Of a stretch of 64,000 nt of DNA, positions 1 to 64,000 are shown one piece after another. This stretch comes from Asterias amurensis. Taxonomy: Eukaryota. The DNA is taken from assembly GCF_032118995.1 (NCBI RefSeq), contig NC_092652.1, positions 15,752,336 through 15,816,335 of the forward strand, in the 5' to 3' direction. The stretch's first letter is position 1, and every line of letters starts with the position of its first letter. Position numbers and translations under genes: made by a program. The notes beneath the pieces were generated by a model, which saw only the letters and a list, made by a program, of their open reading frames with translations, was not told where the DNA came from and did no database searches.

Positions 1-293
1 CATTGTGATAAACGGCTCCCTCTGAAGTAACGTAGTTTTCGAGAAAGAAGTAGTTTTTCACGAATTTGATTTCGAGACCTCAAGTTTAGAACTTGAGGTC
101 CCGAAATTAAGCATCTGAAAGCCATAATTTCGTGGGACAAGGGTGTTTTTTCTTTCATTAGTTATCTCGCAACTCCGACGACCAATTGAGCTCATCTTTT
201 CACAGGTTTGTTATTTTATGCATATGTTGAGATACACAAGTTGTGAGAAGACTGTCTTCTACAATTATCAATAGTGTCCAGTGTCTTTAAAGG
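1..293 (-). mobile_element. MITE family A copy (truncated by window start)
   Basis: matches ~385-bp consensus with ~55-bp TIR aaaggcagtggacactattggtaattactcaaaataattattagcataaaacc and internal gatttcgagacctca...tgaggtctcgaaatc hairpin. Confidence 0.8.
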
Positions 294-487
294 CACTGTA
301 CACTACTGGTTTTATTGTCGAAGACTAGTATTCTCACTTGGTGTATCCCAACAAAACAGTGAAAATTTTAGCTCATTTCGGCCATCGAGATTGCAAGAGA
401 ATGACAAAAGAATAACTTACCTTATTACTTTGTTTGTTTTTAGCTGCACCGTAAAATGCTCCAGCTGAAGTCTTTTATTTTATGAAT

Positions 488-654
488 GAGAGATTACCTC
501 TTTCTCAAAAACTACGTTACTTTTTATAGAGGGAGCCGTTTCACACAATGTTTTATAACTATCATCATCTCTCCATTGCTCTTTACCAAGTAAGTTTTTT
601 TTATGCTAACAATTATTTTGAGTTATATTACCAACTGTGTCAAATGCCTTTAAA
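488..654 (+). mobile_element. MITE family A, 3-prime half copy
   Basis: cagagggagccgtttcacacaatg...ccaagtaag...atgctaacaattattttgag...gcctttaaa. Confidence 0.7.
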
Positions 655-1400
655 CGCAAAGCCAGGGGAAGTACAATTAACTATTTAAATGGCATCGCTC
701 AATTACTTCCCGAACAAGGAAGTACAAGTTCATTTTTTGATAGGTCACCTGTCTTGCACGGAAGCGTTAAAGGGACACTGTGAGAAGAAGGGAAGAGATA
801 GTAAAATAAATAGCAAAACACATGATGATTTCTCATAATTATGACTTTGTAAAAATCATAATTATGACTCAAGCAAATACGTCATAGTTTAATAGGTCAA
901 ATACAACAAATTTTTTGATTATTCATGTTTATCATAATTATATTTTGTCTTATTATTAAGTCGAAATTATGAGATGTAGGTTAGTTATTATGTATCAAAA
1001 CAAATTAAGTCCTCTTATTTTAAAATCCAAAAATCCTGGACAACGTGGAGGATAACGGGCATTTTATTTTGCACTGTTGTGTTACGTATGTGTTTGTGAC
1101 GTTTGGAACTGCATTATTCCACATAAATTTCGAATTTGTGAGGAATATAATATGACGACCAAAACCCACCACAGAAATTTGTTTGCTGCCATGGAACGTT
1201 TATCTGTTGAAATTGGTGGCTTCTTGCAGGTCCAGTCTAAGTATATATTAACAGCCTGAACATCTGACGTCACACTTCCGGGCTCGTGAATAACGCCACA
1301 GAGTGGCCCCATAGCCTAGGTCGATCCCCGTCCATGATCACCTTTCACCTACATTCATGGCACACGAAAATACGCAGTCAAATCCTACTTACAAATATTT

Positions 1401-1647
1401 GGTGCGTTCGATAAGCTTCTCTGGGTCGACCCGCAGAGCTCACTCGGGGGAGCCCCTGATGACAAGAGCTATCGAACGATCACACTCGCCCTCTCGCTGT
1501 GACGCCATGCACATCGGGTGGTCCACCCCACAAGCAGTGCACTGCTGGGGGATGGGGCTGACTCGGGTGAGCCCCTGGAAGTCAAAGCTATTCGAACGTA
1601 CCGGTGTGGCGGTTTCAGTCTTCCGCCGTAAGCCAAACGAACGCACC
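1401..1647. mobile_element. MITE with ggtgcgttcg / cgaacgcacc termini
   Basis: inverted termini; internal accggtgtggcggtttcagtcttccgccgt shared with 35071-35522. Confidence 0.5.
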
Positions 1648-1667
1648 TATTACATGCAAGTAGGCCT

Positions 1668-1730
1668 ACATGTACTGTACGTAGTACATGTACTGTAAGT
1701 AGTACATGTACTGTATGTAGTACATGTACG
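1668..1730. repeat. 20-bp tandem repeat x4 (gtagtacatgtactgtaNgt)
   Basis: direct reading. Confidence 0.8.
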
Positions 1731-1974
1731 CGACGAAATACACATGTGGACGCCATCATGCCCACGACCAAAAGTAAGCTTTCCATATCCGTGTTTTGAT
1801 TGGTCCGAGTTTATGTTTGTCAGCTGCAACCACATCACTAAATTGACCGATCTTCGTAAGATTAGATTAGATTCGATTTTTTTATTCCTAATGCTACTCT
1901 CACACTTGGGCGAGTATCTTGCGAATAAATTATGAATTTTTTAAATTCGCGATCAATTCGCCCAAAAGTTGCGA

Positions 1975-3030
1975 TTTGATAGTGAATATGTTCTCGGCCA
2001 TCCTTTAACCTCTCCTTACCAATATCTTACGAAAAATACGTACGCTTTACTAACAGTACCAATGGCTTACCAATGGCTTACCAAATGCTTACGCAAATCG
2101 ATGGCGAAGTACCGTCTTCACAACGTTCGCTGAATGTACGGAAGCGCTTCGTATTGCCGCTCTCACCGAATGGCGAATGTTCTTGCGAACATGAATATTT
2201 GAACATGAATATTTGAATTTGTCCAACATGGCGGTTGGATAGTGAATATTTTCAGCTCGGTCTCACCCCTCGATCGACCTCGGTCTGCCCACTCCTTACC
2301 AATATCTTACGAGTACATTACGAATGCTTACCAACGCTTGCCAATGCCTTTACGAACGTTGCAAACGCTTACGCACGCTTTACCAACGTTACCAATGCTT
2401 ACGAAAATCACGCCGAGTGACCGTCTTCGCAACATTCGCTGAAATTAACAAACCGGTTTGTAAATTGAGCGATCGACGTAAGGAGGTGGGGAATAATTTG
2501 TGAACGTTCCGAATTTGTTACCAACGCTTACGGAGACCCGGCGAATGCTGCGAAGTTTGAGCGATTGTCAAATATTTCCTTCCGATAGCACATTCGCTAG
2601 CATATTCGCCGTGTGAGAGCAGCATAAAGTGACCGATCTTCGTAAGGAGGTGGAGAATGACTTGTGAACGTAGTGACTTTGTGGCGAATGTTGATAAGTT
2701 TGAGCGAATGTTAAATATTTCCGTTCGTAAGCACATTCACTAGCATATTCTCCATAGTGTAAGAGTAGCATCATGCCGAGCAAGAAAATCACTTTCTCGA
2801 TTTGCACATTAAAATACAGTATTAAAAATAGCACAAAACATACATGAACCGTATACATTAAAACAGCAACAATAAATAATAAAAAAAGGAGGTGAAGAAT
2901 GACTTGTTAACGTAGTAGTGAATTTGTGGCGAATGTTACGAAGTTTGAGCGATTGTTAAATATTTCCGTTCGTCAGCACATTCGCTAGCATATTCTCCCT
3001 ATTGTGAGAGTAGCATTAATGAATGCCAAG
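1975..3030. repeat. Cluster of tandem repeats (2 x ~270 bp then 3 x ~165-180 bp) upstream of PARP4 promoter
   Basis: repeated tccttaccaatatcttacga...gaccgtcttc.caac.ttcgctgaa units and cgtaaggaggtgg.gaat.a.ttgtgaacgt...tcgctagcatattc units. Confidence 0.75.
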
Positions 3031-3583
3031 TGCAAGACTGCGAAACGCTTTTAGAACTTATTGGGATAGAGAAAGACATTATTTATACCTCTCGTAATAA
3101 TGAATAAATATAAATAATTCAAGGTATAATAAAATTACTTGTATTTGACGTATCAAAGTATAACTGATTTGGCAAGGGTAATAAACGTTAAGTGGGTCAA
3201 ATCCTGAATTATCTGCACAAAATTATACGGGTATTCGTGCACGACCTCGATATGAAAAGACCGATTTGTTTTCGTACAAAACGACGGATATGCTCTTCGT
3301 TTCAATTTACTGGTGCACTATTGTTTTTTTTTACTTTTCAAAAAGGCCGAAAAAGACTGAATTCCAGAAGCCCTTTTGACAAATTAAATATTCATAACGA
3401 GGTCACGCACGAATCCCCATGATTATTTTGCAGATAAAAAGGAACGGATGATGTGTGTGCTGCAGAATAGCCTGCATAATGACTGATACTTGTTCATATG
3501 ACTCTCTCTTCTCTCAATATCCCTTTAACGCTTCCGTGTACAAGACACGTGACCTATCGAAAGGTGTACTTTCGCTTTACGGG

Positions 3584-3591
3584 TATATAAA
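3584..3591 (+). promoter_or_regulatory. Candidate TATA box (TATATAAA) of PARP4-like gene
   Basis: gggTATATAAAgcag seen about 90 bp upstream of first in-frame ATG (3678) and first GTAAGT donor (3698). Confidence 0.4.
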
Positions 3592-3677
3592 GCAGAATGT
3601 CACCAGTTGCGCACTCAGCCGGCTGTTCAACATCAGACCAGTACACCTGTCCTTCAAGTGTACAATGAGCATTGAAA

Positions 3678-3697
3678 ATGAGTGATGCTGCAAACAG
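3678..3697 (+). CDS. PARP4: PARP4-like exon 1 (coding part, start codon)
   Basis: ATG in gaaaATGa context, donor cag|GTAAGT at 3698; 20 nt + exon2 79 nt keep frame: MSDAANSVWKWGDPAAPGFPEHLYDIAKSAAFQ; tiny overlapping uORF ATG at 3665. Confidence 0.4.
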
Positions 3698-3710
3698 GTA
3701 AGTAATGTAC

Positions 3711-4096
3711 TTAAAGGCATGGACACTATTGGTAATTGTCAGAGACCAGTCTTCTCACCCGGTGTATCTCAACAAATGCATAAAATAACAAACCTGTGAA
3801 AATTTGAGCTCGATTGGTCATCGGAGTTGGGAGAAAATTATGAAAGAAAAAAACACCCTTGTCACACGAAGTTGTGTGCTCTCAGATACTTGATTTCGAG
3901 ACCTCAAGTTCTAAATCTGAGGTCTCGAAATCAAATTTGTGGAAAATTACTTCTTTCTCGAAAACCACGTCACTTCAGAGGGAGCTGTTTCTCACAATGT
4001 TTTGTACTATCAACCTCTCCCCATTACTCTTAAACAATAAAGGTTTTATGCTAATAATTATTTTGAGTAACTACCAATAGTGTCCACTGCCTTAAT
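3711..4096 (+). mobile_element. MITE family A, full copy (in PARP4 intron 1)
   Basis: both TIRs present, flanked by TTAA contexts. Confidence 0.85.
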
Positions 4097-4099
4097 AAA

Positions 4100-4472
4100 G
4101 CCATTGGACACTTTCGGAACATAATTTTGTTTTAAAGTTCACAGATTTACAAATACTTTACAGGGTTTACAGAAGGTAATAGTGAAAGACTTCTCTTGAA
4201 ATATTATTCCATGAAATACTTTACTTTTTGAGAAAACGTTTAAACAATATCAATTCTCGATATCGAGAATTACGGATTTATTTTAAATACATGTCATGAG
4301 ACGGCGAAACGTGCGGAAACAAGGGTGGGTTTTCCCGTTATTTTTCCCGACTCCGATGACCAATTGAGCCTAAAATGTTCACAGGTTTGTTGTTTTATAT
4401 AAGTTGTGATATACGAAGTGTGGACTTTGGACAATACTATTTACCAAAAGTGTCCAATGGCTTCAAGGTATA
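4100..4472 (+). mobile_element. MITE family B copy
   Basis: TIR ccattggacactttcgg...ccaaaagtgtccaatgg; 3-prime portion related to family A (cgactccgatgaccaattgagc...cacaggtttgtt). Confidence 0.7.
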
Positions 4473-4658
4473 ATGCATATATTTTTTATATAAATATATA
4501 GCATGGACGAATGAAACAGTACACCAAGCATCTGTAAACTTTATAATTGTAAATATTATATTTACTGTTAAAACCAAACAGTTATATGCTGGTTTGTTTG
4601 TTTTTCAATAGACAGTCATAATATTAGAGGTGATTTCTTTTTGTGATTTTTTTTTCAG

Positions 4659-4737
4659 TGTGTGGAAATGGGGTGACCCTGCCGCGCCTGGCTTTCCAGA
4701 GCACCTCTATGACATAGCAAAAAGTGCCGCATTTCAG
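4659..4737 (+). CDS. PARP4: PARP4-like exon 2
   Basis: acceptor tttttttttcag|, donor cag|gtatag; in frame with exon 1 and exon 3. Confidence 0.45.
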
Positions 4738-5604
4738 GTATAGTCTTAGGCTAATACTAGTAGCATTCACTAATTTGGTAGATTTGTTCTTGAAAACTGA
4801 GTATTTTGGCTGATCGGCAGTGTGATAATAATAGGGTGAAGAGCATTACAGGGTGAGTCACCAGAAGTTGACCGGGATTTGCAATGTTTTTCAAAATAAC
4901 AAATGACACTGAACAATTCAGTAAAGCCTTAAAATATTTCCCCCATTGATTAAAACAGTTTCAATGAATTGAAATTGGAGATACCTTAAATTATAATATC
5001 ACCGTCCCACTTGTTCGTGCTTGCAACATACAATGTCAGTTTGGATCAATAGTGTGTTACCAAAGCGAATTTTTGTAACTGGAAAATGTTTTTGTAAAGT
5101 CAAAGATAACACGATTTCGGCCTCATTTGTTTCAAGTCATGTTATAATTCAGTTCGAAAAGACTACAATTTAATGTCGATTCACAAAACAATCTATACTT
5201 TCAACAACAGAGTGACGTCACAGAAATACTTTAATAAATGGGTTTACACAAAAATAATAACTAGCTCAGCGTATGTTTCCAAAGCCCATTCACCGCAGCT
5301 GGGTATCAGTTTCATGGCCCAAGGCTTGTTGTTAAAAACACAAAACCAATCTTTTCAACGTGTGCATGGTTTCCATGCATATGAAAACACAACTACAAAA
5401 CGACCATTCAATACTGCTTTAAGTTGGCATATGCGTGGGAAAATGTTCCATGAAAAGTAAATGCATGTGAGTGCACTGGTGCGAATAATTATTTGAAAGA
5501 GTTGAGTGATGGTATCTTTTTTTCATCGAGGCAATGGAACATTCCATCTTTCAATGAATGAAAGTTTTCTGACTTTTGCACGAACGAAATACATTCATTA
5601 TTGT

Positions 5605-5790
5605 TTTCGTCCTTCGGGTGGGACGTAAAGCCGCTGGTCCCATGTGTCGTGTTACGCATGTAAAATAACCCAGTGCACTTATCGAAAAGAGAAGGGGTTC
5701 GCCCCGGTGTTCCTGGCTGTGGCTGCTGAATGCGCAGTAGCACATTGTAACCCTTATAAGGTGCTAAATAATTGGGTCTCAGAATTCATC
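5605..5790 (+). mobile_element. tRNA-derived SINE (same family), body+tail fragment
   Basis: tcgtccttcgggtgggacgtaaagccgctggtcccatgtg...ggtgctaaataattgggtctcagaattcatc. Confidence 0.6.
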
Positions 5791-6893
5791 CCCTACCTTT
5801 CTGAAAGTTTGATATACTCAGCACGTTGAGTACCTACTGCTTTGTAGATACATGAGCTAGATAAGACTTTCATATGATATTATTATATTACACCTATTTT
5901 TTGGTTCAGCTTGTTTGAGGTAACAGTGACTTGTTGTGCAGTGCTAATTTTTTAGACGAGCTGGCGGCATAATTTAGTATGTTCCTTGTTCGAACTGTGC
6001 TGCAATATCGAATACACGCATCGTGAAATAGAACAAATCGGACGGAACTCAAAATGCACATACGTTATCGTAGTGTGCAGTTGTGCGTTTATCTGCTATT
6101 CTCCAAGCACGTGGCAAGGATCTGCTGGAGCGTCATATTATTATTGACAGTTTACACACCTGTTCCGACACACCTGTAAACGACACACCTGTTACAACAC
6201 CCAACTGTGTTTGACTATTCCCCACCCAAACAACAAACCGAACCGGTTCCCCTAACCCTAATCCAACCCTTGCATGCAAATCACGAGGGGTGTCGGAATA
6301 AAGGAATGTCGGAATAAAGGAGTGACACTTCTTAGAAGAAGAACAAAAACGCAACAAAAGTTGTATGTATTTTTTCAAACAATTAGATAATACAAACTTT
6401 CATGGTAAAGACATTATTAAGGAACTTTTTGGTAGGCCTTAGTATAGAACCAAGAAAATATTTTAATGTATAGTCTGTCTATTTCATGTGTTCATTTCAC
6501 AAAGTCAACTCGTCGATAACTTGGAAAGTAGACCTACTTCCTGTCGATAGGTATTAGTACAAGAAATACGGACATTTCTATTGTTGTTCCTTAGACACAA
6601 CGTTGAACGTTAACATCATTTTTGTTTTCCGGTGTTAAAGTTTGGTGTTGTTTGGATTTTGTTTTAATGGATGCCCTTTATGTGAGACTTTTGAACGCTA
6701 GGTGGCAGCAGACTCCGTGTTAACTTCCATTGCATGCGTCAAAAGGTCCCCATTGAAGCCAGTTTGTTCCATTTATGCTTTTTCAGTACCATTTTAAACA
6801 TTGGGTGGCAAAGCGTGAATTTGAATGTGATGTAAAATGTAATTCATTGTTGCTGGAATTGACCGAGAAAACTGATACATTTTCATTTTTAAG

Positions 6894-7055
6894 GATCCAG
6901 CACAACCTGAGCCGGACGAGGACGTTCAATTTAGGTTACTGGAGCTCCATGTCGTCCAGCCCGAGAAGACTCTGGGAGACGACGAGGGAAATGATGAGTG
7001 GTCCAAATATCCGTGTAGGGTCTTCACCCATACAGGGATGCTATCGGAAATGAAG
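6894..7055 (+). CDS. PARP4: PARP4-like exon 3 (DPAQPEPDEDVQFRLLELHVVQPEK...GMLSEMK)
   Basis: acceptor tttttaag|, donor aag|gtattg, 162 nt phase 0-0 open frame. Confidence 0.45.
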
Positions 7056-7234
7056 GTATTGGGTTGACGCAGCTCTAAAAGTGCATTTCTTATAGACCTT
7101 ATGCATTGACGTAATCCAGCGGCCATCTTAGTGGAAAAACGGTGACGAAACAATCGAAACGCACAGATTTGTACGCGCGACGCGCAGGATTGGCCAATGA
7201 ACAACCTCCTTTTGACCTGTAGGTGAGGGCGCCC

Positions 7235-7700
7235 TACTGAAATGACATCATGTGCATAAGGTCTATTCAGAACATAAAATTAATATCATCATCATTCCAC
7301 CTCGACCTTCCCTGTGCTTGACGCATCCATGTGACGGTTCCGAATTCTGTGATGTCGTCCATCCAACGTCTGCTTGGTCTGCCTCTACGTCTCGTACGTG
7401 AATTCTTTGGGTCCTTTCCGTAATTCAGTGTGTCCATCTTTTGTCATGGCGTCTTGCAAGGTGGCCTGCCCACCTCAATCTTTGTTTTTAATTCCTGTAT
7501 TATGTCCCAAGCATTTGTTTTCTTTCGTAAGTCCTCTTTTCTGACCCTGTCCTTTATTGTAACTCCTAGACCATGATCCTCTCCATTGCTCTTTCTGTGG
7601 CTCTCAGTTTCTTTTCCATTTTTTTAGCACTGGAATGATGCATTGATTGAAGATAAGACTTTTAAGTGAAAGTGGGACGCGCACAGCATCCCCTTATAAG
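7235..7700 (-). mobile_element. Decayed 3-prime fragment of an RTE-like non-LTR retrotransposon
   Basis: reverse-strand translation gives RPSRRWMDDITEFGTVTWMRQAQGRSRW, the conserved C-terminal RTE-type motif; 3-prime end with (ATC)n tail near 7270-7290. Confidence 0.45.
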
Positions 7701-8655
7701 GAGTTGTTTACCCGAGGGCCTTACCATTTCATAGCTGGAGGGGTGTTGTGTTGAAAGGAATCATTGAACAATTGCATTTATTTTACTTTTTTGACCAAAA
7801 AGTGTTGATTTTTCTGATTGAAAAGGTATTTATGAATGGGAATCGTAGTGTGTTTAATCGGTTTTCAACTAGTGGTTTAACCCGCCGAAGCCTGGCTCTT
7901 GATAATTTACCTCGACTTCGTCTCGGTAAAGTTACCAAGAACCAGGCCTCGCTGGGCTTAAACCACTAGTTGAAAACCTCTTCACCACACATTGATTCCC
8001 TTAGTAATTCACGTTCAGCCAAAAGATGGTAGCCTCGGTAAATAATAAATACAACGCAAACAAAGTGATTCAAAGATTTAGGAATGGGGGTACAGTCAAT
8101 TAAGCTCAGCTTTCGTTAGGGAGTGCCATACAACAAAAATCACAAAAATCATTCAGGACATAACCGACAAAGACCTTGGACAACAAAACAAACTTTCAAG
8201 GACTTCCGTGAATGAATAAAACTGCTAACGGTTGGTTTCATTTTCCTTTCGTTATTAATGAACTAGACCTAGAAAGCGTGGGCGGCACTGTACTCCTTTG
8301 GAACATTTAGTGACGTCATTTTTAATAGTACAGCGTCCCAGTTACTGGCTCTTCCCTGAATCCCTTCCCCCTCTCTTTTTCTATATTAATGGATATGTGT
8401 TTGTTTGTACTTGTTTTATACCTCTGAAGAAGTTCCGGTTCTGATTGGAAGTTAAGGCCATCTACCCTCTCTCATCGTATACAAAACAAGTGTCGGTGAT
8501 TTTCATTTCTGATCTAACTACTACACTGGCATCTCAAATGCATCCAACTATCCATGCTATAAAGTCAGTTCCTCGTATGAAACACTGATATTCCATTTCT
8601 TCTTGTTCTTTATATTATTATGTATAATAATAAACTTTTTTTTTGTCATTGCCAG

Positions 8656-8805
8656 GATGAGAATTGCGGCACCAAAAAGTGCCACTATGCGGAGTCCATC
8701 GATGAAGCTCTCGCAATTTACGCCAAGATTTACTCTACCTTCTCCAAGTTTCACAAAACAAAGAAATTCCTGTCTCGATGTGTTGGATCGCAAGTCTATC
8801 GCAAT
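8656..8805 (+). CDS. PARP4: Possible PARP4-like exon 4 (DENCGTKKCHYAESIDEALAIYAKIY...VYRN)
   Basis: acceptor ttgtcattgccag|, possible donor aat|gtaaac; 150 nt phase 0-0; no recognisable domain so weak. Confidence 0.3.
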
Positions 8806-9166
8806 GTAAACAAATTTTGTCTTTCTGATGAATATTGGGAAATGTGTCTTTCCCCACACTGCAAAACACTGGGGTATTAAATTGATTGTACTTTTGTTAT
8901 GTGACAATACTGACGTGGTGTTTAGTTGGTGAAATTAACACCGTGTGGTTGATGTCATATGGATACCAAGAGAAGCAATTTAACGCTTGAGTGTTTTCTG
9001 TCAACAAGAAGAAACAATATAGTGCTAACAAGTGTCTCTGCCCAAACTACAAGTTGCATAACAAAATCGCCGATGAAGAAAACTTTAACAATAGATGGCT
9101 GTTTGTTGTTTTCCCCTTTAACTTTCTAATTTTTCAATAATGAAAAGAAACTTCCATTGAAATATG

Positions 9167-9409
9167 GCAGCACTATATTGGTAATCACTCAAAATAATTA
9201 TTAGCATATAACCTTACTTGGGACGAGTAATGGGGAGAGGTTGATAATATATAACATAGTTAGAAACGGCTCCCTCTGAAGTGACATTTTCCACGTATTT
9301 GATTTCGAGACCTCAGATTTAGAATTTGAGGACTCGAAATCAACGATCTAAAAGAACACGACTTCGTGTGACAAGGGTGTATTTTCTTTCATTATTATCT
9401 CGCAACTTC
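9167..9409 (-). mobile_element. MITE family A, truncated copy
   Basis: TIR + internal hairpin, loses last third. Confidence 0.75.
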
Positions 9410-10015
9410 AATACAATACATACAATACAATAATACACTAATCTTTATTAGATCCCAAAAAAGGGTAATTCAAATGCTCGCATACAGTAAAACATTGACA
9501 CATTAAAAACATTTAAAAAACAGACAATGGCTATATACAATTACAAGAAAAAACACTAAAAAGCGATAAGAAAAATACCCGAGACTGGGCGATAAATTTA
9601 TAACCGAGCTGTGAGCTCGGTTACCGTTTCGGTTATGACGTCAGAAACAGTTTTTGGTTGGGGTCGCCAAAACGCACTCCTAGTTCAGTGGAATACTTTC
9701 TGTTTCACCGGATTGTTGGTTTTGCCTTGTGTGTCGGTTCTTGTTTTTTGGCGGCACTTGTGCCCTTGAGCAAAAACAAAAGAGTACGTTAACTGCGCAG
9801 TTATTTTGTCCTGGTGGGAGTTGGTCCAATATTGTGTAATTTACTGAACAAACACAAATCTACATCAAAGAAAAACCTATTTGTTGTCTAGGTGTTTTTG
9901 ATAACTGCGATTGTGCAAACGCATGTGTAAAAAAACAAAATGTCTTTTGCAAAATAATAAGAACCCATTGAGTTTTGTATAATATTTAGTTTCGATTTGT
10001 TATTTCTCAATTTTT

Positions 10016-10292
10016 AAAGGCAGTGGACACTATTGGTAGTTACTCAAAATAATTGTTAGCATAAAACCTTACTTGGTGAAGAGTAATGGGGAGAGGTTGA
10101 TGGTACAACACATTGTGAGAAACGGCTCCCTCTGAAGTGACATAGTTTTTGAGAAAGAAGTAATTTTCCACAAATTTGATTTCGAGACCTCAGATTTAGA
10201 ACTTGATGTCTCGAAATCAAACATCTAAACACACACAACTTCGTGTGACAAGAGTTTTTTCTTCTTTGACTATAGTGTCCAGTGTCTTTAAG
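10016..10292 (-). mobile_element. MITE family A copy with internal deletion
   Basis: both termini present. Confidence 0.8.
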
Positions 10293-10423
10293 TCGGGACA
10301 TATTATTGTGTCAGCAAAGGCAGGGTTGACAAGAAAACAAGGTCAAGCTTGTCCACACAAGGCCTCGGAAAAACACCCAATAGTTGCTCATGTGTAATCT
10401 TGTTCAAACATTTTACGATTTAG

Positions 10424-10564
10424 CAAGCTTTGGAGTCGGGTCTTCGAGATGGCCCTGCAATCTCACCTGAAGTTGCTCGCCTCGTGGAATACGTCTGGCG
10501 GGAGACCATTGGTGAGCTGCAGGAGGTGCTTGATGTTCCATACAGGGACATTGGACTCGGAAAA
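10424..10564 (+). CDS. PARP4: PARP4-like exon (PARP regulatory helical domain, ends DIGLGK)
   Basis: acceptor tttacgatttag|, donor aaa|gtgagt; QALESGLRDGPAISPEVARLVEYVWRETIGELQEVLDVPYRDIGLGK resembles end of PARP alpha-helical domain (PLGKLS motif). Confidence 0.6.
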
Positions 10565-11074
10565 GTGAGTTTCGACTTCAACGTAGCCTTGATCAAGGAT
10601 TTGGAGGATTTTGTCTAAAAACAAAATGTATAGATTGTTTTCATGTTTATTTTGTTTGCGCCGCGCTTTTCGTCCCAGCTACCTTCCAGCCCGAGCTGTG
10701 TACTTAGCAGTTCCATTGGCGCGTGCTCAGGTGAGCTGTATGCTTGTGTATAGACCTTCTCCTGTCGGCCTCCGCATGTGGAGAGTGGTTCCGCAGGATC
10801 GTTCCGAAAGACTTCCCATAGTCGATCTTTCGACTTCCAGCATGTGTTTTAGCATATCTGGGAACATTATGACTTATTCAACAGTTTTATTTATGTTCAA
10901 ATGTTGTTTAAAAACAACATGCACTTTAAAAAAATAAAGTGCATTTCATAATGTCGTCGGGCGGCATCAGTGTTTTTTAAAATGCAGTTAAATGTGAACC
11001 TGTTGAAAAACTATATCAAACGCCATTGTAGGCTTCTAACCAAAGTTTTTTATTGTCATTTATCTCATACGTAG

Positions 11075-11263
11075 GTTGAACAAGCAGAAGGTGTACTTTT
11101 GCAGATCAGAAAGTATCTGGATAATAAAGAGGATGGGGTGTCTTATGCAGGAGTACTGGAAAATCTAAACAGGGAGTTCTTTGAATTAATACCTCATAGA
11201 CCACAACATAAAGATTTCATTGATCACAAACGGACAATCGCCACCAAACGTGATCTGTGCCAG
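11075..11263 (+). CDS. PARP4: PARP4-like exon (PARP regulatory domain continuation)
   Basis: acgtag| acceptor, cag|gtaagt donor; VEQAEGVLLQIRKYLDNKEDGVSYAGVLENLNREFFELIPHR... Confidence 0.6.
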
Positions 11264-12021
11264 GTAAGTTTTGAACTCGTGTCATGGTGAAATGTCAAAA
11301 ACTCCCTTTAAATATGCATAAATTTGTAAGGTCAAATTCATTTTTTAATCCACCTTTTCGCCAGTTTGAACAGATATTGTAGTTCATTTCTGAATTTGAA
11401 CCAATCAATGTTATTTAACTTGACTATTTGGAAGGGGGCAAATTTCTTTTTTAATAGACTAATTTTGATGGCTGATGACGTCATTGTTTAAAATTGTCCC
11501 CTCTGAAGTTTACACCTTTTTAATGTGAGGTTAAAGACTTTACTTTTTTTATGAGGGGGGGGGGTGGCTCTATGTTTTGGAAAATGGGTTTATCACAAAA
11601 TTTACTTCAACAGGAGCCCCTTTTTTAATTGACATCCCTTGGATCAAACAATTTCTAAAATAATGATTGTAAAATATCGCTAAGTGGCTTCTAGTCACGA
11701 ACATTGACGTTAAATGTTTGTGAATGTTGAAATTATGAGACTTTATATCTTTTTAGGATATTTTTGAGGAAATCTGTAAAATTTGTTTACTGATGAGTTG
11801 TGGTTGAACACAAAAGAATAACACTAAATGTATTGGAAGCACTGACCTCCGAATCAATGTGCCGGCGCTCTCCCAACTATAGCTTTCAAGCCATTATGTT
11901 AGCGGTCTCCTGATTTTGGGGTGCCAATCAGAATCCATCTAGCCGTTTAGTGCTTAGTAGCCAGGGATCCCAAGTTTACGATACATGTGAATTAAGCATC
12001 AGTGAGCCAGGGGATCACCTT

Positions 12022-12380
12022 AAAGCCATTTTACACTTTCGGTACAGAAAAAAAAATCACAGATTTACAAATAATTTATAGGGTTTACAGAAGGTAATGG
12101 TGAAAGACTTCTCTTGAAATATTGTTCCATGAAATGCTTTACTTTTTGAGAAAACATTAAAACAATATCAATTCTCGATAGCGAGAATTACGGATTTATT
12201 TTAAACACATATGTCATGACACGGCGAAACGTGCGGAAACAAGGGTGGGTTTCCCGTTATTTCTCCCGACTCCGATGACCAATTGAGCCTAAATTTTCAC
12301 AGGTTTTTTTTTGTATAGTTCTGATACACGAAGTGTGGGCCTTAGACAATAGTGTTACCGAAAGTGTCCAATCGCTTTAA
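12022..12380 (+). mobile_element. MITE family B copy
   Basis: near-identical to 4100-4472. Confidence 0.7.
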
Positions 12381-12532
12381 GGGGATGCGACTTATTATTT
12401 CAGAAAAAAAACCTTGTGATTTTTGTATTTTACATGAAATACTCAATGCACTCAAAAGGTTTCACAGTATTTGCTTTCACTTTCAGTGCGATACTTCGGC
12501 AGACATCAAAATATATGTGTTTTGTATTACAG

Positions 12533-12687
12533 TTAATCAAAGATATAGTGAATGTAAGTGAGTCAACCGACTGGTCCCAACGCAGTAGTAGTCAAGCAAG
12601 GTATCACGCAATACAGTGTTTCCTTAGCTACCTACCTCCAAATCATCCAGAATTCACAAAGATCCGAGATTTCTTTATTGAGACAAG
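12533..12687 (+). CDS. PARP4: PARP4-like exon (LIKDIVNVSESTDW...FFIET)
   Basis: ttgtattacag| acceptor, ag|gtatgc donor, ends phase 2 matching next exon. Confidence 0.55.
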
Positions 12688-13155
12688 GTATGCATTTTTC
12701 CTTATGTTTGGGAATGCTATTTGTGTGTGTGGCCATATAACAAGCTTCCGTTACACGGACTCTTTGAATGCGAATCTTACGTTAGATTTTCACCTTTATT
12801 TACATTTTGTAGCGATAATTTGAATACATGATCTTTTCGTCAATTACTCGTTAATAATAATATATAAAAAAAGATTTAAATTTGGTTTGGTAAGTTACTT
12901 TTAGATGGCTGGAAGTAAAAATAGCCCGGAAGGTCATGTGATTGTTTGTACCACTTTTTGGTTAGAACAATCACGCGACCTTCGTTTTGTTTTAAAATGC
13001 TCAAAAACTACCAAATTTTATGACTTTTTTAGAGACTGTTCTTCTTCATTTCTAGAAGACCGTTGAGTTCATTTCTTAGTCTATTGTGTAGCCCAAATAG
13101 CCCAATTCGGCCGGTGTGTCCCTTTAAAGCCTTCATTCACCATTTTGGCTTGCAG

Positions 13156-13293
13156 TACGGGACCTCTCGAAATCAAGAGAATATTTGCCGCCACTCGTGG
13201 GATTGAAGAGGCTTCATTTGACGGGACCATCGGCAACAACCAACTCCTTTTCCATGGATCAGGACCAGCCACCCTCCTCGGAATTCTCTCAAG
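13156..13293 (+). CDS. PARP4: PARP4-like exon, PARP catalytic domain (H-G-S motif: LLFHGSGPATLLGILSRG)
   Basis: tttggcttgcag| acceptor, aag|gtgtgt donor; classic PARP catalytic NAD-binding H-G-S signature. Confidence 0.8.
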
Positions 13294-13826
13294 GTGTGTA
13301 AATTGAAAGCTTTCAACAAAGTGGGCGGACTTGTGGTGGGATGGGCGGAGGTTATGGATCGGATTTTTACCACTGACTTGATCCCTAAGATTGTCAAGGG
13401 CGAGCAGCTGGGGTTGGGTGGGGCCTGTGATGGAAAGGTGCTCCCCCAGCCCAGACATCCACAAACCACTGTGTTGCAGCATGTTGCAGTAACTGTGTGG
13501 ACATTCCTTTGTTACTAATACTTCACGAAAGTCATGTTCTTCGATTTGGTACAAAAACACTGTGAGGGCGTGTGATTTAGTACACATAGTGTTTCAAGTT
13601 CATCACACAGTAGCCTATTGATGTGGTGCTCGTGCACTGTATAGACTCACCGTGGTCGAATATAGGCGCAGTATTGTCAAGATACCCCACGAAAAATACA
13701 CTCGTAGAGCCCTCGAAAGGAAACCAAATCATGACCTTGCGCTCCTCTCGTGGAAAACAATACATACTAACCCTAACCCCAACTTGAATAATTGATTGCT
13801 ATGTGGACAATAATCTTTAATTTCAG

Positions 13827-13925
13827 GGGTTTGTTGTTACCGAAGATTGTTGTTGAAGAGTATGGCGGTTCTCGGTGTGATGTCGGGTTCCTTGGTTCAG
13901 GCATTTATTTTGCCGGTAGAGCATG
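13827..13925 (+). CDS. PARP4: PARP4-like exon, PARP catalytic (GSGIYFA motif)
   Basis: aatttcag| acceptor; GLLLPKIVVEEYGGSRCDVGFLGSGIYFAGRA; donor tg|gtagg. Confidence 0.8.
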
Positions 13926-14230
13926 GTAGGTTCCTCATATTATGTTCAAAGTTATATTAAATTCTTAAATATTTGAATTTTCAAACGTTTTTTGCTGTTT
14001 GTTGACACGATTGTTAATTTCTCGTGTAAACAAAATATACATTTCGTAGTTTTGCATATTTAAAACGAAAAGCCAAGAAAAAGTTTAACTGATTTTGACA
14101 CTCAATTATGCACAAACCAAAGTACTGTTTTAGTACCCCCAAAAAGGTGCAATAAACTACGCTTACAATTTTACTTTACATTATGTTTCTTATGTATTTA
14201 TTCCAAACATGACCATCTACCATTTTGCAG

Positions 14231-14414
14231 TAAGGCTCAGCAATACTCACCACCTAGTCAGCAAGCCGGTACCAGACTGATGTTTATCCACACGGTTGCC
14301 TTGGGTAACGTCAAGAAGCTATACAACCATGATTATACTCTCAGTGAGGCACCGAAGGGCCACCACAGCACACACGGCGTCAGCAGTTGTTCTGCACACC
14401 CAAGCGCATTTGAG
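14231..14414 (+). CDS. PARP4: PARP4-like exon, PARP catalytic continuation
   Basis: cattttgcag| acceptor, gag|gtagag donor; ...RLMFIHTVALGNVKKLYNHDYTLSEAPKGHHSTHGV... Confidence 0.7.
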
Positions 14415-14582
14415 GTAGAGTTAGCCTTTTTATGAATTATCTTTTTACGCATGCGTACAGACCCTTTTGGTTTACAAACGGTATGTAACTGTGATAAAAT
14501 GTAATGAGGTCAGTTGAACAACATTTCATGATAAATTCTACCCCAACAAGCCACATTTTCTAGGAATACAGCAGTTGCTAAA

Positions 14583-14792
14583 TTATAATTCCTTTAAAGG
14601 AACACGTTGCCTTGGATCGGTCGAGTTGGTCTTTGAAAAGCGTTTGTAACCATTTGTTATAAAATGCATATGGAAAGATGTTGTAAAAGTAGAATACAAT
14701 GATCCACACAAACATGCCTCGAAATTGCACGGTTTTCCTTTTACTTTGTCGACAAACACGGTCGGCCATTTATGGGGACTCCCATAAATGGA
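14583..14792. mobile_element. Foldback element, half copy
   Basis: ttaaaggaacacgttgccttggatcggtcgagttggtc...ggccatttatgggg.cccataaatgg central palindrome. Confidence 0.65.
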
Positions 14793-15103
14793 AAATAACA
14801 AACCTATGAAAATGAGCTCGATTGGTCGTCGAAGTTGTGAGATAATAATGAAAGAAAAACACCCTTGCCACACGAAGTTGTGTGCTCTCTTTCAGATGCT
14901 TGATTTTTTTCGTGAACTCAAAATCTAGTTCTGAAATCAAATTCGTGGAAAAGTACACCTTTCTCGAAAACCCGTTACTTCAGAGGGAGCCGTTTGCTCA
15001 CAGTGGTTTATACTATCAACCTCTCTCCATTGCTCGTTATCAAGTAAGTTGTTATGCTAACAATTTTTTTTGAGTAATTACCAACAGTGTCCATTGCCTT
15101 TAG
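14793..15103 (+). mobile_element. MITE family A, 5-prime-truncated copy abutting a foldback element; 3-prime end forms acceptor of PARP4 exon at 15104
   Basis: ...ccaacagtgtccattgcctttag|GATGACGAG. Confidence 0.8.
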
Positions 15104-15290
15104 GATGACGAGTTTGTTGTATACGAGACGAATCAGCAATGTATCCGCTACCTTGTTGAATTCACCCTGCCAGGAGAAACTGAGGTGGAGATACCTCTCT
15201 GTGAAACTCCTCAGATTGCAGAAGGACCGGAGGAGATGATTCTCTGTAAACAACTCGAGGAGGTTCAAAGTAGTGCTCCAACAGCAATTG
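15104..15290 (+). CDS. PARP4: PARP4-like exon, PARP catalytic C-terminus (DDEFVVYETNQ..YLVEF)
   Basis: acceptor cctttag| formed at 3-prime terminus of MITE-A copy; donor g|gtaatg; DEFVVY..KYLL is PARP catalytic end signature. Confidence 0.75.
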
Positions 15291-15730
15291 GTAATGTGTA
15301 AGACATCAGACAAAAATGTCATAGACTATTCATCAACGTAAACCAGGATTGATTGATCTCGCTGTGCTGTTCTTTCCATGCATTCACAGCACAAATTCAT
15401 TTTGTTTAGATGTTTTTTTTTGTTTTTTTTATGAGAAATGGAAGGCCATTTAAGGCCACTTCTAGGTACAGGTACTGGGTTAAGTCACTATGGTAGCCGC
15501 AGCTACCAACAAATAGTTTTTAATATGCAGCCCCTGGGAACAAAAACCAATGGACCTGCAATGTCAGTTTATCCTGCAATGGGGCATCTGTCAACACCTC
15601 AAGGTTGAATTGGAGACTTTGGCGACCAATTTAGCCTGGGGGTCAGGGAAACTCAGCTGGTTAGTCCGTCAGCGCTTGTATTGGGTGTTGCTGTTGCTAT
15701 GTAACAGAATGCACTTACATGGAAACGTTC

Positions 15731-16015
15731 GTTAAAGACACTCGACACTATTGGTAATTGTCAAAGAACAGTCTTTTCACTTGGTGTATCTCAACATACC
15801 TGTGAAAATTTGAGCTCAATTGGTCGTCGAAGTTGCAAGACAACAATAGAAATTTAAAAAACACCATCGGCCCACGATGGGTGCTTTAAGATGCTTGATT
15901 TCGAGACCACAAAATCTAATTCCGAGGTCTCGAAAACAAATTCGTGGAAAATTACTTCTTTCTCAAAAACGACATCACTCCAGAGGGAGCCGTTTCTCAC
16001 AATATATTATACTAT
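15731..16015 (+). mobile_element. MITE family A copy, 5-prime part (split by LTR retrotransposon insertion)
   Basis: continues at 23094 after the 7078-bp insertion; junction tatactat|LTR. Confidence 0.85.
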
Positions 16016-16962
16016 TGTAACGAAATGGTACCGCGCGGTGGCGCTCCAGGCTTAGCGCGAGAGTAGGCGCCCTTAGCGCGCGAAAAGGCGGTTTGGCGCG
16101 GCGCTGGCTGCCGCGGGGCATTTTGGGAAGCACGCTGCTGCCTCGTGCGTGGGGAGTGCGTAGCGGGCAGTTGCAGACTGGACAGCGGATGGTACAGACG
16201 TGTTTTCAATAGTGGTGTTTAACAATTGGCGGGGAGGATTAAGGCGGCGACGTGACTAGCGTGTTCACGTGTCGGGAGTAGTAGCAGGGCTAGCGTGGGG
16301 AGTTTTGGGAGTTGCGGTGCGTGCTGCTGACAGTTGTGTAACCGAGGGGTAGGTTTCATTGGATTATTTTCTGTGTTATTTATGGCAAGTTGGACGTAGA
16401 GACGTGCGATAATCCACTCCCGTAAGGAGGTCACATTGCATTGTATTGTTTGCTCTGGAGTCCGAGATTCTATCAGGCCCTTAAGGCATATTCTATTGTG
16501 TATTGTATTGGTTGCTCGGAGTTCGGGATTTTATCAGGCCCTAAAGGCAGCTTTGGTTTTACTGTAAATGCAGTTCAGTTACTTTAAGTTAGTTCCAGTT
16601 ACCTTAAGGGATTTTCCAGTTGCTTAAGGGATTACCAGTTACTTAAGGGATTTCGGTGACCTTAAGTTTAGTCAGTTGCCTTAAGGGACCATTTCTGGCC
16701 TTAAGTAAAGGAAGATTGCGTAGTTGGAATCAGGAATTACTGTGCTTTCGTAGGGATAATAAATAAAACGGATCAATAGTCAATCAGTAACTTGTCTCAG
16801 CCCTCACTCCTTGGAAGTCAACAGTTTCTTACAGTTTCTAGACCCCTTCCCCCACGTTTTTATTACATGCGGCGATATACGGTTGCCTAACGACCTCACC
16901 CCAAGTGCCAGCAGGACTACCGCTCGTCCTGTGCTGGTGACCACCAGACGGGAATCGCTACA
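16016..16962 (+). repeat. 5-prime LTR (947 bp)
   Basis: identical to 22147-23093 except about 3 substitutions (near 16062, 16364, 16573); contains tandem 20-bp CCTTAAGGGAT-type subrepeats. Confidence 0.9.
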
Positions 16963-16980
16963 TTGGTGTCAGAAGTGGGA
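16963..16980 (+). other. Putative primer binding site (TTGGTGTCAGAAGTGGGA)
   Basis: begins TGG immediately 3-prime of the 5-prime LTR. Confidence 0.4.
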
Positions 16981-17035
16981 TTTGCTGTAATTTTTGTGGG
17001 AGACAGGGTTATTCTAGAGCTGTATAACGGACTGC

Positions 17036-18292
17036 ATGATGGACCGGATGGATTCAAGGGCAATGGAGGAGGAGTTGGAGGTGCTTCGGATGGAGGTTCA
17101 TACAGCCGAAAATATAGTCGAGGATGCTGTCGAGGCCAGGCGGGTAATGGAGGAGGAGTTGCGCAGGATGCGTATGCAACACGCAGAGATGGAAGAGAGA
17201 CATAAGTCGGGCAGGGTCCTTGGAGCCCCTACGCCAGACATGTTTTTCAGCACTCCGAGTCCTGTGGTTTCCGGTACACTTAGGGACACCTCAGGAGCAG
17301 GATTCACACCTGCAAACACAGTTGCAGACACAGAATTCACAAGAGAACAGGAGGTGGGACGTAAGGAGGATGCGACTACTACCAGCCCCAAGGTGGACAG
17401 ACCTCGAAAACCGAACATTTGCCCGGATCGTTTCAATGGGAAGGTTCCTTGGAATGACTACAAGGCTCATTTCCGAGCTTGCTGCGTGGCGAATGCCTGG
17501 AGTGACGAGCAGGCGGTCGTGTTTCTCGCTGCCAGCCTCCAAGGGCAAGCGTTAAAGGTGCTGAGATGCCAGCCGGAGGGGAAGAAGTCGTCGCTTAAGG
17601 ACTTGATGCTCCGTCTGGACCAGAGATTTGGCCCGGGCCAACAAGCAGATTTCCATATGATGGAGGTGAGGCACCGTCGGCAGGGCGAAGTGGAAACACT
17701 GCAGGAGCTAGGGACGAGCATAAGGGAGCTATCTGCATTGGCCTACCCGGAATTCTCCGACGATAGCCGGGAACGGTTGGCTAAGGGACATTTCATGGAT
17801 GCGGTCAAGGACCGGGAGATTAGGGAAGGGATATTCCGGGTAAGCCCAACCTCTTTAGATGACGCCATTAGGGCCGCTCTGCAGACAGAAAGTTTCCTTC
17901 GGACAGAGGAACATAGGACCAATGGGAGGGGGAGAAAGTTTGCAAGGGTTGTTGCAGGAGGAGAGGACGAGGTCTCTCTGCAGGGTCTACAAGGAGAGTT
18001 AAGGGCCACTCAGGATCGCATGTCTAAGGCTTTGGGTGGAATACATGCCATGTTGGAGGACCTGTCACGTTCTAAGGGGGATTACCAGTCGGCAGTTCCA
18101 CGGGGAAGGTCAAGTGCAGACTATGCCTGTTACAACTGTGGCAAAAAGGGTCACTTCGCGAGGGAATGTTCTGAGCCGAGAAGGGAAAGGAGCTGGCAGT
18201 CGGGAAACGCTACCCAGCCAACCGTGGGGCCCAATGGAAGGCTGGAAATGGAGGAAGGACACAAAGAAACTTCCAAGGAGGGCCAGTGCTAG
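17036..18292 (+). CDS. gag: Gag polyprotein (418 aa) with capsid-like region and CCHC zinc knuckle
   Basis: ORF track; CYNCGKKGHFARECSE zinc knuckle; retrotransposon-gag-like FNGKVPWNDYKAHFRACCVANAWSDEQ; N-terminal Glu/Arg-rich coiled-coil-like stretch. Confidence 0.85.
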   Translation: MMDRMDSRAMEEELEVLRMEVHTAENIVEDAVEARRVMEEELRRMRMQHAEMEERHKSGRVLGAPTPDMFFSTPSPVVSGTLRDTSGAGFTPANTVADTEFTREQEVGRKEDATTTSPKVDRPRKPNICPDRFNGKVPWNDYKAHFRACCVANAWSDEQAVVFLAASLQGQALKVLRCQPEGKKSSLKDLMLRLDQRFGPGQQADFHMMEVRHRRQGEVETLQELGTSIRELSALAYPEFSDDSRERLAKGHFMDAVKDREIREGIFRVSPTSLDDAIRAALQTESFLRTEEHRTNGRGRKFARVVAGGEDEVSLQGLQGELRATQDRMSKALGGIHAMLEDLSRSKGDYQSAVPRGRSSADYACYNCGKKGHFARECSEPRRERSWQSGNATQPTVGPNGRLEMEEGHKETSKEGQC

Positions 18293-20484
18293 GAATGTAT
18301 AACCAAGGGATAACGCTCTCAGGGAAGAGTTCGAATATGGCAGGGCTATATGTGACCGCTCAGGTACGAGGAGTAAAAACACAGATGTTAATCGACACAG
18401 GTGCGTCAAACACGGTGCTGTCAGCAGCAGTTTACTATCAAATGGCTCCGGAGGGGAGACCTTCACTGAATACGAGGGGAGCGAAGTTGTACGGGGCGGA
18501 TGGTAGCTCCATAGAGACTATTGGCGGAGCATTGATGGAGATCCAGGTTGGCAAGACAACCCTCCCGGTACATGTGATATTTGCAAAATTGGATTTGGAG
18601 GGGATATTAGGAATGGACTTTCTCCTGCCTACAAATGGACGACTGGACTTCAAGGACATGGTGTTGACCCTGAATGGAGAACGAATAAGGTGCCAGAACG
18701 GTCAGGGTGCGAACGTTTGTGCACAGTGTGGAATGGAAGGACCGGACCTGGGTGGCCAGTTGCGCAAGTCAGGAGGAAGTGAAGGGATAGTGCCTGTACC
18801 GGATAGCGATGAAGGAGATAGTGGCCCTGCAGGAAAGGCTGAGGAAGCCAAAGCTGATTTGCGCGCCGTGGGTGTACTACCCCAAATAACCAAGGCCGAC
18901 TGGAGGGAGGCACAGCTTAGGGAAAGCTCTATGGAGTGGGTCATCAAGGCTAAGGAGGCCGAGGTACCCAGGCCAGACTGGGAGACAGTGTCAGTAACAT
19001 CCAGTGCAAGCAAGAACTATTGGCTACGATGGGAGCAGCTACTTGTTCGCGACGGCGTACTACAGCGTCGGTGGGAGTCTCACAATGGAAAGCAAACGCA
19101 GTGGCAAACCTTGGTACCTCAGGAGCTCCGAGGAGAGATATTGCATGAGCTCCACGCAGGAAGGCTGAGTGGACACTTAGGAACCAAGCGAACAATGGCG
19201 AAGGTGCACGGCAAGTTCTATTGGCAAGGGATGGCTGCAGACATAAGGTCCTTCATCCGAGAGTGTGATGTGTGTGCTAGGAGGAAGTCCCCCAACAAAA
19301 AGAGAAGGGCCCCTTTACAGCAACACCTAGTGGGAATTCCGATGGAGCGAGTAGCGATGGACATTACAGGACCCTTCCCAGTGACGAAGAATGGCAATCG
19401 TTACATACTTGTGATTGGGGACTACTTCAGTAAGTGGTTCGAAGCCTACCCCATTCCAGATGAGAAGGCAGAGACTGTTGCGGACAAGTTCGTCAAGGAG
19501 TTCGTGTGCAGGTTCGGCGTGCCTAAAACACTGCATACCGACCAAGGGAGAAATTTCGAGTCGAGGCTCATGGCCGAGGTGTGCAGAACGCTTGGGATTG
19601 AAAAGACCAGGACCACCCCCTACAACCCCAAGTCTGACGGAATGGTTGAGAGGTTTAACCGCACCCTGGTTAATATCGTAGCCATGCTGATGAAAGAACA
19701 AGCAAACAATAAGGACTGGGACGAGGAGTTGCCTTATGCGACGGCTGCTTACCGCAGCACACCACAAGAGTCCACTGGGGAAACCCCAAACATGCTGATG
19801 CTCGGTAGGGAAGTCTCTCTGCCCCTTGATTTGACAGTGGAGGAGCCCCCTGCAGGCGACGCAGATGGGAAGGAGGAGCGGGACTATGCCCAAGTGGTGC
19901 GTGAGAGAATGCAGGGCGCACATGAAAGGGCTAGAGCACGCTCGAAGAAAAGTGCAAGACGTCAGAAACAAAACTATGACAAGGGGACCAGCGAGGGCAA
20001 CTTTGCTGAAGGCACGTTCGCCTGGTTGTTCAACCCAGCGAAGAAGAAGGGGGTGTCACCCAAGTTGATGTGTAGGTGGGAAGGACCCTACCTTGTAGTA
20101 AACAGGCTGTCGGACGTAACCTTAAGGATACAAAGGAAGCCTGGAGGGAAAACGAAGGTTGTTCACTGTGACCGCCTTAAGCCGTATCAAGGTGCACCCT
20201 TACAGCCTTGGATGTCAGATGCAGACGAAGGGACGCAGGCCCTGCAGGGGCAACCCGCAGGAGATATCCCGGTGGATGATGCATCCCAGGTGGAAGTGAT
20301 TAATAGCCCGATGCCAGCGGGCCAGGTAGAACCAGAGACACCTGAAGGTGACCGGGAATCCTCTGAAGATATGGGCCATGCGGATCCTGCTCAGGTATCT
20401 AGACCCTTAGACATGACACCGTTGCCTGCACAGGCGAGACGGAATCCGTTGCGCCAGCGGAGGCCGCCACAGCGGTATCTGTAA
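18286..20484 (+). CDS. pol: Pol (732 aa) = aspartic protease + integrase only; no reverse transcriptase/RNase H
   Basis: -1 frame relative to gag with 7-nt overlap; LIDTGASNTV and GILGMDFL protease motifs; H-x3-H...C-x2-C zinc finger (HELHAGRLSGH...CDVCARRK); integrase D (VAMDITGPFP), D (LHTDQGRNFES), E (MVERFNRTL); GPY/F tail (WEGPYLVVNRL); no YxDD motif anywhere. Confidence 0.85.
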   Translation: MLGMYNQGITLSGKSSNMAGLYVTAQVRGVKTQMLIDTGASNTVLSAAVYYQMAPEGRPSLNTRGAKLYGADGSSIETIGGALMEIQVGKTTLPVHVIFAKLDLEGILGMDFLLPTNGRLDFKDMVLTLNGERIRCQNGQGANVCAQCGMEGPDLGGQLRKSGGSEGIVPVPDSDEGDSGPAGKAEEAKADLRAVGVLPQITKADWREAQLRESSMEWVIKAKEAEVPRPDWETVSVTSSASKNYWLRWEQLLVRDGVLQRRWESHNGKQTQWQTLVPQELRGEILHELHAGRLSGHLGTKRTMAKVHGKFYWQGMAADIRSFIRECDVCARRKSPNKKRRAPLQQHLVGIPMERVAMDITGPFPVTKNGNRYILVIGDYFSKWFEAYPIPDEKAETVADKFVKEFVCRFGVPKTLHTDQGRNFESRLMAEVCRTLGIEKTRTTPYNPKSDGMVERFNRTLVNIVAMLMKEQANNKDWDEELPYATAAYRSTPQESTGETPNMLMLGREVSLPLDLTVEEPPAGDADGKEERDYAQVVRERMQGAHERARARSKKSARRQKQNYDKGTSEGNFAEGTFAWLFNPAKKKGVSPKLMCRWEGPYLVVNRLSDVTLRIQRKPGGKTKVVHCDRLKPYQGAPLQPWMSDADEGTQALQGQPAGDIPVDDASQVEVINSPMPAGQVEPETPEGDRESSEDMGHADPAQVSRPLDMTPLPAQARRNPLRQRRPPQRYL

Positions 20485-20631
20485 TTAATTAGCTCTGGAG
20501 TATTGGGGGGATCGATTGTATGGTACTAGGACAACAAAGGCGTAACGTAGGAGTAGCAAACCAGTATGGGGGTAACTGCAGTGAAGTAACTGTTGCTTTG
20601 TTTGTTCTTTTTCTTTACAGTATAAAGGAGG

Positions 20632-21651
20632 ATGGAGGACCAAGAGCCAGGATGGAAGAGACCGAAGGACTGGGATAAGATGAAGCTATACGCATGTTCG
20701 GAGTGTGACGACACCTTCGTGAGCAAGAAGAGTCTTGAGACCCATCTGGGGACTCACACCACCAAGAAGAAGATCCTGTACTTCTGCAAGAGGTGTGACA
20801 GGAGATATACAAGGAAAGACAACCTGAAGGTTCACTATACCAACCACCACCCTGCAGGGATGCAGGACCTGGATACGCTGTACCCAGAAACGGAGGAAGA
20901 ACGGAGAGCTGCTAGTTCCCCAGGAGACGATGTGGATGTTCCGGGTGATTCCCCTGCCCCCTCGGGACGCAAGAGGAAGGAAACGGAGGTGACCAATCCC
21001 AGACCCAGAAAGGAGTCCAGGAAGAGGAGAGAGTGCACCGAGAAAACCAGGGAGCCACAGAAGGAAGAGGAATCGGCTGAGGAGACGCAGCTCCCCTCAA
21101 CTCCTGGGAGGAACCGGGTGATACAGGAAACGGCGGAACTGTCCTTGTCGCCAGCGTCAGTTTCCTTACTGGAAGAGGCGGGTCCTCGGCGCCGGGTAGT
21201 CCATGGAGGGAAACCTCGGGGTATGATTTCGATGATGAAGGATGCCCAGGAAGAGGGTACTGACGAGGAAGGAGTGGAGGACAACAACGACGCTCCTTTG
21301 TCCATTAATCTGGGGCGAGCACTAAAGGGAAGCACCCTACGATACAACGAAGGAGACCTGCAACAACACGTCTTTCAACCAGCTCAGGGTGTTCGACACG
21401 GGCTGGGACAAGCCGCACCGGTAGAGGAACCACCACAGGCGAGAGTGTGCCGGATCAATCGAGGCAACCCGGGGTGGCGAAAAGCAGTGCCACTTGATAC
21501 TGCTGACCTGGAGGTGATGATGGCTGGAAACGTCCGTAAGGTGAGAGAAGTCAACACAAGAAGCCAGTTTCAGAATGGCCTCAAGATCTCCGAAGAGGTC
21601 GTCGAGCGGACATACGACGTGCAGTTCACGGCAGGGTTTATCCTCAAGTAG
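20632..21651 (+). CDS. ORF3 (339 aa) C2H2 zinc-finger protein in env position of the LTR element
   Basis: two C2H2 fingers (YACSECDDTFVSKKSLETHLGTH; YFCKRCDRRYTRKDNLKVHYTNHH), then acidic/Ser-Pro-rich low complexity and a C-terminal ~100 aa unique region; intact ORF. Confidence 0.7.
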   Translation: MEDQEPGWKRPKDWDKMKLYACSECDDTFVSKKSLETHLGTHTTKKKILYFCKRCDRRYTRKDNLKVHYTNHHPAGMQDLDTLYPETEEERRAASSPGDDVDVPGDSPAPSGRKRKETEVTNPRPRKESRKRRECTEKTREPQKEEESAEETQLPSTPGRNRVIQETAELSLSPASVSLLEEAGPRRRVVHGGKPRGMISMMKDAQEEGTDEEGVEDNNDAPLSINLGRALKGSTLRYNEGDLQQHVFQPAQGVRHGLGQAAPVEEPPQARVCRINRGNPGWRKAVPLDTADLEVMMAGNVRKVREVNTRSQFQNGLKISEEVVERTYDVQFTAGFILK

Positions 21652-22134
21652 TTGTAGTCCACTTTAGGCTCGTTTTTACTAAAGCGTTACTTGTTTATAA
21701 CCTTGTTTTCTTTCAGTATAAAAGTTGTCTAAGAGAGTATATTTTGATAACAGATCTTGCCTTTGTAATCTTGTGTAATTCCCTTAAGGATTAGGTTACG
21801 AATTTGGATTGTATAACGTGATTGTGTTATGATTGGATTTGATTTGTATAAACTCCCTTAAGGAGACATTGTGATTTTTGAAATGTGTTTTACTTAAAGT
21901 TCCCTTTAGGAGCATTAGCAGACTCTTGCCTTAAAGTGTGTAAACCTCCCTTAAGGAGGCATTGTGATAACTTATTGTTTAAGCTCCCTTAAGGGGCCCC
22001 TTTGTTACTTAAAGGTGTCCGGCAGGTGCATTGTGGTGTATAAAATAACTATTTCTCTGTATAAATTTGTAAGCACCTTGAGGTACATTTCGTTTTTAGG
22101 GTATCAGTTTTACGGACCGGGTGGTCCTAACTTA

Positions 22135-22146
22135 AGTGGGGGGCTG
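22135..22146 (+). other. Putative polypurine tract (AAGTGGGGGGCT)
   Basis: purine-rich run directly upstream of 3-prime LTR. Confidence 0.45.
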
Positions 22147-23093
22147 TGTAACGAAATGGTACCGCGCGGTGGCGCTCCAGGCTTAGCGCGAGGGTAGGCG
22201 CCCTTAGCGCGCGAAAAGGCGGTTTGGCGCGGCGCTGGCTGCCGCGGGGCATTTTGGGAAGCACGCTGCTGCCTCGTGCGTGGGGAGTGCGTAGCGGGCA
22301 GTTGCAGACTGGACAGCGGATGGTACAGACGTGTTTTCAATAGTGGTGTTTAACAATTGGCGGGGAGGATTAAGGCGGCGACGTGACTAGCGTGTTCACG
22401 TGTCGGGAGTAGTAGCAGGGCTAGCGTGGGGAGTTTTGGGAGTTGCGGTGCGTGCTGCTGACAGTTGTGTAACCGAGGGGTAGGTTTTATTGGATTATTT
22501 TCTGTGTTATTTATGGCAAGTTGGACGTAGAGACGTGCGATAATCCACTCCCGTAAGGAGGTCACATTGCATTGTATTGTTTGCTCTGGAGTCCGAGATT
22601 CTATCAGGCCCTTAAGGCATATTCTATTGTGTATTGTATTGGTTGCTCGGAGTTCGGGATTTTATCAGGCCCTAAAGGCAGCTTTGGTTTTACTGTAAAT
22701 GCGGTTCAGTTACTTTAAGTTAGTTCCAGTTACCTTAAGGGATTTTCCAGTTGCTTAAGGGATTACCAGTTACTTAAGGGATTTCGGTGACCTTAAGTTT
22801 AGTCAGTTGCCTTAAGGGACCATTTCTGGCCTTAAGTAAAGGAAGATTGCGTAGTTGGAATCAGGAATTACTGTGCTTTCGTAGGGATAATAAATAAAAC
22901 GGATCAATAGTCAATCAGTAACTTGTCTCAGCCCTCACTCCTTGGAAGTCAACAGTTTCTTACAGTTTCTAGACCCCTTCCCCCACGTTTTTATTACATG
23001 CGGCGATATACGGTTGCCTAACGACCTCACCCCAAGTGCCAGCAGGACTACCGCTCGTCCTGTGCTGGTGACCACCAGACGGGAATCGCTACA
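22147..23093 (+). repeat. 3-prime LTR (947 bp)
   Basis: direct repeat of 16016-16962, starts TGTAACG ends GCTACA. Confidence 0.9.
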
Positions 23094-23193
23094 CTATTAA
23101 CAGTTCCCCGTTACTCATTACCAAGCAAGGTTTTATGCTAACACTTATTTTGAGTAGTTAATACTGATAATTTCACTGTCCACTGCCTTTAAA
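23094..23193 (+). mobile_element. MITE family A copy, 3-prime part (after LTR element)
   Basis: ctattaacagttccccgttactcattaccaagcaaggttttatgctaacacttattttgagtag...cactgcctttaaa. Confidence 0.85.
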
Positions 23194-23199
23194 CACCAG

Positions 23200-23336
23200 A
23201 TCTCAGTGATGTAGAATATGCAAAAGATCCCGTAGTAGACGTTGAAATCGGCCTCGTCAGTCAAAATGAAATATCAGACTCAATCACCCTACAAGCTGTA
23301 CACGTCAGAGCAAAACTACTGGATCTAGTGGCTGAG
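23200..23336 (+). CDS. PARP4: PARP4-like exon (start of VIT domain region)
   Basis: acceptor aaacaccag| 6 bp after MITE-A end; phase 1 matches exon ending 15290; donor gag|gtaagg. Confidence 0.6.
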
Positions 23337-23716
23337 GTAAGGTAGCATTCATAAAGGTATCAACTAATAGTTATCAACTAAGAGGTGTCTATCTATAAAC
23401 TAACATTAACAAGCTGAGGCATAACCATCAACTAAATCAACGGTGTCAGTGAAAGACCATAAGATATTGGCCAATCAGTATCAACTAAATATTACTGTTA
23501 CTGTTTCGTTTATTAACACACAATACAATAAACGACATAATTTGATGGGCTCTGTGAAATTGAGTCACATAGGGCGTATACGTTCGGTTTTTAACACATG
23601 CCTTAATATACCAAACTCATTTGAATCATACTTTAATCACATTTTCCATAATGTTTTTTTTTTTTAATGATCATAACATACTGTTTTGATGTGACTGTCA
23701 TTGTTCAATCAACCAG

Positions 23717-23935
23717 GTAGTGGTCTTGCAGTCGTATCGTAACAATAGTGACGAAACCATGGAAGCCAAGTACGTATTTCCACTAGACCAATCAGCGGCA
23801 GTTTGTGGATTTGAGGCTTTCATCAATGATAAACATGTAGTTGGTGTCGTGATGGAAAATGAAATAGCTCATAGGGAGTATCGCCAAGCAGTGGAGGCTG
23901 GGCACGGAGCTTATCTTATGGACGAAGAATTTCCT
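23717..23935 (+). CDS. PARP4: PARP4-like exon, VIT domain (YVFPLDQSAAVCGFEAFINDK...GAYLMDEEFP)
   Basis: aaccag| acceptor, cct|gtaagt donor; strong VIT-domain motifs (FPLD..AV.GFEAFI..K..VG.V.E...A...Y..A...G.GAYL). Confidence 0.8.
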
Positions 23936-24479
23936 GTAAGTTACTTGTTTATCATACTATGACAATAACTGGTTTGCTCCGTATCCGTTACATTATAACT
24001 GTTTTCATTTTTACTTTCACTAATTATTTTCTTGATCTATCCTTGACCGTCTTTGAATTAAAGAAATTGTACTTCATGTGTTTATTATTCTCCTTTTTTG
24101 ACCAAGAAGAAAAGAAATGTTCAAATATTAATAATAACAATAATAACAATGATATAAATATGGGGGCTTATAATCCTTTGCAGCTAAAATTCAGTTATGC
24201 TACAACATTATCAGGCTGCACTGGAAAGTGCCTATATGGCAGTCTTACACCATAAGCACAGACAGAGGTTTGAGTTTTTCTTGAAAAACACTCATGGCAT
24301 AGGAGAGAACCATTGCATAAATATACATTGATACCTCACCATGCAATGCCTCAACAAGCAAACATTGGCTAAGCGACGAGTAAAAACCTTGTTTTTGACA
24401 GTGTCTTTTTGTTTGTCATGATGTGTAGAACAAAATGGTAACAAAGTTAACACTGTTTTCATGTTCTGTAATGTTTAAG

Positions 24480-24688
24480 CATGTGTTCTCGGTCAGCGTC
24501 GGCAATCTTCCCCCACAAGCTGATGTTCTCATCAAAGTGACGTATGTGACAGAACTTGCCGTGGAGGGCGACAGACTTGCTTTTAATCTTCTCGGTACGG
24601 TTGCACCATGGAAACGCCAAGAGGTTCTTGCTAAAGGAACACCCTCAGAGCGAGATGTTGTCGATGTTGAACTGGAAACAGTTTACAA
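24480..24688 (+). CDS. PARP4: PARP4-like exon, VIT domain (VGNLPPQADVLIKVTYVTEL)
   Basis: atgtttaag| acceptor, aa|gtaagt donor; VIT core motif NVGNL.P......Y. Confidence 0.8.
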
Positions 24689-24835
24689 GTAAGTTTTAGT
24701 TTGTCCGTTATGCTAGCGAAATTAAATATCATTATGATAAATTTACACTTTTTTGTCCATTTCTCCTTAACATAACCAAACAATATAGTGCCGTTCTTAT
24801 AACACGAGTTGTATTTGATGTGTTTGTTATCACAG

Positions 24836-24917
24836 GGAGCAGTCGATTCAAGTTGCAGTTTCTATGGCGTCTAAGATCACAAGTATCGAGTCAACTACAC
24901 ATTCTATTCTTGTTAAA
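24836..24917 (+). CDS. PARP4: PARP4-like exon, VIT C-terminal part
   Basis: ttatcacag| acceptor, aaa|gtaagc donor, phase 2-0 consistent. Confidence 0.65.
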
Positions 24918-24924
24918 GTAAGCC

Positions 24925-25330
24925 ATGGATTCTTACCCACACAAAATTCGAAAAGGCGGTAACAAAAAGGATACAGGATTCCCGGTGGGATTCTGGCACG
25001 ATTCCGCCAGGAATCCCGCCGTTTTGCGGGATTCTGGCATGATAACTTGCGAGAGAATTGGATGAATTTTTCGGGAGTCGGGATTTTGGTAGGGTTCCAG
25101 CTTGATTTTTGCGGGATCCTGAAGAGATTTTCATGGAATCCCGGTTAATCCAACTGGAACCCTGGTTAATCCAATCGAAATTCCGGTTGGTTCCGGCAAA
25201 ATCTCGGTTATTCCGACTGGAATCCCGGTAAAGCCCAGTTATCTAATCAACCGGAATCCCGGTTGATCCAACTGGAATCCCAGTTTATCCTATCAAAATC
25301 CCGGACAGTATCGTCGGAATCTTGTTTAAT
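24925..25330. repeat. Satellite-like degenerate tandem repeat (AATCCCGGTTRATCCAACTGG family)
   Basis: many ggaatcccggttaatccaactgg variants; same family as 33250-34110. Confidence 0.7.
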
Positions 25331-25682
25331 CCGTGTGTTTGTGTTTTAATCCCAAATAAAGGTAGACATCTACAACAAACTACCTTTCCTACACTTGAGA
25401 GGTAATTCTATCTGAGCGTTGAAAATTTGACACACTAAAAGCACACCCGGTGTTTGACCATTACGTTAGACTACAGGACACCTATTTTGGTTCCTGTTGT
25501 TCCTGTATTGAAGCAATCCCTATTGGAATGGTTTTGTACACAAATGACTAGTGAGGACCCATGAAAACAATGAACCGACTAGTGAGGACCTATTGTCCCT
25601 ATTGAAAAGTGTCCTCAGAGGGTAGGCCATACAAACACATTTCTTAAAGGTGATGTTTTTGATGTTTGGATTTCTTTCTCAG

Positions 25683-25820
25683 CAATCGGATAATAAGGCA
25701 TCCATCAAGCTCGGCAAAGACTCCAAACTCGATGAAGGGTTTCAGCTGTTGATTGGTATAGAGGAGATTCACAAGCCAAGAGTATGGATAGAGGATCCCA
25801 AAACAGGATCTGAAGACCAA
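25683..25820 (+). CDS. PARP4: PARP4-like exon (VIT-VWA linker)
   Basis: tttctttctcag| acceptor, caa|gtaaca donor; QSDNKASIKLGKDSKLDEGFQLLIGIEEIH. Confidence 0.55.
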
Positions 25821-26600
25821 GTAACACAGAATTTGACTGCTTGTTTTGTTTGTATCGTTTTGCTTTGTAGTTTGTTGTGTATTTTGTGAAGTTGTTTGCT
25901 TTGTGTTTTACTAACTGTATGTGAGTTTGTTTTTTATTAAACTTCATCGAAGTACTTCAACCAAAGACATATTTTGAACCAAATGTCCATGGATTGTAAT
26001 AATGTTTTTTAAACTTTTTTACATATCTATAGTATACAATTTAAACACGTTTTCCTTACAACAAAATTTTATGTTGTATTTTCTTTTGGTTTTCAGATAC
26101 ATTTTTCTTTGAATTTCAGAGGGATGTATGTAACAGGAAAAATAGTTCTAGATGAACCGGTCAATTAAAACTAGTTTCTGTGTGTATCTTTTTTTTTTAA
26201 ACGGGCACTTTTTAAGGGGCTTGTACTAGGAGGTATGATCAAATTGTCTGTGTGTTTACATAGAAAAGAAAAAACATTAATATATGACATTTTATTCTGT
26301 TATTTCTTTTTAAATAGAGTTTAGAATCTAGAGATCTCCGGAATTCAGATTGGGTTTCACCTGGGAGCTTAAGTATATTGGAGGGTTTCCTTTTAAAATG
26401 AATTTTGTTTACACAGCAGCTGCGATAAGAGAATATCGGGACATGAACATGTTTTGTGATTTGTTGCGACTGGGGTCACAAAGTTGAAAGGTTCTTAATT
26501 TGTTTTTGGTTAAATTTATGCGGTACAGTTTTATTTCAATAAACGAGATTTTCTTTTAATTTGTTTTCTTTGCAACAAATAGGCCGTCTATCTACGACAG

Positions 26601-26787
26601 GCCGCCATGCTGGTATTTTATCCTGAACTGGATGTGAGTAACTTAGCTAATCCAGAGATGGTCCTTGTGATGGATTCATCAAACTCCATGAAGGGAAGCA
26701 GTCTTGAAGAGGCCAAGAAGTTACTGCTTCTTATTGTGCAGAATCTTCCTTCAAGTTGTACCTTCAATGTGGTAGTCTTCGGTACAG
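26601..26787 (+). CDS. PARP4: PARP4-like exon, VWA domain start (MIDAS motif VLVMDSSNSM)
   Basis: tctacgacag| acceptor, cag|gtagct donor; AAMLVFYPEL...VMDSSNSMKGSSLEEAKK...FNVVVFGT. Confidence 0.8.
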
Positions 26788-27388
26788 GTAGCTAGGCCTT
26801 TATGCATCTATGGTTGCAGCTTTCACACACGGAAACCATGGGATTTTAAATCTCTAGCTAATGCTTCAAAGCTATTTTTGAAGATTCACTGTTTTTAGCA
26901 TACTTCATATTGATTTAAAATCAACAGGGGTACTTCAGAAGAAAAGGTTTCGCAGAATGCTTACTATCAATATCATCTTTAGCCCACCGATTGTTTATCG
27001 AAATTTAATAGAAAGTTGTATGGAATTACTGTTTTTCTGTCAAGAGGTATTTTTTTTATAAAATGTCAATATCATGGACTATTGAGATATTTTCTATAGA
27101 ACAAAACAAATTCTCAGAAAATTTAAGAGATTTACGTCGAAACTTTTGTAAAAAGGTCTACGGACTTCTTAAAAAAAATTCTACTAACTATAGAATGTAA
27201 ATGTTATGGAAGTTTTGAACAGTGATATACTCTAAAATATTCTATATACATTACAAAATATAGGCCTATAGAAACACACATTATTTTCTTTTAGTGGCCC
27301 CTCTTTTCTGTTGAATTTCTTAACAATTTATATTTCTAAATAATTGATCCACTACAAGTTATTTTAAGTCATAATTTTATTAGTCATT

Positions 27389-27540
27389 GGGTGCGTTCGT
27401 TAACCTTCCCTGGGTCGACCCCGGTGTGTGACCTGTTTTTTTTCCCAGGACGAACGTGTGCAGACAATTACCCACGTTCGTCCTGGAAAAAAACCCGCCA
27501 CACACAGTGGATGACCCAGGGAAGCTAAACGAACGCACCC
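27389..27540. mobile_element. Small foldback MITE (TIR gggtgcgttcg...cgaacgcaccc)
   Basis: 150-bp near-perfect hairpin; termini shared with element at 1401-1647. Confidence 0.55.
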
Positions 27541-27548
27541 ACTATTAA

Positions 27549-28148
27549 GCCGGTTCATACTTCCTGCGAATGCGAATGCGAAGCGAATTTGACGTGAATT
27601 TGACGTCACACCCTCCTATGGCAAGCCATATGCCCAATAATTCGAAAAACAGTGTTTATCACCGATAACTCTGTTTATCGAAAAACTAGGTTTATCAAAA
27701 AACCTTGTTTATCAAGTGATAAACTGTGTTTATCGAAAAACTCTGTTTATCACTTCGAAAAACTCTGTTTATCGCTTGATAAACAAAGTTTTTCGATAAA
27801 CAGTGTTTATCAGTTGATAAACACTGTTTATCTCGATAAACTCTGTTAATCGGCGAAAAACAGTGTTTATCGAGATAAACTAAGTTTATCAAATGATAAA
27901 CAGAGTTTTTCTCGAAAAACAATGTTTATCGGTCGATAAACAGTGTTTATCGGCGATAAACTTAGTTTATCGGCTATAAACACTGTTTATCAAATTTTTG
28001 GGCATATGGCTTGCCGTACCCTCCTTTCGCAGCGATTATCGCAAGGGAGTAAAGCAGAGTTCAACTGCTGCGAATTGTTCGTTGCGAATTTGTGACGTCA
28101 AGATTCGCTTCGCATTCGCATTCGCAGGAAGTATGAACCGGGCTTTAC
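27549..28148. mobile_element. Composite MITE with 42-bp TIRs and internal array of ~18 palindromic 17-bp motifs (GATAAACAGTGTTTATC)
   Basis: TIR aagccggttcatacttcctgcgaatgcgaatgcgaagcgaat / attcgcttcgcattcgcattcgcaggaagtatgaaccgggctt; array 27650-27990. Confidence 0.7.
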
Positions 28149-28169
28149 TGTGGGTATTGACCCCTTGCA

Positions 28170-28272
28170 CGTATGTGCGGCACCATAATGTAGCCCGAGC
28201 CCTAAATGTAGCCCGGACCTAAATGTAGCCCCAAGGGCTCGGGCTACATTATGGTGCCGCACACACGTACGT
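28170..28272. repeat. Near-perfect ~45-bp-stem hairpin
   Basis: tgtgcggcaccataatgtagcccgagccc ... gggctcgggctacattatggtgccgcacaca. Confidence 0.75.
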
Positions 28273-28568
28273 CACACGCGGCGACTGTGCCACGGTCACC
28301 ATACTGGTGGGCAAGAGGTTTACATGTATTAAAACGCTGTGTCTCCTAAAATGTGCACTTCACTGAATAACGCACAGAGTATCATTGTCCACCAGAATGG
28401 CGGGCTGAAGATTACTATAGGTGAATTGGGTCAAAAACAGTTTCTTTTCGGATTTGACTCTCTCTCTCTTTAAGTTGTATTATGTAACTTATGATAAATA
28501 GGTCTTGCAAAGGTTTGAATGACATTCTTCTCCTTTGTTCTCCTTTGTTTGCTCATTTTCGGGGACAG

Positions 28569-28827
28569 AGTTCGATGAGCTGTTTCCCGCAAGTCAACAA
28601 AAGAGCACAAAGACTGTTAAATTAGCCAGGGAATTCATTGAGGGATACAATGTTGGAGGAGGAACTGACTTCTGGCGCCCATTGCAGTCACAGAACTTGC
28701 TGAAACAGGAGCGCGCGCATAGAAATCTGTTCCTGGTAACTGACGGCCATTTGAATAACGAAGAAGCGACTTTGAGAGCTGTTGGACGCAACAGAGCCTT
28801 CACAAGAATCTTCACATGTGGTGTGAG
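28569..28827 (+). CDS. PARP4: PARP4-like exon, VWA domain (GGGTDFWRPL...LFLVTDGHLNNEEA)
   Basis: gggacag| acceptor with phase-1 join, donor ag|gtaaat; VWA metal-site motifs GGT..., TDG. Confidence 0.8.
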
Positions 28828-29282
28828 GTAAATTACGTCTACAGCAAGTGTTAAACTAAAATTGACAATCCATAAATGATGAGGAAGTGTTAAGCTAAAA
28901 TGTTCAATCTATATTTGGCCATTAAATTTCTTACCCATACTACAGGGCAGGTTTTGGCCATTCCCCGGGGTGGCACCATTAGCCGGGATTGACCGGGGTA
29001 AAAGTAGTCCAAGTGTGGAGGCTGGCCGGCACTTAATCCCGTGGTTGACTCTGGGGAATAGAGTTGCTTGAAAAGGGCTAGTTACTTCATGAAGTGATAT
29101 TTGGCTAAATGGTCATCATAGATTTGTCCTTTGAAAACGTAAAGGTTTGCCCTATAACCAAATAACTTTATGCAAAATTCAATGCTTGAATCATCAAAGG
29201 AACAAATATTCCCCTATCTGCTTCATTAGTTATAACTAATATCTTGAGATTGTCTTAACTTTGTTTGATTTGACTCATGTAG

Positions 29283-29382
29283 TGCGACAGCAAACCGTCA
29301 TCTACTTGCGGCCGTTGCAAGACAAGGTGGAGGAGCTTTTGAGTTCTTCGACAGTGCAGCGAAATCAACCTGGGAGAAGAAA
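29283..29382 (+). CDS. PARP4: PARP4-like exon, VWA end
   Basis: tcatgtag| acceptor, aaa|gtgagt donor; ATANRHLLAAVARQGGGAFEFF. Confidence 0.7.
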
Positions 29383-29859
29383 GTGAGTGGGCCTAACATT
29401 GAGGTTGAAATTTATGCCCATTAACTACTTGCTTAGTCAAGCCAAAAAGCACACCCAAAAAACTTTAGTTACTGCCCTTAATTTGTATTTTAATAGGAAC
29501 GTCAGCAACTTTTGCCAAAATTTGATTTTGGCACTTAGAAAGAAATATGTCTGTTATATCAAAAATGTATTATTTTTTTATTAAACAAGAGATATATTTA
29601 CAGGAGCGGCATTTGAACCTGCCACTTCCGCATTTAAACGTGCCGGTGCTGGAGAGAAACCTGTTCACCGGAGATTCTGACCCCCATAGGGGAAATTAAC
29701 GTGGGCTGGAGATGATGATTGAGAAGAATTTTGTACACTCGCCACATGGGGGACAGAATCACCAAATGAACTACCTAGCCCTTATGTTAACGGTCCCCAA
29801 TGTTGTCAACGTTGTTTATGCAAAATGAATGTTGTATCAATTTGGACCAACTATTGTAG

Positions 29860-30030
29860 ATAAAGCTCCAGGTGTCCCGAGCCAGTCAGCCTGCCGTAAC
29901 GTCAGTGAGTGTCCAGTGGAATCAAGGCGGTCAAGATAACTTCTCACTACTCCAAGCTCCTGCTCAAATCACCTCCTTGTTCAGGAAGAACCGTCTCATT
30001 GTCTACGGGCTGCTGCGAAACTTTGCCAAG
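29860..30030 (+). CDS. PARP4: PARP4-like exon (post-VWA region)
   Basis: ctattgtag| acceptor, aag|gtacgg donor; ...VQWNQGGQDNFSLLQAPAQITSLFRKNRLIVYGLL. Confidence 0.65.
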
Positions 30031-30554
30031 GTACGGGATGGCATCGACTGTGAATTCATACCCTTAAGCCTGAAGAAAATGTGACGCTTAAATTTAACAG
30101 TCAAAATAGACTGTGCAAGTCTGTAGGTCTATAATGTGAATGATGGGGCCCAAGTTGTTCTGTTCTATACTTCAGGCCCTTGGTTTTCGGTATCTATTTC
30201 ATGACTGTGCCAGCATCCATGGTGTCAGTAATTTGTACACCCCAGCTTTTTTCAGTGGCACAAACAAATTCACTCAAACCCAAAAAAGTGACATTATGAT
30301 GAGTAAACTATGATTTAGCAAAATGGCTGATTCTTAACTTTATACTACAATCTACTGATCAGGTTATTTCATGGCAAAACAGCCTAACCCGAAAAATGAC
30401 ATTAAAAAAATTGTTTTGTTAAAGAACATGACGAAGGTTTACCCCGAGAATATTATGCCTTTGAATTTTTAAACAGGAAAAGTGCCCTCAATTTACTGTC
30501 TAAGGTAGAATGATTGTAGTTAATGCGGGTTTTGTGTATTGTTTTCCTCTATAG

Positions 30555-30635
30555 GCCACACTTTTTGCTGAAGTAAACGGCAAAAAGTTTGAGACAGTAC
30601 TCTCTGCAATAGACCAACCGCATACCGAAGGAAAT
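30555..30635 (+). CDS. PARP4: PARP4-like exon
   Basis: ttttcctctatag| acceptor, aat|gtaaga donor, 81 nt phase 0-0. Confidence 0.55.
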
Positions 30636-31400
30636 GTAAGAAACTTATTTAGTTGATTCCCGTCATAAGCTCTGAAGAATCATGTTCTTATCCTAGGGGG
30701 AAAATACAAAAAATCTATCTCTATATAGGCCTACATGTATTAGCATTTAGTTATTTAGGATTCAATTCGTATTGTTTAGCCTTTGGTTGACCAATGCTCT
30801 TTATTCGATACGTTATTTCAACCCTGGGACTATATATAGGACTCTCTGATGATCTCACTCAAGTCTTACGTTATTAAACGTTACCATTATCACTTATTCA
30901 TAATACCTCAGACAGTTCCGCGCGTCACGTGGGGTGTTTAAACGGTCGTTAACCCACACCTGTGACGTCATGCTATTGTTAAATCGCTCCATTATTTTGC
31001 ACGAATGGCGCAATGGGTACAACTATTCACCCGTTATGCAAACGTGAAACTGTCATCATAGAGTTAAGAAATAATAAAACATAAGGACCAGCTGGAGCTC
31101 TGTTTATAACCGGACGTTTTCGGATACTACGCGCTAGTCTGTGTGCAAGACGTTTCTCGTTACGGGCGATGCGGGCGCTGTTGGTGAGTGGGCCGCGCTG
31201 TGTGTGAAAGAAAACGAGAAACGTCTTGCACCAAGACTACTTCGCACACGAAGCATATCCGGAAGGAAACTTTCTCAGTCATACAAATGCAACACACGTA
31301 CAGAGCTCAGGGACGTCGGAAAACGGATAAGTTTTACATACTTTATTACGCCTTTTAACGAACACGGCATTTATGAATGGGATTAAAAGAGTAGTGACTC

Positions 31401-31479
31401 TTGCAGGGTCGTGGCCGTGCGATAATAAAAGGCGCTCGCCTTCGGCTCGGGCCTTTATCACACGGCCCACGACCCTGCC
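31401..31479. repeat. Near-perfect 35-bp-stem hairpin with TTCG loop
   Basis: gcagggtcgtggccgtgcgataataaaaggcgctcgcc ttcg gctcgggcctttatcacacggcccacgaccctgc. Confidence 0.75.
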
Positions 31480-31888
31480 TGATCCATAATGAATGGCCTA
31501 AAAGTCCATAGTGTAGAATAAAAACAGCGTTCCCTCTAGGAAGAATGTTTTCAAAGCGATGCTAAAAACAAGTACATCCCTAAAGAAAAGTTTACCGGGA
31601 TCCCGCGGGGAATCCTGACAGGATCCCGACGATGTCTTGTAGGATCCCAGCGAAATCCCGGCTCCATTTTCTTTGGCTATTATGATTGGGCTCAAAAACA
31701 CAATCAAATTTAACTTTCAGGGGTCATGTCAATTGCACTTCATGCCTGCGCAATATAGGAATAAATGCAGGCAAAATTGAGGGAACAAAATAATAATATC
31801 GAAGTCTTATATAGCGCACGTATCTACCGAACAAGGTACTCAAGGCGCTGAGTATATACAAACTTTCAGAAAGATAGGTAATTGCAGT

Positions 31889-32193
31889 GATGAATTTTGA
31901 GACCCAATTATTTAGCACCTTATAAGGGTTTACAAGGTGCTACGGCGCATATAGCAGCCACAGCTAGGAACACCGGGGCGAACCCCTTCTCTTTTCGAAA
32001 AGTGCACTGGGTTCTTTTACATGCGTTACACAACACATGGGACAAACGGCTTTACGTCCCATCCAAAGGACGAAGCAATGGTTAAGTGTCTTGCTTAAGG
32101 ACACAAGTGTCACGGCTGGGGATTCGAACCCACACTCTGCTGATCAGAAACACAAGAGTTTGAATTCGGTGCTCTTAACCGCTCGGCCACGAC
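31889..32193 (-). mobile_element. tRNA-derived SINE, full copy
   Basis: reverse complement has tRNA-like head (gtcgtggccgagcggttaagagcac...gggttcgaatcccc) followed by gcttcgtcctttggatgggacgtaaagcc body and ggtgctaaataattgggtctca tail. Confidence 0.65.
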
Positions 32194-32449
32194 ACTTCCA
32201 CGTCGCACGTTTAACATCGCACATTCAGTTTTGTATTTAATGTTGGCGTAATGCATACACGTTTTTACCCTCCCCCATAGTGCTCAACTCTATAATTATG
32301 ACCTTGCCTACCAATTGTGTCTGTATATTTAGCTTGCGTGAATGCAACTACCATATTTAAAGGGAAGGGTCAGTTAACATAAATTTAATTTTACTCTAGA
32401 AAAAAGATAGGTTAAACTGAATAATGGTTCAAAAACCTGCCCGACACAG

Positions 32450-32632
32450 ATAATCCACAAGTTGGCAGCACATGCCGTGATCAGTGACTGGGAAGAGGGC
32501 GTCCTTCACGCTGATCGCCTGGAACACGAGGCTCAAAAGCATGAGCTTACGTCACGAATTGTAGAGCTGAGCATTCGCCATTCGATATTGACGCCAATGA
32601 CAAGCTTCATAGCAGTTGAAGAAAGAGAAGAA
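32450..32632 (+). CDS. PARP4: PARP4-like exon (VWA5A/PARP4-type C-terminal conserved region, TSFIAVEEREE)
   Basis: cccgacacag| acceptor, gaa|gtaagg donor; AVISDWEEG...ELSIRHSILTPMTSFIAVE matches the conserved TSFVAVE region of VWA5A/PARP4 proteins. Confidence 0.7.
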
Positions 32633-33090
32633 GTAAGGAGATATAGTAGTATTAAACCCTTGCAGACAAAGTATAGGGTAGATAGATAATTTTGGGGGAA
32701 AATAACAATATGAAAGCGCACTGACTGTACAGTTAATAATATTCAGTACCAAATCTGTAAATGCTGTCTGACTTAAAGGCATAGAAGAAAACACTAGAAA
32801 TCGGTGGTTCTTATTTTGATGCTGCAAGTTGAAATAAAGCATTGAATTGTGTTTCACGAAAAAATTAACGTCGCGGTTAACACAGAGCAAAGTTCACCTC
32901 CAATTGTCGAGCGTTCTTTTTTTATAAAAAATTAATTTCGATTTGTTTGCTATTTCTTTTGACCCACCCACCAACAATCTCGAATTTTGTAAAACTTCGA
33001 CCATTCTGATGGGTTATTAAATGCTTAGTGTTGAATAGTGGAATGTTATTGGTTTATTTTAACCGTCCATCCTTATTGAAATATATCAAG

Positions 33091-33225
33091 GAAGAGCAGG
33101 TGCAGATTGCAGAAGGCAAAAAGCTAGAATTGCTTCAAACCGTGAAAGATCTTCTCTCATCAGAAGAGGTTGATCAGCTGCCAACCCTAAACTGGGAGGA
33201 GCCCAGTGTAGCCAAACACCCGGAG
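33091..33225 (+). CDS. PARP4: PARP4-like exon (5-prime boundary uncertain)
   Basis: donor gag|gtgagt at 33225 clear; acceptor chosen as first phase-0 AG (atatatcaag|); alternatives 33097/33100. Confidence 0.45.
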
Positions 33226-33249
33226 GTGAGTTTGTAGGTGGCAATGACA

Positions 33250-34110
33250 ACTGATGGCAATCCTGGTTGATCCCGGTAGAATCGCACATAATCCAACCAG
33301 ACTCCCAGTTAAAACCAGTAGTAAACAAACCAAGGGATTCAGGTTAATATCATCTGGATCCCGCAGTTTAATCCAACCGGAATCGTGGTTTATTCCAGCA
33401 AAATCCAAGTTATTCCAACCAGAATCACAGTTAAAAAACAGTAAACTAACCAAGTGGGATTCGGGATTCACCTGGATCCCCAGTTAATCCAACCGGAATC
33501 CTGGTTTATTCCAGCGGAATCCAAGTTATTCCAACCAGAATCCCAGTTAAAACCAGTAAACTAAACAAGTAGGATTCGGGATTCACCTGGATCCCCAGTT
33601 AATCCAACCGGAATCCTGGTTTATTCCAGCGGAATCCAAGTTATTCCAACCAGAATCCCAGTTAAAACTAGTAAACTAACCAAGTGGGATTCGGGATTCA
33701 TCTGGATCCCCAGTTAAGCCAGCCGGAATCTCTGTTCATCCAACCGAAAACACGGTTGATCATGGTTAATCCAAAGGGATCCCACTAGGAAATTGGACGG
33801 AATCCTAGTTTAATTCAGCCGAATTCCTTGTTTATCCCAGCGGAATCCCAGTTAATCCAACCGGAACCCCTGTTAGAATCAGTCAACTTACCAACTGGGA
33901 TTCAGGTTAAATTAATCCGGATAATCCAACTGAAAGTCTCAGTCCTCCAACCGAAATCCCGGCTGATCCAATTCCAGTTAAATCCAATGGAATCCCACCT
34001 GGAGTTTGGATGGAATGGTAGTTAATCCATCCGTAACCCCGGTTAAAACTATTAACCCAACCAACCAGGATTCCTGTTAAATTCATCTGTAACCCCAGAA
34101 AAATTCAACC
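33250..34110. repeat. Satellite array, ~120-bp unit x3 perfect plus degenerate flanks
   Basis: unit cagttaatccaaccggaatcctggtttattccagcggaatccaagttattccaaccagaatcccagttaaaaccagtaaactaa.caagt.ggattcgggattcacctggatcccc at 33380, 33500, 33620. Confidence 0.8.
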
Positions 34111-34387
34111 GAGGTTCGGTAAGTTTAACATGTTTCAGATATAATTTATTTTTTGTTCAACCCCAAATCATTTCAAAATTTACCCAGTCGCCTTCCCTTG
34201 TGGTGTACTAGTTATTTCATCAAAGGACAATATTCTGCAATGGCCCTCCTGACCAGCCATGCCTTTTTGTATCGAATTCCATGCTGAAAATCATCAAAGG
34301 CACAATCACATCACCCTTTGCCGTACTATAAAAGAATGGTTCAACGAACACAATGTTCTACAATTATTTGACCTCGTTTGATTGCAG

Positions 34388-34537
34388 ATCTCGCCTTCTA
34401 ATCTTGTGAACAAGCTCCTCCAGACGGCTATTGCAGCAGCAGACTCCTATTCCTTCAAAACTGCAGAGAAGTACTTTTCAAAGGCCTACAAAGTAGCTAA
34501 AGAAAAACTGTCGCACACTCAACCCCTTACTTTAAAG
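34388..34537 (+). CDS. PARP4: PARP4-like exon
   Basis: gattgcag| acceptor, aag|gtaaat donor, 150 nt phase 0-0. Confidence 0.55.
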
Positions 34538-34599
34538 GTAAATATTTTTCTTGCCTTTTCTAATTCCATTGCATTTAGTTTCATCTCATTAGAGAACTC

Positions 34600-34800
34600 A
34601 AGCTCCGGTGTTTCTGATCAGCAGAGTGTGGGTTCGAGTCCCGGTCCTTAAGCAAGACACTTGACCATAATATTGCTTCGTCCTTCGGATGGGATAAAAG
34701 CTGTAGGTCCCGTGTGTTATGCAATCTATCAATGCACCTAAAAGACCCCAGTACACTCTGGTCGATAAGGGAAGAAGTTCGTTCTGGTGTGATCGCACAT
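34600..34800 (+). mobile_element. tRNA-derived SINE (same family), head+body, truncated
   Basis: gtgggttcgagtcccggtccttaagcaagacacttgacc...gcttcgtccttcggatgggat. Confidence 0.6.
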
Positions 34801-34853
34801 GTCTAACTACAAGCTGATCTAAACAATAATTTTACACGTGCTTTGTTTTTTAG

Positions 34854-34989
34854 GTTGCTCATCATTTTTCAAAGTTCTGTGCTCGTGTTAAACCTGATAT
34901 GAGGCAGGCATTTGATCTTGTCAATGATGCCTCTGAGAAGGTGAAGAAACATTTATCGGCAGAGGTTCTGGAGACGACGGTATCGGAAG
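34854..34989 (+). CDS. PARP4: PARP4-like exon
   Basis: tgttttttag| acceptor, g|gtaaaa donor, ends phase 1. Confidence 0.55.
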
Positions 34990-35070
34990 GTAAAATCCAA
35001 ACAGTCCTCCACTCTACTTTAAATCCACACTCTAATAATTGAGGTGTGATCCATATCTGAATCAGGCTAG

Positions 35071-35522
35071 CCGGTGTGGCGGTTTCAACTTTCCGCCGTG
35101 TTCAGTTTTCCGAATGACAAAATACGGTAACATTACGTCATGCGATGCCTGCGCACAGAAAGCGAAAGTAGTCCATTTTTAGTGCCGTATTGAGTCATCC
35201 GTGTTACTCTCCGGTAGCTGTCATGGCAGCGTCCACGAGTACAACGAGCGGCGAACGCGTGGATCGTATGAGAGAATTTGGTGTGAAGACCAAGCAAACT
35301 AAGCAGTGTGACCTGCTTAAAGAATCGTAATAGAAACAATTTGGGGTCACTGAGAGAACTACAGTACTCGCCAGGGTACTCGCGGCGGTATTTTTGTCTG
35401 ACTACGTCACCCGGAAAACTGAACACGCCGGAAAGCTAAAACCGTTCGAACAACGTGCTGAAATGTCCGGCTACGTCACCCGGAAAACTGAACACGGCGG
35501 AAGACTGAAACCGCCACACCTG
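35071..35522. mobile_element. MITE with TIR ccggtgtggcggtttca...tgaaaccgccacacc
   Basis: terminal inverted repeats ~35 bp plus subterminal repeats gtcacccggaaaactgaacacg. Confidence 0.6.
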
Positions 35523-36007
35523 GAAACTGGTTGTAACAGGGGATATTAGCTCATTAGGGTCTGCTCAGTTTGAACCATTCGTGTGTCATTAAGGTCACAC
35601 TGACCCATAGGCCATGGAATTGAGAAGACGCATAGGCCTACCCAAGCCCGACCAACCCAACCACCTTTCTCGATCCAGTGGCCCCAAAGAAGGAAATATT
35701 ATGTGTTAAATTTAAAAGGTAAAGAGGAACTTACTATGTCTGACAAGGTTTCTCAAACATTTTCTGTCAGATATATATTTTTTTTTTACATTGGCCTCTG
35801 TCATTAAATGACCTGCAACAAACGTTCACATGGCAGTGTAAACAGCACATATGTAGCCTGAACATCATCACACTTGCTCATGAATAATAACGCCAGATAC
35901 CCGCTGACCAGATGCTGCGAGATGTCCCGTTGACTTTGCATTCATTTCACACGTGGGGATGCATGTGTATCATGCAGACGAACTGAATGTGCAAGCTGAC
36001 AAAACTA

Positions 36008-36415
36008 CACACCGCGGCACACCGGATAGCACGCACAACCCCAAAAATGTATCGCACGAAAATAGACTATCGCCGCGAGCGGCGAAGCGCCTTTACCAAC
36101 TCGTTTTGGGGCCTTATGTTTTTCTTTACATTTGCCAACGATTTTGGTGGGAGAAAATGTAATGCATAATGCATTAGCGTGGTGAGTTGCTGCCCAATAA
36201 GAAGCCACAATTACTTGCATGACGTCACAAGAACGTTCGATGCAAATTCGTTACATTTTCTCCCACCCAAATCGTTGGCAAATGTGAAGAAAAACATAAG
36301 GCCCCAAAACGAGTTGGTAAAGCGCTTCGCGGCTTCGCCGCTCGCGGTGATAGTCTTTTTTCGTGCGTTACATTTTTGGGGTTGTGCGTGCTATCCGGTG
36401 TGCCGCGTGCGCCTT
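36008..36415. repeat. Long inverted repeat (~160-bp arms, ~65-bp spacer) in PARP4 intron
   Basis: 36008-36167 is reverse complement of 36235-36415 with few mismatches. Confidence 0.8.
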
Positions 36416-36992
36416 GACTAAAGGCTAGGGACACAAGGGAAGATAAAGCTTATGGCACTACACGTTAAACCATCGAAATCATTGTGCCCAAAGTAGGGGC
36501 TATGAGAAAGTGCCAGCCTTTATCCTTTATCTTTGCGGGAGCATCCTATATGTTTATACAGCTTGAAGTGGCTGGAAGTACTGTTAAATTCCCATTATCA
36601 TGAACCATGGTTTTGATTTCAAACAGACTTCTCCAATGTGGATGAACTGGATTCCTTACAGCAAGCTGTTGAATGGGCGGAAACGTGAGTATTCGTTCCA
36701 AAGTAAAGGAGATGTTATAGATAAAGAAAGTATGGCTCAACAATTTAACTATAACAAAATGCAGGATTTGAGGTTGCTGTATGCTGGAGACACAGGCCCA
36801 CGTCTCGGTATCATATGCAAATTAAAATTTTCTGAAAATGTTGAGACTATAACAGCCGGCTAGTCTCAGAGATTTTCAAAAAGAGATGGATTATTGCATT
36901 CCTGCCATGTAAATTCTTGTTTTGTGAATGAGATTATGCAACATGCGATGATTGCGAGTTTTTCGTTCCAATAAATGAATTTGTCAGTAATG

Positions 36993-37022
36993 ATAATAAT
37001 AATAATAATAATAATAATAACC
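36993..37022. repeat. (AAT)n microsatellite
   Basis: direct. Confidence 0.9.
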
Positions 37023-37771
37023 CAGTCCTCAGCTAAGCTATTTGTAATATAGGTCAGGCTTTATAAACACACACAAACGAACAATGTCTGTGACCCCCCC
37101 CCCCCCCCCTAGAAAAAATATAATACGCTATTGCAGTATTGCACCATAGGCTCATAATTGTCGGATTTGATTGTGCGAAGATGTAAGATTGAAATTGAAA
37201 GACAAAAGGACCAACCAGTGAAGACAGCAAGACGACACCACGTTCCAACCATACCATTAGCTCTCCAAATACAACAGGAATATGATGACGGTAAATAACA
37301 ATTTTGTTCTTATTAAAAACTTGGCACACATTGCCAGATTGAAGACAAATATGGCTTGAACGGCGGTGCAACACATTTTTAATGTTTTCCCATGCTCCTT
37401 GATTTACCGAGATGATTATTTTGATAACTTGCACTTGTGATGAAGTTAGCAAAATAGGAGGGGTTGGAGGGAAGCTGTCTACTATGCTTTTTTCTCAGAC
37501 CCAAATATTTATTTTGAAGAATTCTTAAGGGGAAAGTTTAAATCATTGTATTTCCGGATATCAACTTGTTTTGGTCTGCAGTACTTTGTCTTTAACAATA
37601 AATGTGTTGCTGCTGCTGCAGTGCTGCTGTAGCTGTTGCATTACAAAAAAAAAAGATTTTTGGGGGACACTCCGACATTTGTGTATGAATTAATAAGAGA
37701 ATTATGGAGTTTAAAGTGGCAATTGCAACCGTTCATTTTGTTTTGTTAATTATATTTTCTAATGTGAACAG

Positions 37772-37872
37772 AGTTTGAGCAAATAGTTGCTTACCAGAAG
37801 GAGGTTCGCTTGCCAGAACCCATGGACCTCTTCCCTATGGGGACAGAACATCTACTTTTCATTCAAGGACAG
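37772..37872 (+). CDS. PARP4: PARP4-like exon
   Basis: gtgaacag| acceptor (phase-1 join), cag|gtacgc donor. Confidence 0.5.
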
Positions 37873-38161
37873 GTACGCTATGGAATTCTACCTGTGCACT
37901 CCTTTAATAAAACAAAATTGTGAATGCAGCTACATCATTGAGTAGTTTTAACTATATAGCTGCATTCACATTTTAAAACCTTGTAAATGGTCTTGGCCAA
38001 GTTTCATTTCTGTGGGCACACATTTTAATGGGCCGTTGGAACAGGACTCTGCGGAACTGTGAGCCATGAAACTGGCCCCTGATCTAAATGAAATCATCAC
38101 ACTATGGATGTTTTTATGCTTCAGTAAATGTGATTAAAACTCAATCATGTCACCTATACTT

Positions 38162-38512
38162 AAAGGCGGTGTGGACACTATTGGTAATTACTCAAATTAA
38201 CTATTAGCATAAAACCTTACTTGGTAACGAGTAATGGGGAGAGGTTGATTGTATAAAACATTGTGAGAAACGGCTACCTCTGAAGTAACGTAGTTTTCGA
38301 GAAAGAAGTAATTTTCACGAATTTGAGTCAGAGGCCTCAGAATTAGATTTTGAGGTCTCGAAATCAAGCATGTTTTTTCTTTCATTATTACCTCGCAACT
38401 TCGACGACCAATTGAGCTAGAAATTACACAGGGTTGTTACTTTATGCGTATGGTGAGATACACCATGTGAGAAGACTGGCCTTTGACAATCACCAATAGT
38501 GTCCACTGCTTA
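38162..38512 (-). mobile_element. MITE family A full copy
   Basis: both TIRs. Confidence 0.85.
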
Positions 38513-38570
38513 GTGTCCACTGTTTTAATGTTTGATCTGGTGTTTTTTTTTTACTCTTTGATTGTCCCAG

Positions 38571-38664
38571 GACGGTTCTTGGATATTCTCTCCTGATTTT
38601 GATACAATACTCGAAGTTCAAGACATTGACTCGCCCAGACTCATCAAAGACAAACTGGACTATG
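38571..38664 (+). CDS. PARP4: PARP4-like exon
   Basis: gattgtcccag| acceptor; donor g|gtgata is weak; frame continues into terminal exon. Confidence 0.45.
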
Positions 38665-39233
38665 GTGATAATTTTTTTAAATTGCTCTAAATCAGTGCCT
38701 TTCATCAAACAAAGTAGACTCCATTTTAAATGTGAAAATAATGACAAAATGATAAAGGTGGTCACGTTCATTTTTTCAAAGAGAGCACTGAAAAGAATAT
38801 AAGCAGGTCTTTTTATATGCAATGCTGTGCGCTTTTGGCAAAATATGTGAAAACAACCAAACCATCATCACATTTTTAAAAATAAATGTTAAAACTTTGC
38901 CAAAAATAAAAACAAACAAACAAACACCCAACAAACAAATTATGTTACCCTTTTTGCCTGCACAACAACCTTTTAACATATCAGAACAGGGTTTTAGCAG
39001 CCAAAGCACCTTATCACGTGATGCTCATTTTTTTATAAACCGAAAACTGCTAGGCCATAATTTCCTGCTGGAGGGCCTTTTTATGAAATTAGGCCATGAA
39101 TAAACGGATATGAATACAGGTATTGTACAAGACAGAAGATTTATGAATAGACAGTTTTGAATAGATAATGCTTTCACAAATCATTCTGTGCACTAAATAC
39201 TTTTTTTTTATTTTTGAAAATATGTTGTTATAG

Positions 39234-39508
39234 AGTTGGTATCGCATGGAGTTGCTTTGGACATTGAGGGCGTCCTTGATCAGATTTTCCAGCTCGTGGC
39301 GACAATCATGGCGTGTGTTCATATAGAGACCTATTTGCAAGGTGGTCAAAATATGTGGGATTCAGATCGGAAAGCGCTCTCCGAATCAGTGATGAAGGCG
39401 AAAGAGTTCATCAAAGTGTCCCAAATGGAGATACAGGCGATACTAGGATTTGAGTTGGATTGGGGGTCAATGGGGGAAAAGTTAGTACTCACTGGTAAAG
39501 TGGAATAG
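39234..39508 (+). CDS. PARP4: PARP4-like terminal exon with TAG stop at 39506-39508
   Basis: tgttgttatag| acceptor; open frame to TAG; AATAAA 57 nt downstream; an internal GT (act|ggtaaag) could alternatively be a donor. Confidence 0.55.
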
Positions 39509-39564
39509 AGGATTAGAACAGATTTATTCGGGCAGGAATCGACATTAAACTTTCTCGCTTTTGA

Positions 39565-39570
39565 AATAAA
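39565..39570 (+). promoter_or_regulatory. Candidate polyadenylation signal AATAAA for PARP4-like gene
   Basis: aataaa 57 nt after the TAG stop. Confidence 0.35.
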
Positions 39571-40014
39571 TCGCCACACCACGCCATCATCCTTCATTCA
39601 TTATATTTACGCTCCTAAATCGGAGAGTGGGAAATATCCTCCATTTTGCATTGGGGTAGCCTATCATAGAACCATATTCACAGAAGGTTCGATAATGGCA
39701 ACAAACCAGGCCCGAGGGTGAGTCGGTATGTATTGTTAACACTTTAATTGTGTTTTTAATACGAGTTATGAAAGACAATGGTTAGTGGTAAACAATGCTG
39801 GTTTTAAGACACGAACATTTGACAAACTAGTGCACTTAGTTTAGACTTTGTATTGGCCATTGGTATTAGATTTTATCCGTCATATTTATCGAAAGTGAAC
39901 CATATTCCTAGAAGGCTCGACATTGACAACAAGGCCCGAACAGTGCTTCGATATGCATTGTTAATACTTTCTTTCATGTTTGCTTTTATAGACCTCTTGC
40001 ATTGGTCGCCACTT

Positions 40015-40383
40015 AAAAGGCAATGGACACTATCAATGGTTATTGTCAAAGACCATTCTCCTCACTTGGTGTATCTCATCATATGCATAAAATAACAAAC
40101 CTGTGAAAATTTGAGCTCAATCGGTCGTTGAAGTTGCGAGATAACTATGAAAGAAAAAAAACACCCTTTTCACACGAAGTTGTGTGCTTTCATTATGCTT
40201 GATTTCGAAATCTATTTCTTAGGCTCGAAATCAAATTTGTGGAAAATTACTTCTTTCTCGAAAACTACGAGCCATTTCTCACAATGTTTTATACTAGCAA
40301 CAGCTCCCCATGACTCGTTACCAAGTAAGGTTTTATGCTAATAATTATTATGATTAATAACCAATAGTGTCCACTGCCTTTAA
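40015..40383 (+). mobile_element. MITE family A full copy
   Basis: both TIRs, some divergence. Confidence 0.8.
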
Positions 40384-40999
40384 TGAAATGTGCACGCGTT
40401 GGCTGCGAGTCGTGTGCAGCTAGCATGCACTTTTCTGTTGTCACCAATCACATGGACAAAATTGGCAATCGTCAAAGATCAATTTTCGCACTTCTTGTGA
40501 CCAATAATAATACATAATTGTAGTAACCAGCCTTTGTAAATTTAGGCTCAAGCGGTCAATGCACGAGAAATTTTGTGAACAAAACGTATTTTCAATTTTT
40601 GTCTCGCGAGATCTGAACTATTGTTTTAATCATTATACAATTAGAAAAAGTATGGCATTTAGGCAAACCATTGTCACGGGAAGTTTGCTCATGACAATTC
40701 TTGTAGCTTGTTTGATGTAAGCAGATAGAATAGGTTTTTTTTATTTCTGTGAAAACATGTTTTTCTTTCTTTCTGAAATATACGCATAGATTTATTGCAA
40801 CTCCATATCTTAGAAAAAATAGCTATTATATTCAATGAGTCTTTATTTAAGTTTAAAGTTATCGATACGCCATCATGGACTTGACTTCGGAATAGTTTCA
40901 TTTTGTTTAGTTAGAGAATACATCCGAAATAGCAAAAATAAATAAATAAACAAATACCCGTAAGTATTTGTATTTCATATCAATGTAGACAATTAATTT

Positions 41000-41560
41000 G
41001 CCCTTATGGGGCATCCTTACTGTAGATCGATGTAGACAAATTGCCAAAGTTTGGCATAATGTATATCAAAGTAGACATTGCCCTTATGGGGCATACTTTC
41101 TATCGATGTAGACAAATTGCCAAAGGTCGGCACAATGTATATCAAATGGGGCGTACTGTGTATCAATGTAGACAAACTGCCAAAGTTCGGCATGCATATG
41201 TATATCAATGTAGACAAATTGCCCTATTGGGGCGTATGCAAGTCAATGTAGACAAGTTGCCCAAGTTCGGGCATAATGTGGACAAGTTGCCCAAGTTCGG
41301 GCATAATGTGGACAAGTTGCCCAAGTTCGGGCATAATGTGGACAAGTTGCCCAAGTTCGGGCATAATGTGGACAAGTTGCCCAAGTTCGGGCATAATTGT
41401 GATATCAGTGTAGACAAGTTGCCCAAGTTGGGCCTTATACCAATGTGGACAGGTTGCCCATCCAATTTGGGCATACGATATCAATGTAGACAAATGGGTC
41501 AATACCCAAGTGGTGCATAATATTATGTATATCGATGTAAACAAATACTAATAGTGGGGA
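41000..41560. repeat. Minisatellite; core of 5 perfect 30-bp units (GTGGACAAGTTGCCCAAGTTCGGGCATAAT) flanked by 40-60-bp variants
   Basis: 41248-41397 perfect copies. Confidence 0.85.
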
Positions 41561-41839
41561 ATTATGTCATTTCGGGCAAGTTGCAGGGAAAATACCAATC
41601 TGGACAAATTGCTCAAGCAGGGTGTCAATTAATACTATCGTATCAGCAGAACAAACAACGATCACAGGCTTGAAACAAAGTCTTTAGTCTACAGGCTATT
41701 TGAATAATTCTTATATTTTAGAGGCTGAATTGTTGTGTTTTGAATATTATTGTGATGATTATATTGTGTATGGAATACATTTTTTTAGTATAAATATATG
41801 TTGTTATTCTTGACTTGAACAATCCAACGGATTAATAAT

Positions 41840-44800
41840 TAAGAGTCAGTTCAGGTAAATAATTGACATAGTTGCTCACGGTCAAAAAATGAATTTTTTT
41901 TAGACTTTGTGGGTGGAAGGGCCTTGGGGTGCAAGTAAACAAAATTGCATTTTTAATTCCATATATAGCCCGTTGCCATGGTTACAGCTCATTTTGTTTT
42001 TAGGCCATTTTAGGCCGATTTTGAGGTCTGAAAAACGGGTTTTTAGCTCATATTTACAACTCCACCCCACCAAAATGCAAAATCATTTCAAAAAACCTTT
42101 TATATCATTACAAAGTATCATCCTTGGCCTTCCTTGAGAAAAAAAATTATTGCTTTAAATATCACCCTTGTGCTATTTTTGCATCATGCATTACAGTATG
42201 GTTTTTGAACTTGCAAAATCGACATTTTTACCCTATTTTTGGACCCCAAAATGTCAACTTGCCAGGGGTCTCAGAAAACTCTCCTTTCGGCTGTGATTAG
42301 GGCAAACATTGGTCTTTCCATATCTGGTGTCAAAAACTTGGGCAATTGTATCCTGTTGTGACAGTACTGCCTCAAAACTAGACTTTTTTCCCCAAAACGT
42401 GAAAAATGCCTTTTTAAGGGTCTTTTCACATAATATCGACATACGTGTCCACGGTAAAAAAAAGGCATATTTTTCTTATACTTTGTGGATGGTAGGGACT
42501 TGGGGTCCAAATAAACAGCATTAACATTTCAAATCATAATATAACACGTTGCCATGGTAACCGTTCATTTGTGTTTAGGCCACTTTAGTCCAATTTTGGG
42601 GTCTGAAAAAACTTTTTTTTAGTTATTATTTACAACTCCACCCCACCAAAATCAAAAATATTTCATAAAACTTTTTCCATCACTACAAAGTATCATCCTT
42701 GGCTTTACTTGGGACAAAAAAAATTGCTATAAAATTCACCGTTTTGTTATTTTTGGAACATGCATTAGAATATGTTTTTAGAACTTGCAAAATCAACAAT
42801 TTTTACCATATTTTTGTGCCTCAAAATTTCATTTTTTTCAGGGGTCTCAGAATATTTTCCTTTCAGTTTTGATCAGGTCCAAAATTTGTCCTTTTTTTTC
42901 GGGTAGAAAAACTTGGGCAAGTGTATCCAGATGTTAACAGTACTGTCTCAAAAATAGACAGAAAAATGCATTTTAAATTGTTTTTTTTCTTCATCATGAA
43001 TTTTGAACATTAAAAAGTAATAATTCTATCAATCTTGCAGCTTTTCCTAAGCACTCTATAGGCTTAGTGGATTACCCAACATTGATCAGGAACGATTGAT
43101 GACCTTAATTTGAGAATTTGCCCCGGCCCAGCCCCAATCATATATCTTGACATTGCATAAAACAATGTTTTGTGAATAGCGCCTCTTTTTTGTAAAGTGT
43201 TCCCTTTCGGTTGTATTGGTATTTTCATGCCTTCTGGGTAGAAACACTGTGTTTATTGTATCCTGTTGTGACTGATCATGCCTTAAGTATAGTAAGTTTT
43301 CCCAAAACAATGCATGCTTGTTAAAAATCTGGCACTGTTTCCATGCCCTTTGAGTAATGAATACAAAGTTTGTATTTAAACATAATGGTATCCAACAAAA
43401 CCATAACCAATGCTTTGCCACTGAGAGTTCTTGATTTGGCTACTTTACCTATTGTACAGGTATGATTCCCATTGCAAGTAGAGTGCGATGAGCATTCTCT
43501 ACAAGTTGTCTTTAATACAGGGCCTACTCACCTTGGTCCCTGCCTGCTACCAATTGTAAAACTTTTCATAGAGATAGAGATCATAAACAATGTAGTTTCT
43601 GTGCTTGGGGCAGATGGTTTGGAGCATCCAATCATGTCCAACACAAATGTGGGAAATTAAAAAGCCTGCTTAAAAGTGTTGGAAAAGTTTGCCAAGATCT
43701 TATTAAAAACAATGATACTAACGATTTGCATGACGAGCGTAAGATATCATTTAAAAGGAACACGTTGCCAGGGATCGGTCAAGTTGGTCTTTGAAATGCG
43801 TTTGTAACCGCTTGTTATAAAATGCATGGTTAGAAAGATGTTTTTGAGTGATACTTGTCTGGATCATTATACTCTACTTTTAAAATATCTTTCTAATCAT
43901 ATGCATTTTGTAATAAACGTTTACAAACGCTTTTCAAAGACCAACTCGACCGACCCAAGGCAACGTGTGTTCCTTTAATGAAACAACACGGATAGAAGTT
44001 GTAAATACTTGAACCTGCTCAACATAAGTAAGTAAGATGCATTTGCAGTGACAAAAGTTTATTCGGCTAGTTTGATTATTTTTTCCATTCACTATTTTAC
44101 TAGTTCATAATTAGCATATATGTCTCTGAGAACGATCAACAAAAAACATTGTCAAACATTACCTGCTGAACTCTTTTATTGTTTGCAACAGTACAATTGA
44201 AAGGAACCCCACCATGGTTGGGGGAACTGCTTACAGAAGGCCAAAGCAGTTGAATTTGGACACAGTACTTGCTCACTTTTAGAGCCTCTTTGTTCTGATA
44301 GGGATGAAAATGTTTAGTTTGGTAGCGGGCAGGGGACCAAGAAGACTGTTAAAAGGCCATGTACAAATGTATAGACAAGAATAGTAAAGAATGCTCATCG
44401 CACTACTTCTCTTCTTGCAATGTGAATCATACCTGTACAACTAGGTAAAGTAGTCATGACAAAACAAGAACTCTCAGTGGCAAAGCTTGGTTATAATTTT
44501 TGTATATGTTACCTTAAGAATATGGAAACAGTGCCATATTTTTTTAACAAGCATGCTCGTTTTTGTTTTTTATCAATTCAAACTAAGGGATAACTTCAAA
44601 ATGCATTTTTATTGTTTTTGGAAAAATTACCATGTTTGAGGCAGAAGTGTCACAATAGGATACAATAAACCAAAGTGTTTCTCCCCAGCAGACATGCAAA
44701 CCATAATGATTGCCCAATCACAACCAAAGGGGAAATATTCTGAGGACCAATAATAAATTAAGACAGTACAAACTTTCTTGATGTGCAAGGGAAATTAAAA

Positions 44801-46190
44801 AATGTGACTTTCAAAAAAGAGGCGCTGTTCACAAAACTTTTGTATTTTTTTTATGCAATGTCAAGAAATATGATTGGGCCGGGGCCGGGGCAAATTCTAA
44901 GATTTAGGTCATTAACAAGTCCTGATCAATGTTTGGTAATGCACTAAGCCTACAGAGTGCTTATGACAAGCTGCCAGATTGATGGAATTATTACTAACTT
45001 CTTAAGGTTTTAAATTCAAAATGAAGCAAATATTTCAAAATGCATTTCTCTATGTTTTCGGGGAAAAGGGTTTATTTTTGAGACAGTTCTGTTACATCAG
45101 GATACAATTGCCCGGGTTTGTCTTAAAAGAAATAAAAAGACAAGTTTTGGCCCTGATCAAAACCGAAAGGAAAATATTCTGAGACCCCTGCAAAAATGAA
45201 ATTTTGAGGGCAAAAAATGTGGTAAAAATGTTGATTTTGCAAGTTCTAAAAACATACTCTAATGCACGATCTTAAAACACCACAAGGGTGAAATTTTTAG
45301 CAATAATTTTTTGTCTCAAGTAAAGCCAAGGATGATAATTTGTAGTGATGGAAAAGGTTTTATGAAATATGCTTGTTTGTTGGTGGGGTGGAGTTGTAAA
45401 TATTAACTAAAAAACAGTTTTTCAGACCCCCAAATTGGCCTAAAAACAAACAAACTGTTACCATGGCAACGTGTTATATTATGATTTGAAATGTAAATGC
45501 TGTTTATTTGGACCCCAAGTCCCTACCATCCACAAAGTATAAGAAAAATTTTCCTTTTTTTTTACACGTGGACACGTTTATCGATATTTTGTGAAAAGAC
45601 CCTTAAAAAGGCATTTTTCACGTTTTGGGGAAAAAAGTCTAGTTTTGAGGCAGTACTGTCACAACAGGAAACAATTGCCCAAGTTTTTGACACCAGATAT
45701 GGAAAGACCAGTGTTTGCCCTAATTACAGCCGAAAGGAGAGTTTTCTGAGACCCCTGGCAAGTTGACATTTTGGGGTCCAAAAATAGGGTAAAAATGTCG
45801 ATTTTGCAAGTTCTAAAAACATACTGTAATGCATGATGCAAAAATAGCACAAGGGTGATATTTAAAGCAATAATTTTTTTTCTCAAGGAAGGCCAAGGAT
45901 GATACTTTGTAATGATATAAAAGGTTTTTCGAAATGATTTCGCATTTTGGTGGGGTGGAGTTGTAAATATGAGCTAAAAACCCGTTTTTCAGACCCCAAA
46001 ATCGGCCTAAAATGGCCAAAAAACAAAATGAGCCGTAACCATGGCAACGGGCTATATATGGAATTGAAAATGCAATTTTGTTAACTTGCACCCCAAGGCC
46101 CTTCCACCCACAAAGTATAAAAAAAATTCATTTTTTGACCGTGAGCAACTATGTCAATTATTTACCTGAACTGACTCTTAATTTCACGAA
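41840..46190. repeat. Large imperfect palindrome: inverted arms 41840-43700 and 44230-46190, each with two ~570-bp tandem units
   Basis: right arm is reverse complement of left (e.g. 43086-43140 vs 44860-44940; 41907-42476 vs 45500-46080); foldback MITE in spacer. Confidence 0.8.
43750..43978. mobile_element. Foldback element (short form) at centre of large palindrome
   Basis: arms aaggaacacgttgcc...gaccaactcgaccgacccaaggcaacgtgtgttcctt. Confidence 0.7.
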
Positions 46191-46908
46191 ATGTGTATTA
46201 GTTACTTTATTACAGACTGTAAGTTTGAATGAACCCGGTATCCGGGAAAAACTCCTTGCTGATTTTGAGGGTTTCTTTTTCTGAAATATTGGTATACAGC
46301 TCTGAAGCAAAATTTTAATATCTGCGTGCATGCAGACAATCAGAAGAAGAAAAAAAAGATTTAAAAACCATCGTTAAAACGTTTGTCGATGGACGCTCAT
46401 GTAATTACGATAACATGATCGATCTGTTAATCTTGGGCCCTTTTCGAAACGACTGGATTTGGCTATTGATTCGGCTCAAGCTAGCTTGGCCCCGCCGGTT
46501 GGTTTGACAATTGCGCGTGCTTTTGGGTGTAAGCGCTCAGCTTCAGACGAGAGAACGGAGCCTCAAGCCGAAGCCGTGGTTTCGAAAAGGGCATATTTCT
46601 CTTTAACAGTTTAAAAGCAAAGTGTGGTTTCAGAAATTAAATTACTCTGGAGATTTTGACCAACTCGTCTTTTAGATGAATCTTAATGTATTGTGAAGTC
46701 GAGTACAGGACCCAACCTCCGTAAAATAGATTTGTCTAAAATAGTGCCTATACTGTCAAACATAGAAAATAGTATCTTATTTTGTTGAAGACCCTCCAAT
46801 AAACACATACTTTGCTTATTTTGATATAAATCGAAGTAAGCAAACACGTTTGAAAACACACTGAACCCCAATGGGCACCAAAACACAGTACGTGTTGGGG
46901 TTGCCTCC

Positions 46909-47243
46909 TTAAAGACAATGAACACTTTTGGTAACTGTCGAAGACCAGTCTTCTTACTTAGTGTATCTCAACATTATGCATAAAATTACAAACCTGTGAA
47001 AATTTGAGCTCGATTGGTCGTCGAACTTGCGATCGCGAGAGAATAATGAAAGAAAAATCTAACTCTGAGGTCTCGAAATCAAGTTCGTGGAAAATTACTT
47101 CTTTCTCGAAAACAAAGTCACTTCAGGGAGCCGTTTCTCACAATGTTTTATACTATCAACCTCTCCCCATTACTCGTTACCAAGTAAGGTTTTATGCTAA
47201 TAATTATTTTGAGTAGTTACCAATAGTGTCCACTGCCTTTAAG
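46909..47243 (+). mobile_element. MITE family A copy (internal deletion)
   Basis: both TIRs. Confidence 0.8.
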
Positions 47244-47959
47244 GACCACCAAACCTACGTACGGGGCCCAATTTCAGAGCCTGTAATCACAAACAAACTT
47301 GCTAAAGCACAAACAAGATATAGCTTAACAGAAACAATACCATGCAGCCAAAATCAAATTAATTTTACACTGTTGTTACTGGTGCCCAGTTCAAATGTTG
47401 CTAATAAAAGAAATGTCAAGCAGTATGTTCTGCTTGAACTTCATGAAGTTTGGTCTAGGTCACTTTGTATTACAAAGTTGATAATGGAATAGAAACGGCA
47501 ACACAGGGTTGCTCCACACTAAAATAGGTCAACAATTCATGCACCAAAATTAGGCCCCCAAAATCTGTTTAATAATAACGTTTCTGGGTCATGCAATTTT
47601 AATATTGTTTAATTATGACAAGTTACCATCCTGAAGGGGTTCTTTGCCTCAACTTTTTAAGAGACTTGACTAAGGCTTTAAAGTCGGCCCCATTTGGCTT
47701 GGGAGGTGGGTAAGTTCCCCACTCGGGCAGCTAATCGTTTTGGGAAAAGGCACCTTTTTTTCGTGCTTTTCTAAACGGATGGCCTGCTAACAAAATTGAA
47801 AAGAAGTCTGAAGTTTATTGTACGGAAATTGATTGGTTTCAAGAGGCAGAAGCTCCAAAAATTTGTTGGGTATTTGTTTTAACTTTTTAAAAAAAAATTT
47901 ATGCAAGTCGCCCAAAACAAGGCTAAAAGCCACTCTAGGTAAGGGCATAAAACATAGAC

Positions 47960-48360
47960 ATGCAGAAACTCAGTGGAGCTGAAGGTAGGCATTGACATTC
48001 CTCTTAAAAGATGTAAGATCATAGGGTGAAGGGAAACATGCACCAGGCAAGGAGTTCCAAAGAGATGCAGTACGAGGGAAAAAAACTACTGGAGTAGCTC
48101 TTTGTTCTACATCTCGGCACAGCCACAGTATAAGGATGGGAACAAGCAGAAAGCCTGGTCTCACGCTCAAACACCCTGACATGAGGAACAAGGTTGGATA
48201 GACTGGTGGAACATTTACTATGGAAATATCTGTAAAACAGACAGAGGCTGGCTACAGACCTTCGGTGAGAAAGGGGTTGCAGTGTAGTTCCTAACCCTTC
48301 TCCAACCAGGTTTATAATACGCTTCTGCACTCGATCCAGTAAAGATTTAAAAAAAAAAAC
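47960..48360 (-). mobile_element. Degenerate retroelement 3-prime tail (SFFPRT..WNSLP-type conserved C-terminus), frameshifted
   Basis: minus-strand ORFs ...HPYTVAVPRCRTKSYSSSFFP / FFPRTASLWNSLP...FKRNVNAYL. Confidence 0.4.
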
Positions 48361-48427
48361 CAATAAAAAAAAAAAACTATATTATTTTAGCATTTCGGTT
48401 GCTTGTCGAGTTCATTTAGTGTGGTGC

Positions 48428-48680
48428 ACCAAAGCTACGGAGAGTAGGGGCCTGGTGCCCATAATTGTCCAGTGCCAGAGGCCCCCAGTGAAAAAAATAC
48501 ATAGCTGTGCCCTTAAAAGTGATGAAACAACCGTTATCTAAAGCTACGAGGGTTGGGGCTGGGCGCCCCAACTGTCCAGTATCCCTAAGGGTAAAAGATA
48601 CACGTAGTGCCCTTAAAAGGGTGTAAACAATACCCGCCCCGAGCAATGCCCCTCTTTTTACCTCCAATAAATATATCATG
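48428..48680. repeat. Tandem duplication of ~125-bp unit
   Basis: aaagctacggagagtaggggcctggtgcccataattgtccagtg... repeated as aaagctacgagggttggggctgggcgccccaactgtccagta... Confidence 0.7.
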
Positions 48681-49790
48681 GCTATGCCATTGAAATGAAA
48701 TTACTAAACAAAATGGTATATAACCCAAGTTCTGTGTGAAACACACACAGCTTCAATATGTTTGTGTGACCTTTAAACAACAAGTCTTGTCCTTTTCATT
48801 GCATTACAGCAGTGTTTACACGAGGTTAACTTTGTTCCTCAAATTTGACCAGTTTTTTTTATCATGGACACTTTGTACCCCAAAACGCAAACTTATACAA
48901 TAGTATCAACGAGACTGCATTTGCTTGAACCCTCCTCGGGTACAAGTCGATGTTTGCAATGATAAGGACTTCACTAAATGCTAGATGACCAATCAAAAGC
49001 CATGTTACATCCTCTCTCGCTCTATTCAAACAAGGTCTGAGGTTAAGATAAATACATTAGTAACTCTTTTTTTTTTTTTTTTAAATGATTTGATATTAAT
49101 AACACAATCTGTTGATTAGTGTCTAAGTAATGATTAACAATTTTGGATGGTAATTTTGAGGTGTATTGGTTTTGGAAGCCATTCCGGGCACTGGCTGCAA
49201 GACGAGTGCAGCATACACGCCCCTCGTCACCGTTTAAACGCATTTTTCCGAAGTCTGTATTTCTGGTTTTCCTAACACTGAATAAGCTGGTCAAGCGACT
49301 AATATCAACCCAACATGCGAAGTCTACAGATTCTTGCACTGTGTTCACTCCTTGCATCAGGTAAGATTAAATTTTCGTTATTATATGAAAACAGAAACTA
49401 TAGAAACACAGACAAAACTAATCTCAAATTACTCATTATTATATGAACGGAAACGCCCACCGCAAGTTACCGATATTTTTAAAAAAAATGCAAAACAAGT
49501 TCAGAATTATTGTTTTTAAATTAAAAAGCAGGAATATTAGAATGTAAATATTTAAATTTATAATGGTGTTTAAAGCACTGCATTCTTTCTCAATTTCTGA
49601 GAAACAAAACCACAGGCAAATCACCCATTTTGGGATTGGAACCCACGATATTTGCAATGCCAGAGCAATGGGCTAGCCCGGTGATTAATCCTATGTTTTA
49701 GCAGCAGGTAAACCAACTATCTAATAGATATCATTATTATAAGATCATTCGTACAAACAACTTATTGTTTTCTTTATCCCCGATTCAAAA

Positions 49791-50163
49791 TTAAGGAACG
49801 CGTTGCCTTGGATCGGACGAGTTGGTCTATAAAAAGCATTTGTAACCCTTTTTTAAATGCATATGTTTGGAAAGATGTTTTAAAAGTAGAATACAATGAT
49901 CCACACAAGTTTGCCTCGAAATTGCGTGGTTTTCCTTTTACTTTGGGAACTAACACGGTTGGTCAAAAATTTGACTCCCATAAATGGCCGACCGTGTTAG
50001 TCGACGATGTAAAAGGAAAACCGTGCAATTTCGAGGCGTTATTGTGTGGATCATTGTACTCTACTTTTACAACATCTTTCTACTCAAACGCATTTTATAA
50101 CAAACGGTTACAAACGCTTTTCAAAGACCAACTCGACCGATCCAAGGCAAAGTGTTCCTTTAC
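49791..50163. mobile_element. Foldback element, full copy (~180-bp arms)
   Basis: near-perfect palindrome around ggccgaccgtgttag. Confidence 0.8.
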
Positions 50164-50334
50164 TATTAATTGTAAGGTAGAATGTTCCTTATGTTTAGTG
50201 TGTAATGCCTCAAAAACCCATAAATACAAAGGCATATACGAGGTGTTTTAGGGGTAAATCACAGGCAGATGAAATGGTAAAACCAAAATGATATTTTGAT
50301 ATCCATTGATAATTTAATATAAGATATATATACG

Positions 50335-50640
50335 GGAGGCGGGTCGTGGTCAAGCGGTTATAAGCGCCTGACGCAAGCTTTGATTTTTTTGATGATCAGT
50401 AGGTTCGAGTCCCGGTTGGGGTACTTGACTTATACGTACTAAAACTGAGTCGTTCTTCCTATGGGACGTTAAGTCGTAGGTTCCGTGTGTTAGGTTTGGT
50501 AGTGTACGTAAAAAAACAGAACAATATCTTGGACGAGTATAGGTGTCAACCCCAGTGTTTCTGGTTCCGTAGCATCACATACAGTTTTCCTCATAGGCTT
50601 GCGAACTACGGTGATTAAATTCACTTTATGAGACATCCTT
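50335..50640 (+). mobile_element. Related tRNA-derived SINE
   Basis: gtcaagcggttataagcgcctgac...ggttcgagtcccgg...cttcctatgggacgttaagtcgtaggttccgtgtg. Confidence 0.5.
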
Positions 50641-50744
50641 TGTTCATTGCTGGAGCTAAAAAACATTACCATTTGTTTACTATAAAATATAACCATTTTT
50701 TTTACAAATACACAAGAAGTTCAGTCTTATTTTGGGGGTTTCCT

Positions 50745-50900
50745 CGTTGATGCTTTTAAGGGACACGTTGGGGTACAAGAAACATTTGTTTTGAAATAAA
50801 TATGGTTGGAAAGATGAAAAGCAGCATGTTATGATTTACACAACCCTGAAATTTGTGTGGTTTTCCTTCGTAAACACGATCCGCCATTTTGTGGAGTCAA
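50745..50900. mobile_element. Diverged partial foldback-family copy
   Basis: aagggacacgttggggtacaag...ccgccattttgtggagtcaaag. Confidence 0.4.
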
Positions 50901-51772
50901 AGATTTCAGGAGCAAAATATTTACCCTTATATAAACATAATTGTTCAGTGAATAACAAAACGTTGTATGGAAGATGAAGTGTTATTATTTGTTTTACCTT
51001 TTTTTGGGGAAACGCTCTGTAAACGACTAGTCTTATCTCGAGTTAGGACGGGTTAGTCGCTCTAACTTAGGACTAGCCTTAAGTTTTTAATATCTCCTAG
51101 GACTAGTCCTAAGTTAGGACTAGGAAGTTAGGACTAGTCCCAACTCTTTGTAAAATCGACCCATTCGTTAATCGCTGCAATAAATAAGAAATACAAAATA
51201 CCCAGTAATTTTTCTTATAAAACTAAAACCACACTTAACGTTTTAAATTGCTCGTAAAATACTGTTGTGTTTTTAGAGCTGTTAGAGGGCGCAATGATGT
51301 TTTGCTTTTGTTTTAAACGGTAATCACCTCTTTTAAAAATGGAGTGTACCCAAAACGGGATTGCGTGATACCTCCTTCCGCCTCGATCCGCTGTTGGCAA
51401 TTAGCTGACGTTTGCCCCAATTCGGCCACCAAAAAAACATCAGTCTATATGTTACACATCTGGCAACTGCGCATTGTTGAACCAATAAGCCTTTCTGTAG
51501 TTACACTTTTTTCATACATTATGCAGTCACAACAAACAACAGACAAACACAAAAATAGAGGACACACTTGGAAACTGTCTGAATTGTCATGCCTGAATCT
51601 AAAATGAATAAAGTCCTGAGATAAATTAGAGACGGTATCATGATGTTGTCACATTGTTCGGCGGTAGTTCCTTCATTGGTACTTGCTGTCCACAGACTCG
51701 AATAAAACATTTAATAAAAAGTAGTTCAAATAGCAGCTTTTGCCAATTCGGACGTTTCTAAACTTAAAGGCA

Positions 51773-52148
51773 GTGGACACTATTGGTAATTGTCAAAGAC
51801 TAGCCTTCACAGTTGGTGTATCTCAACATATGCATAAAATAACAAACCTGTGAAGATTTGAGCTCAATCGGTCATCGAAGTTGCGAGATAATAATGAAAG
51901 ACAAAAGACCCTTGTCACACGAAGTTGTGTGCGTTTAGATGGTTGATTTCGAGACCTCAAGTTCTAAATCTGAGGTCTCGAAATCGAATTCGTGGAAAAT
52001 TACTTCTTTCTCGAAAACTATGGCACTTCAGAGGGAGCCGTTTCTCACAATGTTTTATACCATCAACCTCTCCCATTACTCGCACCAAGAAAGGTTTTAT
52101 GCCGATAATTATTTTGAGTAATTACCAATAGTGTCCACTGCCTTTAAA
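51773..52148 (+). mobile_element. MITE family A full copy
   Basis: both TIRs. Confidence 0.85.
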
Positions 52149-52529
52149 CCAAAGGACAGTTTGGATTGACCAAACATGTGTTTACCTCTTATACTTGCAA
52201 AAGCAAGTTGGTGTCATATTAATCTGGTTCTATCGTGTATGTGTAGTAATGTAAATGTAAACCTTTCGTTGCCAAAGGGTCACGGCCATGGTGTTATAAA
52301 ACTGCAAAGTGACGTCCTATTCGTGATGAAATGTCCGCTCTATACATGGCATAGAAGAGTACGCCCTCTTATGAGAACTCTTGGCATAAGTCTCATTTGG
52401 GCGAGTGAGGTGTGTTTAAAACCAGATATTATCAAAGATTCGGACACGAATGGGTCGAAGCATTCAAGGAACCTGTCTATAGGTCAAAACAACGTTTAAC
52501 AGGTCAAGTCATCAGTTTGACCTTAATGT

Positions 52530-52911
52530 TAAAGGCAGTGGTCACTATTGGTAATTACTCGAAATAATTATTAGCATAAAACCTCACTTGGTATCGAGTA
52601 ATGGGGAGAGGTTAATAGTATACAACATTCTGAGAAATGGCTCCCTCTGAAGTAACGTAGTTTTCAAGAAAGAAGTAATTTTCAACGAATTTGATTTTAA
52701 GACCTCAGAATTAGATTTTGAGGTCTCGAAATCAAGCATCTGAAAGCACACAATTTCGTGTGACAATGGTGTTTTTTCTTTCATATCTCGAAACTTCGAC
52801 GATCAATTGAGCTCAAATGATCACAGGTTTGTTATTTTATGCATATGTTGAGATACACCAAGTGAGAAGATTGGTCTTTGACACGTGCCAATAGTGTCCA
52901 GTGTCTTTAAG
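52530..52911 (-). mobile_element. MITE family A full copy
   Basis: both TIRs. Confidence 0.85.
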
Positions 52912-55562
52912 TTTTACTGAAATTCAAAATTTTTGTCATGGATTTGGATCCTGATCTTTTCAAACAATAGAACATGGTATTTCTAGAGTGTAATAGGTTT
53001 AAATACGGGACTCAAAGAAGGCCAGTTTTCAGATAGCGAAATGATGTATGTTGTAAGTCTAGTAAATGCAGACCATGGACGAATGTGCTGAATAATAATT
53101 TAATAATAATTTATTCATTTATACTGCACCCATTCCATAAAATGTACACAAGCGCAAAACAAAATAATTATAAAAATATTAAAATTTTACAACAGGAAAA
53201 TATATAGCAATCCACACAAATGAAAATACAAGGACCTTACAGAACAATCCGAAGTGTAAAAAAAAAAATACAAATAAATATGTGTGCATTCGGTACTTTT
53301 TTGAGACCATGTCCCCCGGTGTGTTCCCAGGTAGATATTAATTATAATTATGGTTCAAAGTAAATTGATTCAAAAAGGGCGCTACACAACTCGCCGTATG
53401 AGGGACAGAATATCAAGGGACAGAACCTATAGGAAAAAACCTCCTGCCATAGTTTTATAAAATTTCTTATGAAACTTGGATGATATAAATAACTGTACAT
53501 TTACTCAGTCTTATTGTGCAGTATAATGCTAATTGGATAACTGCACGCACAGTTCGCGCCTGGTAGAACCTTTACTTATCTTTCTTAGATAAGATTTCGA
53601 TTAAAACACTTTAGGATAGTTGTGATAAGAGTTGTACCAGGCTGTGTGAATTGCCAATGTTTACAATTAGGTCTACAAAGGGTCAATGGTCACAAGTACT
53701 GTCTCACAATGAAACAGGAGATATTTGTGGGCGTTGTTGGTGGAAACTATTTCAAAATAATTTCAAGGCATCCTCGCCTCTCTCTTGCACCCCTCTTAAA
53801 AAAAGAGAAAATCAAATAAATTTGGGGTGACATGGGTGGCTAAATTAGGATCTTGATCTGGATAAAATATTCTCAACGCACTAAAATTAGAGCCAAACTG
53901 AAAGAGAAGATTATAAAGAAGTGTCAGGTTTAGAGCTCACCTCTTTGCGCTGTGGCCCTGGTTCGATTCCTGACAAGGGCCATAAGTGGGTATAGTTATT
54001 TGTTATGGTTCTCTCATGAGGTACACCTGTTTCTCTCAGGATTTCAGCCTCCTAGCTCCTTAGAAATAGGACAAACACGTTTGATCTTTGGCGTGCTCTA
54101 ACGGTCCATGTGGTAAAAGGAAAAATACAGCATTTATCTAGCGCATTCTGGATCACAGATCCTCGATGCACTTTACAACTTAAAACAAGGCTTGATTTAC
54201 AAAGGTACAACATAAACAGGTCAGTTGTAAACAAAAAGATTAAAAATGGAAAACACTAAAGCTTTACTTAAAACAAAAAATGGCTGCTAGAGGGGCATGC
54301 CTGTGGCGTGACCATGTTGTAGCAGGGTAGGAAGTTATCCATGAAGATGATTGACTCGAGCCCGTGCTTTTCAGCCGGACCCACCTAGGTATGTGAGCGG
54401 GTTCTGGGTGACTGCAGAGCAATAAACCACTGGGTTGTGTAGTATATTGGATTACAGTATAATTCAAGTTCAGATCATTCTTAACGCGGCTGCTCCTCAC
54501 AACTACTGAAGAGTGAACTGCAGACATTGAACTGCGCTCCTAGTGTGAATATTTGCAGAGAGATATACCAGGGGACAGGTCCTAGCTACTACACCAAACT
54601 GGATGGATAAATTTGATTTGAATATATTCAAATTAAATAGTAACTTTCCATTGTGTTAAATCATTTTGTAATGTTGAAATGTCAGCGGCTAATTCCTAAA
54701 GGGGAGAGGTATGTTGTGAAGCCCTTTGCTGTAGCTTGGGAAACCCACTACGACCTCATTTTAGCCCCCATATAAAACACCCTGTGCCAATTGAAATGGC
54801 GCAGATGACTCCAGGACGTTGGTCGCACCACATTTTATGCATTTATTACATACAAAAATATGCTCATTGATTTACTGAGGTAAGAAACCTTTCGATTAAA
54901 TGATTTGAATCTCTGACTTAGTTTCCCAACATGGGTTTCATTTCCGTCTTCCGTTGGTCTAGTTTCCGGACAAGTGAAACATAACAGCTTCAAAATGTAC
55001 ACCTATATCAAGCCTAAAATGTACTGCGGTACCAAGCTAATCATGACTTTTTATTCGCCATAAGTTTGTAACCAAACTTTTACCGATAGGGTATCCTCTC
55101 TTACAGGGCGTTTACAAACTGGAAAAAAAAACACAAACTGAAACAAAAACCACGTGGTAGGACTTACACAAATTATTGCAGATTATTTATATAAATATAG
55201 TGCTATCGAAGAGATTTATCTTAAATAATCAAACAAATGTGCTCCCGTTCTGTAACCTCGAACGTGAATGGCACTATCGGCAATGGAGAAATCACTCGGC
55301 TAATAAGATCTTTGATCTGTGGTACAATTTTCTGACCCCGCTCAAGTGGGTCCACACAGGGCGGCGACGTTTTCCATCAACTATTGATTTAATAGTTTCA
55401 ACATTTTGAAGTGCACGCGGACCAGCCGATTTCAAGAAACGCTAGGATTAGTCCTCTCTCAAGTTAGGACGAGTAACTCGTCCTAATTAATCCTATGAGG
55501 ACGAGTAACTCGTCCTAACTTAGGATGGGTTCAATGCGTCCTAACTGTGATGGTCAAGGAAC

Positions 55563-55950
55563 TTAAAGGAACACGTTGCCTTGGATCGGACGAGTTGGTC
55601 TATAAAATGCGTTTGAAACCGTTTGTTATAAAATGCATAAATGGTTAGAAAGAGGTTTTTAAAGTAGAATATAATGATCCACACAAGTATCACTCGAAAC
55701 TGCACGGTTTTCCTTTTACGTCGCGAACTAACACGGTCGGCCATTTTTGGGAGTCAAAATGTTGACTCCCATAAATGGCCGATCGTGTAAATCGACGAGG
55801 TATAAAGAAAACCACGCAATTTCGAGGCATGTTTGTGTAAATCATTGTATTCTACTTTTACAACATCTTTCTACCCATATGCATTTTATAACAAACGGTT
55901 ACAAATGCTTTTCAAAGACCAACTCGACCGATCCAAGGCAACGTGTTTAA
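55563..55950. mobile_element. Foldback element, full copy
   Basis: same family; flanked by ttaggacgagtaactcgtcctaa-type short palindromes. Confidence 0.8.
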
Positions 55951-56614
55951 CTCGTTCTTAGTGCAATCCTAAATTAGGAAGAGTTTTGTGAAATCGGCAG
56001 CTGGTTCCGCAAAGGGGCATTTTTACCTGCTCGCGCAATGGCATTTTTAGACAAAAAATCTCAGGATAATGTCACAAATCAAAATAATGAACATACAATT
56101 AATTTAATGTGCATCTGTAAGGTTTTGACGGTTGTATAGGCCCTACTGCAAATGTTCTTGTAACTTCAGCTGATTATAGCCTAGATCATAGTCTTCCACT
56201 CAAATTCAAAGTGTACAATTGATTATTGGAATCGTTCGATTGTTCTAATCCCATATAAATGTAGATTGTTTGCAATAAAAGTGCTTTGTGAAGATTCCAT
56301 TTCAAAAGATAGACTCGTTTTGAGGTAGACCTTTTCGCAAAATACCCATTGCGCAAGCGCTATTAAACTGTTGAATGAGGTGCATGCTCATAGCCAGTAA
56401 TCAAACTGATCGCTAGCTAGACCAGCATGCACATACCACCCCCGTAGCGCGGTTAGGTACTGAGTATTTGCCATAAGGTCTATGAGTATATGAAACAAAA
56501 GCTTTTGATAGAATATTCTGCACATTAATATAGCTTCCCTCACTCATGTAAATGAATGTTTAAATAGCGAAAATACCTCTGAAACAAAATATTTGTGTAT
56601 GATTTTCACAACAG

Positions 56615-56784
56615 CTGTAGCGCAGAGTGGGAGCTTAAAATGTGGCGGGAAATGGCAGCAGTATAACGGCAAATGTTATATAGCAGTCGGATCCAAGAAA
56701 TCTTGGGGCGATGCGAGGAAGGATTGTCAGAAGAGGGGTGCCGATGGAGGAGATCTTGTCTTAATACCAGATACGGGTACCAAC
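56615..56784 (+). CDS. C-type lectin domain gene, CTLD-A exon 1
   Basis: aacag| acceptor, aac|gtaagt donor; CGGKWQQYNGKCYIAVGSKKSWGDARKDCQKRGADGGDLVLIPD (CTLD N-terminal C..W..Y...CY signature). Confidence 0.7.
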
Positions 56785-57321
56785 GTAAGTACACAGTCTT
56801 CTTATCGTGTCACATCAGGGGGCCAATTTCATAGCGCTGCTAAGCACAAACATTTGCTTAGCATGAAATTTTGGCCTCGATAAAAACAGAATTACCAACC
56901 AAAATTCCACGTGGTTTTGAGGATAAACAAACAACAGTTGAATACAAGTAACAAGCAATATGCAACAAATGGAAATATGGTTAGTAATCCTGTTTTTATC
57001 AAGGAAGAAATTTCATGCTAAGCAAATTTGTGTGCTTAGCAGCGCTATGAAATTTCATAGAGCTGCTGAGCAAGAACATATAATGTCATCTTATTGTCCT
57101 GTCATTTGTAACAAGTTTGCAGGTGGTATACTACAATAAAGCACAACTTTGATATGAATAATCCTGCGTTTGAAATTATTTACACTGCAAAAACTGGAGT
57201 GTTAAATTGATTCTCTTGGTGACAACACCGACACGGTGTTAATTAAACCAACGATTATAGTAATTTGGATAAATAACACCGTGCAGTGTATGTTTATTTA
57301 TAATGATTGATCTTTTCACAG

Positions 57322-57443
57322 ACGTTTCTGAAGAAGGTGCTCACTGGAGTTTCAGACAACACATGGATCGGTTTACACGACATTGCGAAGGAGAACACTT
57401 TCAAGTGGGTGGATGACCAAACACCTGCTGCTAAAGGTTTCAC
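57322..57443 (+). CDS. CTLD-A exon 2
   Basis: tcttttcacag| acceptor, ac|gtaagt donor; TWIGLHDIAKENTFKWVDD (WIGL.D motif). Confidence 0.75.
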
Positions 57444-57922
57444 GTAAGTGGGTGGAAATTCAAATAGCTCCAGAGTAGGCTCCAGTTTTACCGTGCATCA
57501 CCGGGCTCCATTTCCCGCCTGTATTTCACGCCTTCGTGCATCACCAAGCTAATCAGTCTCTGCTTCATCACAGTCCGGCTTTCTCCAGAAGACGATCGGA
57601 GCATACTGATCTAAACGTCGCGTTGAAACCAAACGGTTCTTTTCATAACCACCCTAACTTATTTAGAGATAGTCATTATGGTGTTACCGCAAATATTTCC
57701 ATAGTATAATCTTATTATTATTCAATTAATGGTTTTACCCATGATAAATACACATCAGTCGGATGGGACTCGAACCACCAACCTTTTTGCCATTCGAGAG
57801 CAGTGTCATACCAATTAAGCCACCACTAATTTAAGAAATAATAAACCACAGGGGAAAAGGACTGGGTACAAAATATTATGTATTATACAAAGTCACATCC
57901 CCTATGTTTTTTCATTGAACAG

Positions 57923-58056
57923 GAACTGGGCAGCTGGTGAACCTAACAATGTTGGTGAAGAGGACTGTGTCATGATTTATACGTCAGATCCAAACTTGGT
58001 TTGGAATGACGATGCCTGCTCCACCAAACTTGCTTACGTCTGTGAACGTAGCATCA
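57923..58056 (+). CDS. CTLD-A exon 3
   Basis: cattgaacag| acceptor, a|gtaagt donor; NWAAGEPNNVGEEDCVMI...WNDDACSTKLAYVCE (EPN motif, mannose-type; WND; C-terminal cysteines). Confidence 0.8.
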
Positions 58057-58569
58057 GTAAGTGAAACAAAATGTAACGAGCATTCGGTGCATGACGTTGG
58101 CCCAATTTTTTTAAATGGAGGTTTATTAAATGCACCCATGGATACTATAGGTTTTCTCAGCCAGTTTCGGAAAAAGAGCAGCCAATTCAACGGTCAAGCT
58201 ATTCTATTTCGCGCGAAAAAGGGTCATTCGATTTCGTTTTATGATTAGTCAAATGTAATGTTGCGTCATTCGATTTAACAAAATGATCATTCAATTTAAC
58301 ATTTCATCAAAGCAGCATTCACTTCACATTTGCAGTCGCTTCTTGAGCCGAGTGTGTCTCGAAAAAGAATGACGATACACTAAATTGAACATAGTGCTAA
58401 AGGAATTTGACTCGACTCAAAACGAAATTGAATGGCCGAATTCTGAATTTGAAACGCAGTAACAACTAGAGAGGCAAAACAGCTTTAATTCGAACGCATG
58501 AGAATGAAATTGGCTGAAGGCTCATTTGCCGAATTTTACCGGGAAAACCTATATAATTAGTAATTGCTC

Positions 58570-58878
58570 AAAATACATGGTAATGAGCAATGTAATTGGG
58601 AGCTGCTGGTAGTATAAAACATTGTGAGAAACGGCTCCCAACAAACACTTTTATAGTTGTTTCATATGGCCATATGAAATAACTATAATAGTGTTTGAGA
58701 AAGAAGTATAATTTCTCTCTAAAATAATTTGAATTGAAGTCGAGACCTCATTGAACTTGTGGGACAAGGGTGCTTCCTCGCAACTTCTACATCCAATCGA
58801 GTTTCAAATTTCCACAGGTTTATTTTGTTATGTAGATGTTAAGAAAACTGATACCAAAGGTGTCCAGTGCCTTTAAAG
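58570..58878 (-). mobile_element. MITE family A, diverged copy with internal insertion
   Basis: recognisable gagaaacggctccc and gtgtccagtgcctttaaagg terminus. Confidence 0.6.
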
Positions 58879-59172
58879 GCAAAAAGTACGAAGTGTCTTG
58901 TAAGAAGGTACGAAGTATCTTGTTTAGAAGGTACGACGTGTCCAAGGTATACGAACGGTGTCAAAAGTCACTCATATCTGTAATGAAAAATACTAAATAA
59001 ATTCAGAGCATTCCCAGAACCGCTCTTTTAAGATTGACATGTGATCCAGTTTGTACCATTCACACTGGCAACAATGACATTATCATTGTGCCATGTGATC
59101 CGATAATGGATCATGATGGTGTATATTGGACTGGCCGTCATCAGTGTGATCCGAATCCGAGATTAGGAACTT

Positions 59173-59560
59173 TAAAGGCAGTGGACACTATTGGCAATTA
59201 CTCAAAATAATTATTAGCATAAAACCTTTCTTGGTGACGAGTAATGGGGAGAGGTTGATGGTATAAAACATTGTGAGAAACGGCTCCCTCTGAAGTGCCA
59301 TAGTTTTCGAGAAAGAAGTAATTTTCCACGAATTTGATTTCGAGACCTCCGATTTAGAACTTGAGGTCTCGAAATCAACCATCTAAACGCACACAACTTC
59401 GTGTGACAAGGGTGTTTTTTTTCTTTCATTATTATCTCGCAAGTTCGATGACAGATTGAGCTCAAAATTTCACAGGTTTGTTATTTTATGCATATGTTGA
59501 GATACACCAACTGTGAATGCTAGTTTTTGACAAATACCAACAGTGTCCACTGCCTTTAAA
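59173..59560 (-). mobile_element. MITE family A full copy (between CTLD-A and CTLD-B exons)
   Basis: both TIRs. Confidence 0.85.
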
Positions 59561-59612
59561 TAGGGTACGACTAAATTGTTCTTATAAGCTTTAATTATCT
59601 GTTCATATACAG

Positions 59613-59833
59613 ATGCAGTTCCAAAATGTGACTCGGCAAATGGGTGGAAAAACTACAACGGTATGTGCTACAGACTCTTTACCTACAAAACAACATGGCA
59701 GACGGCTGAAAACGATTGCAAGCTGACACCAGGTGGACATCTAGCTTACGCCAAAACTGCTGACGACCAGGCGTTTTTAGACAACTTGCAATACAGTCAC
59801 GGATACGAGTACTGGCTTGGTCTATCTGATAAG
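59613..59833 (+). CDS. CTLD-B exon 1
   Basis: gttcatatacag| acceptor, aag|gtaact donor; CDSANGWKNYNGMCYRLFTYKTTWQTAENDCKL...AFLDNL..YWLGLSD. Confidence 0.75.
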
Positions 59834-60602
59834 GTAACTTCATTGACTTGTCGAGTTGCTGGCATGTACTGAGGCTCCGCCCAGTAATAAAGTGCTGAGC
59901 TACAAGCAATTTATTTTTGTACATGTTGCCTCAGTTTTTCAAGCTACATACTAAGTTATAAGTTAACATTTGAATTTAATAAGTCATTTGAAAATATAGG
60001 TTTTCTCGGTCAAATTCGGCAAATGAGCAGTCAATTTCATTTTCATGCGTTCGAATTAAAGCTGTTTTGCCTCTTCAGTTGTTAGTGCGTTTCAAATTCA
60101 GGAACCGGCCATTCAATTTCGTTTTGAATTGAGTCAAATTCCTTTAGCACTATGTTCAATTTAGCGTAGCGTCATTCTGTTTCGTGACACACACGCCTCA
60201 AGAAGCGTCTGCGAATTTGAATGCTGCTTTGATGAATTGTTAAATTGAATGATTATTTTGTCAATTCGAATGACGCAACATTACATTTGACTAATCCCAA
60301 AACGAAATCGAATGACCCTTTTGAGTAGCATTCGATTTTGCGCGAAATAGAATTGCTTGGTGGTTAAATTGGCTGCTCATTTTCCGAAATTGACCGAGAA
60401 AACCTATAATATCAGTTGTTTTGTCAGTAGTTTTGTCTTTTGAAAACAATTTAGGCCTGGTCAATATTTTGTTCTGTTATTTTTATCAACGTCGACAGAC
60501 AATTTTTCACAGGCATCGTTTTTTTTTAAAGTATTGATCATCCCAAAAGACATTTGCAGACAATTAAAAAAAAAATGTTTTAACTTACCATTTTTTTAAC
60601 AG

Positions 60603-60700
60603 AAAAGTAACAAACAGGGCGTTTATAAATGGAGTGACGATTCAGCATTTGACGCAACAAATGATTTCTCTAAATGGGACAAAAATCAACCTTCAAATCA
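60603..60700 (+). CDS. CTLD-B exon 2
   Basis: tttttttaacag| acceptor, ca|gtaagt donor; KWSDDSAFDATNDFSKWDKNQPSN. Confidence 0.65.
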
Positions 60701-61459
60701 GTAAGTATTTCGAAGATATCAAATTAATGATTAAAAGGTTCGGCTGATACTAGTTATAATTAAAGTTAATTAATATTTTGAACAATTATTTTCATAGACT
60801 CGAAAACGTTAAACGCTTTTATTTGAGGCTGGCCCACCTTATCGCACAACAAAACTCTACTTATAAACACTAAACTGGCGTAAGTGATATACTATTAGTT
60901 ATAAAATCACTAAAATTATGTAATGTCGGCAATCCTTCTTATCTCCATTCCTTAGCCGTTACAAAAAGTTGTTAAAGTTGCATACATTTTTATGCCGTGG
61001 TATTATGTAAAAGTTTATAGTTGTTTTTCAGTTTGAAAAGGCATTATCTGTTAAAACTTTTTAAGAGAACGAAAAGTTATTCAAGTTATTCAATTATACA
61101 AAACGGCCATGAATTTATGTTTGAATAATGACAGTTGATAATTATGTTTGGGTCCCTAAAAAGTTTAAAAAACGCCAAAGTCATTATCTCAAAGCGCGAA
61201 TCTTTTTGTTGAACCAAAATTGCTAATTTATTTTATTTTATTAATTTAATTATGACATTAGGCCTATACAACAGGGGAAATTCTGACCATGAAGGGTTTT
61301 TCCGCCTGATTAGAATAGTCACAGAATTCGCAAAGGGAGGGCTTACATGTTGTTTTCAAGTTTCTGTCTCTCCCTTTTCAATAATGAAACGGGTTTAACA
61401 ATTATTCTTTACCAAGTCGTAAGAAAATAACCCATGACTTTTAACTCACTACCGCATAG

Positions 61460-61563
61460 ATTCTATGGGAAGGAAGGCGACTGCGCTAGAGTCAAGACAA
61501 CCGGTTCTTGGTACACTCAAAAATGCACGGACAAGAGCAGATATGTGTGTGCTATTCCAGAAG
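61460..61563 (+). CDS. CTLD-B exon 3
   Basis: accgcatag| acceptor, g|gttagt donor; EGDCARVKTTGSWYTQKCTDKSRYVCA. Confidence 0.7.
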
Positions 61564-62056
61564 GTTAGTGGTAACTAAGTCGAGTTTAAACACCTATACA
61601 AAATAAGGTACAAATGGAGTCGTCTTTGTCTATATCTCTACAAATCAGATGAAATGCAATAAATAGGACCATAGACCCGATTTCAAAGAAGTGCTTCATT
61701 AGAAGAGGATACCATAGCTAACACAACCAAATAATGCCTATTTATAGGGACTAAGCCTAGTACACGAATGATTTCTACTGAGCCAATGTTAAATCTGAAA
61801 CTAGTATCATGTTTTATAAGTCAAGCTATAACCAACAAGGGAAACTGACTGGGTAAATTTGAAAACAAATACAATGAGTCTCAGAGAATTGAACCAACGA
61901 CACATTATGATTGCGCTCTCTACTACCAACTGTTGACCAAGTTGTTTAGTAAAATAGATTTGCCCTTCTTGTTCTTGTTTTTCAACATGATATAATCTAC
62001 CTTCAAGTTTTATTAAACGAAAACGTAGCCCAACGAATGTTTAATTTTGTTTGTAG

Positions 62057-62186
62057 GTGCATGCGCACAAGGTTGGCATTTCTTCAATGGACAATGCTAT
62101 CAAGTCAATTCCAATACACCAATGACGTGGACTGATGCCAAGGACTACTGTACACAGCAGTCTGCATATCTGACTACAATTAAAAC
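62057..62186 (+). CDS. CTLD-C exon 1 (gene continues beyond)
   Basis: ttgtttgtag| acceptor, ac|gtaagt donor; CAQGWHFFNGQCYQVNSNTPMTWTDAKDYCTQQSAYLTTIK; its entry phase matches the exit phase of CTLD-B, as for one tandem-CTLD gene. Confidence 0.7.
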
Positions 62187-62294
62187 GTAAGTAATGACGT
62201 ATCACTGACTCGGGGTTTGAGGCTATCAATCCTTCAGTGTACAGGGTTCAAGGTTCAAGGTTCATTTATCCACAGTATCAAAAACAAAAGGTAG

Positions 62295-62310
62295 GGTTAG
62301 GGTTAGGGTT
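62295..62310. repeat. Interstitial telomeric repeat (TTAGGG)~3
   Basis: ggttagggttagggtt; also ccctaaccctaa at 6251-6262. Confidence 0.7.
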
Positions 62311-63820
62311 TTATCAATAAAAAGAAATAATTATACATAAGCCCTTACGTTGCAAAAGTGACACTGCGGAGGGGTCCATTTTAGGAAAGCTTGGGCAATG
62401 GTCCCTTTTGACATGCATAATATTTTATGCATCGAAAGCTAAAAAATAATGGAAGCGAACCATGAAGGTCCGTGGTTGAGTCCAGCCACCAATCAAACAG
62501 AATTTGCAATAAATTATTTTAATTTATGGTTGACTACTAGTATTTTATCTTAAACGAACCGATCTGTTTGCAATCTGTTTACGCGATCTGTTTGCAATAA
62601 TTCCGTCACTTTTTGTGCTACAGCGTGTTCATACTTTGATCAAAATTCCCGCCATATAGGCCCAAGCGCGCAGCAGCTCGAAACGCGACGGGCTCATGAA
62701 AAAATCGGCCGTGAGAGGGCGGTATTGACCATCGCCGTATGTACTTCAGATACAATACAACAGCTATGAATTAGAGCAGCAGCTGTTGCTCAATTTTAAA
62801 CACGAAGATTGAGACTATCAAGGATGATTTTCACTATCTGCCAACATTGTCAAGTCTGTGTGGTTAATCAGTTCCAATCACTCTACAAACAAGTGGTGTA
62901 CGCTGTCAGTTCAAGCCTACAACTTTACAAGTCACGGGCGAGAATGGTGGTGGGAGCTCCCCGCAGCTGATAATGGCCAGAGCTAGTTAATGATGTGCGG
63001 CAAGAATAGAGTTCAGTGTGTGCGTGCGGCGTATGCAACCGTGGCTGGCTGGTCACCCTCTAAAAGTATTTGTACATTGGGTACGGTCAACTCGGTCCCA
63101 CGTAGAAATTGTTTGCTGGCTCAACTACATAATGAGATACAGATACAGAACTCGGTCCCAAGTCAACTCGGCCCTTCGACCAACCTTAATGTTTTTGAAA
63201 TTATTTTATTGGCTTCTCAGGCTACTGTTCTGTGTTCAGATATATTTACGTACGTGGGTTAATTGGAAAGATTTGTTTATTCTTATTATTTTTAACCAAA
63301 CATTAATTTCCTCATGTTTTAAGTTATTTATATTGTGGTGTTTTTGAGAAAATTTGTTGATAAAATAAACATCTGTTCTGTGTTCATGGAGGTAGCCTCC
63401 ATGATCTGTTACACTAGTTGCGATAATGTAACCTTTGCTAGTAACGCTGGAGTAATGGATGGAGGAAATGTACCAACATTACAACACAAGTCACCACATA
63501 ATGTGTTTTGTATCTACCTCAAAGTCGAACAAGTGTGTTCCCGTGATCGCAAAACTTCCCGCATCCTGCCACCTCGTTTTGACACATATTTATATTAATA
63601 CAAACAACAGCCTTGGCTTTGGAGTATCATATTTTTGAATTAATTAGATACTATTTTATTTCATTAATGAATAAAAAAGTGGCGGCAGGGTACGGACACT
63701 TTTCCACAACATCAAAGATTTTAAAATTGAAACTACGTAAATTGGAGAATACTAAAAGTTTGACCACCACCAAGCAAAAGGCTGTAGTTTTTAAGAAAGT
63801 GTGAATTACATGGGAGAACT

Positions 63821-63935
63821 AGCCCACCTTGTTGAGCTGCAAATGACTCTCTTTTAACATCGGCCCTATCACGACCGGGATAGGACCGATGCTAAAAGAG
63901 ATCCATTTACAGCTCACCAAGGTGGGCTAAGAAGA
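63821..63935. repeat. ~50-bp-stem hairpin
   Basis: tagcccaccttgttgagctgcaaatgactctcttttaacatcggccctatc / gataggaccgatgctaaaagagatccatttacagctcaccaaggtgggcta. Confidence 0.7.
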
Positions 63936-64000
63936 ACCATAGTCAGTTTATAAATAGAAATTTAGAGAAATATTGTAATATTGTAAGTATGAAGCCCAAA

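Follow-up and report, generated by a model that had tools for sequence, protein, structure and literature searches.

Can the end of a MITE serve as the 3′ splice region of a conserved exon, and did the element then create that splice site or take over one that already existed? This question is raised by a PARP4 catalytic-domain exon that begins where a MITE copy ends, within a eukaryotic window (the whole stretch of 64 000 nucleotides analysed here) of about 39% G+C that is rich in interspersed repeats. In the sequences given below, slashes mark the boundaries of exons or elements.

The PARP4 gene and its exon boundary

The best named matches in database searches were PARP4 proteins containing the PARP catalytic and VIT domains (PF00644, PF13757 and PF08487), and a homologue search using a single VIT exon as query retrieved the full-length PARP4 of Branchiostoma, oysters, Mytilus, Diadema, Nematostella, Ciona and others. 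The best full-length matches were scattered over amphioxus, bivalves, sea urchin and a cnidarian, none of them being close. By tblastn, the PARP4 homologues were collinear with at least 17 open exons between 8.6 and 34.6 kb, without stop codons, and the PARP motifs bearing the H-Y-E residues were located at about 13250 (LFHGS), about 13900 (GIYFA) and 15104 (DDEFVVY). We therefore regard the gene, as predicted from its sequence, as an intact orthologue of PARP4 (vault PARP), in which VIT and vWA domains follow the PARP catalytic domain within one gene. Arrays of a unit of approximately 21 nt (GGAATCCCGGTTAATCCAACT-like) were also seen in the PARP4 gene region (25135–25333 and 33259–33884), with 115-nt higher-order repeats at 33318–33874; these arrays lie in introns or in the poorly conserved C-terminal part of PARP4.

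The two exons that flank the intron under study are listed in Table 1. Residues 501–563 of Branchiostoma PARP4 aligned with 14226–14414 and residues 564–626 with 15104–15277, no residue being missing or added. The upstream exon, with the end ...GCATTTGAG/GTAGAG, was 77% identical to that of an orthologous contig (L004). The third codon of the downstream exon (DDE) encodes the Glu that corresponds to the catalytic one in the H-Y-E triad of PARPs. Only one alternative in-frame AG is available (15111–15112), and its use would delete DDE including the catalytic Glu; given this cost, and the TAG at 15101–15103, the AG at 15102–15103 is taken as the putative acceptor. Exonisation of the MITE was considered and rejected, as the homologue alignment is gapless across 14415/15104, a TAG lies directly upstream of the exon and no MITE sequence is coding.

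MITE families A and B at the intron–exon junctions

BLAST searches with one copy of the MITE and then with a consensus detected at least 14 copies of this family (family A) in the window, on both strands. From the multiple alignment and the consensus (392 nt, flanks included), the element is approximately 378 bp long with 28-bp terminal inverted repeats (AGGCAGTGGACACTATTGGTAAT... at the 5′ end and ...ATTACCAATAGTGTCCACTGCCT at the 3′ end), and its copies are 77–94% identical to the consensus and contain no long ORF. All nine intact 5′ ends in the window are preceded by TTAA. The claim in the original prediction that other termini of the family end in TTAA held true: nine of the 10 window 3′ ends other than that at 15099 read ...C(A/C)CTGCCT followed by TTAA (the remaining one being degenerate), and a scan of JGI marine metagenomes with the MITE terminus gave seven loci, including five recognisable family A copies, all five with TTAA on their 3′ side. 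Since TTAA stands at both ends while the bases outside it differ between copies, it represents the target-site duplication of family A. Family B is a hairpin-type MITE of about 380 bp which, like family A, starts TTAA/AGG (AGGAACACG...). Two partial copies of a related subfamily were also present (4319–4467 and 12257–12381; 74% identical to the family A consensus over its first ~130–150 bp), with the termini TTGAAGCCATTGGACAC and TTAAAGCGATTGGACAC, which indicates several diverged lineages with a common terminal repeat.

The termini of family A (TTAA/AGG...CCT/TTAA), whose TTAA/AGG start recurs in family B, match those of Kolobok/T2-type MITEs, the type to which we would assign both on sequence. 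These elements, i.e. Xmix of Xenopus and its relatives, have a TTAA target-site duplication and a terminal repeat with AG or AGGRR adjoining the TTAA (PMC6004289). Family B, which starts AGGAA, is an exact fit to AGGRR, whereas in family A (AGGCA) the AGG fits and the fourth base is C instead of a purine (PMC6004289). Like the T2 elements, the families described here are short, non-coding and high-copy, with subfamilies that have common termini (PMC6004289). The T2 hosts in that study are frogs, in contrast to the marine invertebrate host here, and no splice-site role was described there for T2 MITEs (PMC6004289). A piggyBac-type assignment of family A was rejected, for the hallmark of that type is a terminal CC[C/T]T beside TTAA (PMC2872659); TTAA is present in family A, but AGG.../...CCT has the reverse polarity of CCYT.../...ARGG.

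Several further features were noted elsewhere in the window. A tandem repeat with a 30-nt unit (AATGTGGACAAGTTGCCCAAGTTCGGGCAT) in about seven copies occupies 41215–41427, and two inverted repeats of 627 nt (41837–42463 and 45557–46183; 97% complementary, 3.1 kb apart) possibly belong to a larger DNA transposon with long terminal inverted repeats. An open frame at 59613–59800 (DAVPKCDSANGWKNYNGMCYRLFTYKTTWQTAENDCKLTPGGHLAY...) resembles, on visual inspection, an exon for a C-type lectin domain, probably of a different gene, with a likely acceptor (tcatatacag/) some 50 nt downstream of the MITE copy at 59171–59559; no Pfam match at E ≤ 0.001 was obtained for this piece of 62 amino acids.

The original prediction had a MITE copy ending exactly where the exon DDEFVVYE begins, and we confirmed this together with its coordinates (14792–15099, TTAG, exon from 15104). 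In a BLAST search with the family consensus, 14792–15102 corresponded to consensus 75–387 at 85.8% identity; the terminus of the copy reads ...CCATTGCCT at 15099 and the junction reads ...accaacagtgtccattgcct/ttag/GATGACGAG. As the other family A 3′ ends read TTAA, the G at 15103 is particular to this copy. The copy is without its first ~72 bp and is fused at 14791/14792 to the left arm of a family B element, and the intron (688 nt) comprises 178 nt of ancestral sequence at its 5′ end and MITE sequence from 14598 up to the AG. At 14% from the consensus, compared with 6–9% for most family A copies, this copy is older than most of its family. A search for the chimeric B/A junction in the fetched loci found it in none of them. 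Microhomology as the basis of the fusion was examined and dismissed: CATAAA occurs near the junction in both parents, but out of register.

Table 1. Positions of the gene and transposon features discussed in the text (numbered from the first nucleotide of the window).
Feature	Position	Strand	Details
PARP4 catalytic-domain exon	14231–14415	+	Ends ...HGVSSCSAHPSAFE, phase 0; donor GTAGAG at 14416; tblastn
Ancestral 5′ intron remnant	14416–14593	+	Aligns with first ~190 nt of the L004 intron
TTAA at left edge of the B/A composite	14594–14597	+	L004 counterpart is TTTTAC
Family B left arm, broken off at central loop	14598–14791	+	Terminus AGGAACACG...; 81–92% identical to full B arms
Family A MITE, 3′ 308 bp	14792–15099	+	Consensus 75–384; right terminal inverted repeat ends ...ACCAACAGTGTCCATTGCCT; aligned with 13 other copies
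Branch-point-like CTAAC and T8, both within the MITE	15057–15071	+	CTAAC 15057–15061; T8 15064–15071
TTAG where the TTAA target-site duplication is expected	15100–15103	+	AG 15102–15103, putative acceptor dinucleotide; in-frame TAG 15101–15103
PARP4 exon with catalytic Glu	15104–15290	+	DDEFVVYETNQQCIRYLVEF...; donor GTAATG at 15291; tblastn, orthologous exon in L001–L003
Family A second copy, 5′ part	15732–16015	+	TTAA 15732–15735; broken at consensus ~302
LTR element nested in the second copy	16016–23093	+	7.08 kb; ~946-bp LTRs with ≤10 differences; CTAT(T) direct repeat flanks
Family A second copy, 3′ part	23098–23192	+	Right terminal repeat to 23188; TTAA 23189–23192
PARP4 exon, preceded by intron bases ACACCAG (23193–23199)	23200–23336	+	DLSDVEYAKDP...LLDLVAE; tblastn
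Full family B copies	49793–50162, 55563–55947, 43751–43978

Within the MITE, CTAAC and the run of eight T residues sit 33–47 nt upstream of the exon and are followed by the pyrimidine-rich terminal repeat ...TGTCCATTGCCTTT. CTAAC is the only match to yTnAy in the last 60 nt of the intron (...gttatgCTAACaaTTTTTTTTgagtaattaccaacagtgtccattgcctttAG/), offers a candidate branch A at 15060 (44 nt upstream of the exon) and is taken as the putative branch point. Because the intron beyond its first 178 nt is all MITE, a branch point at a normal distance from the AG must be in the MITE. The pyrimidine fraction between −20 and −4 was 0.65 at both MITE-flanked acceptors, the median over the 17 acceptors of the gene being 0.59. 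These observations support the reading that the pyrimidine tract of the present acceptor is MITE sequence, and the branch point would be likewise. The family A consensus itself has CTAAT, a T-rich run, the same terminal tract and a CCTTTAA end, one transition away from CCTTTAG. Over the last 45 nt the copy at 14792 carries five substitutions relative to the consensus, none reducing the pyrimidine content, and three changes are directed toward a stronger 3′ splice region (CTAAT to CTAAC; A to T plus an extra T, giving T8; and A to G, giving the AG). A strengthening of the 3′ splice region in this copy is only suggested by these substitutions, which are few, with CTAAC also found in other copies. 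RNA folding of the whole intron gave z = −1.0 against shuffled sequences, i.e. a stability not above that of the shuffles.

A second copy had been placed 6 bp upstream of the acceptor of exon 23200 in the original prediction. Such a copy is present (15736–16015 plus ~23098–23188, with TTAA intact on both sides), but the distance needs amending, the TTAA end being 5 nt from the AG and 7 nt from the exon. This second copy shows that family A is able to insert within an acceptor region. Both acceptor-side copies are old (14–16% diverged), and the LTR element that interrupts the second is young. Among the ORFs of the LTR element we found a gag zinc knuckle, an aspartyl protease and an integrase, and no match to reverse transcriptase or RNase H; an extra ORF (20632–21651) encodes 339 amino acids with C2H2 zinc fingers. 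The region of the LTR element explains the rise of G+C to 51–53% at 16–22 kb.

Ancestry of the intron and origin of its present 3′ end

A search with the exon peptide returned three short environmental contigs, L001 (TARA), L002 (GCA_014845345.1) and L003 (SOLA metagenome), in which the exon is 74%, 83% and 87.6% identical to that of the window, respectively, and begins at the same codon. The acceptors read ...gtaattacag/GATGAT in L003 (ccgtaattacag/), ...ccattacag/GATGAT in L002 (ctgtccattacag/) and ...gcattggcag/GACGAT in L001, and no MITE adjoins any of the three. No family A sequence was detected within the 660 bp upstream of the L002 exon. In L003, a family A 3′ end lies 108 nt upstream of the orthologous acceptor (L003 1–99; window counterpart 15007–15101), and is explained either by a separate insertion into the same ~110-nt stretch at the end of the intron or by an orthologous copy in its pre-deletion state. 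Informative exon sites gave the tree ((window, L003), L002), L001, from which it follows that the acceptor state of the window is derived. The last ~70 intron bases of L002 and L003 are alike (score 45 versus 29 ± 4 for shuffles), so this common segment is ancestral for the window lineage too, and no match to the ancestral acceptor-proximal segment of L002 or L003 was found in the window intron. Contig L004, obtained from the L003 sample, covers the upstream exon together with at least 770 bp of intron sequence. In the bivalve Solemya velum, PARP4 has an intron at the same place and in phase 0 (...CAGTTCAAG/gtgagc ... tcacag/GATGATGAA). A scan of JGI metagenomes with the exon start for further orthologous junctions returned none.

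On these comparisons, the intron and its 3′ boundary are ancient and were not created by the MITE, and the original branch-point/pyrimidine-tract segment is gone from this genome. The original prediction had the acceptor AG and the pyrimidine tract contributed by the element terminus or its target site: the tract is indeed MITE sequence and the AG stands at the duplication position, but the site as such is ancestral, as seen in L001–L003 and Solemya. MITE-less orthologues with an identical acceptor had been named as the sign that the element merely inserted beside an older site. The orthologues found have the same boundary and no adjoining MITE, but their acceptor sequence differs; an identical one was not found because the ancestral acceptor-proximal sequence has been physically replaced in the window. 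What had been called co-option of the MITE is better described as a replacement that was passive, the incoming terminus being already similar to a 3′ splice region.

The last 30–40 intron bases remain alike (TTTTGA..CCG..CATT.CAG) in L001 (1–40), L002 (630–661) and L003 (175–208), which hints at a constraint on the ancestral intron end, kept even in L001 with its exon identity of 74%. The possibility that the L002 and L003 intron ends (TTTTGAGTA...TGTCCATT) are relics of a MITE terminus was discarded: the local alignment was not significant against shuffles (P values of 0.03–0.1), and orthologous copies would not have diverged so unequally. A clean insertion right at the acceptor, considered when the flank at 14560–14597 had been aligned with the ancestral acceptor-proximal segment, was likewise discarded, as L004 places this flank only ~190 nt into the intron.

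The intron being ancient, we consider it probable that, after the split from the L003/L004 taxon, the terminus of a Kolobok/T2-type MITE replaced its acceptor-proximal segment. A family A element would have inserted in the last few nucleotides of the intron, like the neighbouring copy at 23189, and a change of 1–3 nt would then have given TTAG. A later rearrangement would have joined the family B left arm to position 75 of the 14792 copy, removing the left end of the A element along with the ancestral 3′ intron segment, by then dispensable. Such an insertion may have been tolerated in a usually forbidden zone because the terminus was pre-adapted, already resembling a 3′ splice region; this would be a passive replacement, with no new splice site. 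The divergence of the copy (14% versus 6–9%) fits an insertion at about the time of the separation from the L003 taxon or shortly thereafter. With its left end, the 14792 copy has lost the record of its original target site, and the ancestral acceptor, ATTACAG, is without a TTAA, so that direct insertion requires a non-canonical target or an extra small change.

Direct insertion, to which we give somewhat better than even chances, was weighted above a route by insertion at an ordinary TTAA ~100 nt upstream and subsequent deletion joining ...GCCTTTA to G/GATGAC, which we judge to be rather unlikely, the order of events being reconstructed in both cases. One breakpoint of this deletion would lie exactly at the element terminus, as expected of transposase cleavage or abortive excision, and an L003-like ...CTGCCTTT(A) joined to (A)G/GAT would give the window sequence exactly. 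The family A 3′ end near the L003 acceptor could belong to the orthologous copy, but over 95 bp the window and L003 copies share no differences from the consensus, and the L003 copy is the less diverged of the two (~5 versus ~11 differences). The age of the window copy (14% off consensus) is about that of the sister-taxon split, the copy is already rearranged on its left side and the ancestral acceptor has no TTAA, all of which would suit a deletion; however, the deletion must end exactly so that the AG stays in phase, and the copy at 23189 proves direct insertion within 11 nt of an exon. The G at 15103 would be a mutated base of the duplication under the first route and an ancestral base brought in by the deletion under the second. 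Under either route, the acceptor region is MITE-derived.

Three other explanations depart further from replacement of an ancestral 3′ intron end by a MITE terminus. Intron gain of the introner type, in which the MITE created the intron with one splice site of its own and the other from the target-site duplication, would account for an AG at the duplication position, as in Micromonas introners (PMC11282704), and for splice-site-like termini (TTAAAG/GCAGTG... 5′ and ...CCTTTAA 3′), but is extremely improbable given the same intron position in three relatives without a MITE there and in a bivalve, and the 178 nt of ancestral non-MITE sequence that was kept, with the intron's own GT donor. Repeats are dense in the region and the copy is a B/A chimera, as might be expected if repeat collapse or a mis-join in the assembly had made a false MITE/exon junction; this is very unlikely, since the junction sequence is unique, with a copy-specific G and many private substitutions, and a mis-join would hardly restore a phase-0 AG at a conserved boundary. 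As the 64 kb contain at least 14 copies, some termini are to be expected near exons, and the adjacency might also be incidental, the splicing signals lying elsewhere or PARP4 decaying, with the terminus neutral. We find this improbable: the conserved exons are all open and collinear with PARP4 homologues, a TAG is located directly upstream of 15104 with the catalytic Glu three codons into the exon, and the intron after its first 178 nt is entirely MITE, so that a branch point at a normal distance from the AG must be there.

A post hoc enrichment estimate can be made from the annotated gene part (8.6–34.6 kb, LTR element left out). Approximately four of its 161 TTAA sites lie ≤12 nt upstream of one of the 17 acceptors, and the probability that at least two of six Kolobok-type insertions fall at acceptors is about 0.01, a value obtained post hoc from one gene and two cases. 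At most, these numbers suggest that insertions favour T-rich intron ends or that copies differ in their survival. The left end of family A (AAG/GCAGTG) is one transition from a GT donor, and the pyrimidine tract at the right end is one transition from YAG. That the MITE family is generally splice-compatible, persisting at or inserting into intron 3′ ends by preference genome-wide and so renewing the acceptor regions of old introns time and again, and even an incipient metazoan introner, we regard as doubtful.

A donor-like CAG/GTAAGT (3697–3712) was observed 8 nt upstream of the TTAA of the MITE copy at 3709–4099, at the end of a short ORF that starts ATGAGTGATGCTGCAAACAG. No homology support was found for this ORF as a PARP4 exon; should PARP4 coding begin with it, the number of family A termini near splice sites would rise to three, this one near a donor.

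Comparison with known systems

In Alu exonisation, the poly-T of an antisense Alu together with an AG is used as a 3′ splice site, often after one point mutation, and repeat sequence is put into the mRNA, usually as a minor alternative exon. In PARP4 the repeat would also give the pyrimidine tract and the acceptor, whereas the repeat adds nothing to the coding sequence and the exon is conserved and presumably constitutive. Introners, described from Micromonas, Aureococcus, dinoflagellates and Fritillaria, are MITE-like elements in which the terminus and the target-site duplication provide a splice site (PMC11282704). They may be seen as the closest mechanistic analogue of the acceptor at 15103/15104, which likewise combines a MITE-like terminus with a 3′ AG at the duplication position (positions 3–4 of TTAG). 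Introners, however, create new introns at non-conserved positions, the element being the intron, whereas in this case the intron with its donor and its first 178 nt goes back to the ancestor, the replacement being confined to the 3′ signals.

Transposon-derived splice signals are a known kind of event, of which this locus is a new example and not a conceptually new one. It offers a clean comparative demonstration with a second instance in the adjacent intron and, as a single locus, is an instructive example rather than a discovery. Were the pattern general in the genome, the ordinary intronic MITEs of an animal would thereby be connected with introner biology, and a sequence rule (TTAA/AGG...CCT/TTAA) for splice-compatible transposon families would be available.

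In mammals, transposable elements, including DNA transposons, are under-represented within 50–100 bp of exons, and it is at acceptors that disease-causing insertions concentrate (PMC3088655); such insertions disturb splicing and are subject to negative selection. In canine PMEL (merle), a SINE at the intron 10/exon 11 boundary disturbs splicing, and this case resembles ours in having a transposable element directly at an intron/exon boundary as part of the definition of the 3′ splice site (PMC7349775). Unlike PMEL and the mammalian cases, two old copies persist at acceptors of an intact PARP4 and have therefore been tolerated. The locus shows how an insertion in the acceptor zone may be harmless, where the terminus is branch-point- and pyrimidine-tract-like and the target site is one base from AG.

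Follow-up and report, generated by a model that had tools for sequence, protein, structure and literature searches.

Introduction

Several kinds of transposable element bear comparison with the locus described here. BARE2 of barley is a non-autonomous LTR retrotransposon derivative that has retained coding sequence and is without functional gag, and the non-autonomous LARD and TRIM elements have no protein-coding capacity. LTR elements that lie in introns in the sense orientation of the host gene are usually under-represented, because of transcript effects such as premature termination and splicing into the element. For LTR elements with gag, protease and integrase that lack a reverse transcriptase (RT), and for surveys of sea-star transposons, the literature searched yielded general work on non-autonomous LTR elements and nothing on the family described below.

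Here we analyze an intron of a PARP4-like gene in a stretch of 64,000 nucleotides from Asterias amurensis (hereafter the window). We consider it highly probable that three events are layered in this single intron: the insertion of a MITE, the insertion of an LTR element into that MITE, and the deletion of RT and RNase H from the LTR element.

Results

Nested insertion in a PARP4-like intron

The host gene lies on the + strand and encodes a PARP4-like protein with PARP, VIT and VWA domains in this order. PARP4 homologues served to map its collinear exons from position 13166 to 26792, and the concatenated exon translation matches PARP (1.1e-24), VIT (8e-32) and VWA_3 (1.2e-06); homologues of the protein carry the name PARP4. 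The interrupted intron (15291–23199, now 7.9 kb) has the last exon of the catalytic domain upstream and the exon in which VIT starts downstream (Table 1), and joining 15290 to 23200 preserves the reading frame (...SSAPTAI-D-LSDVEY). The original prediction, made from the sequence alone, had placed an LTR element inside a MITE, inside the PARP4 intron that separates the catalytic and VIT domains, in sense orientation. The position in the intron agrees with the exon mapping and the domain matches, and the sense orientation with the + strand location of both the host exons and the ORFs of the element.

The MITE family is about 375–380 bp in length, contains no ORF and is present in at least 12 copies in the 64 kb. 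All aligned copies have TTAA on both ends and no further duplication outside it; the end sequence is AGGCAGTGGACACTATTGGTAATT. An intact copy (51764–52147) has perfect terminal inverted repeats of 28 nt, TTAA included, and in the interrupted copy these repeats are degenerate. The TTAA alone suggests a piggyBac-like MITE. The predicted limits of the interrupted copy (15731–23193) agree within one base with its terminal TTAA sequences. As the next host exon starts at 23200, after ACACCAG (23193–23199), five bases lie between the terminal TTAA and the AG acceptor; the original prediction had put the end of the MITE remnant only 6 bp before the acceptor. The branch-point and pyrimidine-tract region of the intron is MITE-derived.

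The element inserted in the MITE is an LTR retrotransposon of 7.1 kb, in the sense orientation of the host gene. Its two LTRs (947 bp each, TG...CA) differ by three mismatches, all of them transitions (99.68% identity), and it is flanked by a CTAT target-site duplication (16012–16015 and 23094–23097) at the point where the MITE is split, as the original prediction had it. We rebuilt the empty site by joining 15700–16015 to 23098–23230, that is, by removing the element and one CTAT, which restores a MITE of roughly 375 bp. Eleven other MITE copies within the 64-kb window cross the rebuilt site uninterrupted (69–82% identity). The multiple alignment sets the rebuilt junction, ttat-actattaacag, beside a family consensus of ttat-actatcaacct and needs neither a gap nor an additional base to do so; an uninterrupted allele is predicted to read ...CACAATATATTATACTATTAACAGTTCCCC.... 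The probability that a 4-bp flank match alone arises by chance is 1/256; the duplication combined with the exact restoration of a repeat-family sequence is not a chance pattern. The nesting, the duplication and the possibility of reconstructing the empty site were all part of the prediction; the flanks were inspected for a failure to align to the MITE family and for a missing 4-bp duplication, and they align, with CTAT in place. Exact-pattern scans of metagenome contigs with the rebuilt empty site gave no match, and the only related contig (L011) ends before it reaches the PARP4 intron.

Structure of the LTR element

The features of the locus are listed in Table 1. The 19-nt primer match was made with the human tRNA-Leu(CAA) sequence (PMC10359600); tRNA genes were sought in the window and in three related sequences (L001, L006 and L007) and none was found. 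The window contains neither another copy of the element nor a solo LTR, and an Rfam scan of the whole window returned no match. The pol product contains an aspartic protease (aa 23–113), an integrase H2C2 domain (277–335), an rve core (352–448) and an integrase C-terminal domain (600–633).

Table 1. Coordinates of host, MITE and LTR-element features in the window.
Feature	Position	Strand	Remarks
Host exon, C-terminal end of PARP catalytic domain (DDEFVVYETNQQCIRYLVEF...)	15104–15290	+	donor G/GTAATG
TTAA, MITE 5' end	15732–15735		taken to be the target-site duplication of the MITE itself; from aligned copies
MITE 5' part	15736–16015	+	degenerate terminal inverted repeat AGACACTCGACAC...; ends in first CTAT copy
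5' LTR, 947 bp, TG...CA	16016–16962	+	tandem array of 19–20 bp with CTTAAG cores 16576–16652; AATAAA 16758
Primer-binding site TGGTGTCAGAAGTGGGATT	16964–16982	+	19 nt complementary to 3' end of tRNA-Leu(CAA)
gag ORF, 418 aa	17036–18292	+	CCHC zinc knuckle (zf-CCHC 3.7e-07)
GGGAAAC heptamer, candidate -1 frameshift site	18202–18208	+	gag/pol overlap; register G GGA AAC in gag frame
Truncated pol ORF, 732 aa	18286–20484	+	without RT and RNase H in domain search
In-frame deletion junction TGTGCACAGTGTG	18717–18729	+	microhomology TGTKC
Pyrimidine tract and CAG, acceptor-like	20600–20620	+	11 nt upstream of ORF3 start codon
ORF3, 339 aa	20632–21651	+	two N-terminal C2H2 zinc fingers; conserved C-terminal block of ~55 aa
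3' untranslated region	21652–22133	+	5 CTTAAG motifs vs 0.27 expected
Polypurine tract AAGTGGGGGG	22134–22143	+	3 nt upstream of 3' LTR; read from sequence
3' LTR, 947 bp	22147–23093	+	AATAAA 22889
MITE 3' part	23094–23188	+	starts with second CTAT; ends in terminal inverted repeat ...GTCCACTGCCT
TTAA, MITE 3' end	23189–23192		from aligned copies
Next host exon, linker; VIT begins near 23289	23200–23337	+	acceptor AG 23198–23199

The element has the LTRs, the 4-bp duplication, the primer-binding site and polypurine tract and the gag zinc knuckle of Ty3/gypsy elements; the order PR-RT-RH-IN is lacking, as only protease and integrase are present. RT homology was found nowhere in the window. As two relatives (L006 and L007) have the full autonomous order PR-RT-RH-IN, protease and integrase without RT and RNase H identify the present copy as a deletion derivative and not as an autonomous member, a point that the original prediction had missed. 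As the LTRs differ at 3 positions in 947 bp, the insertion appears to be recent, probably well under a few million years old at typical animal substitution rates.

Possible effect on PARP4 transcripts

When the element was scanned, sense-strand AATAAA was confined to the LTRs (16758 and 22889), and a single strong sense acceptor was found, with an exon start at 20621. Splicing of 15290 to 20621 reads GTA TAA and terminates after a single codon, and read-through of the donor, read from the sequence, gives a stop after GNV. Given that AATAAA is limited to the LTRs and that one acceptor is strong, truncation or alteration of PARP4 transcripts by the insertion is plausible. Most likely, the element would for the most part be removed with the 7.9-kb intron during splicing; a minority may terminate at an LTR AATAAA or be spliced to the ORF3 acceptor, and on either of these routes the frame would run into a stop no more than three codons past the exon of the catalytic domain.

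The same signals would be expected if the sense insertion disrupted PARP4 substantially, with most transcripts ending in the 5' LTR or spliced to the ORF3 acceptor and the part of the protein with VIT, VWA and vault binding partly or fully lost: both AATAAA motifs are in the sense direction, the acceptor yields an immediate stop, and so in effect does the unspliced donor. However, the flanking exons, the splice sites and the reading frame are intact, and many intronic LTR insertions are tolerated; we regard so strong an effect as possible but unlikely, and favor removal of the element with the intron as the main route.

In-frame deletion of RT and RNase H

The element has lost about 1.7 kb by an in-frame deletion that took out RT and RNase H. 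To the left of the junction (GTTTGTGCACAGTGTGGAATGG) the sequence continues the post-protease sequence of L008, a member of the same family that is 93–94% identical; to the right it matches the C-terminal end of RNase H in the relative L002, and the two sides share TGTKC. A microhomology junction of this kind is what template switching in the course of reverse transcription would be expected to leave. The deletion junction was also sought as an exact pattern in metagenome contigs, without a match. The gag, protease, integrase and ORF3 frames are still open in the present copy.

The best database match is an element of Patiria miniata (L001), which lacks RT as well and is 60% identical in protein sequence. 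Its two LTRs, 720 bp in length, are identical, ATAC is duplicated at its target site, and its primer-binding site is that of the window element. It lies beside a DUF1907 gene and is itself annotated as a host locus, LOC119729953. The breakpoints of its deletion differ from those in the window on both sides: the Patiria element retains HRAGESHQNADSLSHRP and has HRAG...SHRP, absent from the window element, and the latter has GQGANVCA, absent in Patiria. L008 keeps the segment from post-protease to early RT that the window element misses. Relatives in marine metagenome contigs also differ in their internal deletions, L003 and L008 having further ones of their own, and related contigs carry multiple rearranged copies. 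Since the internal deletions differ and an RT-bearing relative with ORF3 exists, RT loss is recurrent in this family and not the property of one ancient lineage; as a copy that is 93–94% identical keeps the segment, the deletion in the window is younger than the divergence of very close copies.

If, instead, one old RT-less lineage with gag, protease, integrase and ORF3 had lived as a parasite of autonomous elements in several echinoderms, an RT-less relative with identical LTRs at 60% protein identity would be expected, as found in Patiria, and so would selection on all retained frames. Compared with Patiria, ORF3, gag and pol indeed have far fewer non-synonymous than synonymous differences (pN 0.24–0.35, pS 0.74–0.81). 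Purifying selection can, however, have acted inside RT-bearing elements, and the unlike breakpoints and the segment kept in L008 led us to rule out an ancient RT-less lineage shared with Patiria; an old lineage of any such kind is very unlikely.

An assembly error that mimics the nesting, such as a repeat wrongly joined into the intron by collapse or chimerism, is still less probable. Misassembly is common at LTR elements and MITEs, and a single assembly was seen; direct support for an artefact is lacking. Against it, the junctions are base-exact on both sides, with a 4-bp duplication and the MITE sequence perfectly restored, the primer-binding site and polypurine tract are in their correct places, and the three LTR differences show that the LTRs are not one collapsed copy. 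Finally, although the frames are open and conserved and the Patiria copy carries a gene annotation at NCBI, it is scarcely credible that gag-protease-integrase and ORF3 are domesticated host genes, as both copies have identical or near-identical LTRs, duplications, a primer-binding site and a polypurine tract, they occupy unrelated loci (a PARP4 intron and a site beside DUF1907), and related contigs carry rearranged copies in number. Recurrent deletion from RT-bearing elements is the reading that we retain.

ORF3 and CTTAAG motifs

Homologues of ORF3 were found in the sea stars Patiria miniata and Asterias amurensis as well as in marine metagenome contigs; the contig location of the Asterias amurensis homologue was sought and not found. 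The RT-bearing L006 has a distant ORF3 homologue, and the Patiria element carries an equivalent of the pyrimidine-tract acceptor before ORF3. A description of a C2H2 accessory ORF in gypsy elements was not found in the literature searched.

The window and Patiria elements, L005 and L008 show strong enrichment of CTTAAG, and the ORF3 fingers may have CCTTAAGG-containing DNA or RNA as a candidate target. A link between ORF3 and CTTAAG was considered and set aside: L007 has three copies without ORF3 and L006 a distant ORF3 without an array, so there is no clean correlation, and we keep the link as a low-probability lead only. It is a speculative and rather improbable proposal that these elements form an undescribed echinoderm Ty3/gypsy clade in which a conserved two-finger C2H2 gene, expressed from a spliced subgenomic RNA, would encode a nucleic-acid-binding factor acting perhaps at the CTTAAG arrays that dominate the LTR and 3' untranslated region, with RT-less in-frame derivatives that retain gag, protease, integrase and this gene made repeatedly and propagated as parasites of full-length elements.

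Discussion

The order of events at the locus can be proposed as follows. A non-autonomous DNA transposon with TTAA duplications and 24-nt inverted ends would have inserted at a TTAA near the 3' splice site. Much later, a Ty3/gypsy cDNA, primed from tRNA-Leu(CAA), would have integrated into this MITE, duplicating CTAT. The integrated copy presumably arrived with the ~1.7-kb RT/RNase H segment missing, in frame and with a TGTKC joint. Either the template was a full-length RNA and the segment dropped out during the same round of replication, or the template RNA already had the deletion and an autonomous relative would have provided RT in trans.

The insertion is datable, reconstructable and in sense orientation, and lies between the catalytic and the vault-associated halves of PARP4; if polymorphic, it would be a natural test of how well an intron tolerates a 7-kb LTR element with poly(A) signals. 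It also provides a nucleotide-resolved, in-frame RT/RNase H deletion at a microhomology, in a family in which ORF3 is conserved. Nesting of this kind is routine in animal genomes and current understanding is unchanged; the novelty is limited to a nested insertion of a known sort and a newly seen member of an element family.

Compared with piggyBac-type MITEs, the outer insertion has TTAA on both sides, perfect inverted ends in the intact copy, a length of about 380 bp and no ORF, but its inverted ends (AGGCAGTGGACAC...) are without the initial CCC that is typical of piggyBac. The inner insertion resembles the Ty3/gypsy elements of echinoderms and marine invertebrates (Metaviridae; 'K02A2.6-like', 'gypsy integrase') in its LTRs, 4-bp duplication, primer site, polypurine tract and CCHC gag, and in its protease and integrase domains (H2C2, rve, p58_C). 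Unlike these, the present copy is without RT and RNase H, and its family has a C2H2 ORF3 downstream of pol. In its place downstream of pol, its acceptor-like tract and the purifying selection on it, ORF3 is like the env of errantiviruses and the tat/rev-type regulators of complex retroviruses; its product is, however, a C2H2 zinc-finger protein, with no Pfam match to envelope-type families. The element shares with LARD and TRIM that it is LTR-bounded and non-autonomous, but with three long ORFs (418, 732 and 339 aa, with Pfam domains) it belongs to neither. BARE2 is likewise an LTR element with partial coding capacity that needs a partner to move again; what BARE2 lacks is a functional gag, and what the present copy lacks is RT and RNase H. 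The deletion may stem from the copy's own replication cycle.

Structure of the nested insertion

All the hallmarks of an integrated LTR retroelement are present in the 7.1-kb element: two 947-bp direct repeats (16016–16962 and 22147–23093) that start with TG and end with CA, a duplicated CTAT (16012–16015, 5′ of the first LTR, and 23094–23097, 3′ of the second), a primer-binding site TGGTGTCAGAAGTGGGATT one base past the 5′ LTR, and a purine run AAGTGGGGGG three bases upstream of the 3′ LTR. The primer-binding site is complementary to the 19 nt at the 3′ end of tRNA-Leu(CAA), for which the human sequence was used (PMC10359600). The LTRs differ at three positions, all transitions (K = 0.0032), suggesting an insertion age of roughly 0.16–1.6 million years at assumed rates of 1e-9 to 1e-8 substitutions/site/year, from which the true rate of the lineage may differ.

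To rebuild the empty site, the element was excised together with one copy of CTAT, so that the left flank (ending at 16015) met the right flank (starting at 23098). This yields a MITE of approximately 375 bp that aligns to its family with zero gaps and zero additional bases, and the junction point is crossed uninterrupted by 11 other copies in the window (69–82% identity). The coordinates and junction sequences of the original prediction are thus right, and the nested insertion is real and was correctly interpreted. Nested transposon insertion is an ordinary kind of event; our analysis adds to this structure that the element lost reverse transcriptase (RT) and RNase H (RH) by an in-frame deletion, with a junction resolved to the base, and that its family has a conserved zinc-finger ORF3.

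An intact MITE copy (51764–52147) has perfect inverted ends of 28 nt, TTAAAGGCAGTGGACACTATTGGTAATT, and all aligned copies have TTAA on both sides with no outer duplication beyond it, so the family appears to behave as a TTAA-targeting, piggyBac-like element. At least 12 copies are present in the 64 kb, some as closely spaced inverted pairs (2–290, minus strand, with 284–623, plus strand; 51764–52149, plus, with 52552–52910, minus), which could form long hairpins in pre-mRNA.

Features of the host gene, the LTR element and its relatives (window positions unless a locus is named; L001, Patiria miniata locus; L003, L005 and L006, loci with relatives of the element)
Feature	Position	Strand	Basis or remarks
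PARP4 exons	13166–13294, 13819–13914, 14226–14414	+	homologue mapping
PARP4 exon, end of PARP domain	15104–15290	+	homologue mapping, Pfam
TTAA of interrupted MITE	15732–15735 and 23189–23192		
LTR tandem array, 19–20-bp units	16576–16652, repeated 22707–22783		CAGTTACTTAAGGGATTAC
CTTAAG-rich regions	16480–16700, 21783–22131, 22611–22831; L001 14846–15358		
gag ORF	17036–18292	+	418 aa, CCHC knuckle (Pfam)
GGGAAAC heptamer	18202–18208	+	gag/pol overlap; G GGA AAC, register right for −1 frameshifting
pol ORF	18286–20484	+	732 aa; aspartic protease aa 23–113 (Pfam)
pol ORF, integrase parts	H2C2 aa 277–335, rve 352–448, C-terminal domain 600–633		Pfam
ORF3	20632–21651	+	339 aa, two C2H2 zinc fingers (Pfam)
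ORF3 homologues	L001 13782–14825; L003 1223–2362; L005 36–1031; L006 10809–11894		
PARP4 exon, start of VIT domain	23200–23337	+	homologue mapping, Pfam
PARP4 exons	23717–23937, 24483–24635	+	homologue mapping
PARP4 exons	25674–25817, 26592–26792	+	homologue mapping
P. miniata RT-less LTR element	L001 9220–16093		GCA_015706575.1

The host gene and consequences of the insertion

The exons mapped with PARP4 homologues are collinear, and their concatenated translation matches PARP (1.1e-24), VIT (8e-32) and VWA_3 (1.2e-06) in Pfam, the domain combination of PARP4. As predicted, the insertion lies in the intron between the catalytic and VIT exons and, since host exons and element ORFs are all on the plus strand, in sense orientation. 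Splicing of 15290 to 23200 keeps the frame (...SSAPTAI-D-LSDVEY). The intron (15291–23199) measures 7,909 bp; it would shrink to approximately 827 bp if the LTR element were absent, and to approximately 450 bp if the MITE were missing too.

The acceptor of the preceding PARP4 exon (15102–15103) coincides with the end of a second copy of the same MITE (14797–15103), which has the same orientation; the family terminus ...CCTTTAA reads ...CCTTTAG/GATGAC there, with AG in place of the AA that would close the TTAA. With MITE copies ending at or near both acceptors, the 3′ splice-site region is MITE-derived in two consecutive PARP4 introns. In a closely related genome, represented by an ENA marine metagenome contig (L011 1–1200, 93.5% identical to window 23699–23960), the same MITE family is found 36 nt upstream of the VIT exon acceptor; this copy contains a nested non-LTR retrotransposon fragment (weak RVT_1 match), so nested insertion into this MITE near PARP4 acceptors is not unique to the window.

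On the sense strand, AATAAA is found in the two LTRs only (16758 and 22889). The sole acceptor with a strong pyrimidine tract would start an exon at 20621, 11 nt upstream of the ORF3 ATG. Splicing from 15290 to this site would read GTA TAA, stopping after one codon, and read-through of the donor would add GNV before a stop; any aberrant transcript would thus retain the catalytic coding sequence but lose VIT, VWA and downstream regions. The exons and splice sites flanking the insertion are intact. Our best estimate is that most PARP4 transcripts splice normally, and substantial impairment of the allele seems unlikely.

Coding content of the element

No RT or RNase H was detected in the pol ORF with Pfam, and no RT homology was found anywhere in the 64-kb window. 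Judged by the order protease-RT-RH-integrase in relatives with a complete pol, the family is Ty3/gypsy. Matches to the element point to an echinoderm source: the closest named ones come from two sea stars, P. miniata and Asterias amurensis, and from Strongylocentrotus purpuratus, and coastal marine metagenomes contain fragments that are 93–94% identical.

ORF3 lies downstream of pol in every case. Members of its protein family share two C2H2 fingers, three short motifs (W.(R/K)PKDWD, LSLSPxSxSL and GGKP(R/K)GM) and a conserved C-terminal block that closes with ERTY.V.FTAGF.L; apart from the fingers, the protein could not be assigned to any family. In the window and Patiria elements alike, no hexamer is more frequent than CTTAAG in the LTR and 3′ untranslated region: the window element has 7 copies in the 947-bp LTR and 5 in 495 bp of untranslated region, where approximately 0.3 are expected, and the Patiria element has 9 in 548 bp. 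Among the relatives, CTTAAG arrays and ORF3 did not consistently occur together.

Recurrent loss of reverse transcriptase

At the junction, a marine metagenome contig 93–94% identical to the window element (L008) has the sequence ...GCGAACGTTTGTGCGCGTGTGATTGTAGAG (GANVCARVIVEE), from which it runs on into early RT. The window element reads ...GCGAACGTTTGTGCACAGTGTGGAATGG (GANVCAQCGMEG), and its right half matches the C-terminal end of RNase H in a related element (L002; CCATGTTCACAGTGCGGGATGG, giving RRPCSQCGMGE). Together, these matches point to the in-frame removal of approximately 570 codons between two sites sharing TGTKC. Such a TGTKC-flanked deletion would be the expected trace of template switching during reverse transcription.

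The best database match, P. miniata LOC119729953, is a gag-protease-integrase fusion of 1,216 aa that also lacks RT. Annotated as a host gene, this protein is in fact encoded by the gag-protease-integrase ORF of an LTR element without RT. This element has LTRs of 720 bp that are 100% identical, an ATAC target duplication and the same tRNA-Leu(CAA) primer-binding site, so the locus is a very recent transposon insertion and not a host gene; an ORF3 homologue is present.

A single ancient RT-less lineage could be rejected, as the deletions differ among the elements: the Patiria junction lacks GQGANVCA and keeps HRAGESHQNADSLSHRP, and L003 and L008 have two further, different deletions. With L006 combining an RT-bearing element and a distant ORF3 homologue, these distinct junctions argue for recurrent RT loss within the ORF3-bearing clade.

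Comparison with the Patiria element

Between the window and Patiria elements, synonymous sites are saturated (pS 0.74–0.81) and pN is far lower (0.24–0.35) in gag, protease-integrase and ORF3, indicating that purifying selection has acted on all three. In the window element, the gag and pol frames overlap by 118 nt, and the GGGAAAC heptamer is a candidate −1 frameshift site. The window element has a −1 frame change between gag and pol, whereas its Patiria relative has a single uninterrupted gag-protease-integrase ORF (L001 10001–13651).

Follow-up and report, generated by a model that had tools for sequence, protein, structure and literature searches.

A young Ty3/gypsy-type element in Asterias amurensis with protease joined to integrase, probably derived from a conventional echinoderm family by deletion of reverse transcriptase and RNase H

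The 64-kb stretch of Asterias amurensis DNA analyzed here (the window) includes a 7,078-bp LTR element (16016–23093) with intact gag, pol, and a third ORF (ORF3). It is probably a young copy of a conventional echinoderm Ty3/gypsy family whose reverse transcriptase (RT) and RNase H (RH) were lost in one in-frame deletion. Its open Pol frame joins protease (PR) to integrase (IN) without RT or RNase H, and the copy is therefore non-autonomous, unable to reverse-transcribe itself.

The features of the element are listed in Table 1. The two LTRs are 99.7% identical, with exactly three mismatches, at LTR positions 47, 342, and 557. A tandem repeat with a 19–20-bp unit is found within the 5′ LTR (16576–16653). 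The insertion target is a SINE-like repeat, uninterrupted paralogues of which read TATACTATCAAC, with CTAT present once. The 18-nt PBS, presumably of the tRNA-Leu type, is identical and in the same position in an element from Patiria miniata and in the autonomous relative L009, which comes from another sample; the Patiria element has a PPT-like tract as well. The three intact ORFs span 4.5 of the 5.2 kb of internal region. An initial annotation had described a young LTR element with about 3 differences in 947 LTR positions, a clean CTAT target-site duplication (TSD), and three intact ORFs, and all of this agrees with the results here, down to CTAT on both flanks and open frames for gag, pol, and ORF3.

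Table 1. Features of the Asterias amurensis element, by position in the window.
Feature	Position	Strand	Details
5′ target-site duplication	16012..16015	+	CTAT; same 4 nt at 3′ side
5′ LTR	16016..16962	+	947 bp, TGTAAC...GCTACA; 944/947 match to 3′ LTR
PBS	16964..16981	+	TGGTGTCAGAAGTGGGAT; starts 1 nt past 5′ LTR
gag	17036..18292	+	418 aa; CCHC zinc knuckle aa 365–378 (Pfam zf-CCHC, E=3.7e-7)
pol	18286..20484	+	732 aa, protease then integrase; -1 frame vs gag; open from at least 18181
Aspartic protease	18352..18624	+	DTGA at aa 37; Pfam gag-asp_proteas aa 23–113, E=9.5e-11
Putative RT/RNase H deletion junction	18718..18723	+	5-nt microhomology TGTGC; protein ...GQGANVCA/QCGMEG...
Integrase, overall	19114..20184	+	HHCC + DDE + GPY/F modules
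Integrase HHCC zinc finger	19114–19290	+	Pfam Integrase_H2C2 aa 277–335, E=3.9e-20
Integrase DDE core	19339–19629	+	Pfam rve aa 352–448, E=8.4e-20
Integrase GPY/F C-terminal module	20083–20184	+	Pfam Integrase_p58_C aa 600–633, E=1.3e-12
ORF3	20632..21651	+	339 aa; Pfam zf-C2H2, two fingers aa 20–72; disordered middle; conserved C-terminal ~45 aa
PPT	22134..22146	+	AAGTGGGGGGCTG; abuts 3′ LTR on its 5′ side
3′ LTR	22147..23093	+	947 bp, TG...CA ends; direct repeat of 5′ LTR
3′ target-site duplication	23094..23097	+	CTAT; copy of 5′ CTAT

The characters expected of a Ty3/gypsy element are present, namely direct TG...CA LTRs, a 4-bp TSD (the class range is 4–6 bp), a PBS and a PPT, the HHCC, DDE, and GPY/F modules of integrase, and a CCHC Gag, with all Pfam matches above gathering scores. 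The exception is the PR-RT-RNase H-IN arrangement: PR is followed by IN, in the usual order, and RT and RNase H are missing. The -1 frame of pol is also seen in the relatives L008 and L009. A Pfam search of the element gave no match to RVT or RNase H families at E≤1, and a tblastn search of the complete 64-kb window (E≤10) with the Pol sequences of five autonomous relatives matched only their PR and IN parts. The earlier description of a CCHC Gag and a -1-frame Pol with PR and IN, lacking RT and RNase H, thus holds across all six frames, with neither domain hidden in any of them. Its statement that no other forward ORF of at least 60 aa could hold these domains needs a small amendment. Overlapping-frame ORFs of 80, 111, 88, 88, 67, and 77 aa exist; none of these is RT-like, and ten alternative-frame ORFs had zero Pfam matches.

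Apart from one internal gap, the sequence is collinear with RT-bearing relatives, in which the Pol domain order is PR-RT-RH-IN, and both breakpoints can be defined. On the left, L002 and L010, the latter a locus of Asterias rubens (both with 93–94% DNA identity to the element), read NGERIRCQNGQGANVCA (...GQGANVCA) and then RVIVEETVEVP..., which leads through the PR-RT spacer to the beginning of RT; directly after GQGANVCA, the window sequence jumps to QCGMEG instead. On the right, L007 (81.5% nt identity to the element, 85% aa identity across the integrase N-terminus) reads ...HRAGKAHQNADSLSRRPCS-QCGMGE (...NADSLSRRPCS QCGMGE), arriving from the RNase H side. Against a simple deletion history, the relatives recovered did not include an intact autonomous master with >90% identity from the same genome, and the RT-side and RNase H-side evidence comes from two different relatives, which are partial and partly degraded. 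In the DNA alignment, TGTGC/TGTTC is found on both sides of the break. Relative to P0004, the PR part corresponds to aa 1–115 and the IN part begins at about aa 698; the absent block (aa ~116–697) amounts to about 1.75 kb, or about 580 codons, compared with autonomous relatives, and comprises the PR-RT spacer, RT, and RNase H; it begins 8 residues past the protease domain and extends to the linker between RNase H and integrase. One such autonomous relative, L008, has LTRs 8,762 bp apart, gag, and PR-RT-RH-IN. Internal deletions recur in this element family: A. rubens and several metagenomic or read-set contigs carry a derivative of it with a different deletion.

As judged from these alignments, the copy appears to be a deletion derivative of a conventional Gag / PR-RT-RH-IN / ORF3 gypsy family. 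The initial annotation had considered both a “novel Gag-PR-IN element type” and a simple deletion relative to an autonomous-type relative; the latter, with its 5-nt microhomology, is what was found, and the former is at odds with relatives of 81–94% DNA identity that carry RT/RNase H sequence flush with the junction. The stretch of ~100 aa described earlier as a linker consists of the native linker between RNase H and integrase together with the N-terminal extension of integrase (85% identity to an RNase H-containing relative over aa 195–345).

In the proposed history, the full form of the family is LTR / gag / PR-RT-RNaseH-IN / ORF3(C2H2) / LTR, and the single ~1.75 kb block would have been removed at TGTGC, by chance in frame, to leave PR-linker-IN. 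A microhomology of 5 nt may be read as the signature of an RT template switch or of a microhomology-mediated deletion; we infer the template switch, and likewise the timing of the deletion. The copy keeps its LTR ends, PBS, and PPT together with intact Gag, protease, integrase, and ORF3, and any movement would presumably require packaging of its RNA with RT/RNase H given in trans by full-length siblings. The deletion could have taken place during the reverse transcription that made the copy or after insertion, and the near-identical LTRs and TSD are no proof that an RT-less RNA was mobilized.

The intact frames say little about selection: all three ORFs remained open in 73% of replicates when neutral decay was simulated at the divergence derived from the LTRs, and the prior chance of an in-frame junction is 1 in 3. 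The suggestion of “coding capacity under selection” made earlier is for the same reasons unsupported, and the open frames are most likely due to the young age of the copy and not to selection on its RT-less form. In comparison with the A. rubens copy, dN/dS is 0.30 for gag and 0.19–0.31 for ORF3, but this divergence may predate the deletion.

A second and less likely possibility is that Gag-PR-IN(+ORF3) elements are repeatedly made and then amplified as semi-autonomous derivatives, their Gag, protease, integrase, and ORF3 working preferentially in cis or in their own particles, with RT/RNase H borrowed from autonomous partners. The window copy, with its TSD, near-identical LTRs, and intact cis elements and ORFs, is consistent with this, as is an independently deleted P. 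miniata element of like architecture with another junction. The latter is complete: its LTRs are identical (720/720), its TSD is ATAC, its PBS is the same, a single open ORF of 1,216 aa encodes Gag-PR-IN, and ORF3 is intact. Two RT-less PR-IN ORFs of metagenomic origin, P0130 and P0024, belong to other gypsy families, and the mouse IAP I-delta-1 element offers a precedent (PMC6466679). Against amplification, every RT-less form was met once (P0001, P0130, and P0024 are single-member clusters), and the differing junctions show that these forms arose in separate events and do not make up a single lineage; in young copies, chance would be expected to give open frames and an in-frame junction, and there is an ascertainment bias, in that frames that are not open escape both the initial annotation and gene callers. 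The junction 25-mer also had zero matches in the scanned JGI metagenomes, a collection unlikely to hold sea-star DNA. Exact-protein look-ups with Pol and Gag gave no match.

Independent in-frame losses of RT and RNase H are seen in P. miniata, in P0130, and more loosely in P0024, and their breakpoints cluster immediately past PR and immediately ahead of IN. For three of the four RT-less cases, the left breakpoint is 2–10 residues past the protease and the right one no more than about 25 residues from the QCG motif. Independent losses with clustered breakpoints hint that the PR-IN form is favored rather than accidental. It is conceivable, if doubtful, that excision of RT-RNase H in frame, with Gag, protease, integrase, and ORF3 kept, is a recurrent and favored route in marine-invertebrate gypsy elements, leading to parasites that steal only the polymerase. 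If so, the breakpoint clustering in at least three independent events would mean that a functional PR-IN polyprotein that can be cleaved was selected for, or that template jumps are guided by an RNA structure.

It is unlikely that a full-length element was inserted and that RT/RNase H was lost later from the genomic copy, by replication slippage or end joining at the microhomology. A 5-nt microhomology is equally typical of genomic deletions, and the LTRs and TSD give no date for the deletion relative to the insertion; with 3/947 LTR differences, however, the insertion is very young, and there has therefore been little time for a later deletion. In retroviruses, RT template switching is well known to produce large internal deletions, and this familiar source also weighs against a later loss, although the data do not separate the two. 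An element type that never had RT (an ancestral Gag-PR-IN), or a Ginger-like DNA transposon with a gypsy-like integrase, is extremely improbable: its sole support is the absence of RT and RNase H, and it is refuted by close relatives (L002/L010 and L007), whose RT and RNase H sequence directly abuts the junction. The linker kept is the native RNase H-IN one, and the terminal repeats are direct LTRs rather than inverted repeats, accompanied by a PBS and a PPT. An assembly artefact that collapsed a full-length element has nothing specific in its favor and is scarcely credible, the 5 nt common to both sides being far too short for it and similar deletions being found in independent assemblies.

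Homologues of ORF3 are always positioned 3′ of a gypsy integrase, in autonomous elements as well; they include one in the full-length autonomous L008 (hhalign probability 98.7%, E=2.9e-16) and one in a Strongylocentrotus purpuratus element with continuous PR-RT-RH-IN. ORF3 is thus an ancestral accessory gene of this echinoderm gypsy clade, shared by members with and without autonomy in sea stars and sea urchins alike and probably under purifying selection. This conserved C2H2 ORF3 appears not to have been described previously. Its AF2 model has a pLDDT of 47.7. The protein is a candidate for a nucleic-acid-binding or regulatory factor encoded by the element itself.

With RT and RNase H lost in this way, the locus would be a textbook case of the birth of a non-autonomous LTR element, by one microhomology-mediated deletion and still pristine. 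In plants, such elements usually retain Gag but none of the enzymes. Should the RT-less form prove to be amplified, integrase and protease would have been kept and reverse transcription outsourced, the reverse of the plant pattern, and such an element would reveal which Pol functions need to be supplied in cis.

Among known systems, echinoderm Ty3/gypsy elements (Metaviridae), such as L008 and the S. purpuratus element around LOC115925941, are alike in their TG...CA LTRs, 4-bp TSD, PBS, and PPT; in a CCHC Gag, -1-frame pol, aspartic protease, and two-finger C2H2 ORF3 at the 3′ side; and in the HHCC, DDE, and GPY/F modules of integrase with a conserved RRNPxRxRRxPxRY tail. They differ in the ~580 codons of PR-RT spacer, RT, and RNase H that are gone from the PR-linker-IN of the window copy. 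Mouse IAP I-delta-1 likewise has an open fusion frame across an internal deletion, of about 1.9 kb, and it is non-autonomous and reliant on the proteins of full-length elements, with a gag-pol fusion protein that promotes its own retrotransposition (PMC6466679). It is proven multi-copy, highly active, and helped in cis, whereas the window copy has a PR-IN fusion and has lost all of RT and RNase H. The plant RLG_Quinta and RLG_Sabrina, semi-autonomous or non-autonomous LTR retrotransposons, also combine partner-compatible LTR termini, PBS, and PPT with some ORFs and no RT, but they keep only Gag, lacking IN, and are old, abundant lineages with their own evolutionary history (PMC11302176), while the window copy has PR and IN too and is at most a putative lineage. 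LARD and TRIM elements are likewise LTR elements unable to reverse-transcribe themselves, but have no coding capacity, and membership among them is ruled out by the three intact ORFs of the internal region. Ginger DNA transposons share a gypsy-type integrase without RT, but their terminal repeats are inverted and they lack gag, PBS, and PPT (PMC2836005); the window element is excluded from that group by its direct terminal repeats, gag, PBS, and PPT, and differs from it in its RT-bearing ancestry.

The region from 16012 to 23097 of the window holds a complete LTR retrotransposon. Its internal 5.2 kb is occupied almost entirely by three open frames, gag, pol and ORF3, which are the only plus-strand ORFs longer than 180 aa in the entire 64-kb window and had rightly been described as intact in the initial annotation. 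The LTRs, put there at some three differences in 947 positions with a clean CTAT target site duplication (TSD), have exactly three mismatches (LTR positions 47, 342, and 557), and CTAT is found on both sides. The primer binding site (PBS) presumably pairs with a tRNA-Leu 3' end. Between the gag and pol frames is an overlap longer than 100 nt (18181-18292), in which inspection by eye found no canonical -1 slippery heptamer (X XXY YYZ) in the correct phase. Each LTR also carries three to four tandem 19-20-bp units (CAGTTACTTAAGGGATTAC; 16576-16653 and the matching 3' LTR site), possibly a repeated regulatory motif.

Coordinates of the retrotransposon, its relatives and neighboring repeats
Feature	Sequence	Position	Strand	Description
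LTRs	window	16016-16962 and 22147-23093		947 bp each; start TGTAAC, end GCTACA
TSD	window			4 bp, CTAT; flanks both LTRs
PBS	window			18 nt, TGGTGTCAGAAGTGGGAT; 1 base past 5' LTR
PPT	window			AAGTGGGGGGCTG; abuts 3' LTR on its 5' side
gag	window	17036-18292	+	418 aa; CCHC knuckle
pol	window	18286-20484	+	732 aa; -1 frame; frame open upstream to at least 18181
ORF3	window	20632-21651	+	339 aa; two C2H2 fingers
ORF3	L001	13782-14825		Patiria miniata element
ORF3	L008	9940-11025		autonomous relative
ORF3	L012	~9400-10250		S. purpuratus locus
RT-less element	L001 (JADOBP010000014.1)	9220-16093		Patiria; complete; LTRs 720 bp, 720/720 identical; TSD ATAC
SINE-like copy	window	15793-16015 and 23090-23160		interrupted by the LTR element
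Other SINE-like copies	window	~3788-4099, 10013-10263, 40269-40386, 47058-47245, 51841-52150, 52528-52778, 59171-59421
Tandem array	window	33318-33874		~5 copies, 115-bp unit
Tandem array	window	41215-41427		~6 copies, 30-bp unit (AATGTGGACAAGTTGCCCAAGTTCGGGCAT)
Inverted repeats	window	41837-42463 and 45557-46183		627 nt, 97% complementary, ~3.1 kb between
Nested inverted repeats	window	42008-42397 and 45056-45445		accompany the 627-nt pair

The element sits inside a copy of a SINE-like repeat. Its empty site can be reconstructed from other copies in the window that are uninterrupted: these read TATACTATCAAC, with CTAT present once. This repeat family is abundant across the window (copies 60-93% identical) and is also present in Asterias rubens (L010, 16472-16840, ~88% identity). 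Among the other repeats, the 627-nt inverted pair may be a foldback or long-TIR DNA transposon; no ORF of more than 180 aa lies in the ~3.1 kb between its arms.

The absence of reverse transcriptase (RT) and RNase H noted in the initial annotation was borne out. Pfam searches of Pol identify an aspartic protease (PR, aa 23-113), an integrase (IN) zinc finger (277-335), a DDE core (352-448), and a GPY/F module (600-633), with no match to RVT or RNase H families even at E≤1. When the Pol proteins of five full-length autonomous relatives were compared with the whole window by tblastn (E≤10), only their PR and IN parts aligned, with no RT or RNase H; the related protein P0008 matches over aa 3-136 and 718-1226 and nowhere between. 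It had also been stated that no other forward ORF of at least 60 aa could hold an RT. Such ORFs do exist, but none is RT-like, and ten alternative-frame ORFs in forward and reverse orientation gave no Pfam match. The ~100-aa linker described between PR and IN is a real stretch but not a foreign one, consisting of an acidic RNase H-IN linker and an IN N-terminal extension, the latter 85% identical to the matching region of a relative that retains RNase H (P0090).

A longer, RT-bearing relative had been proposed as a check, and both sides of the missing block were recovered. On the RT side, a marine metagenome contig (L002) and an A. rubens chromosomal locus (L010; LR699101.1, gene LOC117295600) have 93-94% DNA identity to the window element across the LTR, gag, IN C-terminus and ORF3. 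Their protein reads ...LTLNGERIRCQNGQGANVCA-RVIVEETVEVPPAHEALV... and continues through the PR-RT spacer to the first RT motifs (...SPWAANVVLVKK); at the same point the window protein reads ...LTLNGERIRCQNGQGANVCA-QCGMEGPDLGG.... On the RNase H side, L007 (GCA_014845345.1; 81.5% nucleotide identity), with remnants of RT and RNase H, encodes ...IIHRAGKAHQNADSLSRRPCS-QCGMGEWDTS... followed by integrase. DNA alignment places the switch inside TGTGC, with ...AACGTT TGTGC GCGTGTG... on the 5' side, ...GACCA TGTTC ACAGTGCGG... on the 3' side, and ...AACGTT TGTGC ACAGTGTGG... in the window. Because relatives carry sequence on either side of the break, the window element is, judged by these alignments, derived from a conventional gypsy element by internal deletion in one step. 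Relative to the autonomous protein P0004, residues ~116-697 are missing from its Pol (~580 codons, 1.75 kb), which implies a parent of ~8.8 kb. The 5-nt microhomology would fit a genomic deletion mediated by microhomology as well as a template switch by RT. An origin of the PR-IN fusion from reverse-transcribed spliced RNA was rejected, since no AG acceptor appears at any junction placement within the microhomology as judged from the related L007. The junction 25-mer (AACGTTTGTGCACAGTGTGGAATGG) had no matches in JGI metagenome contigs, where sea-star DNA is not expected, and exact-protein look-ups of the window Pol and Gag, aimed at sibling loci, found none on record.

The top database match to the window Pol, Patiria miniata LOC119729953 (P0001; 60% identity, 96% coverage), likewise has no RT or RNase H, and is the only such protein among the 21 listed matches whose Pfam domains include protease as well as integrase. 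Its element (L001) has the same PBS as the window element and a similar polypurine tract (PPT), an intact ORF3 of 347 aa, and a single uninterrupted Gag-PR-IN ORF of 1,216 aa, without intron or frameshift; gag and pol thus share one frame, unlike those of the window element. The Patiria junction (GTGTGTTGACAGACATCGGGCTGG) reads ...NGERIKCVD-RHRAGESHQNADSLSHRP..., and the segment missing relative to P0004 is aa 107-678, versus 116-697 in the window. One ancestral deletion common to both was considered and rejected: the window element retains the post-PR GQGANVCA but not HRAG..NADSLSRRPCS, and the Patiria element the reverse. With opposite segments retained and different gaps on P0004, the two losses of RT and RNase H are independent. 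A second LTR element directly adjoins the Patiria one (L001 16111-22400), with direct repeats 99-100% identical and ~5.2 kb apart, and the same 18-nt PBS on the opposite strand (21260-21277).

Two more open PR-IN proteins without RT or RNase H, P0130 and P0024, come from other gypsy families in marine metagenome assemblies. P0130 (L011 501-1679; junction ...RCSSSAEEP-VSEE...) corresponds to the protein P0007 without residues ~133-723, and its breakpoints again lie close to where PR stops and the IN linker begins. P0024 keeps the PR-RT spacer. For three of the four events, left breakpoints fall 2-10 residues past the protease and right ones no more than ~25 residues from the QCG motif. Such clustering could stem from selection that favors a PR-IN polyprotein able to function, or from a structural hotspot where templates jump; ascertainment is a further possibility, since only open frames are called and noticed.

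Selection on the coding capacity, as first suggested, is not shown by the data. In a neutral simulation with per-copy divergence taken from the LTRs (1.5/947), all three ORFs stayed open in 73% of replicates, and a random deletion preserves frame one time in three. The near-identical LTRs and TSD prove recent integration, not an RNA template already without RT; the deletion may date from that same round of reverse transcription, in which case the copy was defective as soon as it inserted, or from a later event in the genome. The explanation adopted here is that one deletion, mediated by microhomology and most probably made during reverse transcription, removed the RT-RNase H block and gave a non-autonomous derivative. 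The window copy would be transcribed from its 5' LTR, and Gag and Gag-PR-IN, the latter via -1 frameshifting, could assemble into particles and process themselves. Synthesis of cDNA, with the shared PBS and PPT as priming sites, would occur only if RT and RNase H of full-length siblings were co-packaged, and either integrase could then carry out integration. The copy is probably an ordinary derivative, possibly single-copy, with open frames that reflect its youth. That it belongs to an amplifying semi-autonomous class, by analogy with IAP I-delta-1 (PMC6466679), seems rather unlikely: the independent and complete RT-less Patiria element keeps this reading alive, but each RT-less protein was seen as a single-member cluster. 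A post-insertion deletion as a distinct history, or an artefact, is more doubtful still.

Internal deletion is recurrent in the family to which the window element belongs, as a differently deleted patchwork derivative occurs there as well (L010 6200-12495, L002, L003, L004). In this gag-PR-RT-IN patchwork, found in contigs from several samples, gag runs into the PR end, and the IN C-terminus is joined to the N-terminus of RT, so that the deletions ignore domain boundaries; some copies form a continuous ORF (P0286). The ORF3 of L002-L004 has an insertion of ~80 bp and a frameshift. A solo LTR lies near the derivative in L010 (3376-4328).

ORF3 is a part of the element family rather than a captured oddity. 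Homologues were found in Patiria miniata (L001), several metagenomic contigs (L002-L006) and the Asterias amurensis annotation, always just 3' of a gypsy integrase. L008, a full-length autonomous element, has identical LTR starts separated by 8,762 bp, gag, and a PR-RT-RNase H-IN protein of 1,288 aa; end to end, its 361-aa ORF3 matches the family profile (hhalign probability 98.7%, E=2.9e-16). The S. purpuratus locus (L012) has a continuous PR-RT-RNase H-IN frame followed by a zinc-finger ORF. From sea stars to sea urchin, members of one echinoderm gypsy clade carry a conserved ORF3, whether they are autonomous or not; L009, which represents another related family, lacks it. In L012 the autonomous element is flanked by 3.4-kb direct repeats (617-4040 and 10502-13922, 99.8% identical), which are an LTR of unusual length or else elements arranged in tandem.

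Conserved features of ORF3 are the two C2H2 fingers, ELSLSPxSxSL and GGKPxGM motifs, and the C-terminal ~45 aa. Between the window and A. rubens copies, dN/dS is 0.19-0.31 for ORF3 and 0.30 for gag, versus 0.86 for the poorly conserved integrase tail. The AlphaFold model of ORF3 (pLDDT 47.7, pTM 0.20), of too low quality for a fold search to be worthwhile, points to two fingers, a long disordered stretch, and, at the C-terminus, a small helix with a beta-hairpin. An exhaustive HMMER search of 1.8 billion representatives with ORF3 returned no more than a handful of full-length members of the family, adding candidates P0145-P0147, P0247, and P0255 to P0122 and P0123 from an earlier search; the remaining matches were generic (poly-)zinc-finger proteins. 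No description of ORF3 was found in a literature search.

Among known elements, the window copy departs from the strict Ty3/gypsy domain order solely through the RT-RNase H deletion and has all other defining features of that group. Its coding capacity sets it apart from LARDs and TRIMs, and its LTRs, PBS and PPT from Ginger transposons. It resembles instead those non-autonomous LTR elements that keep part of their coding capacity, such as mouse IAP I-delta-1 (PMC6466679) and wheat Quinta/Sabrina (PMC11302176).

What the first reader, a model, noticed from the sequence alone, without database searches (positions are those of the whole stretch)
20632..21651. Intact third ORF in the env position encodes a C2H2 zinc-finger protein
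A 339-aa ORF lies after pol and before the PPT/3-prime LTR. It has two canonical C2H2 fingers (C-x2-C...H-x3-H, twice) within residues ~21-75, followed by an acidic Ser/Pro/Glu-rich region and a unique C-terminal ~100 aa. Extra ORFs in LTR elements are usually env-like or unknown; a DNA-binding ZNF accessory gene is unusual. It could act in targeting, regulation, or host-factor mimicry, or it may be a captured host gene.
Basis: seen in the sequence. Interest (0 to 1): 0.65.

Follow-up and report, generated by a model that had tools for sequence, protein, structure and literature searches.

The report
Retrotransposon-borne zinc-finger accessory gene
A recently inserted LTR retrotransposon, probably in a sea-star genome, carries after its pol gene an intact gene for a two-zinc-finger nuclear protein. 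This gene is a conserved, selected third gene of a group of echinoderm Gypsy elements, and I found no earlier description of this kind of retrotransposon accessory gene.

Summary
ORF 20632-21651 (339 aa) is intact, has two Pfam-significant C2H2 fingers, and lies between pol and the PPT/3' LTR of a young Ty3/Gypsy-type element (16016-23093; 947-bp LTRs 99.7% identical; TSD CTAT).

It is neither chance nor a passenger. Homologous ORF3s follow the pol stop in seven other loci. These include complete elements in Patiria miniata (sea star) and Lytechinus variegatus (sea urchin), and an RT-containing element from a metagenome. Silent sites are saturated (pS 0.7-0.85) while pN is 0.24-0.46.

All eight loci have a polypyrimidine tract plus AG 10-19 nt before the ORF3 ATG. 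That argues for a spliced subgenomic mRNA.

The protein has paired fingers, an NLS-like basic stretch, a disordered acidic region with conserved short motifs, and a small C-terminal beta-hairpin domain with no known relative.

The finger-2 helix, RKDNLKV, nearly equals the engineered AAG-reading helix RKDNLKN. CTTAAG arrays are strongly enriched in the element's own LTR and 3' UTR. My best reading is a self-recognising DNA-binding regulator.

Two sea-star host genes appear to derive from such ORF3s. The window's pol lacks RT and RNase H.

The parts
16012..16015 (+). Target-site duplication CTAT (5' copy). The 3' copy is at 23094-23097.
   Evidence: Read from the sequence. The reconstructed empty site matches paralogous copies of the host repeat at about 3971-4050 and 59230-59310.
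16016..16962 (+). 5' LTR, 947 bp, with TG...CA ends. AATAAA lies at 16758-16767. Seven CTTAAG motifs are present, six of them in an array with a period of about 20 bp at 16603-16705.
   Evidence: blastn gives 99.68% identity to 22147-23093. The three mismatches are at 16062, 16357 and 16572. CTTAAG: 7 observed against 0.33 expected.
16964..16981 (+). Primer-binding site TGGTGTCAGAAGTGGGAT. From memory, it is complementary to the 3' end of a tRNA-Leu.
   Evidence: Read from the sequence. The identical 18-mer follows the 5' LTR of the Patiria miniata element L008. The tRNA assignment rests on recall only; no tRNA gene is in the window.
17036..18292 (+). gag, 418 aa, with one CCHC zinc knuckle.
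   Evidence: zf-CCHC, 30.4 bits. It is 48% identical to the N-terminal part of P. miniata XP protein P0042.
18286..20484 (+). pol remnant, 732 aa, in the -1 frame relative to gag. It holds aspartic protease (aa 23-113), a linker of about 50 aa, and integrase (aa 277-633). Reverse transcriptase and RNase H are absent.
   Evidence: Pfam. tblastn of a full-length relative's pol (L009) hits only its residues 1-161 and 574-1207. The alignment shows a gap of about 575 columns.
20596..20620 (+). Candidate 3' splice site for a subgenomic ORF3 mRNA: CTTTGTTTGTTCTTTTTCTTTACAG, with the AG at 20619-20620, 11 nt before the ATG.
   Evidence: The preceding 20 nt are 85% pyrimidine. The same feature lies 10-19 nt before the ORF3 ATG in L004, L001, L008, L003, L009, L015 and L017, although the spacers are otherwise dissimilar in sequence. 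No RNA data were available.
20632..21651 (+). ORF3, 339 aa: the zinc-finger accessory gene.
20695..20850 (+). Paired C2H2 fingers (C22-H42 and C52-H72/73). The recognition helices (-1 to +6) are SKKSLET for finger 1 and RKDNLKV for finger 2.
   Evidence: Pfam. AlphaFold pLDDT is about 80. The module is conserved with the signature R-x-D-N-L in finger 2 across the family. The engineered helix RKDNLKN is listed for the triplet AAG in PMC3607563.
20962..21033 (+). Basic stretch SGRKRK...RKESRKRR (aa 111-134), which looks like a bipartite nuclear localisation signal.
   Evidence: Sequence and charge profile. The NLS function is inferred.
21139..21225 (+). Two conserved short linear motifs inside the disordered region: LSLSPASVSLL (aa 170-180) and GGKPRGM (aa 192-198).
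   Evidence: These columns are invariant in alignment A2 and recognisable in distant members. pLDDT is below 50.
21439..21636 (+). C-terminal domain (aa ~270-335): two short strands, a helix, and a long beta-hairpin.
   Evidence: A profile search finds it at the C-terminus of 34 cluster representatives. AlphaFold with 19 sequences gives pLDDT 74-93. There is no Pfam, PDB-sequence or Foldseek-PDB match.
21652..22146 (+). 3' untranslated region with five CTTAAG motifs (21783, 21857, 21950, 21988, 22131), ending in the polypurine tract AAGTGGGGGG (22134-22143).
   Evidence: CTTAAG: 5 observed against 0.28 expected. All 11 CCTTAAGG octamers of the window lie inside the element.
22147..23093 (+). 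3' LTR.

Best explanation
ORF3 is a genuine, selected third gene of a clade of echinoderm Ty3/Gypsy LTR retrotransposons. It is not env, not a decayed relic and not a recent passenger.

It is most likely translated from a spliced subgenomic mRNA that uses the acceptor 11 nt upstream of its ATG.

The product is a soluble, probably nuclear protein with these parts:
- two tandem C2H2 fingers with DNA-reading residues;
- a basic NLS-like stretch;
- a disordered acidic region carrying two conserved short motifs;
- a small C-terminal beta-hairpin domain, possibly used for self-association or partner binding.

I propose that the fingers recognise the short palindromic (C)CTTAAG(G) motifs, more generally CCT-N(0-2)-AGG, that are piled up in the element's own LTR (just upstream of the poly(A) signal), in the leader, and in the 3' UTR. 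On this reading the protein acts as an element-specific regulator. It would be a transactivator or anti-silencing factor that promotes expression of its own family.

Shown: the ORF, its conservation, selection and synteny, the conserved acceptor-like signal, the motif enrichment, and the match of the finger-2 helix to an AAG-reading helix.

Inferred: splicing, nuclear localisation, DNA binding to those motifs, and the direction of the regulatory effect.
For: Conserved position. ORF3 homologues lie directly after the pol stop in L004, L001/L002, L003, L008, L009, L015 and L017. Integrase identity to the window is 61% (L001), 60% across protease-integrase (L008) and 45% (L003). ORF3 identity to the window is 42% (L001) and 29% (L003).

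Complete young elements carry it.
- P. miniata L008: 720-bp LTRs, 100% identical.
- Metagenome L009: 501-bp LTRs, 100% identical, with RT.
- Lytechinus variegatus L017: 407-bp LTRs, 99% identical, with RT.

Selection. pS is 0.68-0.85 against pN 0.24-0.46 between lineages. For window against L008, ORF3 has pS 0.76 and pN 0.33, like gag (0.79/0.34). A frame-shifted control shows no such excess of silent changes (pS 0.39, pN 0.43 for ORF3).

Acceptor. A polypyrimidine tract plus AG lies 10-19 nt before the ATG in all eight loci. In the host paralogue LOC119740576 an exon begins at the equivalent place, 12 nt before an in-frame ATG.

Not env. The maximum Kyte-Doolittle score over 19 residues is 0.64.

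Fingers. They are above the Pfam cut-offs. R-x-D-N-L in finger 2 is kept family-wide. RKDNLKV differs at one of seven positions from RKDNLKN, the helix listed for AAG.

Motifs.
- 22 of the window's 31 CTTAAG lie inside the 7.1-kb element.
- LTR: 7 observed against 0.33 expected. 3' UTR: 5 against 0.28.
- L008 3' UTR: 9 against 0.33. L001: 4 against 0.14. L004: 4 against 0.26.
- 22 of 23 sites are followed by G or T, as expected for Asp at helix position 2.
- L014 has the same arrays.
- L009 and L017, which have a different finger-1 helix, have arrays of CAGGCG / CTTCAGG in the leader: 8 observed against 0.27 expected, and 11 against 0.07.
Against: - No transcript data: the splice junction and its donor are not shown, and only a weak candidate donor exists at 16986|16987.
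- No binding data: the finger-to-motif link rests on a recognition code taken from engineered fingers. Finger 1 gives no clear prediction.
- The motif arrays lie downstream of the likely transcription start and in the 3' UTR, so they are also present in the RNA. That position is more typical of RNA export or packaging elements than of promoter-proximal activator sites.
- L003 carries a different tandem motif (ATAAAGTTTTC) that fits the prediction poorly.
- Two fingers alone usually bind DNA weakly.
Confidence: 0.45

Rival explanations
1. RNA-level regulator. ORF3 binds the repeated motifs in the genomic RNA (R region and 3' UTR) and promotes nuclear export, stability or packaging of the unspliced RNA, as Rev/Rex do in complex retroviruses and CERV does in the C. 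elegans element Cer1.
For: - The motif arrays lie in transcribed parts: the LTR just 5' of AATAAA, the leader, and the 3' UTR between ORF3 and the PPT. The 3' UTR is where retroviral transport elements sit (general knowledge).
- An element whose genomic RNA contains a functional acceptor needs a way to export unspliced RNA.
- CERV is likewise a nuclear protein from a spliced mRNA, with a Cys-rich loop, an NLS and a candidate NES (PMC10309623).
- ORF3 has an NLS-like stretch and a conserved Leu-rich motif, LSLSPASVSLL, that could be an NES.
- Some motif copies form short palindromic stems.
Against: - The finger-2 residues (R-1, D2, N3) are the classical double-stranded-DNA reading set.
- Most motif copies are not embedded in extended hairpins. 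The count of inverted repeats is within the shuffled range in the window LTR (3, against a mean of 4.8) and at the top of the shuffled range in the L008 3' UTR.
- There is no sequence or fold similarity to known RNA-binding modules.
Confidence: 0.2
2. Integration-targeting or tethering factor. The fingers bind a host DNA sequence or chromatin site, and the C-terminal domain or short motifs bind integrase or Gag, steering the pre-integration complex.
For: - A DNA-binding module is joined to a separate small conserved domain and conserved short motifs, which suggests an adaptor.
- The window copy sits inside a dispersed host repeat.
- LTR elements are known to use tethering for targeting (Ty3/Gypsy chromodomains, Ty5; general knowledge).
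Against: - Only a single insertion site could be examined in any detail, and no common target sequence beyond a 4-bp TSD was seen.
- Targeting modules in known LTR elements are fused to integrase rather than being separate genes.
- This reading does not explain why the predicted AAG-type sites are concentrated in the element itself.
Confidence: 0.12
3. Repressor or decoy. ORF3 down-regulates the element (copy-number control), or mimics and antagonises the related host zinc-finger proteins.
For: - Sea stars have host paralogues with the same finger module and C-terminal domain.
- A shared C-terminal domain could allow hetero-association.
- Acidic and Ser/Pro-rich regions are found in repressors as well as in activators.
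Against: - Self-limiting genes are not expected to persist under purifying selection across lineages that are currently active. LTRs are 99-100% identical in four elements.
- No known repression domain (KRAB, BTB, SCAN) was detected.
Confidence: 0.1
4. Passenger. A host zinc-finger exon was captured by the retrotransposon and is carried along without function for the element.
For: - Host genes with the same architecture exist in Acanthaster planci and Patiria miniata.
- LTR elements do occasionally transduce host sequence (PMC5408684 discussion).
Against: - ORF3 is present and intact across lineages whose silent sites are saturated, with pN well below pS.
- It keeps a fixed position and an acceptor-like signal in all eight loci.
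- Its GC and GC3 (0.55/0.62) match gag and pol (0.54-0.55/0.58-0.59) rather than the 38-40% GC host DNA.
- In the tree the host genes fall at two places among element-borne ORF3s (82% and 47% bootstrap), not the other way round.
Confidence: 0.05

Closest known systems
CERV of the Caenorhabditis elegans LTR retrotransposon Cer1 (PMC10309623)
   Same: Both are accessory, non-structural proteins of a Ty3/Gypsy-type element. CERV is made from a spliced mRNA, as is inferred for ORF3. CERV is nuclear, with an NLS, a candidate NES and a cysteine-rich zinc-binding loop, and it acts on the element's own nucleic acid.
   Different: CERV is assembled from five exons that largely overlap the gag-pol frame, not from a separate ORF after pol. 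Its zinc loop is C4-type and it has globular multimerising domains. No homology to ORF3 was tested or seen, and ORF3's fingers look like DNA readers.
Transactivators of complex retroviruses (foamy virus Tas/Bel1, HTLV Tax); from general knowledge
   Same: Each is an extra gene in the 3' part of the genome, expressed from spliced mRNA. The product is a nuclear protein with an acidic region that raises transcription from the element's own LTR. Tas binds DNA directly.
   Different: There is no sequence relationship. Those proteins are not C2H2 fingers, their response elements lie in U3 or internal promoters, and they belong to infectious vertebrate retroviruses with env.
VANC anti-silencing proteins of Arabidopsis VANDAL (Mutator-like) DNA transposons; from general knowledge
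   Same: A transposon-encoded accessory DNA-binding protein recognises short motifs accumulated in the non-coding parts of its own family. Motif and protein differ between lineages. This is the same logic as proposed here, where CTTAAG arrays go with one finger-1 helix and CAGGCG arrays with another.
   Different: VANC belongs to a DNA transposon, is found in plants, and is an unrelated protein. For ORF3 both the binding and the effect are only inferred.
Non-env ORF3s of bdelloid rotifer LTR retrotransposons (GDSL esterase, DEDDy exonuclease; PMC5408684)
   Same: Both are third ORFs after pol in Gypsy-like elements that are not envelope genes, and both show that the env slot can hold diverse captured functions.
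   Different: The rotifer ORFs are enzymes, show no clear departure from neutrality within genomes, and are shared with Penelope-like elements. ORF3 here is a nucleic-acid-binding protein with clear purifying selection between lineages.
Errantivirus and retrovirus env genes
   Same: The position is the same (between pol and the 3' LTR), and so is expression through a splice acceptor just upstream.
   Different: ORF3 has no signal peptide, transmembrane segment or fusion-protein features, and no Pfam env match.
Host-transposase fusion genes formed by exon capture; from general knowledge
   Same: The two sea-star host paralogues join upstream host exons, in one case exons of a UBXN4-like gene, to a single large exon holding the whole finger-to-C-terminus unit. 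They enter through an acceptor at the ORF3 position.
   Different: The captured unit is a retrotransposon accessory gene, not a DNA-transposon transposase. The direction of transfer is inferred from a weakly resolved tree.

Membership tests
Ty3/Gypsy (Metaviridae) LTR retrotransposon | Long terminal repeats with TG...CA ends flanked by a 4-6 bp target-site duplication | tested here: met
   The 947-bp LTRs are 99.68% identical, with TG...CA ends and TSD CTAT. The empty site could be reconstructed.
Ty3/Gypsy (Metaviridae) LTR retrotransposon | PBS next to the 5' LTR and a polypurine tract next to the 3' LTR | tested here: met
   TGGTGTCAGAAGTGGGAT at 16964-16981 and AAGTGGGGGG at 22134-22143. 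The same PBS is present in L008.
Ty3/Gypsy (Metaviridae) LTR retrotransposon | gag with a CCHC knuckle, and pol with the domain order PR-RT-RH-IN | tested here: not met
   gag-CCHC, PR and IN are present in Gypsy order, but RT and RNase H are absent. Full-length relatives (L009, L017) have PR-RT-RH-IN. The window copy is therefore a non-autonomous derivative of this family, not a complete member.
C2H2 zinc finger (Pfam PF00096 / PF13894) | C-x2-C-x12-H-x3-H pattern scoring above the curated cut-off | tested here: met
   30.3 bits (cut-off 25.2) and 32.1 bits (cut-off 27), in two stretches. AlphaFold pLDDT is about 80 for both fingers.
Retroviral / errantiviral env | Signal peptide, transmembrane anchor, fusion glycoprotein domains | tested here: not met
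   The maximum 19-residue hydropathy is 0.64 and there is no env family in Pfam.
Retroelement regulatory accessory genes (Tas/Tax/Rev/CERV type, a functional class) | Expression from a spliced subgenomic mRNA | tested here: inconclusive
   An acceptor-like signal is conserved in all eight loci and is used as an exon boundary in a host paralogue. No transcript data and no confirmed donor.
Retroelement regulatory accessory genes (Tas/Tax/Rev/CERV type, a functional class) | Binds a cis-element in the element's own LTR or RNA and changes its expression | not testable with these tools
   Only indirect support: CTTAAG / CAGGCG arrays are enriched in own non-coding parts, and finger 2 is predicted to read AAG.
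Retroelement regulatory accessory genes (Tas/Tax/Rev/CERV type, a functional class) | Sequence or fold homology to a known member | tested here: not met
   No Pfam, PDB-sequence or Foldseek-PDB match beyond generic C2H2. CERV itself was not compared.
Host KRAB/SCAN/BTB-type zinc-finger transcription factors | Effector domain (KRAB, SCAN, BTB) plus a long tandem finger array with TGEKP linkers | tested here: not met
   Only two fingers and no effector domain in Pfam. The nearest non-family hit is a Nymphon ZNF at E = 1e-11 over the fingers only.
The ORF3 family delimited here (echinoderm Gypsy ZNF-ORF3) | Paired C2H2 with R-x-D-N-L in finger 2, then a (L/V)SP motif, G-K-(P/A)-x-G/M motif and a C-terminal G-x-V-x-x-V-x-E...R-x-Y-x-V hairpin domain; located after pol | tested here: met
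   All elements are present in the window ORF3 and in the homologues.

The most novel reading that the evidence does not exclude
A clade of echinoderm Gypsy retrotransposons encodes its own sequence-specific DNA-binding factor. This factor would recognise arrays of a short palindromic motif in that family's LTR, leader and 3' UTR, a self-recognition module that co-varies between lineages (CTTAAG arrays with one finger-1 helix, CAGGCG arrays with another). It would be the first retrotransposon counterpart of plant VANC-type anti-silencers or of complex-retrovirus transactivators outside vertebrates. The gene was exapted twice into sea-star host genes through its own splice acceptor. In addition, RT/RNase H-less derivatives that keep gag, protease, integrase and ORF3 intact are still transposing in at least two sea stars. 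That would mean a semi-autonomous life style that borrows only the polymerase.
Probability: 0.3. Interest if true: 0.8.

Novelty: new variant of a known kind. Interest (0 to 1): 0.66.

Why it matters
Extra genes in LTR retrotransposons are rare, and they are mostly envelope genes or proteins of unknown role. Very few are understood; CERV of Cer1 is one exception.

A conserved, selected DNA-binding zinc-finger gene, together with candidate binding sites inside the same element, would give a directly testable case of a retrotransposon controlling its own transcription or silencing in a deuterostome invertebrate.

It also gives a concrete route by which host zinc-finger genes can arise. The accessory gene's own splice acceptor lets upstream host exons splice into it.

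Practically, these ORF3s are at present annotated as ordinary host genes, for example 'zinc finger protein 646-like' in Lytechinus and 'uncharacterized protein' in Asterias. That inflates zinc-finger gene counts in echinoderm genomes.

The RT-less but otherwise intact and recently inserted copies raise the question of how much of its own machinery a non-autonomous LTR element needs.

Tried and rejected
- Pfam on ORF3 and eight relatives: nothing beyond C2H2 for the middle and C-terminal parts.
- Profile search of PDB sequences with the C-terminal half: no hit at E <= 10.
- Foldseek of the C-terminal model against PDB: best E = 1.4, meaningless. The first full-length AlphaFold model was two-thirds disordered, so it was not used for fold search.
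- The search for related loci with the full-length alignment failed for lack of a conserved stretch. With the C-terminal alignment it returned only two loci from one assembly.
- The locus of the Asterias amurensis homologue is not on record.
- Rfam on the element: no family. tRNA scan of the window: none, so the PBS-tRNA assignment rests on memory.
- I tested whether the CTTAAG motifs are parts of extended hairpins. Only some are, in the window and L014 3' UTRs and the L009 leader. Counts are within the shuffled range in the window LTR and at the top of the shuffled range in the L008 3' UTR. I therefore treat the short core as the unit.
- Troyka elements were rejected: they have CG...CG ends and 3-bp TSDs, against TG...CA and 4 bp here.
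- Env was rejected: no hydrophobic segment.
- Base composition could not separate host-derived from element-derived origin of the paralogues.
- Six literature searches found no description of a C2H2 ORF3 in Gypsy elements, nor of RT-less gag-PR-IN elements. Repbase and Dfam could not be consulted.
- I ran no further search on identifying the host species, because the answer would not change the verdict.
Full report
THE ELEMENT

The finding lies in a GC-rich island (51-53% against 34-43% around it) that is a complete LTR element at 16016-23093.
- The LTRs are 947 bp and 99.68% identical, with three mismatches. They start with TG and end with CA, and are flanked by the 4-bp duplication CTAT.
- The element sits inside a dispersed host repeat. 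Joining the two flanks reconstructs a sequence that matches paralogous copies of that repeat elsewhere in the window. This is therefore a clean, recent insertion.
- After the 5' LTR comes the PBS TGGTGTCAGAAGTGGGAT. Before the 3' LTR comes AAGTGGGGGG.
- The internal part holds three ORFs on the + strand: gag (17036-18292, CCHC knuckle), pol (18286-20484) and ORF3 (20632-21651). These are the only ORFs above 215 aa in the whole window.

THE OBSERVATION

ORF3 is as described: 339 aa with two C2H2 fingers above the Pfam cut-offs. The zinc ligands are C22/C25/H38/H42 and C52/C55/H68/H72.

The fingers are followed by:
- an acidic stretch;
- a basic stretch that looks like a bipartite NLS (aa ~113-134);
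- a Ser/Pro/Glu-rich region.

The protein has no hydrophobic segment, so it is not an envelope protein.

AlphaFold models the fingers (pLDDT about 80) and leaves residues 94-290 disordered. With a 19-sequence alignment it models the last ~65 residues with pLDDT 74-93, as two short strands, a helix and a long beta-hairpin.

That C-terminal domain has no Pfam, PDB-sequence or Foldseek match.

IS IT A REAL GENE OF THE ELEMENT?

Homologues and synteny. A search of 5.8 billion proteins found five relatives. Wherever DNA around one could be fetched and reached upstream of it, it lay directly downstream of an integrase-encoding pol:

| Locus | Integrase or pol identity to window | ORF3 identity to window |
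|---|---|---|
| L004/L005 | close sibling, partly decayed | 81-88% |
| L001/L002 | 61% | 42% |
| L003 | 45% | 29% |

A profile of the C-terminal half, searched against 1.84 billion representatives, found 34 clusters. The members examined show the same architecture:
- paired fingers with a conserved R-x-D-N-L helix in finger 2;
- a (L/V)SP motif;
- a GKPxGM motif;
- an acidic stretch;
- one or two copies of the C-terminal domain.

Complete elements could be read in three cases.
- L008, Patiria miniata: 720-bp LTRs, 100% identical; a gag-PR-IN single ORF of 1216 aa; ORF3 of 347 aa.
- L009, metagenome: 501-bp LTRs, 100% identical; gag; full PR-RT-RH-IN pol; ORF3 of 361 aa.
- L017, Lytechinus variegatus: 407-bp LTRs, 99% identical; gag; RT-containing pol; ORF3 of 384 aa. 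NCBI calls this ORF3 'zinc finger protein 646-like'.

The gene therefore occurs in sea-star and sea-urchin elements, both with and without RT.

Selection. Between lineages the synonymous sites are saturated (pS 0.68-0.85) while pN is 0.24-0.46. Window against L008:

| Gene | pS | pN |
|---|---|---|
| ORF3 | 0.76 | 0.33 |
| gag | 0.79 | 0.34 |
| PR-IN | 0.81 | 0.24 |

A frame-shifted control shows no such excess of silent changes. ORF3 has evolved under protein-level constraint, about as strongly as gag.

EXPRESSION

The pol-ORF3 spacers (71-177 nt) are dissimilar in sequence between lineages. Yet all eight loci have a pyrimidine-rich tract ending in AG 10-19 nt before the ORF3 ATG. In the window it is CTTTGTTTGTTCTTTTTCTTTACAG, with the AG at 20619-20620.

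This is what an env-type 3' splice site looks like. I infer a spliced subgenomic mRNA. The donor is not identified (weak candidate at 16986|16987) and no RNA data were available.

HOST PARALOGUES

Among the 34 clusters are two pairs of orthologous sea-star genes:
- A. planci LOC110985983 and P. miniata LOC119740576;
- A. planci LOC110977354 and P. miniata LOC119719922.

In P. miniata both have introns. In both, the whole unit from 23-25 aa before the first finger cysteine to the C-terminus is one large exon.
- In LOC119740576 it follows three small exons. It is entered through an acceptor 12 nt before an in-frame ATG, which is exactly the ORF3 arrangement.
- In LOC119719922 it follows five exons of a UBXN4-like gene and carries three finger pairs.

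A neighbour-joining tree of the finger module plus the C-terminal domain (126 columns) puts the two host pairs at two different places among element-borne ORF3s, with 82% and 47% bootstrap.

I read this as two exaptations of ORF3 through its own acceptor. The tree is weak, and capture in the other direction is not excluded.

WHAT THE PROTEIN MAY BIND

The finger-2 helix (positions -1 to +6) is RKDNLKV. The engineered helix listed for the DNA triplet AAG is RKDNLKN (PMC3607563). R-1, D2 and N3 are kept throughout the family.

The element is full of CTTAAG, whose two strands each read AAG. Twenty-two of the 31 copies in the window are inside the 7.1-kb element, and all 11 CCTTAAGG octamers are.

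| Region | CTTAAG observed | Expected |
|---|---|---|
| Window, each LTR | 7 | 0.33 |
| Window 3' UTR | 5 | 0.28 |
| Window outside the element | 9 | 15.7 |
| L008 3' UTR | 9 | 0.33 |
| L001 | 4 | 0.14 |
| L004 | 4 | 0.26 |

(All.)

- Six of the seven copies in each window LTR form an array with a period of about 20 bp, just 5' of AATAAA.
- The window and L008 LTRs share no detectable DNA similarity, yet both elements show the enrichment.
- L014 shows the same arrays.
- In 22 of 23 sites the next base is G or T. This is the preference expected from Asp at position 2 (general zinc-finger knowledge).

L009 and L017 have a different finger-1 helix (HYRSLQR instead of SKKSLET). Their leaders carry arrays of CTTCAGG / CAGGCG: 11 observed against 0.07 expected, and 8 against 0.27. 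The shared core across lineages is CCT-N(0-2)-AGG.

This leads to the proposed mechanism: ORF3 recognises these arrays in its own family and regulates it.

Weak points of that proposal:
- the code comes from engineered fingers;
- finger 1 gives no clear prediction;
- L003 has another repeat;
- the arrays are also present in the RNA, so a Rev/CERV-like role is a serious rival;
- only some motif copies sit in extended palindromes.

THE MISSING POLYMERASE

The window's pol has protease (aa 23-113) and integrase (aa 277-633) only. The full pol of L009 aligns to the window over its residues 1-161 and 574-1207 and to nothing in between.

The P. miniata element L008 is built the same way, and all its ORFs are intact. 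The alignment shows different breakpoints:
- the window keeps GQGANVCA after the protease and has lost the HRAG..NADSLS motif at the end of RNase H;
- L008 shows the opposite.

Either one old deletion was followed by erosion of the linker, or RT-RH was lost twice, in frame. Both copies have near-identical LTRs, so such derivatives are being mobilised, presumably with RT supplied by autonomous relatives.

Another deletion form, protease fused to the C-terminal half of ORF3, also exists (P0031).

COMPARISON AND NOVELTY

Third ORFs in LTR elements are known. Examples are env, the bdelloid esterase and exonuclease ORFs (PMC5408684), and CERV in Cer1 (PMC10309623). So the kind is known.

A conserved C2H2 zinc-finger ORF3 was not found in six full-text searches. 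Its C-terminal domain matches nothing known. Repbase and Dfam could not be checked, so consensus sequences containing it may exist unremarked.

I rate it a new variant of a known kind. 'Conserved functional accessory gene' is near-certain. The specific mechanism is held at moderate confidence.

HOST

The host species was not identified. The best protein matches come from sea stars and from marine metagenomes, so an asteroid echinoderm is likely.

Noticed in passing
window 18286-20484; L008 6001-9651: The pol ORF has protease and integrase but no reverse transcriptase or RNase H, and the reading frame is kept. The P. miniata relative (XP protein P0042) has the same architecture but different deletion breakpoints. 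Both copies have near-identical LTRs, so RT-less derivatives are being mobilised. It is unresolved whether RT was lost once or twice.
   Followed up: partly
window 16480-16705, 21783-22136, 22611-22836; L008 10846-11358; L014 1370-2241; L009 3896-4374; L017 2444-2980: Arrays of a short palindromic motif lie in the LTR (just 5' of AATAAA), the leader and the 3' UTR of these elements. The motif is CTTAAG in the window's sub-lineage and CTTCAGG/CAGGCG in L009 and L017. The arrays are strongly enriched over expectation and are conserved although the surrounding DNA is not alignable.
   Followed up: yes
window 21690-21727, compared with 20590-20631: A near-copy of the acceptor-like segment that precedes ORF3 (tttctttacagtataaagg) also follows the ORF3 stop (ttttctttcagtataaaag). 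It is present in sibling L004 too. It could be a second acceptor or a footprint of how ORF3 was acquired.
   Followed up: no
window 2-104, 493-623, 3896-4069, 9187-9337, 10013-10214, 14933-15080, 38185-38361, 40208-40383, 47054-47248, 51949-52149, 52552-52729, 58610-58639, 59171-59372: A dispersed host repeat of about 200 bp (SINE- or MITE-like) occurs at least a dozen times in the window at 75-88% identity. The retrotransposon is inserted in one copy of it.
   Followed up: partly
L010 3001-6363; L011 3001-26617: Two P. miniata host genes, with A. planci orthologues, carry the ORF3-type finger module and C-terminal domain in one large terminal coding exon. One is spliced to exons of a UBXN4-like gene and has three finger pairs. 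They are probably exapted ORF3s.
   Followed up: partly
L011 29764-35520: Downstream of the P. miniata host paralogue lies a degenerate Gypsy copy with gag, protease and integrase fragments followed by a finger-like stretch. It is another instance of the pol-to-ZNF order.
   Followed up: no
window 18200-18292: gag and pol overlap with pol in the -1 frame, and the pol frame is open for more than 28 codons upstream of the gag stop. L009 has the same frame relation, while P. miniata L008 has gag and pol fused in one frame. No obvious slippery heptamer was seen.
   Followed up: no
window 23720-23962: An 80-aa ORF just 3' of the element (VFPLDQSAAVCGFEAFINDKHVVGVV...) looks like an exon of a host gene; from memory it resembles a VIT domain. 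The element may therefore lie in an intron.
   Followed up: no
L017 9001-10155 (Lytechinus variegatus XP_041484594); P0003 (Asterias amurensis): Retrotransposon ORF3s are annotated in public genomes as ordinary host genes ('zinc finger protein 646-like', 'uncharacterized protein'). The Asterias model even contains a tandem duplication of the finger module.
   Followed up: partly
L008 14303-15448 (minus strand): A second, inverted pol fragment (protease and part of integrase, 27-38% identical to L009 pol) lies about 2 kb downstream of the P. miniata element.
   Followed up: no

Follow-up and report, generated by a model that had tools for sequence, protein, structure and literature searches.

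A palindrome-array element, probably of IS3EU/GingerRoot type, nested in a Harbinger-type MITE within an intron of a PARP4-like gene

Short motifs repeated beside the ends of a transposon are known from Ac, which carries AAACGG hexamers, from Hermes, which carries subterminal GTGGC repeats, and from En/Spm, whose 12-bp TNPA motifs stand in inverted pairs. Foldback elements have inverted ends made up of short tandem repeats, and the core repeats of pearl- and DTC84-type elements measure about 150 bp. A 3-bp TWA duplication at the insertion site is the hallmark of PIF/Harbinger elements. Among the tandem-repeat MITEs, pearl and DTC84 elements combine 1-5 core repeats with a microsatellite and have an AA target site duplication (TSD) (PMC3879986), and Rehavkus, which is related to MuDR, has a minisatellite just inside one terminal inverted repeat (TIR) and a 9-bp TSD (PMC6446971). 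TSDs of 6 bp are found with IS3EU elements, which have TA...TA termini (PMC10045372) that read TAYGG..CCRTA in fungi (PMC12730594), and with GingerRoot, a member of the same superfamily that occurs in coral, sea anemone and fish and whose 6-bp TSD is GC-rich (PMC6839031); hAT6 families also make 6-bp TSDs (PMC12730594). The reported TIRs are longer than 30 bp in fungal IS3EU elements and 100-150 bp long in GingerRoot (PMC10045372, PMC12730594, PMC6839031). Neither subterminal repeats nor cis-requirements are described in the accounts of IS3EU and GingerRoot consulted here, PMC10045372 and PMC6839031 included.

The locus considered here lies in a window of 64,000 nucleotides, by which we mean the whole stretch of DNA that was analysed. 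We think it likely that the region is a non-autonomous IS3EU/GingerRoot-type element nested in a Harbinger-type MITE, with an array of interrupted palindromes that would provide sites for the transposase or for an accessory protein. The array-bearing element is reminiscent of Ac, Hermes and En/Spm in having many short conserved motifs beside both TIRs, in both orientations and with variable spacers. These elements, however, belong to other superfamilies and have other TSDs, and their motifs are not 7-N3-7 palindromes, are usually fewer and do not follow one another almost without a break over the greater part of the element. The likeness to pearl, DTC84 and DINE-1-like elements lies in the lack of autonomy, the interior tandem array and the capacity to seed satellite-like DNA (PMC3879986). 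In contrast to pearl and DTC84, the family described here lacks a microsatellite and has true TIRs, a 6-bp TSD and 17-bp units in 17-44 copies; the tandem-repeat MITE model of pearl/DTC84 was rejected on this architecture. Repeat-bearing ends also recall Rehavkus and Foldback, and the inner element in its entirety folds into a single long hairpin (dG -134.9 kcal/mol, z = -25.7). Rehavkus, however, has long TIRs, a 9-bp TSD and a minisatellite at one end only, and neither Rehavkus nor Foldback fits the 6-bp TSD and TAYGG termini of the inner element. The nested insertion as such is ordinary mobile-element biology, and the array at both ends is a modestly interesting family trait.

Two nested elements in a PARP4-like intron

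The DNA is of eukaryotic origin, and the host gene is PARP4-like and lies on the + strand. Its exons on both sides of the locus encode PARP_reg, PARP, VIT and VWA domains (Pfam), with the PARP_reg and PARP frames upstream and the VIT (E=5e-29) and VWA_3 (E=3e-21, joined exons) domains on either side of the element, which is the order of domains in PARP4 (vault PARP). The nested element is thus intronic, between two VWA exons of a PARP4-like gene (Table 1). These Pfam domains bear out the PARP4 intron proposed by the first-pass annotation of this DNA, which had also put the element about 400 bp upstream of a VWA exon at 28569; an AG acceptor indeed precedes this position, and the distance from the end of the element to the start of the exon is 425 bp.

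Table 1. Features of the nested insertion and its flanking exons (positions in the 64-kb window)
Feature	Position	Strand	Basis or remark
Upstream VWA exon, PARP4-like gene	26583..26792 (approximate)	+	Open frame, Pfam VWA
Outer MITE, left TSD, 3 bp TTA	27545..27547	.	Identical TTA at 28145-28147; other copies TTA/TAA
Outer MITE, left TIR, 41 nt, AGCCGGTTCATAC...	27548..27588	+	TIR also in 12 JACSEG01 contigs
Outer MITE, interior left of insertion	27589..27616	.	Colinear with short copies L004, L009, L010
Inner element, left TSD, 6 bp CCCTCC	27611..27616	.	Identical hexamer at 28019-28024
Inner element, left TIR, 27 nt, TATGGCAAGCCATATGCCCAATAATTC	27617..27643	+	27/27 versus L020 TIR; 24/27 versus own right TIR
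Array, 18 units GAWAAAC-N3-GTTTWTC, spacers 0-5 nt	27644..27991	.	Unit layout
Inner element, right TIR, reverse complement TACGGCAAGCCATATGCCCAAAAATTT	27992..28018	-	Inverted-repeat search
Inner element, right TSD, 6 bp CCCTCC	28019..28024	.	Matches 27611-27616
Outer MITE, interior right of insertion	28025..28102	.	Aligns with L004, L009, L010, L012
Outer MITE, right TIR, 42 nt, ...GTATGAACCGGGCT	28103..28144	-	Inverted-repeat scan
Outer MITE, right TSD, 3 bp TTA	28145..28147	.	Matches 27545-27547
Downstream VWA exon, PARP4-like gene	28569..28828 (3' end approximate)	+	AG acceptor 28567-28568

The outer element is delimited by an inverted repeat with 39 perfectly matching nucleotides (27550-27588 and 28103-28141) that occurs a single time in the window and that extends, with one indel permitted, to TIRs of 41/42 nt with ends AG...CT. 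Its span is 597 bp (27548-28144), of which about 189 bp made up the element before it was interrupted. A 21-mer of this TIR matched 12 contigs of one metagenome assembly (JACSEG01), and no match was found in viral contigs or in prokaryote genome contigs. Both outer ends are present in six of the 12 contigs, enclosing copies of 132, 143, 175, 177, 183 and 264 bp; the complete copies have the ends AGCCCGG...CCGGGCT and TTA/TAA flanks. The TSD reads TTA/TTA in the window and in L009 and TAA/TAA in L004, and has one mismatch in L006, L008 and L012. Short, non-coding, present in many copies, and provided with TIRs and a 3-bp TWA duplication, the outer element is, by these sequence features, a Tourist-like MITE of PIF/Harbinger type inserted at a TTA site. 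It shares with such MITEs the TTA/TAA 3-bp TSD, the TIRs, the absence of coding sequence, the length of 132-264 bp and the high copy number, but the copy in the window is split by the inner element, and its TIRs, at 41/42 nt, exceed the usual length in Tourist-like elements. The sequence data covered contained no autonomous copy of the outer element.

Two more short repeats are common to the window (32026-32095 and 56207-56308) and L005 (752-824 and 1127-1224) at about 78% identity, suggesting that the JACSEG01 metagenome may contain DNA of a relative of the window's organism.

Within the outer MITE, a second inverted repeat, absent from the first-pass annotation, brackets the array; it reads GGCAAGCCATATGCCCAA at 27620-27637, recurs on the other strand at 27998-28015, and in the window runs on into the first units, giving 52 nt at 88%. 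The insert that it delimits is 402 bp long (27617-28018), begins with TATGGCAAGCC... and ends with ...GGCTTGCCGTA, so that its termini are 5'-TATGG...CCGTA-3', and it consists of two TIRs with the 18 interrupted palindromes between them. The outer-MITE sequence to its left contains, along with the left TSD copy of the inner element, an 11-bp tandem duplication. Once 27617-28024 is removed, the outer MITE can be aligned with the short copies over its full length (81% mean column identity). The empty site before the inner insertion would have read ...GTCACACCCTCCTTTCGC..., and that of the outer MITE would have been a single TTA. An 8-bp TSD for the inner element (ACCCTCCT, as in hAT, P or Merlin) was considered and rejected, since further copies assign the terminal T...A to the element and leave a TSD of 6 bp. 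As the array is enclosed by a TIR and a 6-bp TSD of its own, the locus consists of two elements, unrelated to each other, of which one is inserted in the other. A short PIF/Harbinger-type MITE inserted at a TTA, and the 402-bp element later entered the interior of this MITE, duplicating CCCTCC.

The first-pass annotation had described a single MITE in which TIRs of 42 bp enclose an internal array. TIRs of this size do exist (41/42 nt, 39 of them perfect), but they do not belong with the array: the six complete outer-TIR copies contain no palindrome unit, the inner TIR is absent from all 12 outer-TIR contigs, and the outer TIR is absent from all of the array loci L018-L025. Occurrence of the TIRs apart from the array, which that annotation had named as evidence against its own reading, is what we found for the 42-bp TIRs, and the array accompanies the inner TIR instead. 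Its broader idea of a non-autonomous TIR element carrying an array of palindromic sites holds, although for the inner element with its 27-nt TIR and not for the one with the 42-bp TIR. For genome annotation, the locus offers a worked case of nested MITEs misread as one exotic element, since unrelated superfamilies contributed the outer TIRs on the one hand and the inner array on the other.

Relatives and affinities of the inner element

To find relatives of the inner element, we used as protein query the translation of a spurious minus-strand ORF within the array (27698-27925). A word-indexed protein search led to P0001, the contig of which is L018, and an exhaustive representative search gave 23 matches, 22 of which are translations of such arrays; P0011 was set aside as an unrelated bacterial repeat protein and not an array translation. 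A 1,615-aa query joining all reading frames of the array returned no match in the word-indexed protein search, P0001 included. Ten further contigs with such arrays were recovered in this way, L018 and nine more. The nine were drawn from three assemblies at ENA and one at NCBI, the latter being the source of L021.

L018 holds a 1.87-kb element with a non-coding interior and with about 41 units inside its left end and three inside its right end. Its first 40 nt are identical at both ends, and its TIR core, ATGGCGCGCCGTTTGCCCAATTATT, differs from that of the window at 5 of 25 positions. At 2501-2754, its otherwise heterogeneous array contains about 10-12 identical tandem copies of a 22-bp sequence (GATAAACTCAGTTTATCACTTT), a recent local amplification of one unit and its spacer. 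The L019 element measures 4.4 kb and bears 13 units at one end and 29 at the other. In L020, an array of over 900 bp comes after a TIR that is identical to that of the window at 27 of 27 positions. L022, L023, L025 and L028 carry elements of 560-1,100 bp, L024 and L026 carry degenerate copies, and L027 is the same insertion as L028 in the opposite orientation. Every copy with an intact TIR has the terminus TATGGC or TACGGC, in a TATGGC...GCCATA design, and has its first unit at nt 28 or 29. The array comprises 17-44 units across the family, and units are found at both ends even in the 1.9-kb and 4.4-kb elements, the interiors of which are unrelated. The arrays of all recovered relatives begin 27-28 nt inside either end, a trait of the family.

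Perfect 6-bp TSDs flank four copies, namely those of the window (CCCTCC), L019 (TGCGCG), L023 (CCCTCT) and L025 (AGTGTC). That of L028 matches at five of six positions (GTCATC/GACATC), and no TSD was seen around the complete copies of L018 and L022. The four perfect TSDs average 71% GC compared to about 39% for the window, a small sample of n=4. Two of them, CCCTCC in the window and CCCTCT in L023, are nearly identical, a faint hint, from far too few copies, of a target preference beyond GC-richness.

Some relatives contain further repeats. The L019 element has no transposase, and at 2382-3134 and 3200-4500 it has unrelated internal tandem repeats; one of them has a 51-bp unit reading as MVRIESGRTGRTDRRVR, and a second repeat family is present too. 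Within the array of L020, incomplete inner TIRs, such as CGCCATGATGCCCAGCAATTC, are found at 285-308, 428-445 and 612-640, one of them inverted, which suggests either that blocks were duplicated or that partial copies of this family are nested there.

No credible long ORF, and hence no autonomous copy or transposase, was found inside any element of the 11 array-bearing loci; the interiors in L019, L022-L025 and L026-L028 hold other tandem repeats or no ORF. Since these loci yielded no transposase, the superfamily of the inner element was assessed from its TSD and termini. The inner family has the 6-bp TSD of IS3EU/GingerRoot, and all of its intact ends read TATGG or TACGG, in agreement with the TA...TA and TAYGG...CCRTA termini of this superfamily. 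On these two features, we infer that the inner element is of IS3EU/GingerRoot type. Occurrence in marine animals adds to the likeness, and the GC-rich target hexamers, although few (n=4), may do so too. In contrast to the described elements, the copies of the inner family are all non-autonomous and without a transposase, and a unique TIR of 27 nt is followed by arrays of 17-bp interrupted palindromes where longer TIRs have been reported for IS3EU and GingerRoot.

The palindromic array and its possible readings

A search of the 64-kb window with GATAAACNNTGTTTATC at up to two mismatches gave 33 strand matches against 0.30 expected, and all 33 fall inside the array. The array comprises 18 units (27644-27991), one of which has a 1-nt deletion, and in each unit a 3-nt centre separates the 7-nt arms GAWAAAC and GTTTWTC; five of the 18 are fully self-complementary over 8+8 nt. 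This count agrees with the approximately 18 motifs of 17 bp reported at first pass, other particulars of which require revision. The motifs had been called perfect palindromes, which a 17-mer cannot be, and are composed of two arms and a variable 3-nt centre; they had been spaced at 3-8 bp, whereas the spacers measure 0-5 bp; and they had been said to make up almost the entire element, whereas the array accounts for 348 of the 597 bp between the outer ends (58%). The spacers vary in both length and sequence, and the commonest unit periods are 21 bp and 17 bp. As DNA hairpins, single units are weak (-2.8 kcal/mol, and -0.6 for the GAAAAAC variant).

The arms are nearly invariant, and the centre varies. 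In the window, the arms hold about 2 bits per position and the centre positions 0.1-0.95 bit. When 267 units of nine elements are pooled, the information content is 1.5-1.9 bits at arm positions 1, 2, 4-7, 11-14, 16 and 17 and 0.1 bit at position 9, while the arm positions 3 and 15 and the centre positions 8 and 10 are all W. The double-unit pattern and the inner TIR had no match in viral contigs, and literature searches on the 17-bp motif found no report of it. Five single double-unit matches in bacterial genomes were treated as chance, about 1.6 being expected by estimate.

Neutral decay would not be expected to spare two 7-nt half-sites at a fixed spacing, and the conservation of the arms suggests sites for a dimeric, sequence-specific protein. 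By analogy with the subterminal repeats of Ac, Hermes and En/Spm, which makes a transposase the likeliest candidate, the protein that reads the units is probably the cognate transposase. Transposase binding sites had already been put forward at first pass, and the near-invariant arms of the 267 units lead us to favour this reading. The units (GATAAACAGTGTTTATC) would bind the dimeric DNA-binding domain of the cognate transposase or of an accessory protein, and the presence of many sites by each end would recruit and concentrate this protein and help to pair the ends. The number of units would drift in both directions by replication slippage or unequal exchange. Two observations speak against a strict requirement for every unit: the range of 17-44 units and the identical 22-bp run of L018 show growth driven by slippage and imply that most units are individually dispensable. 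The array would have no role specific to PARP4.

More specifically, we tentatively predict, with somewhat less than even confidence, that the GAWAAAC-N3-GTTTWTC array is a multimeric recognition platform of an IS3EU/GingerRoot transposase. The inner family offers a concrete candidate motif for this transposase, a 7-N3-7 palindrome kept at a constant distance of 27-28 nt from either end. If the prediction is correct, no cis-acting binding motif will have been defined before for this integrase-related superfamily, which has been little studied, and non-autonomous members would multiply the site in competition for the transposase, in the extreme case consisting of TIRs and array only.

The same expansion could be read differently, as a neutral minisatellite that arose from a subterminal palindrome by slippage and plays no role, in which case the nested structure would be kept. 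AT-rich palindromes are prone to slippage, the copy number ranges from 17 to 44 between elements, the identical 22-bp repeats of L018 testify to recent tandem amplification, and the partial TIR copies in the L020 array suggest messy duplication. We nevertheless consider this explanation unlikely. Decay should strike all positions equally, whereas across the 267 units of nine elements the arms are near-invariant and the centre and spacers are free to vary. The arms are moreover alike in elements with diverged TIRs, the first unit of every copy keeps the same register relative to both termini, at 27-28 nt, and units flank both ends of the 1.9-kb and 4.4-kb elements despite their unrelated interiors.

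It is improbable that the inner element is instead a hAT element of the hAT6 group, with units equivalent to the subterminal transposase-binding repeats of Ac and Hermes. hAT elements typically have short TIRs and subterminal repeats, and TATGG fits four of the five positions of their terminal consensus, YARNG; this consensus, however, requires a purine at position 3, where all copies of the inner family have T or C. The 6-bp TSD is shared with hAT6 (PMC12730594), but TAYGG...CCRTA with TA...TA is the exact published signature of IS3EU.

A third explanation, that the host has co-opted the array as transcription factor sites (forkhead RYAAAYA or GATA-like) forming an intronic enhancer or sponge of PARP4, roles that had been raised at first pass, seems very improbable to us. 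The array does contain 18 RYAAAYA matches in 348 bp, a density of 52 per kb where the remainder of the window has 3.2 per kb, as well as 12 WGATAR matches, and it lies 425 bp upstream of an exon. The same arrays are found in every family member at unrelated loci, however, which makes this motif density a property of the transposon. The conserved G1 and C17 and the exact 7-N3-7 spacing exceed the forkhead core, and the array contains no TATCGATA (DRE) site. Hardly credible at all is a single MITE having the array as an internal module of its 42-nt TIRs, for although the array lies inside these TIRs and the 597 bp are roughly symmetric, the six unit-free complete copies, the array loci L018-L025 without the outer TIR, the array's own TIR with a perfect 6-bp duplication of outer-MITE sequence, and the colinearity with the short copies that excision of the insert restores all speak against it.

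Neighbouring repeats and other features of the window

At least four small foldback or TIR elements lie within about 900 bp of the PARP4-like intron. A separate foldback element of 154 bp (27388-27541), with 55-nt arms at 84% and a further, inner pair of arms, is separated by 3 bp from the TTA that precedes the outer MITE; no second copy of it was found in the 64-kb window or in the fetched loci. Downstream, a hairpin begins 21 bp past the TSD of the outer MITE. It had been annotated at first pass as a perfect hairpin at 28170-28272; the hairpin is real, at 28169-28268 (dG -43.9 kcal/mol, z -11.7), but its 35-nt arms (28169-28203 and 28234-28268) are 97% complementary and thus not perfect. Its loop contains 2.6 copies of a 17-bp repeat, AATGTAGCCCGAGACCTA. 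An Rfam search of the whole 64-kb window returned no match.

An LTR retroelement occupies 16021-22350, with its LTRs visible as identical ORF text at 16021-16209 and 22152-22340 and with a GC content of 51-53% compared to a background of about 39%. Its ORFs code for a gag-like protein with a zf-CCHC domain, for a protein that combines a protease with Integrase_H2C2, rve and Integrase_p58_C, and, in an extra ORF of 339 aa, for C2H2 zinc fingers. No reverse transcriptase or RNase H was found between the protease and the integrase, and an exact look-up of the gag ORF gave no match. The retroelement is either an internally deleted gypsy-type element or one of unusual architecture. Finally, a 30-bp minisatellite at 41026-41544 gives rise to VDKLPKFGHN repeats in ORFs on both strands.
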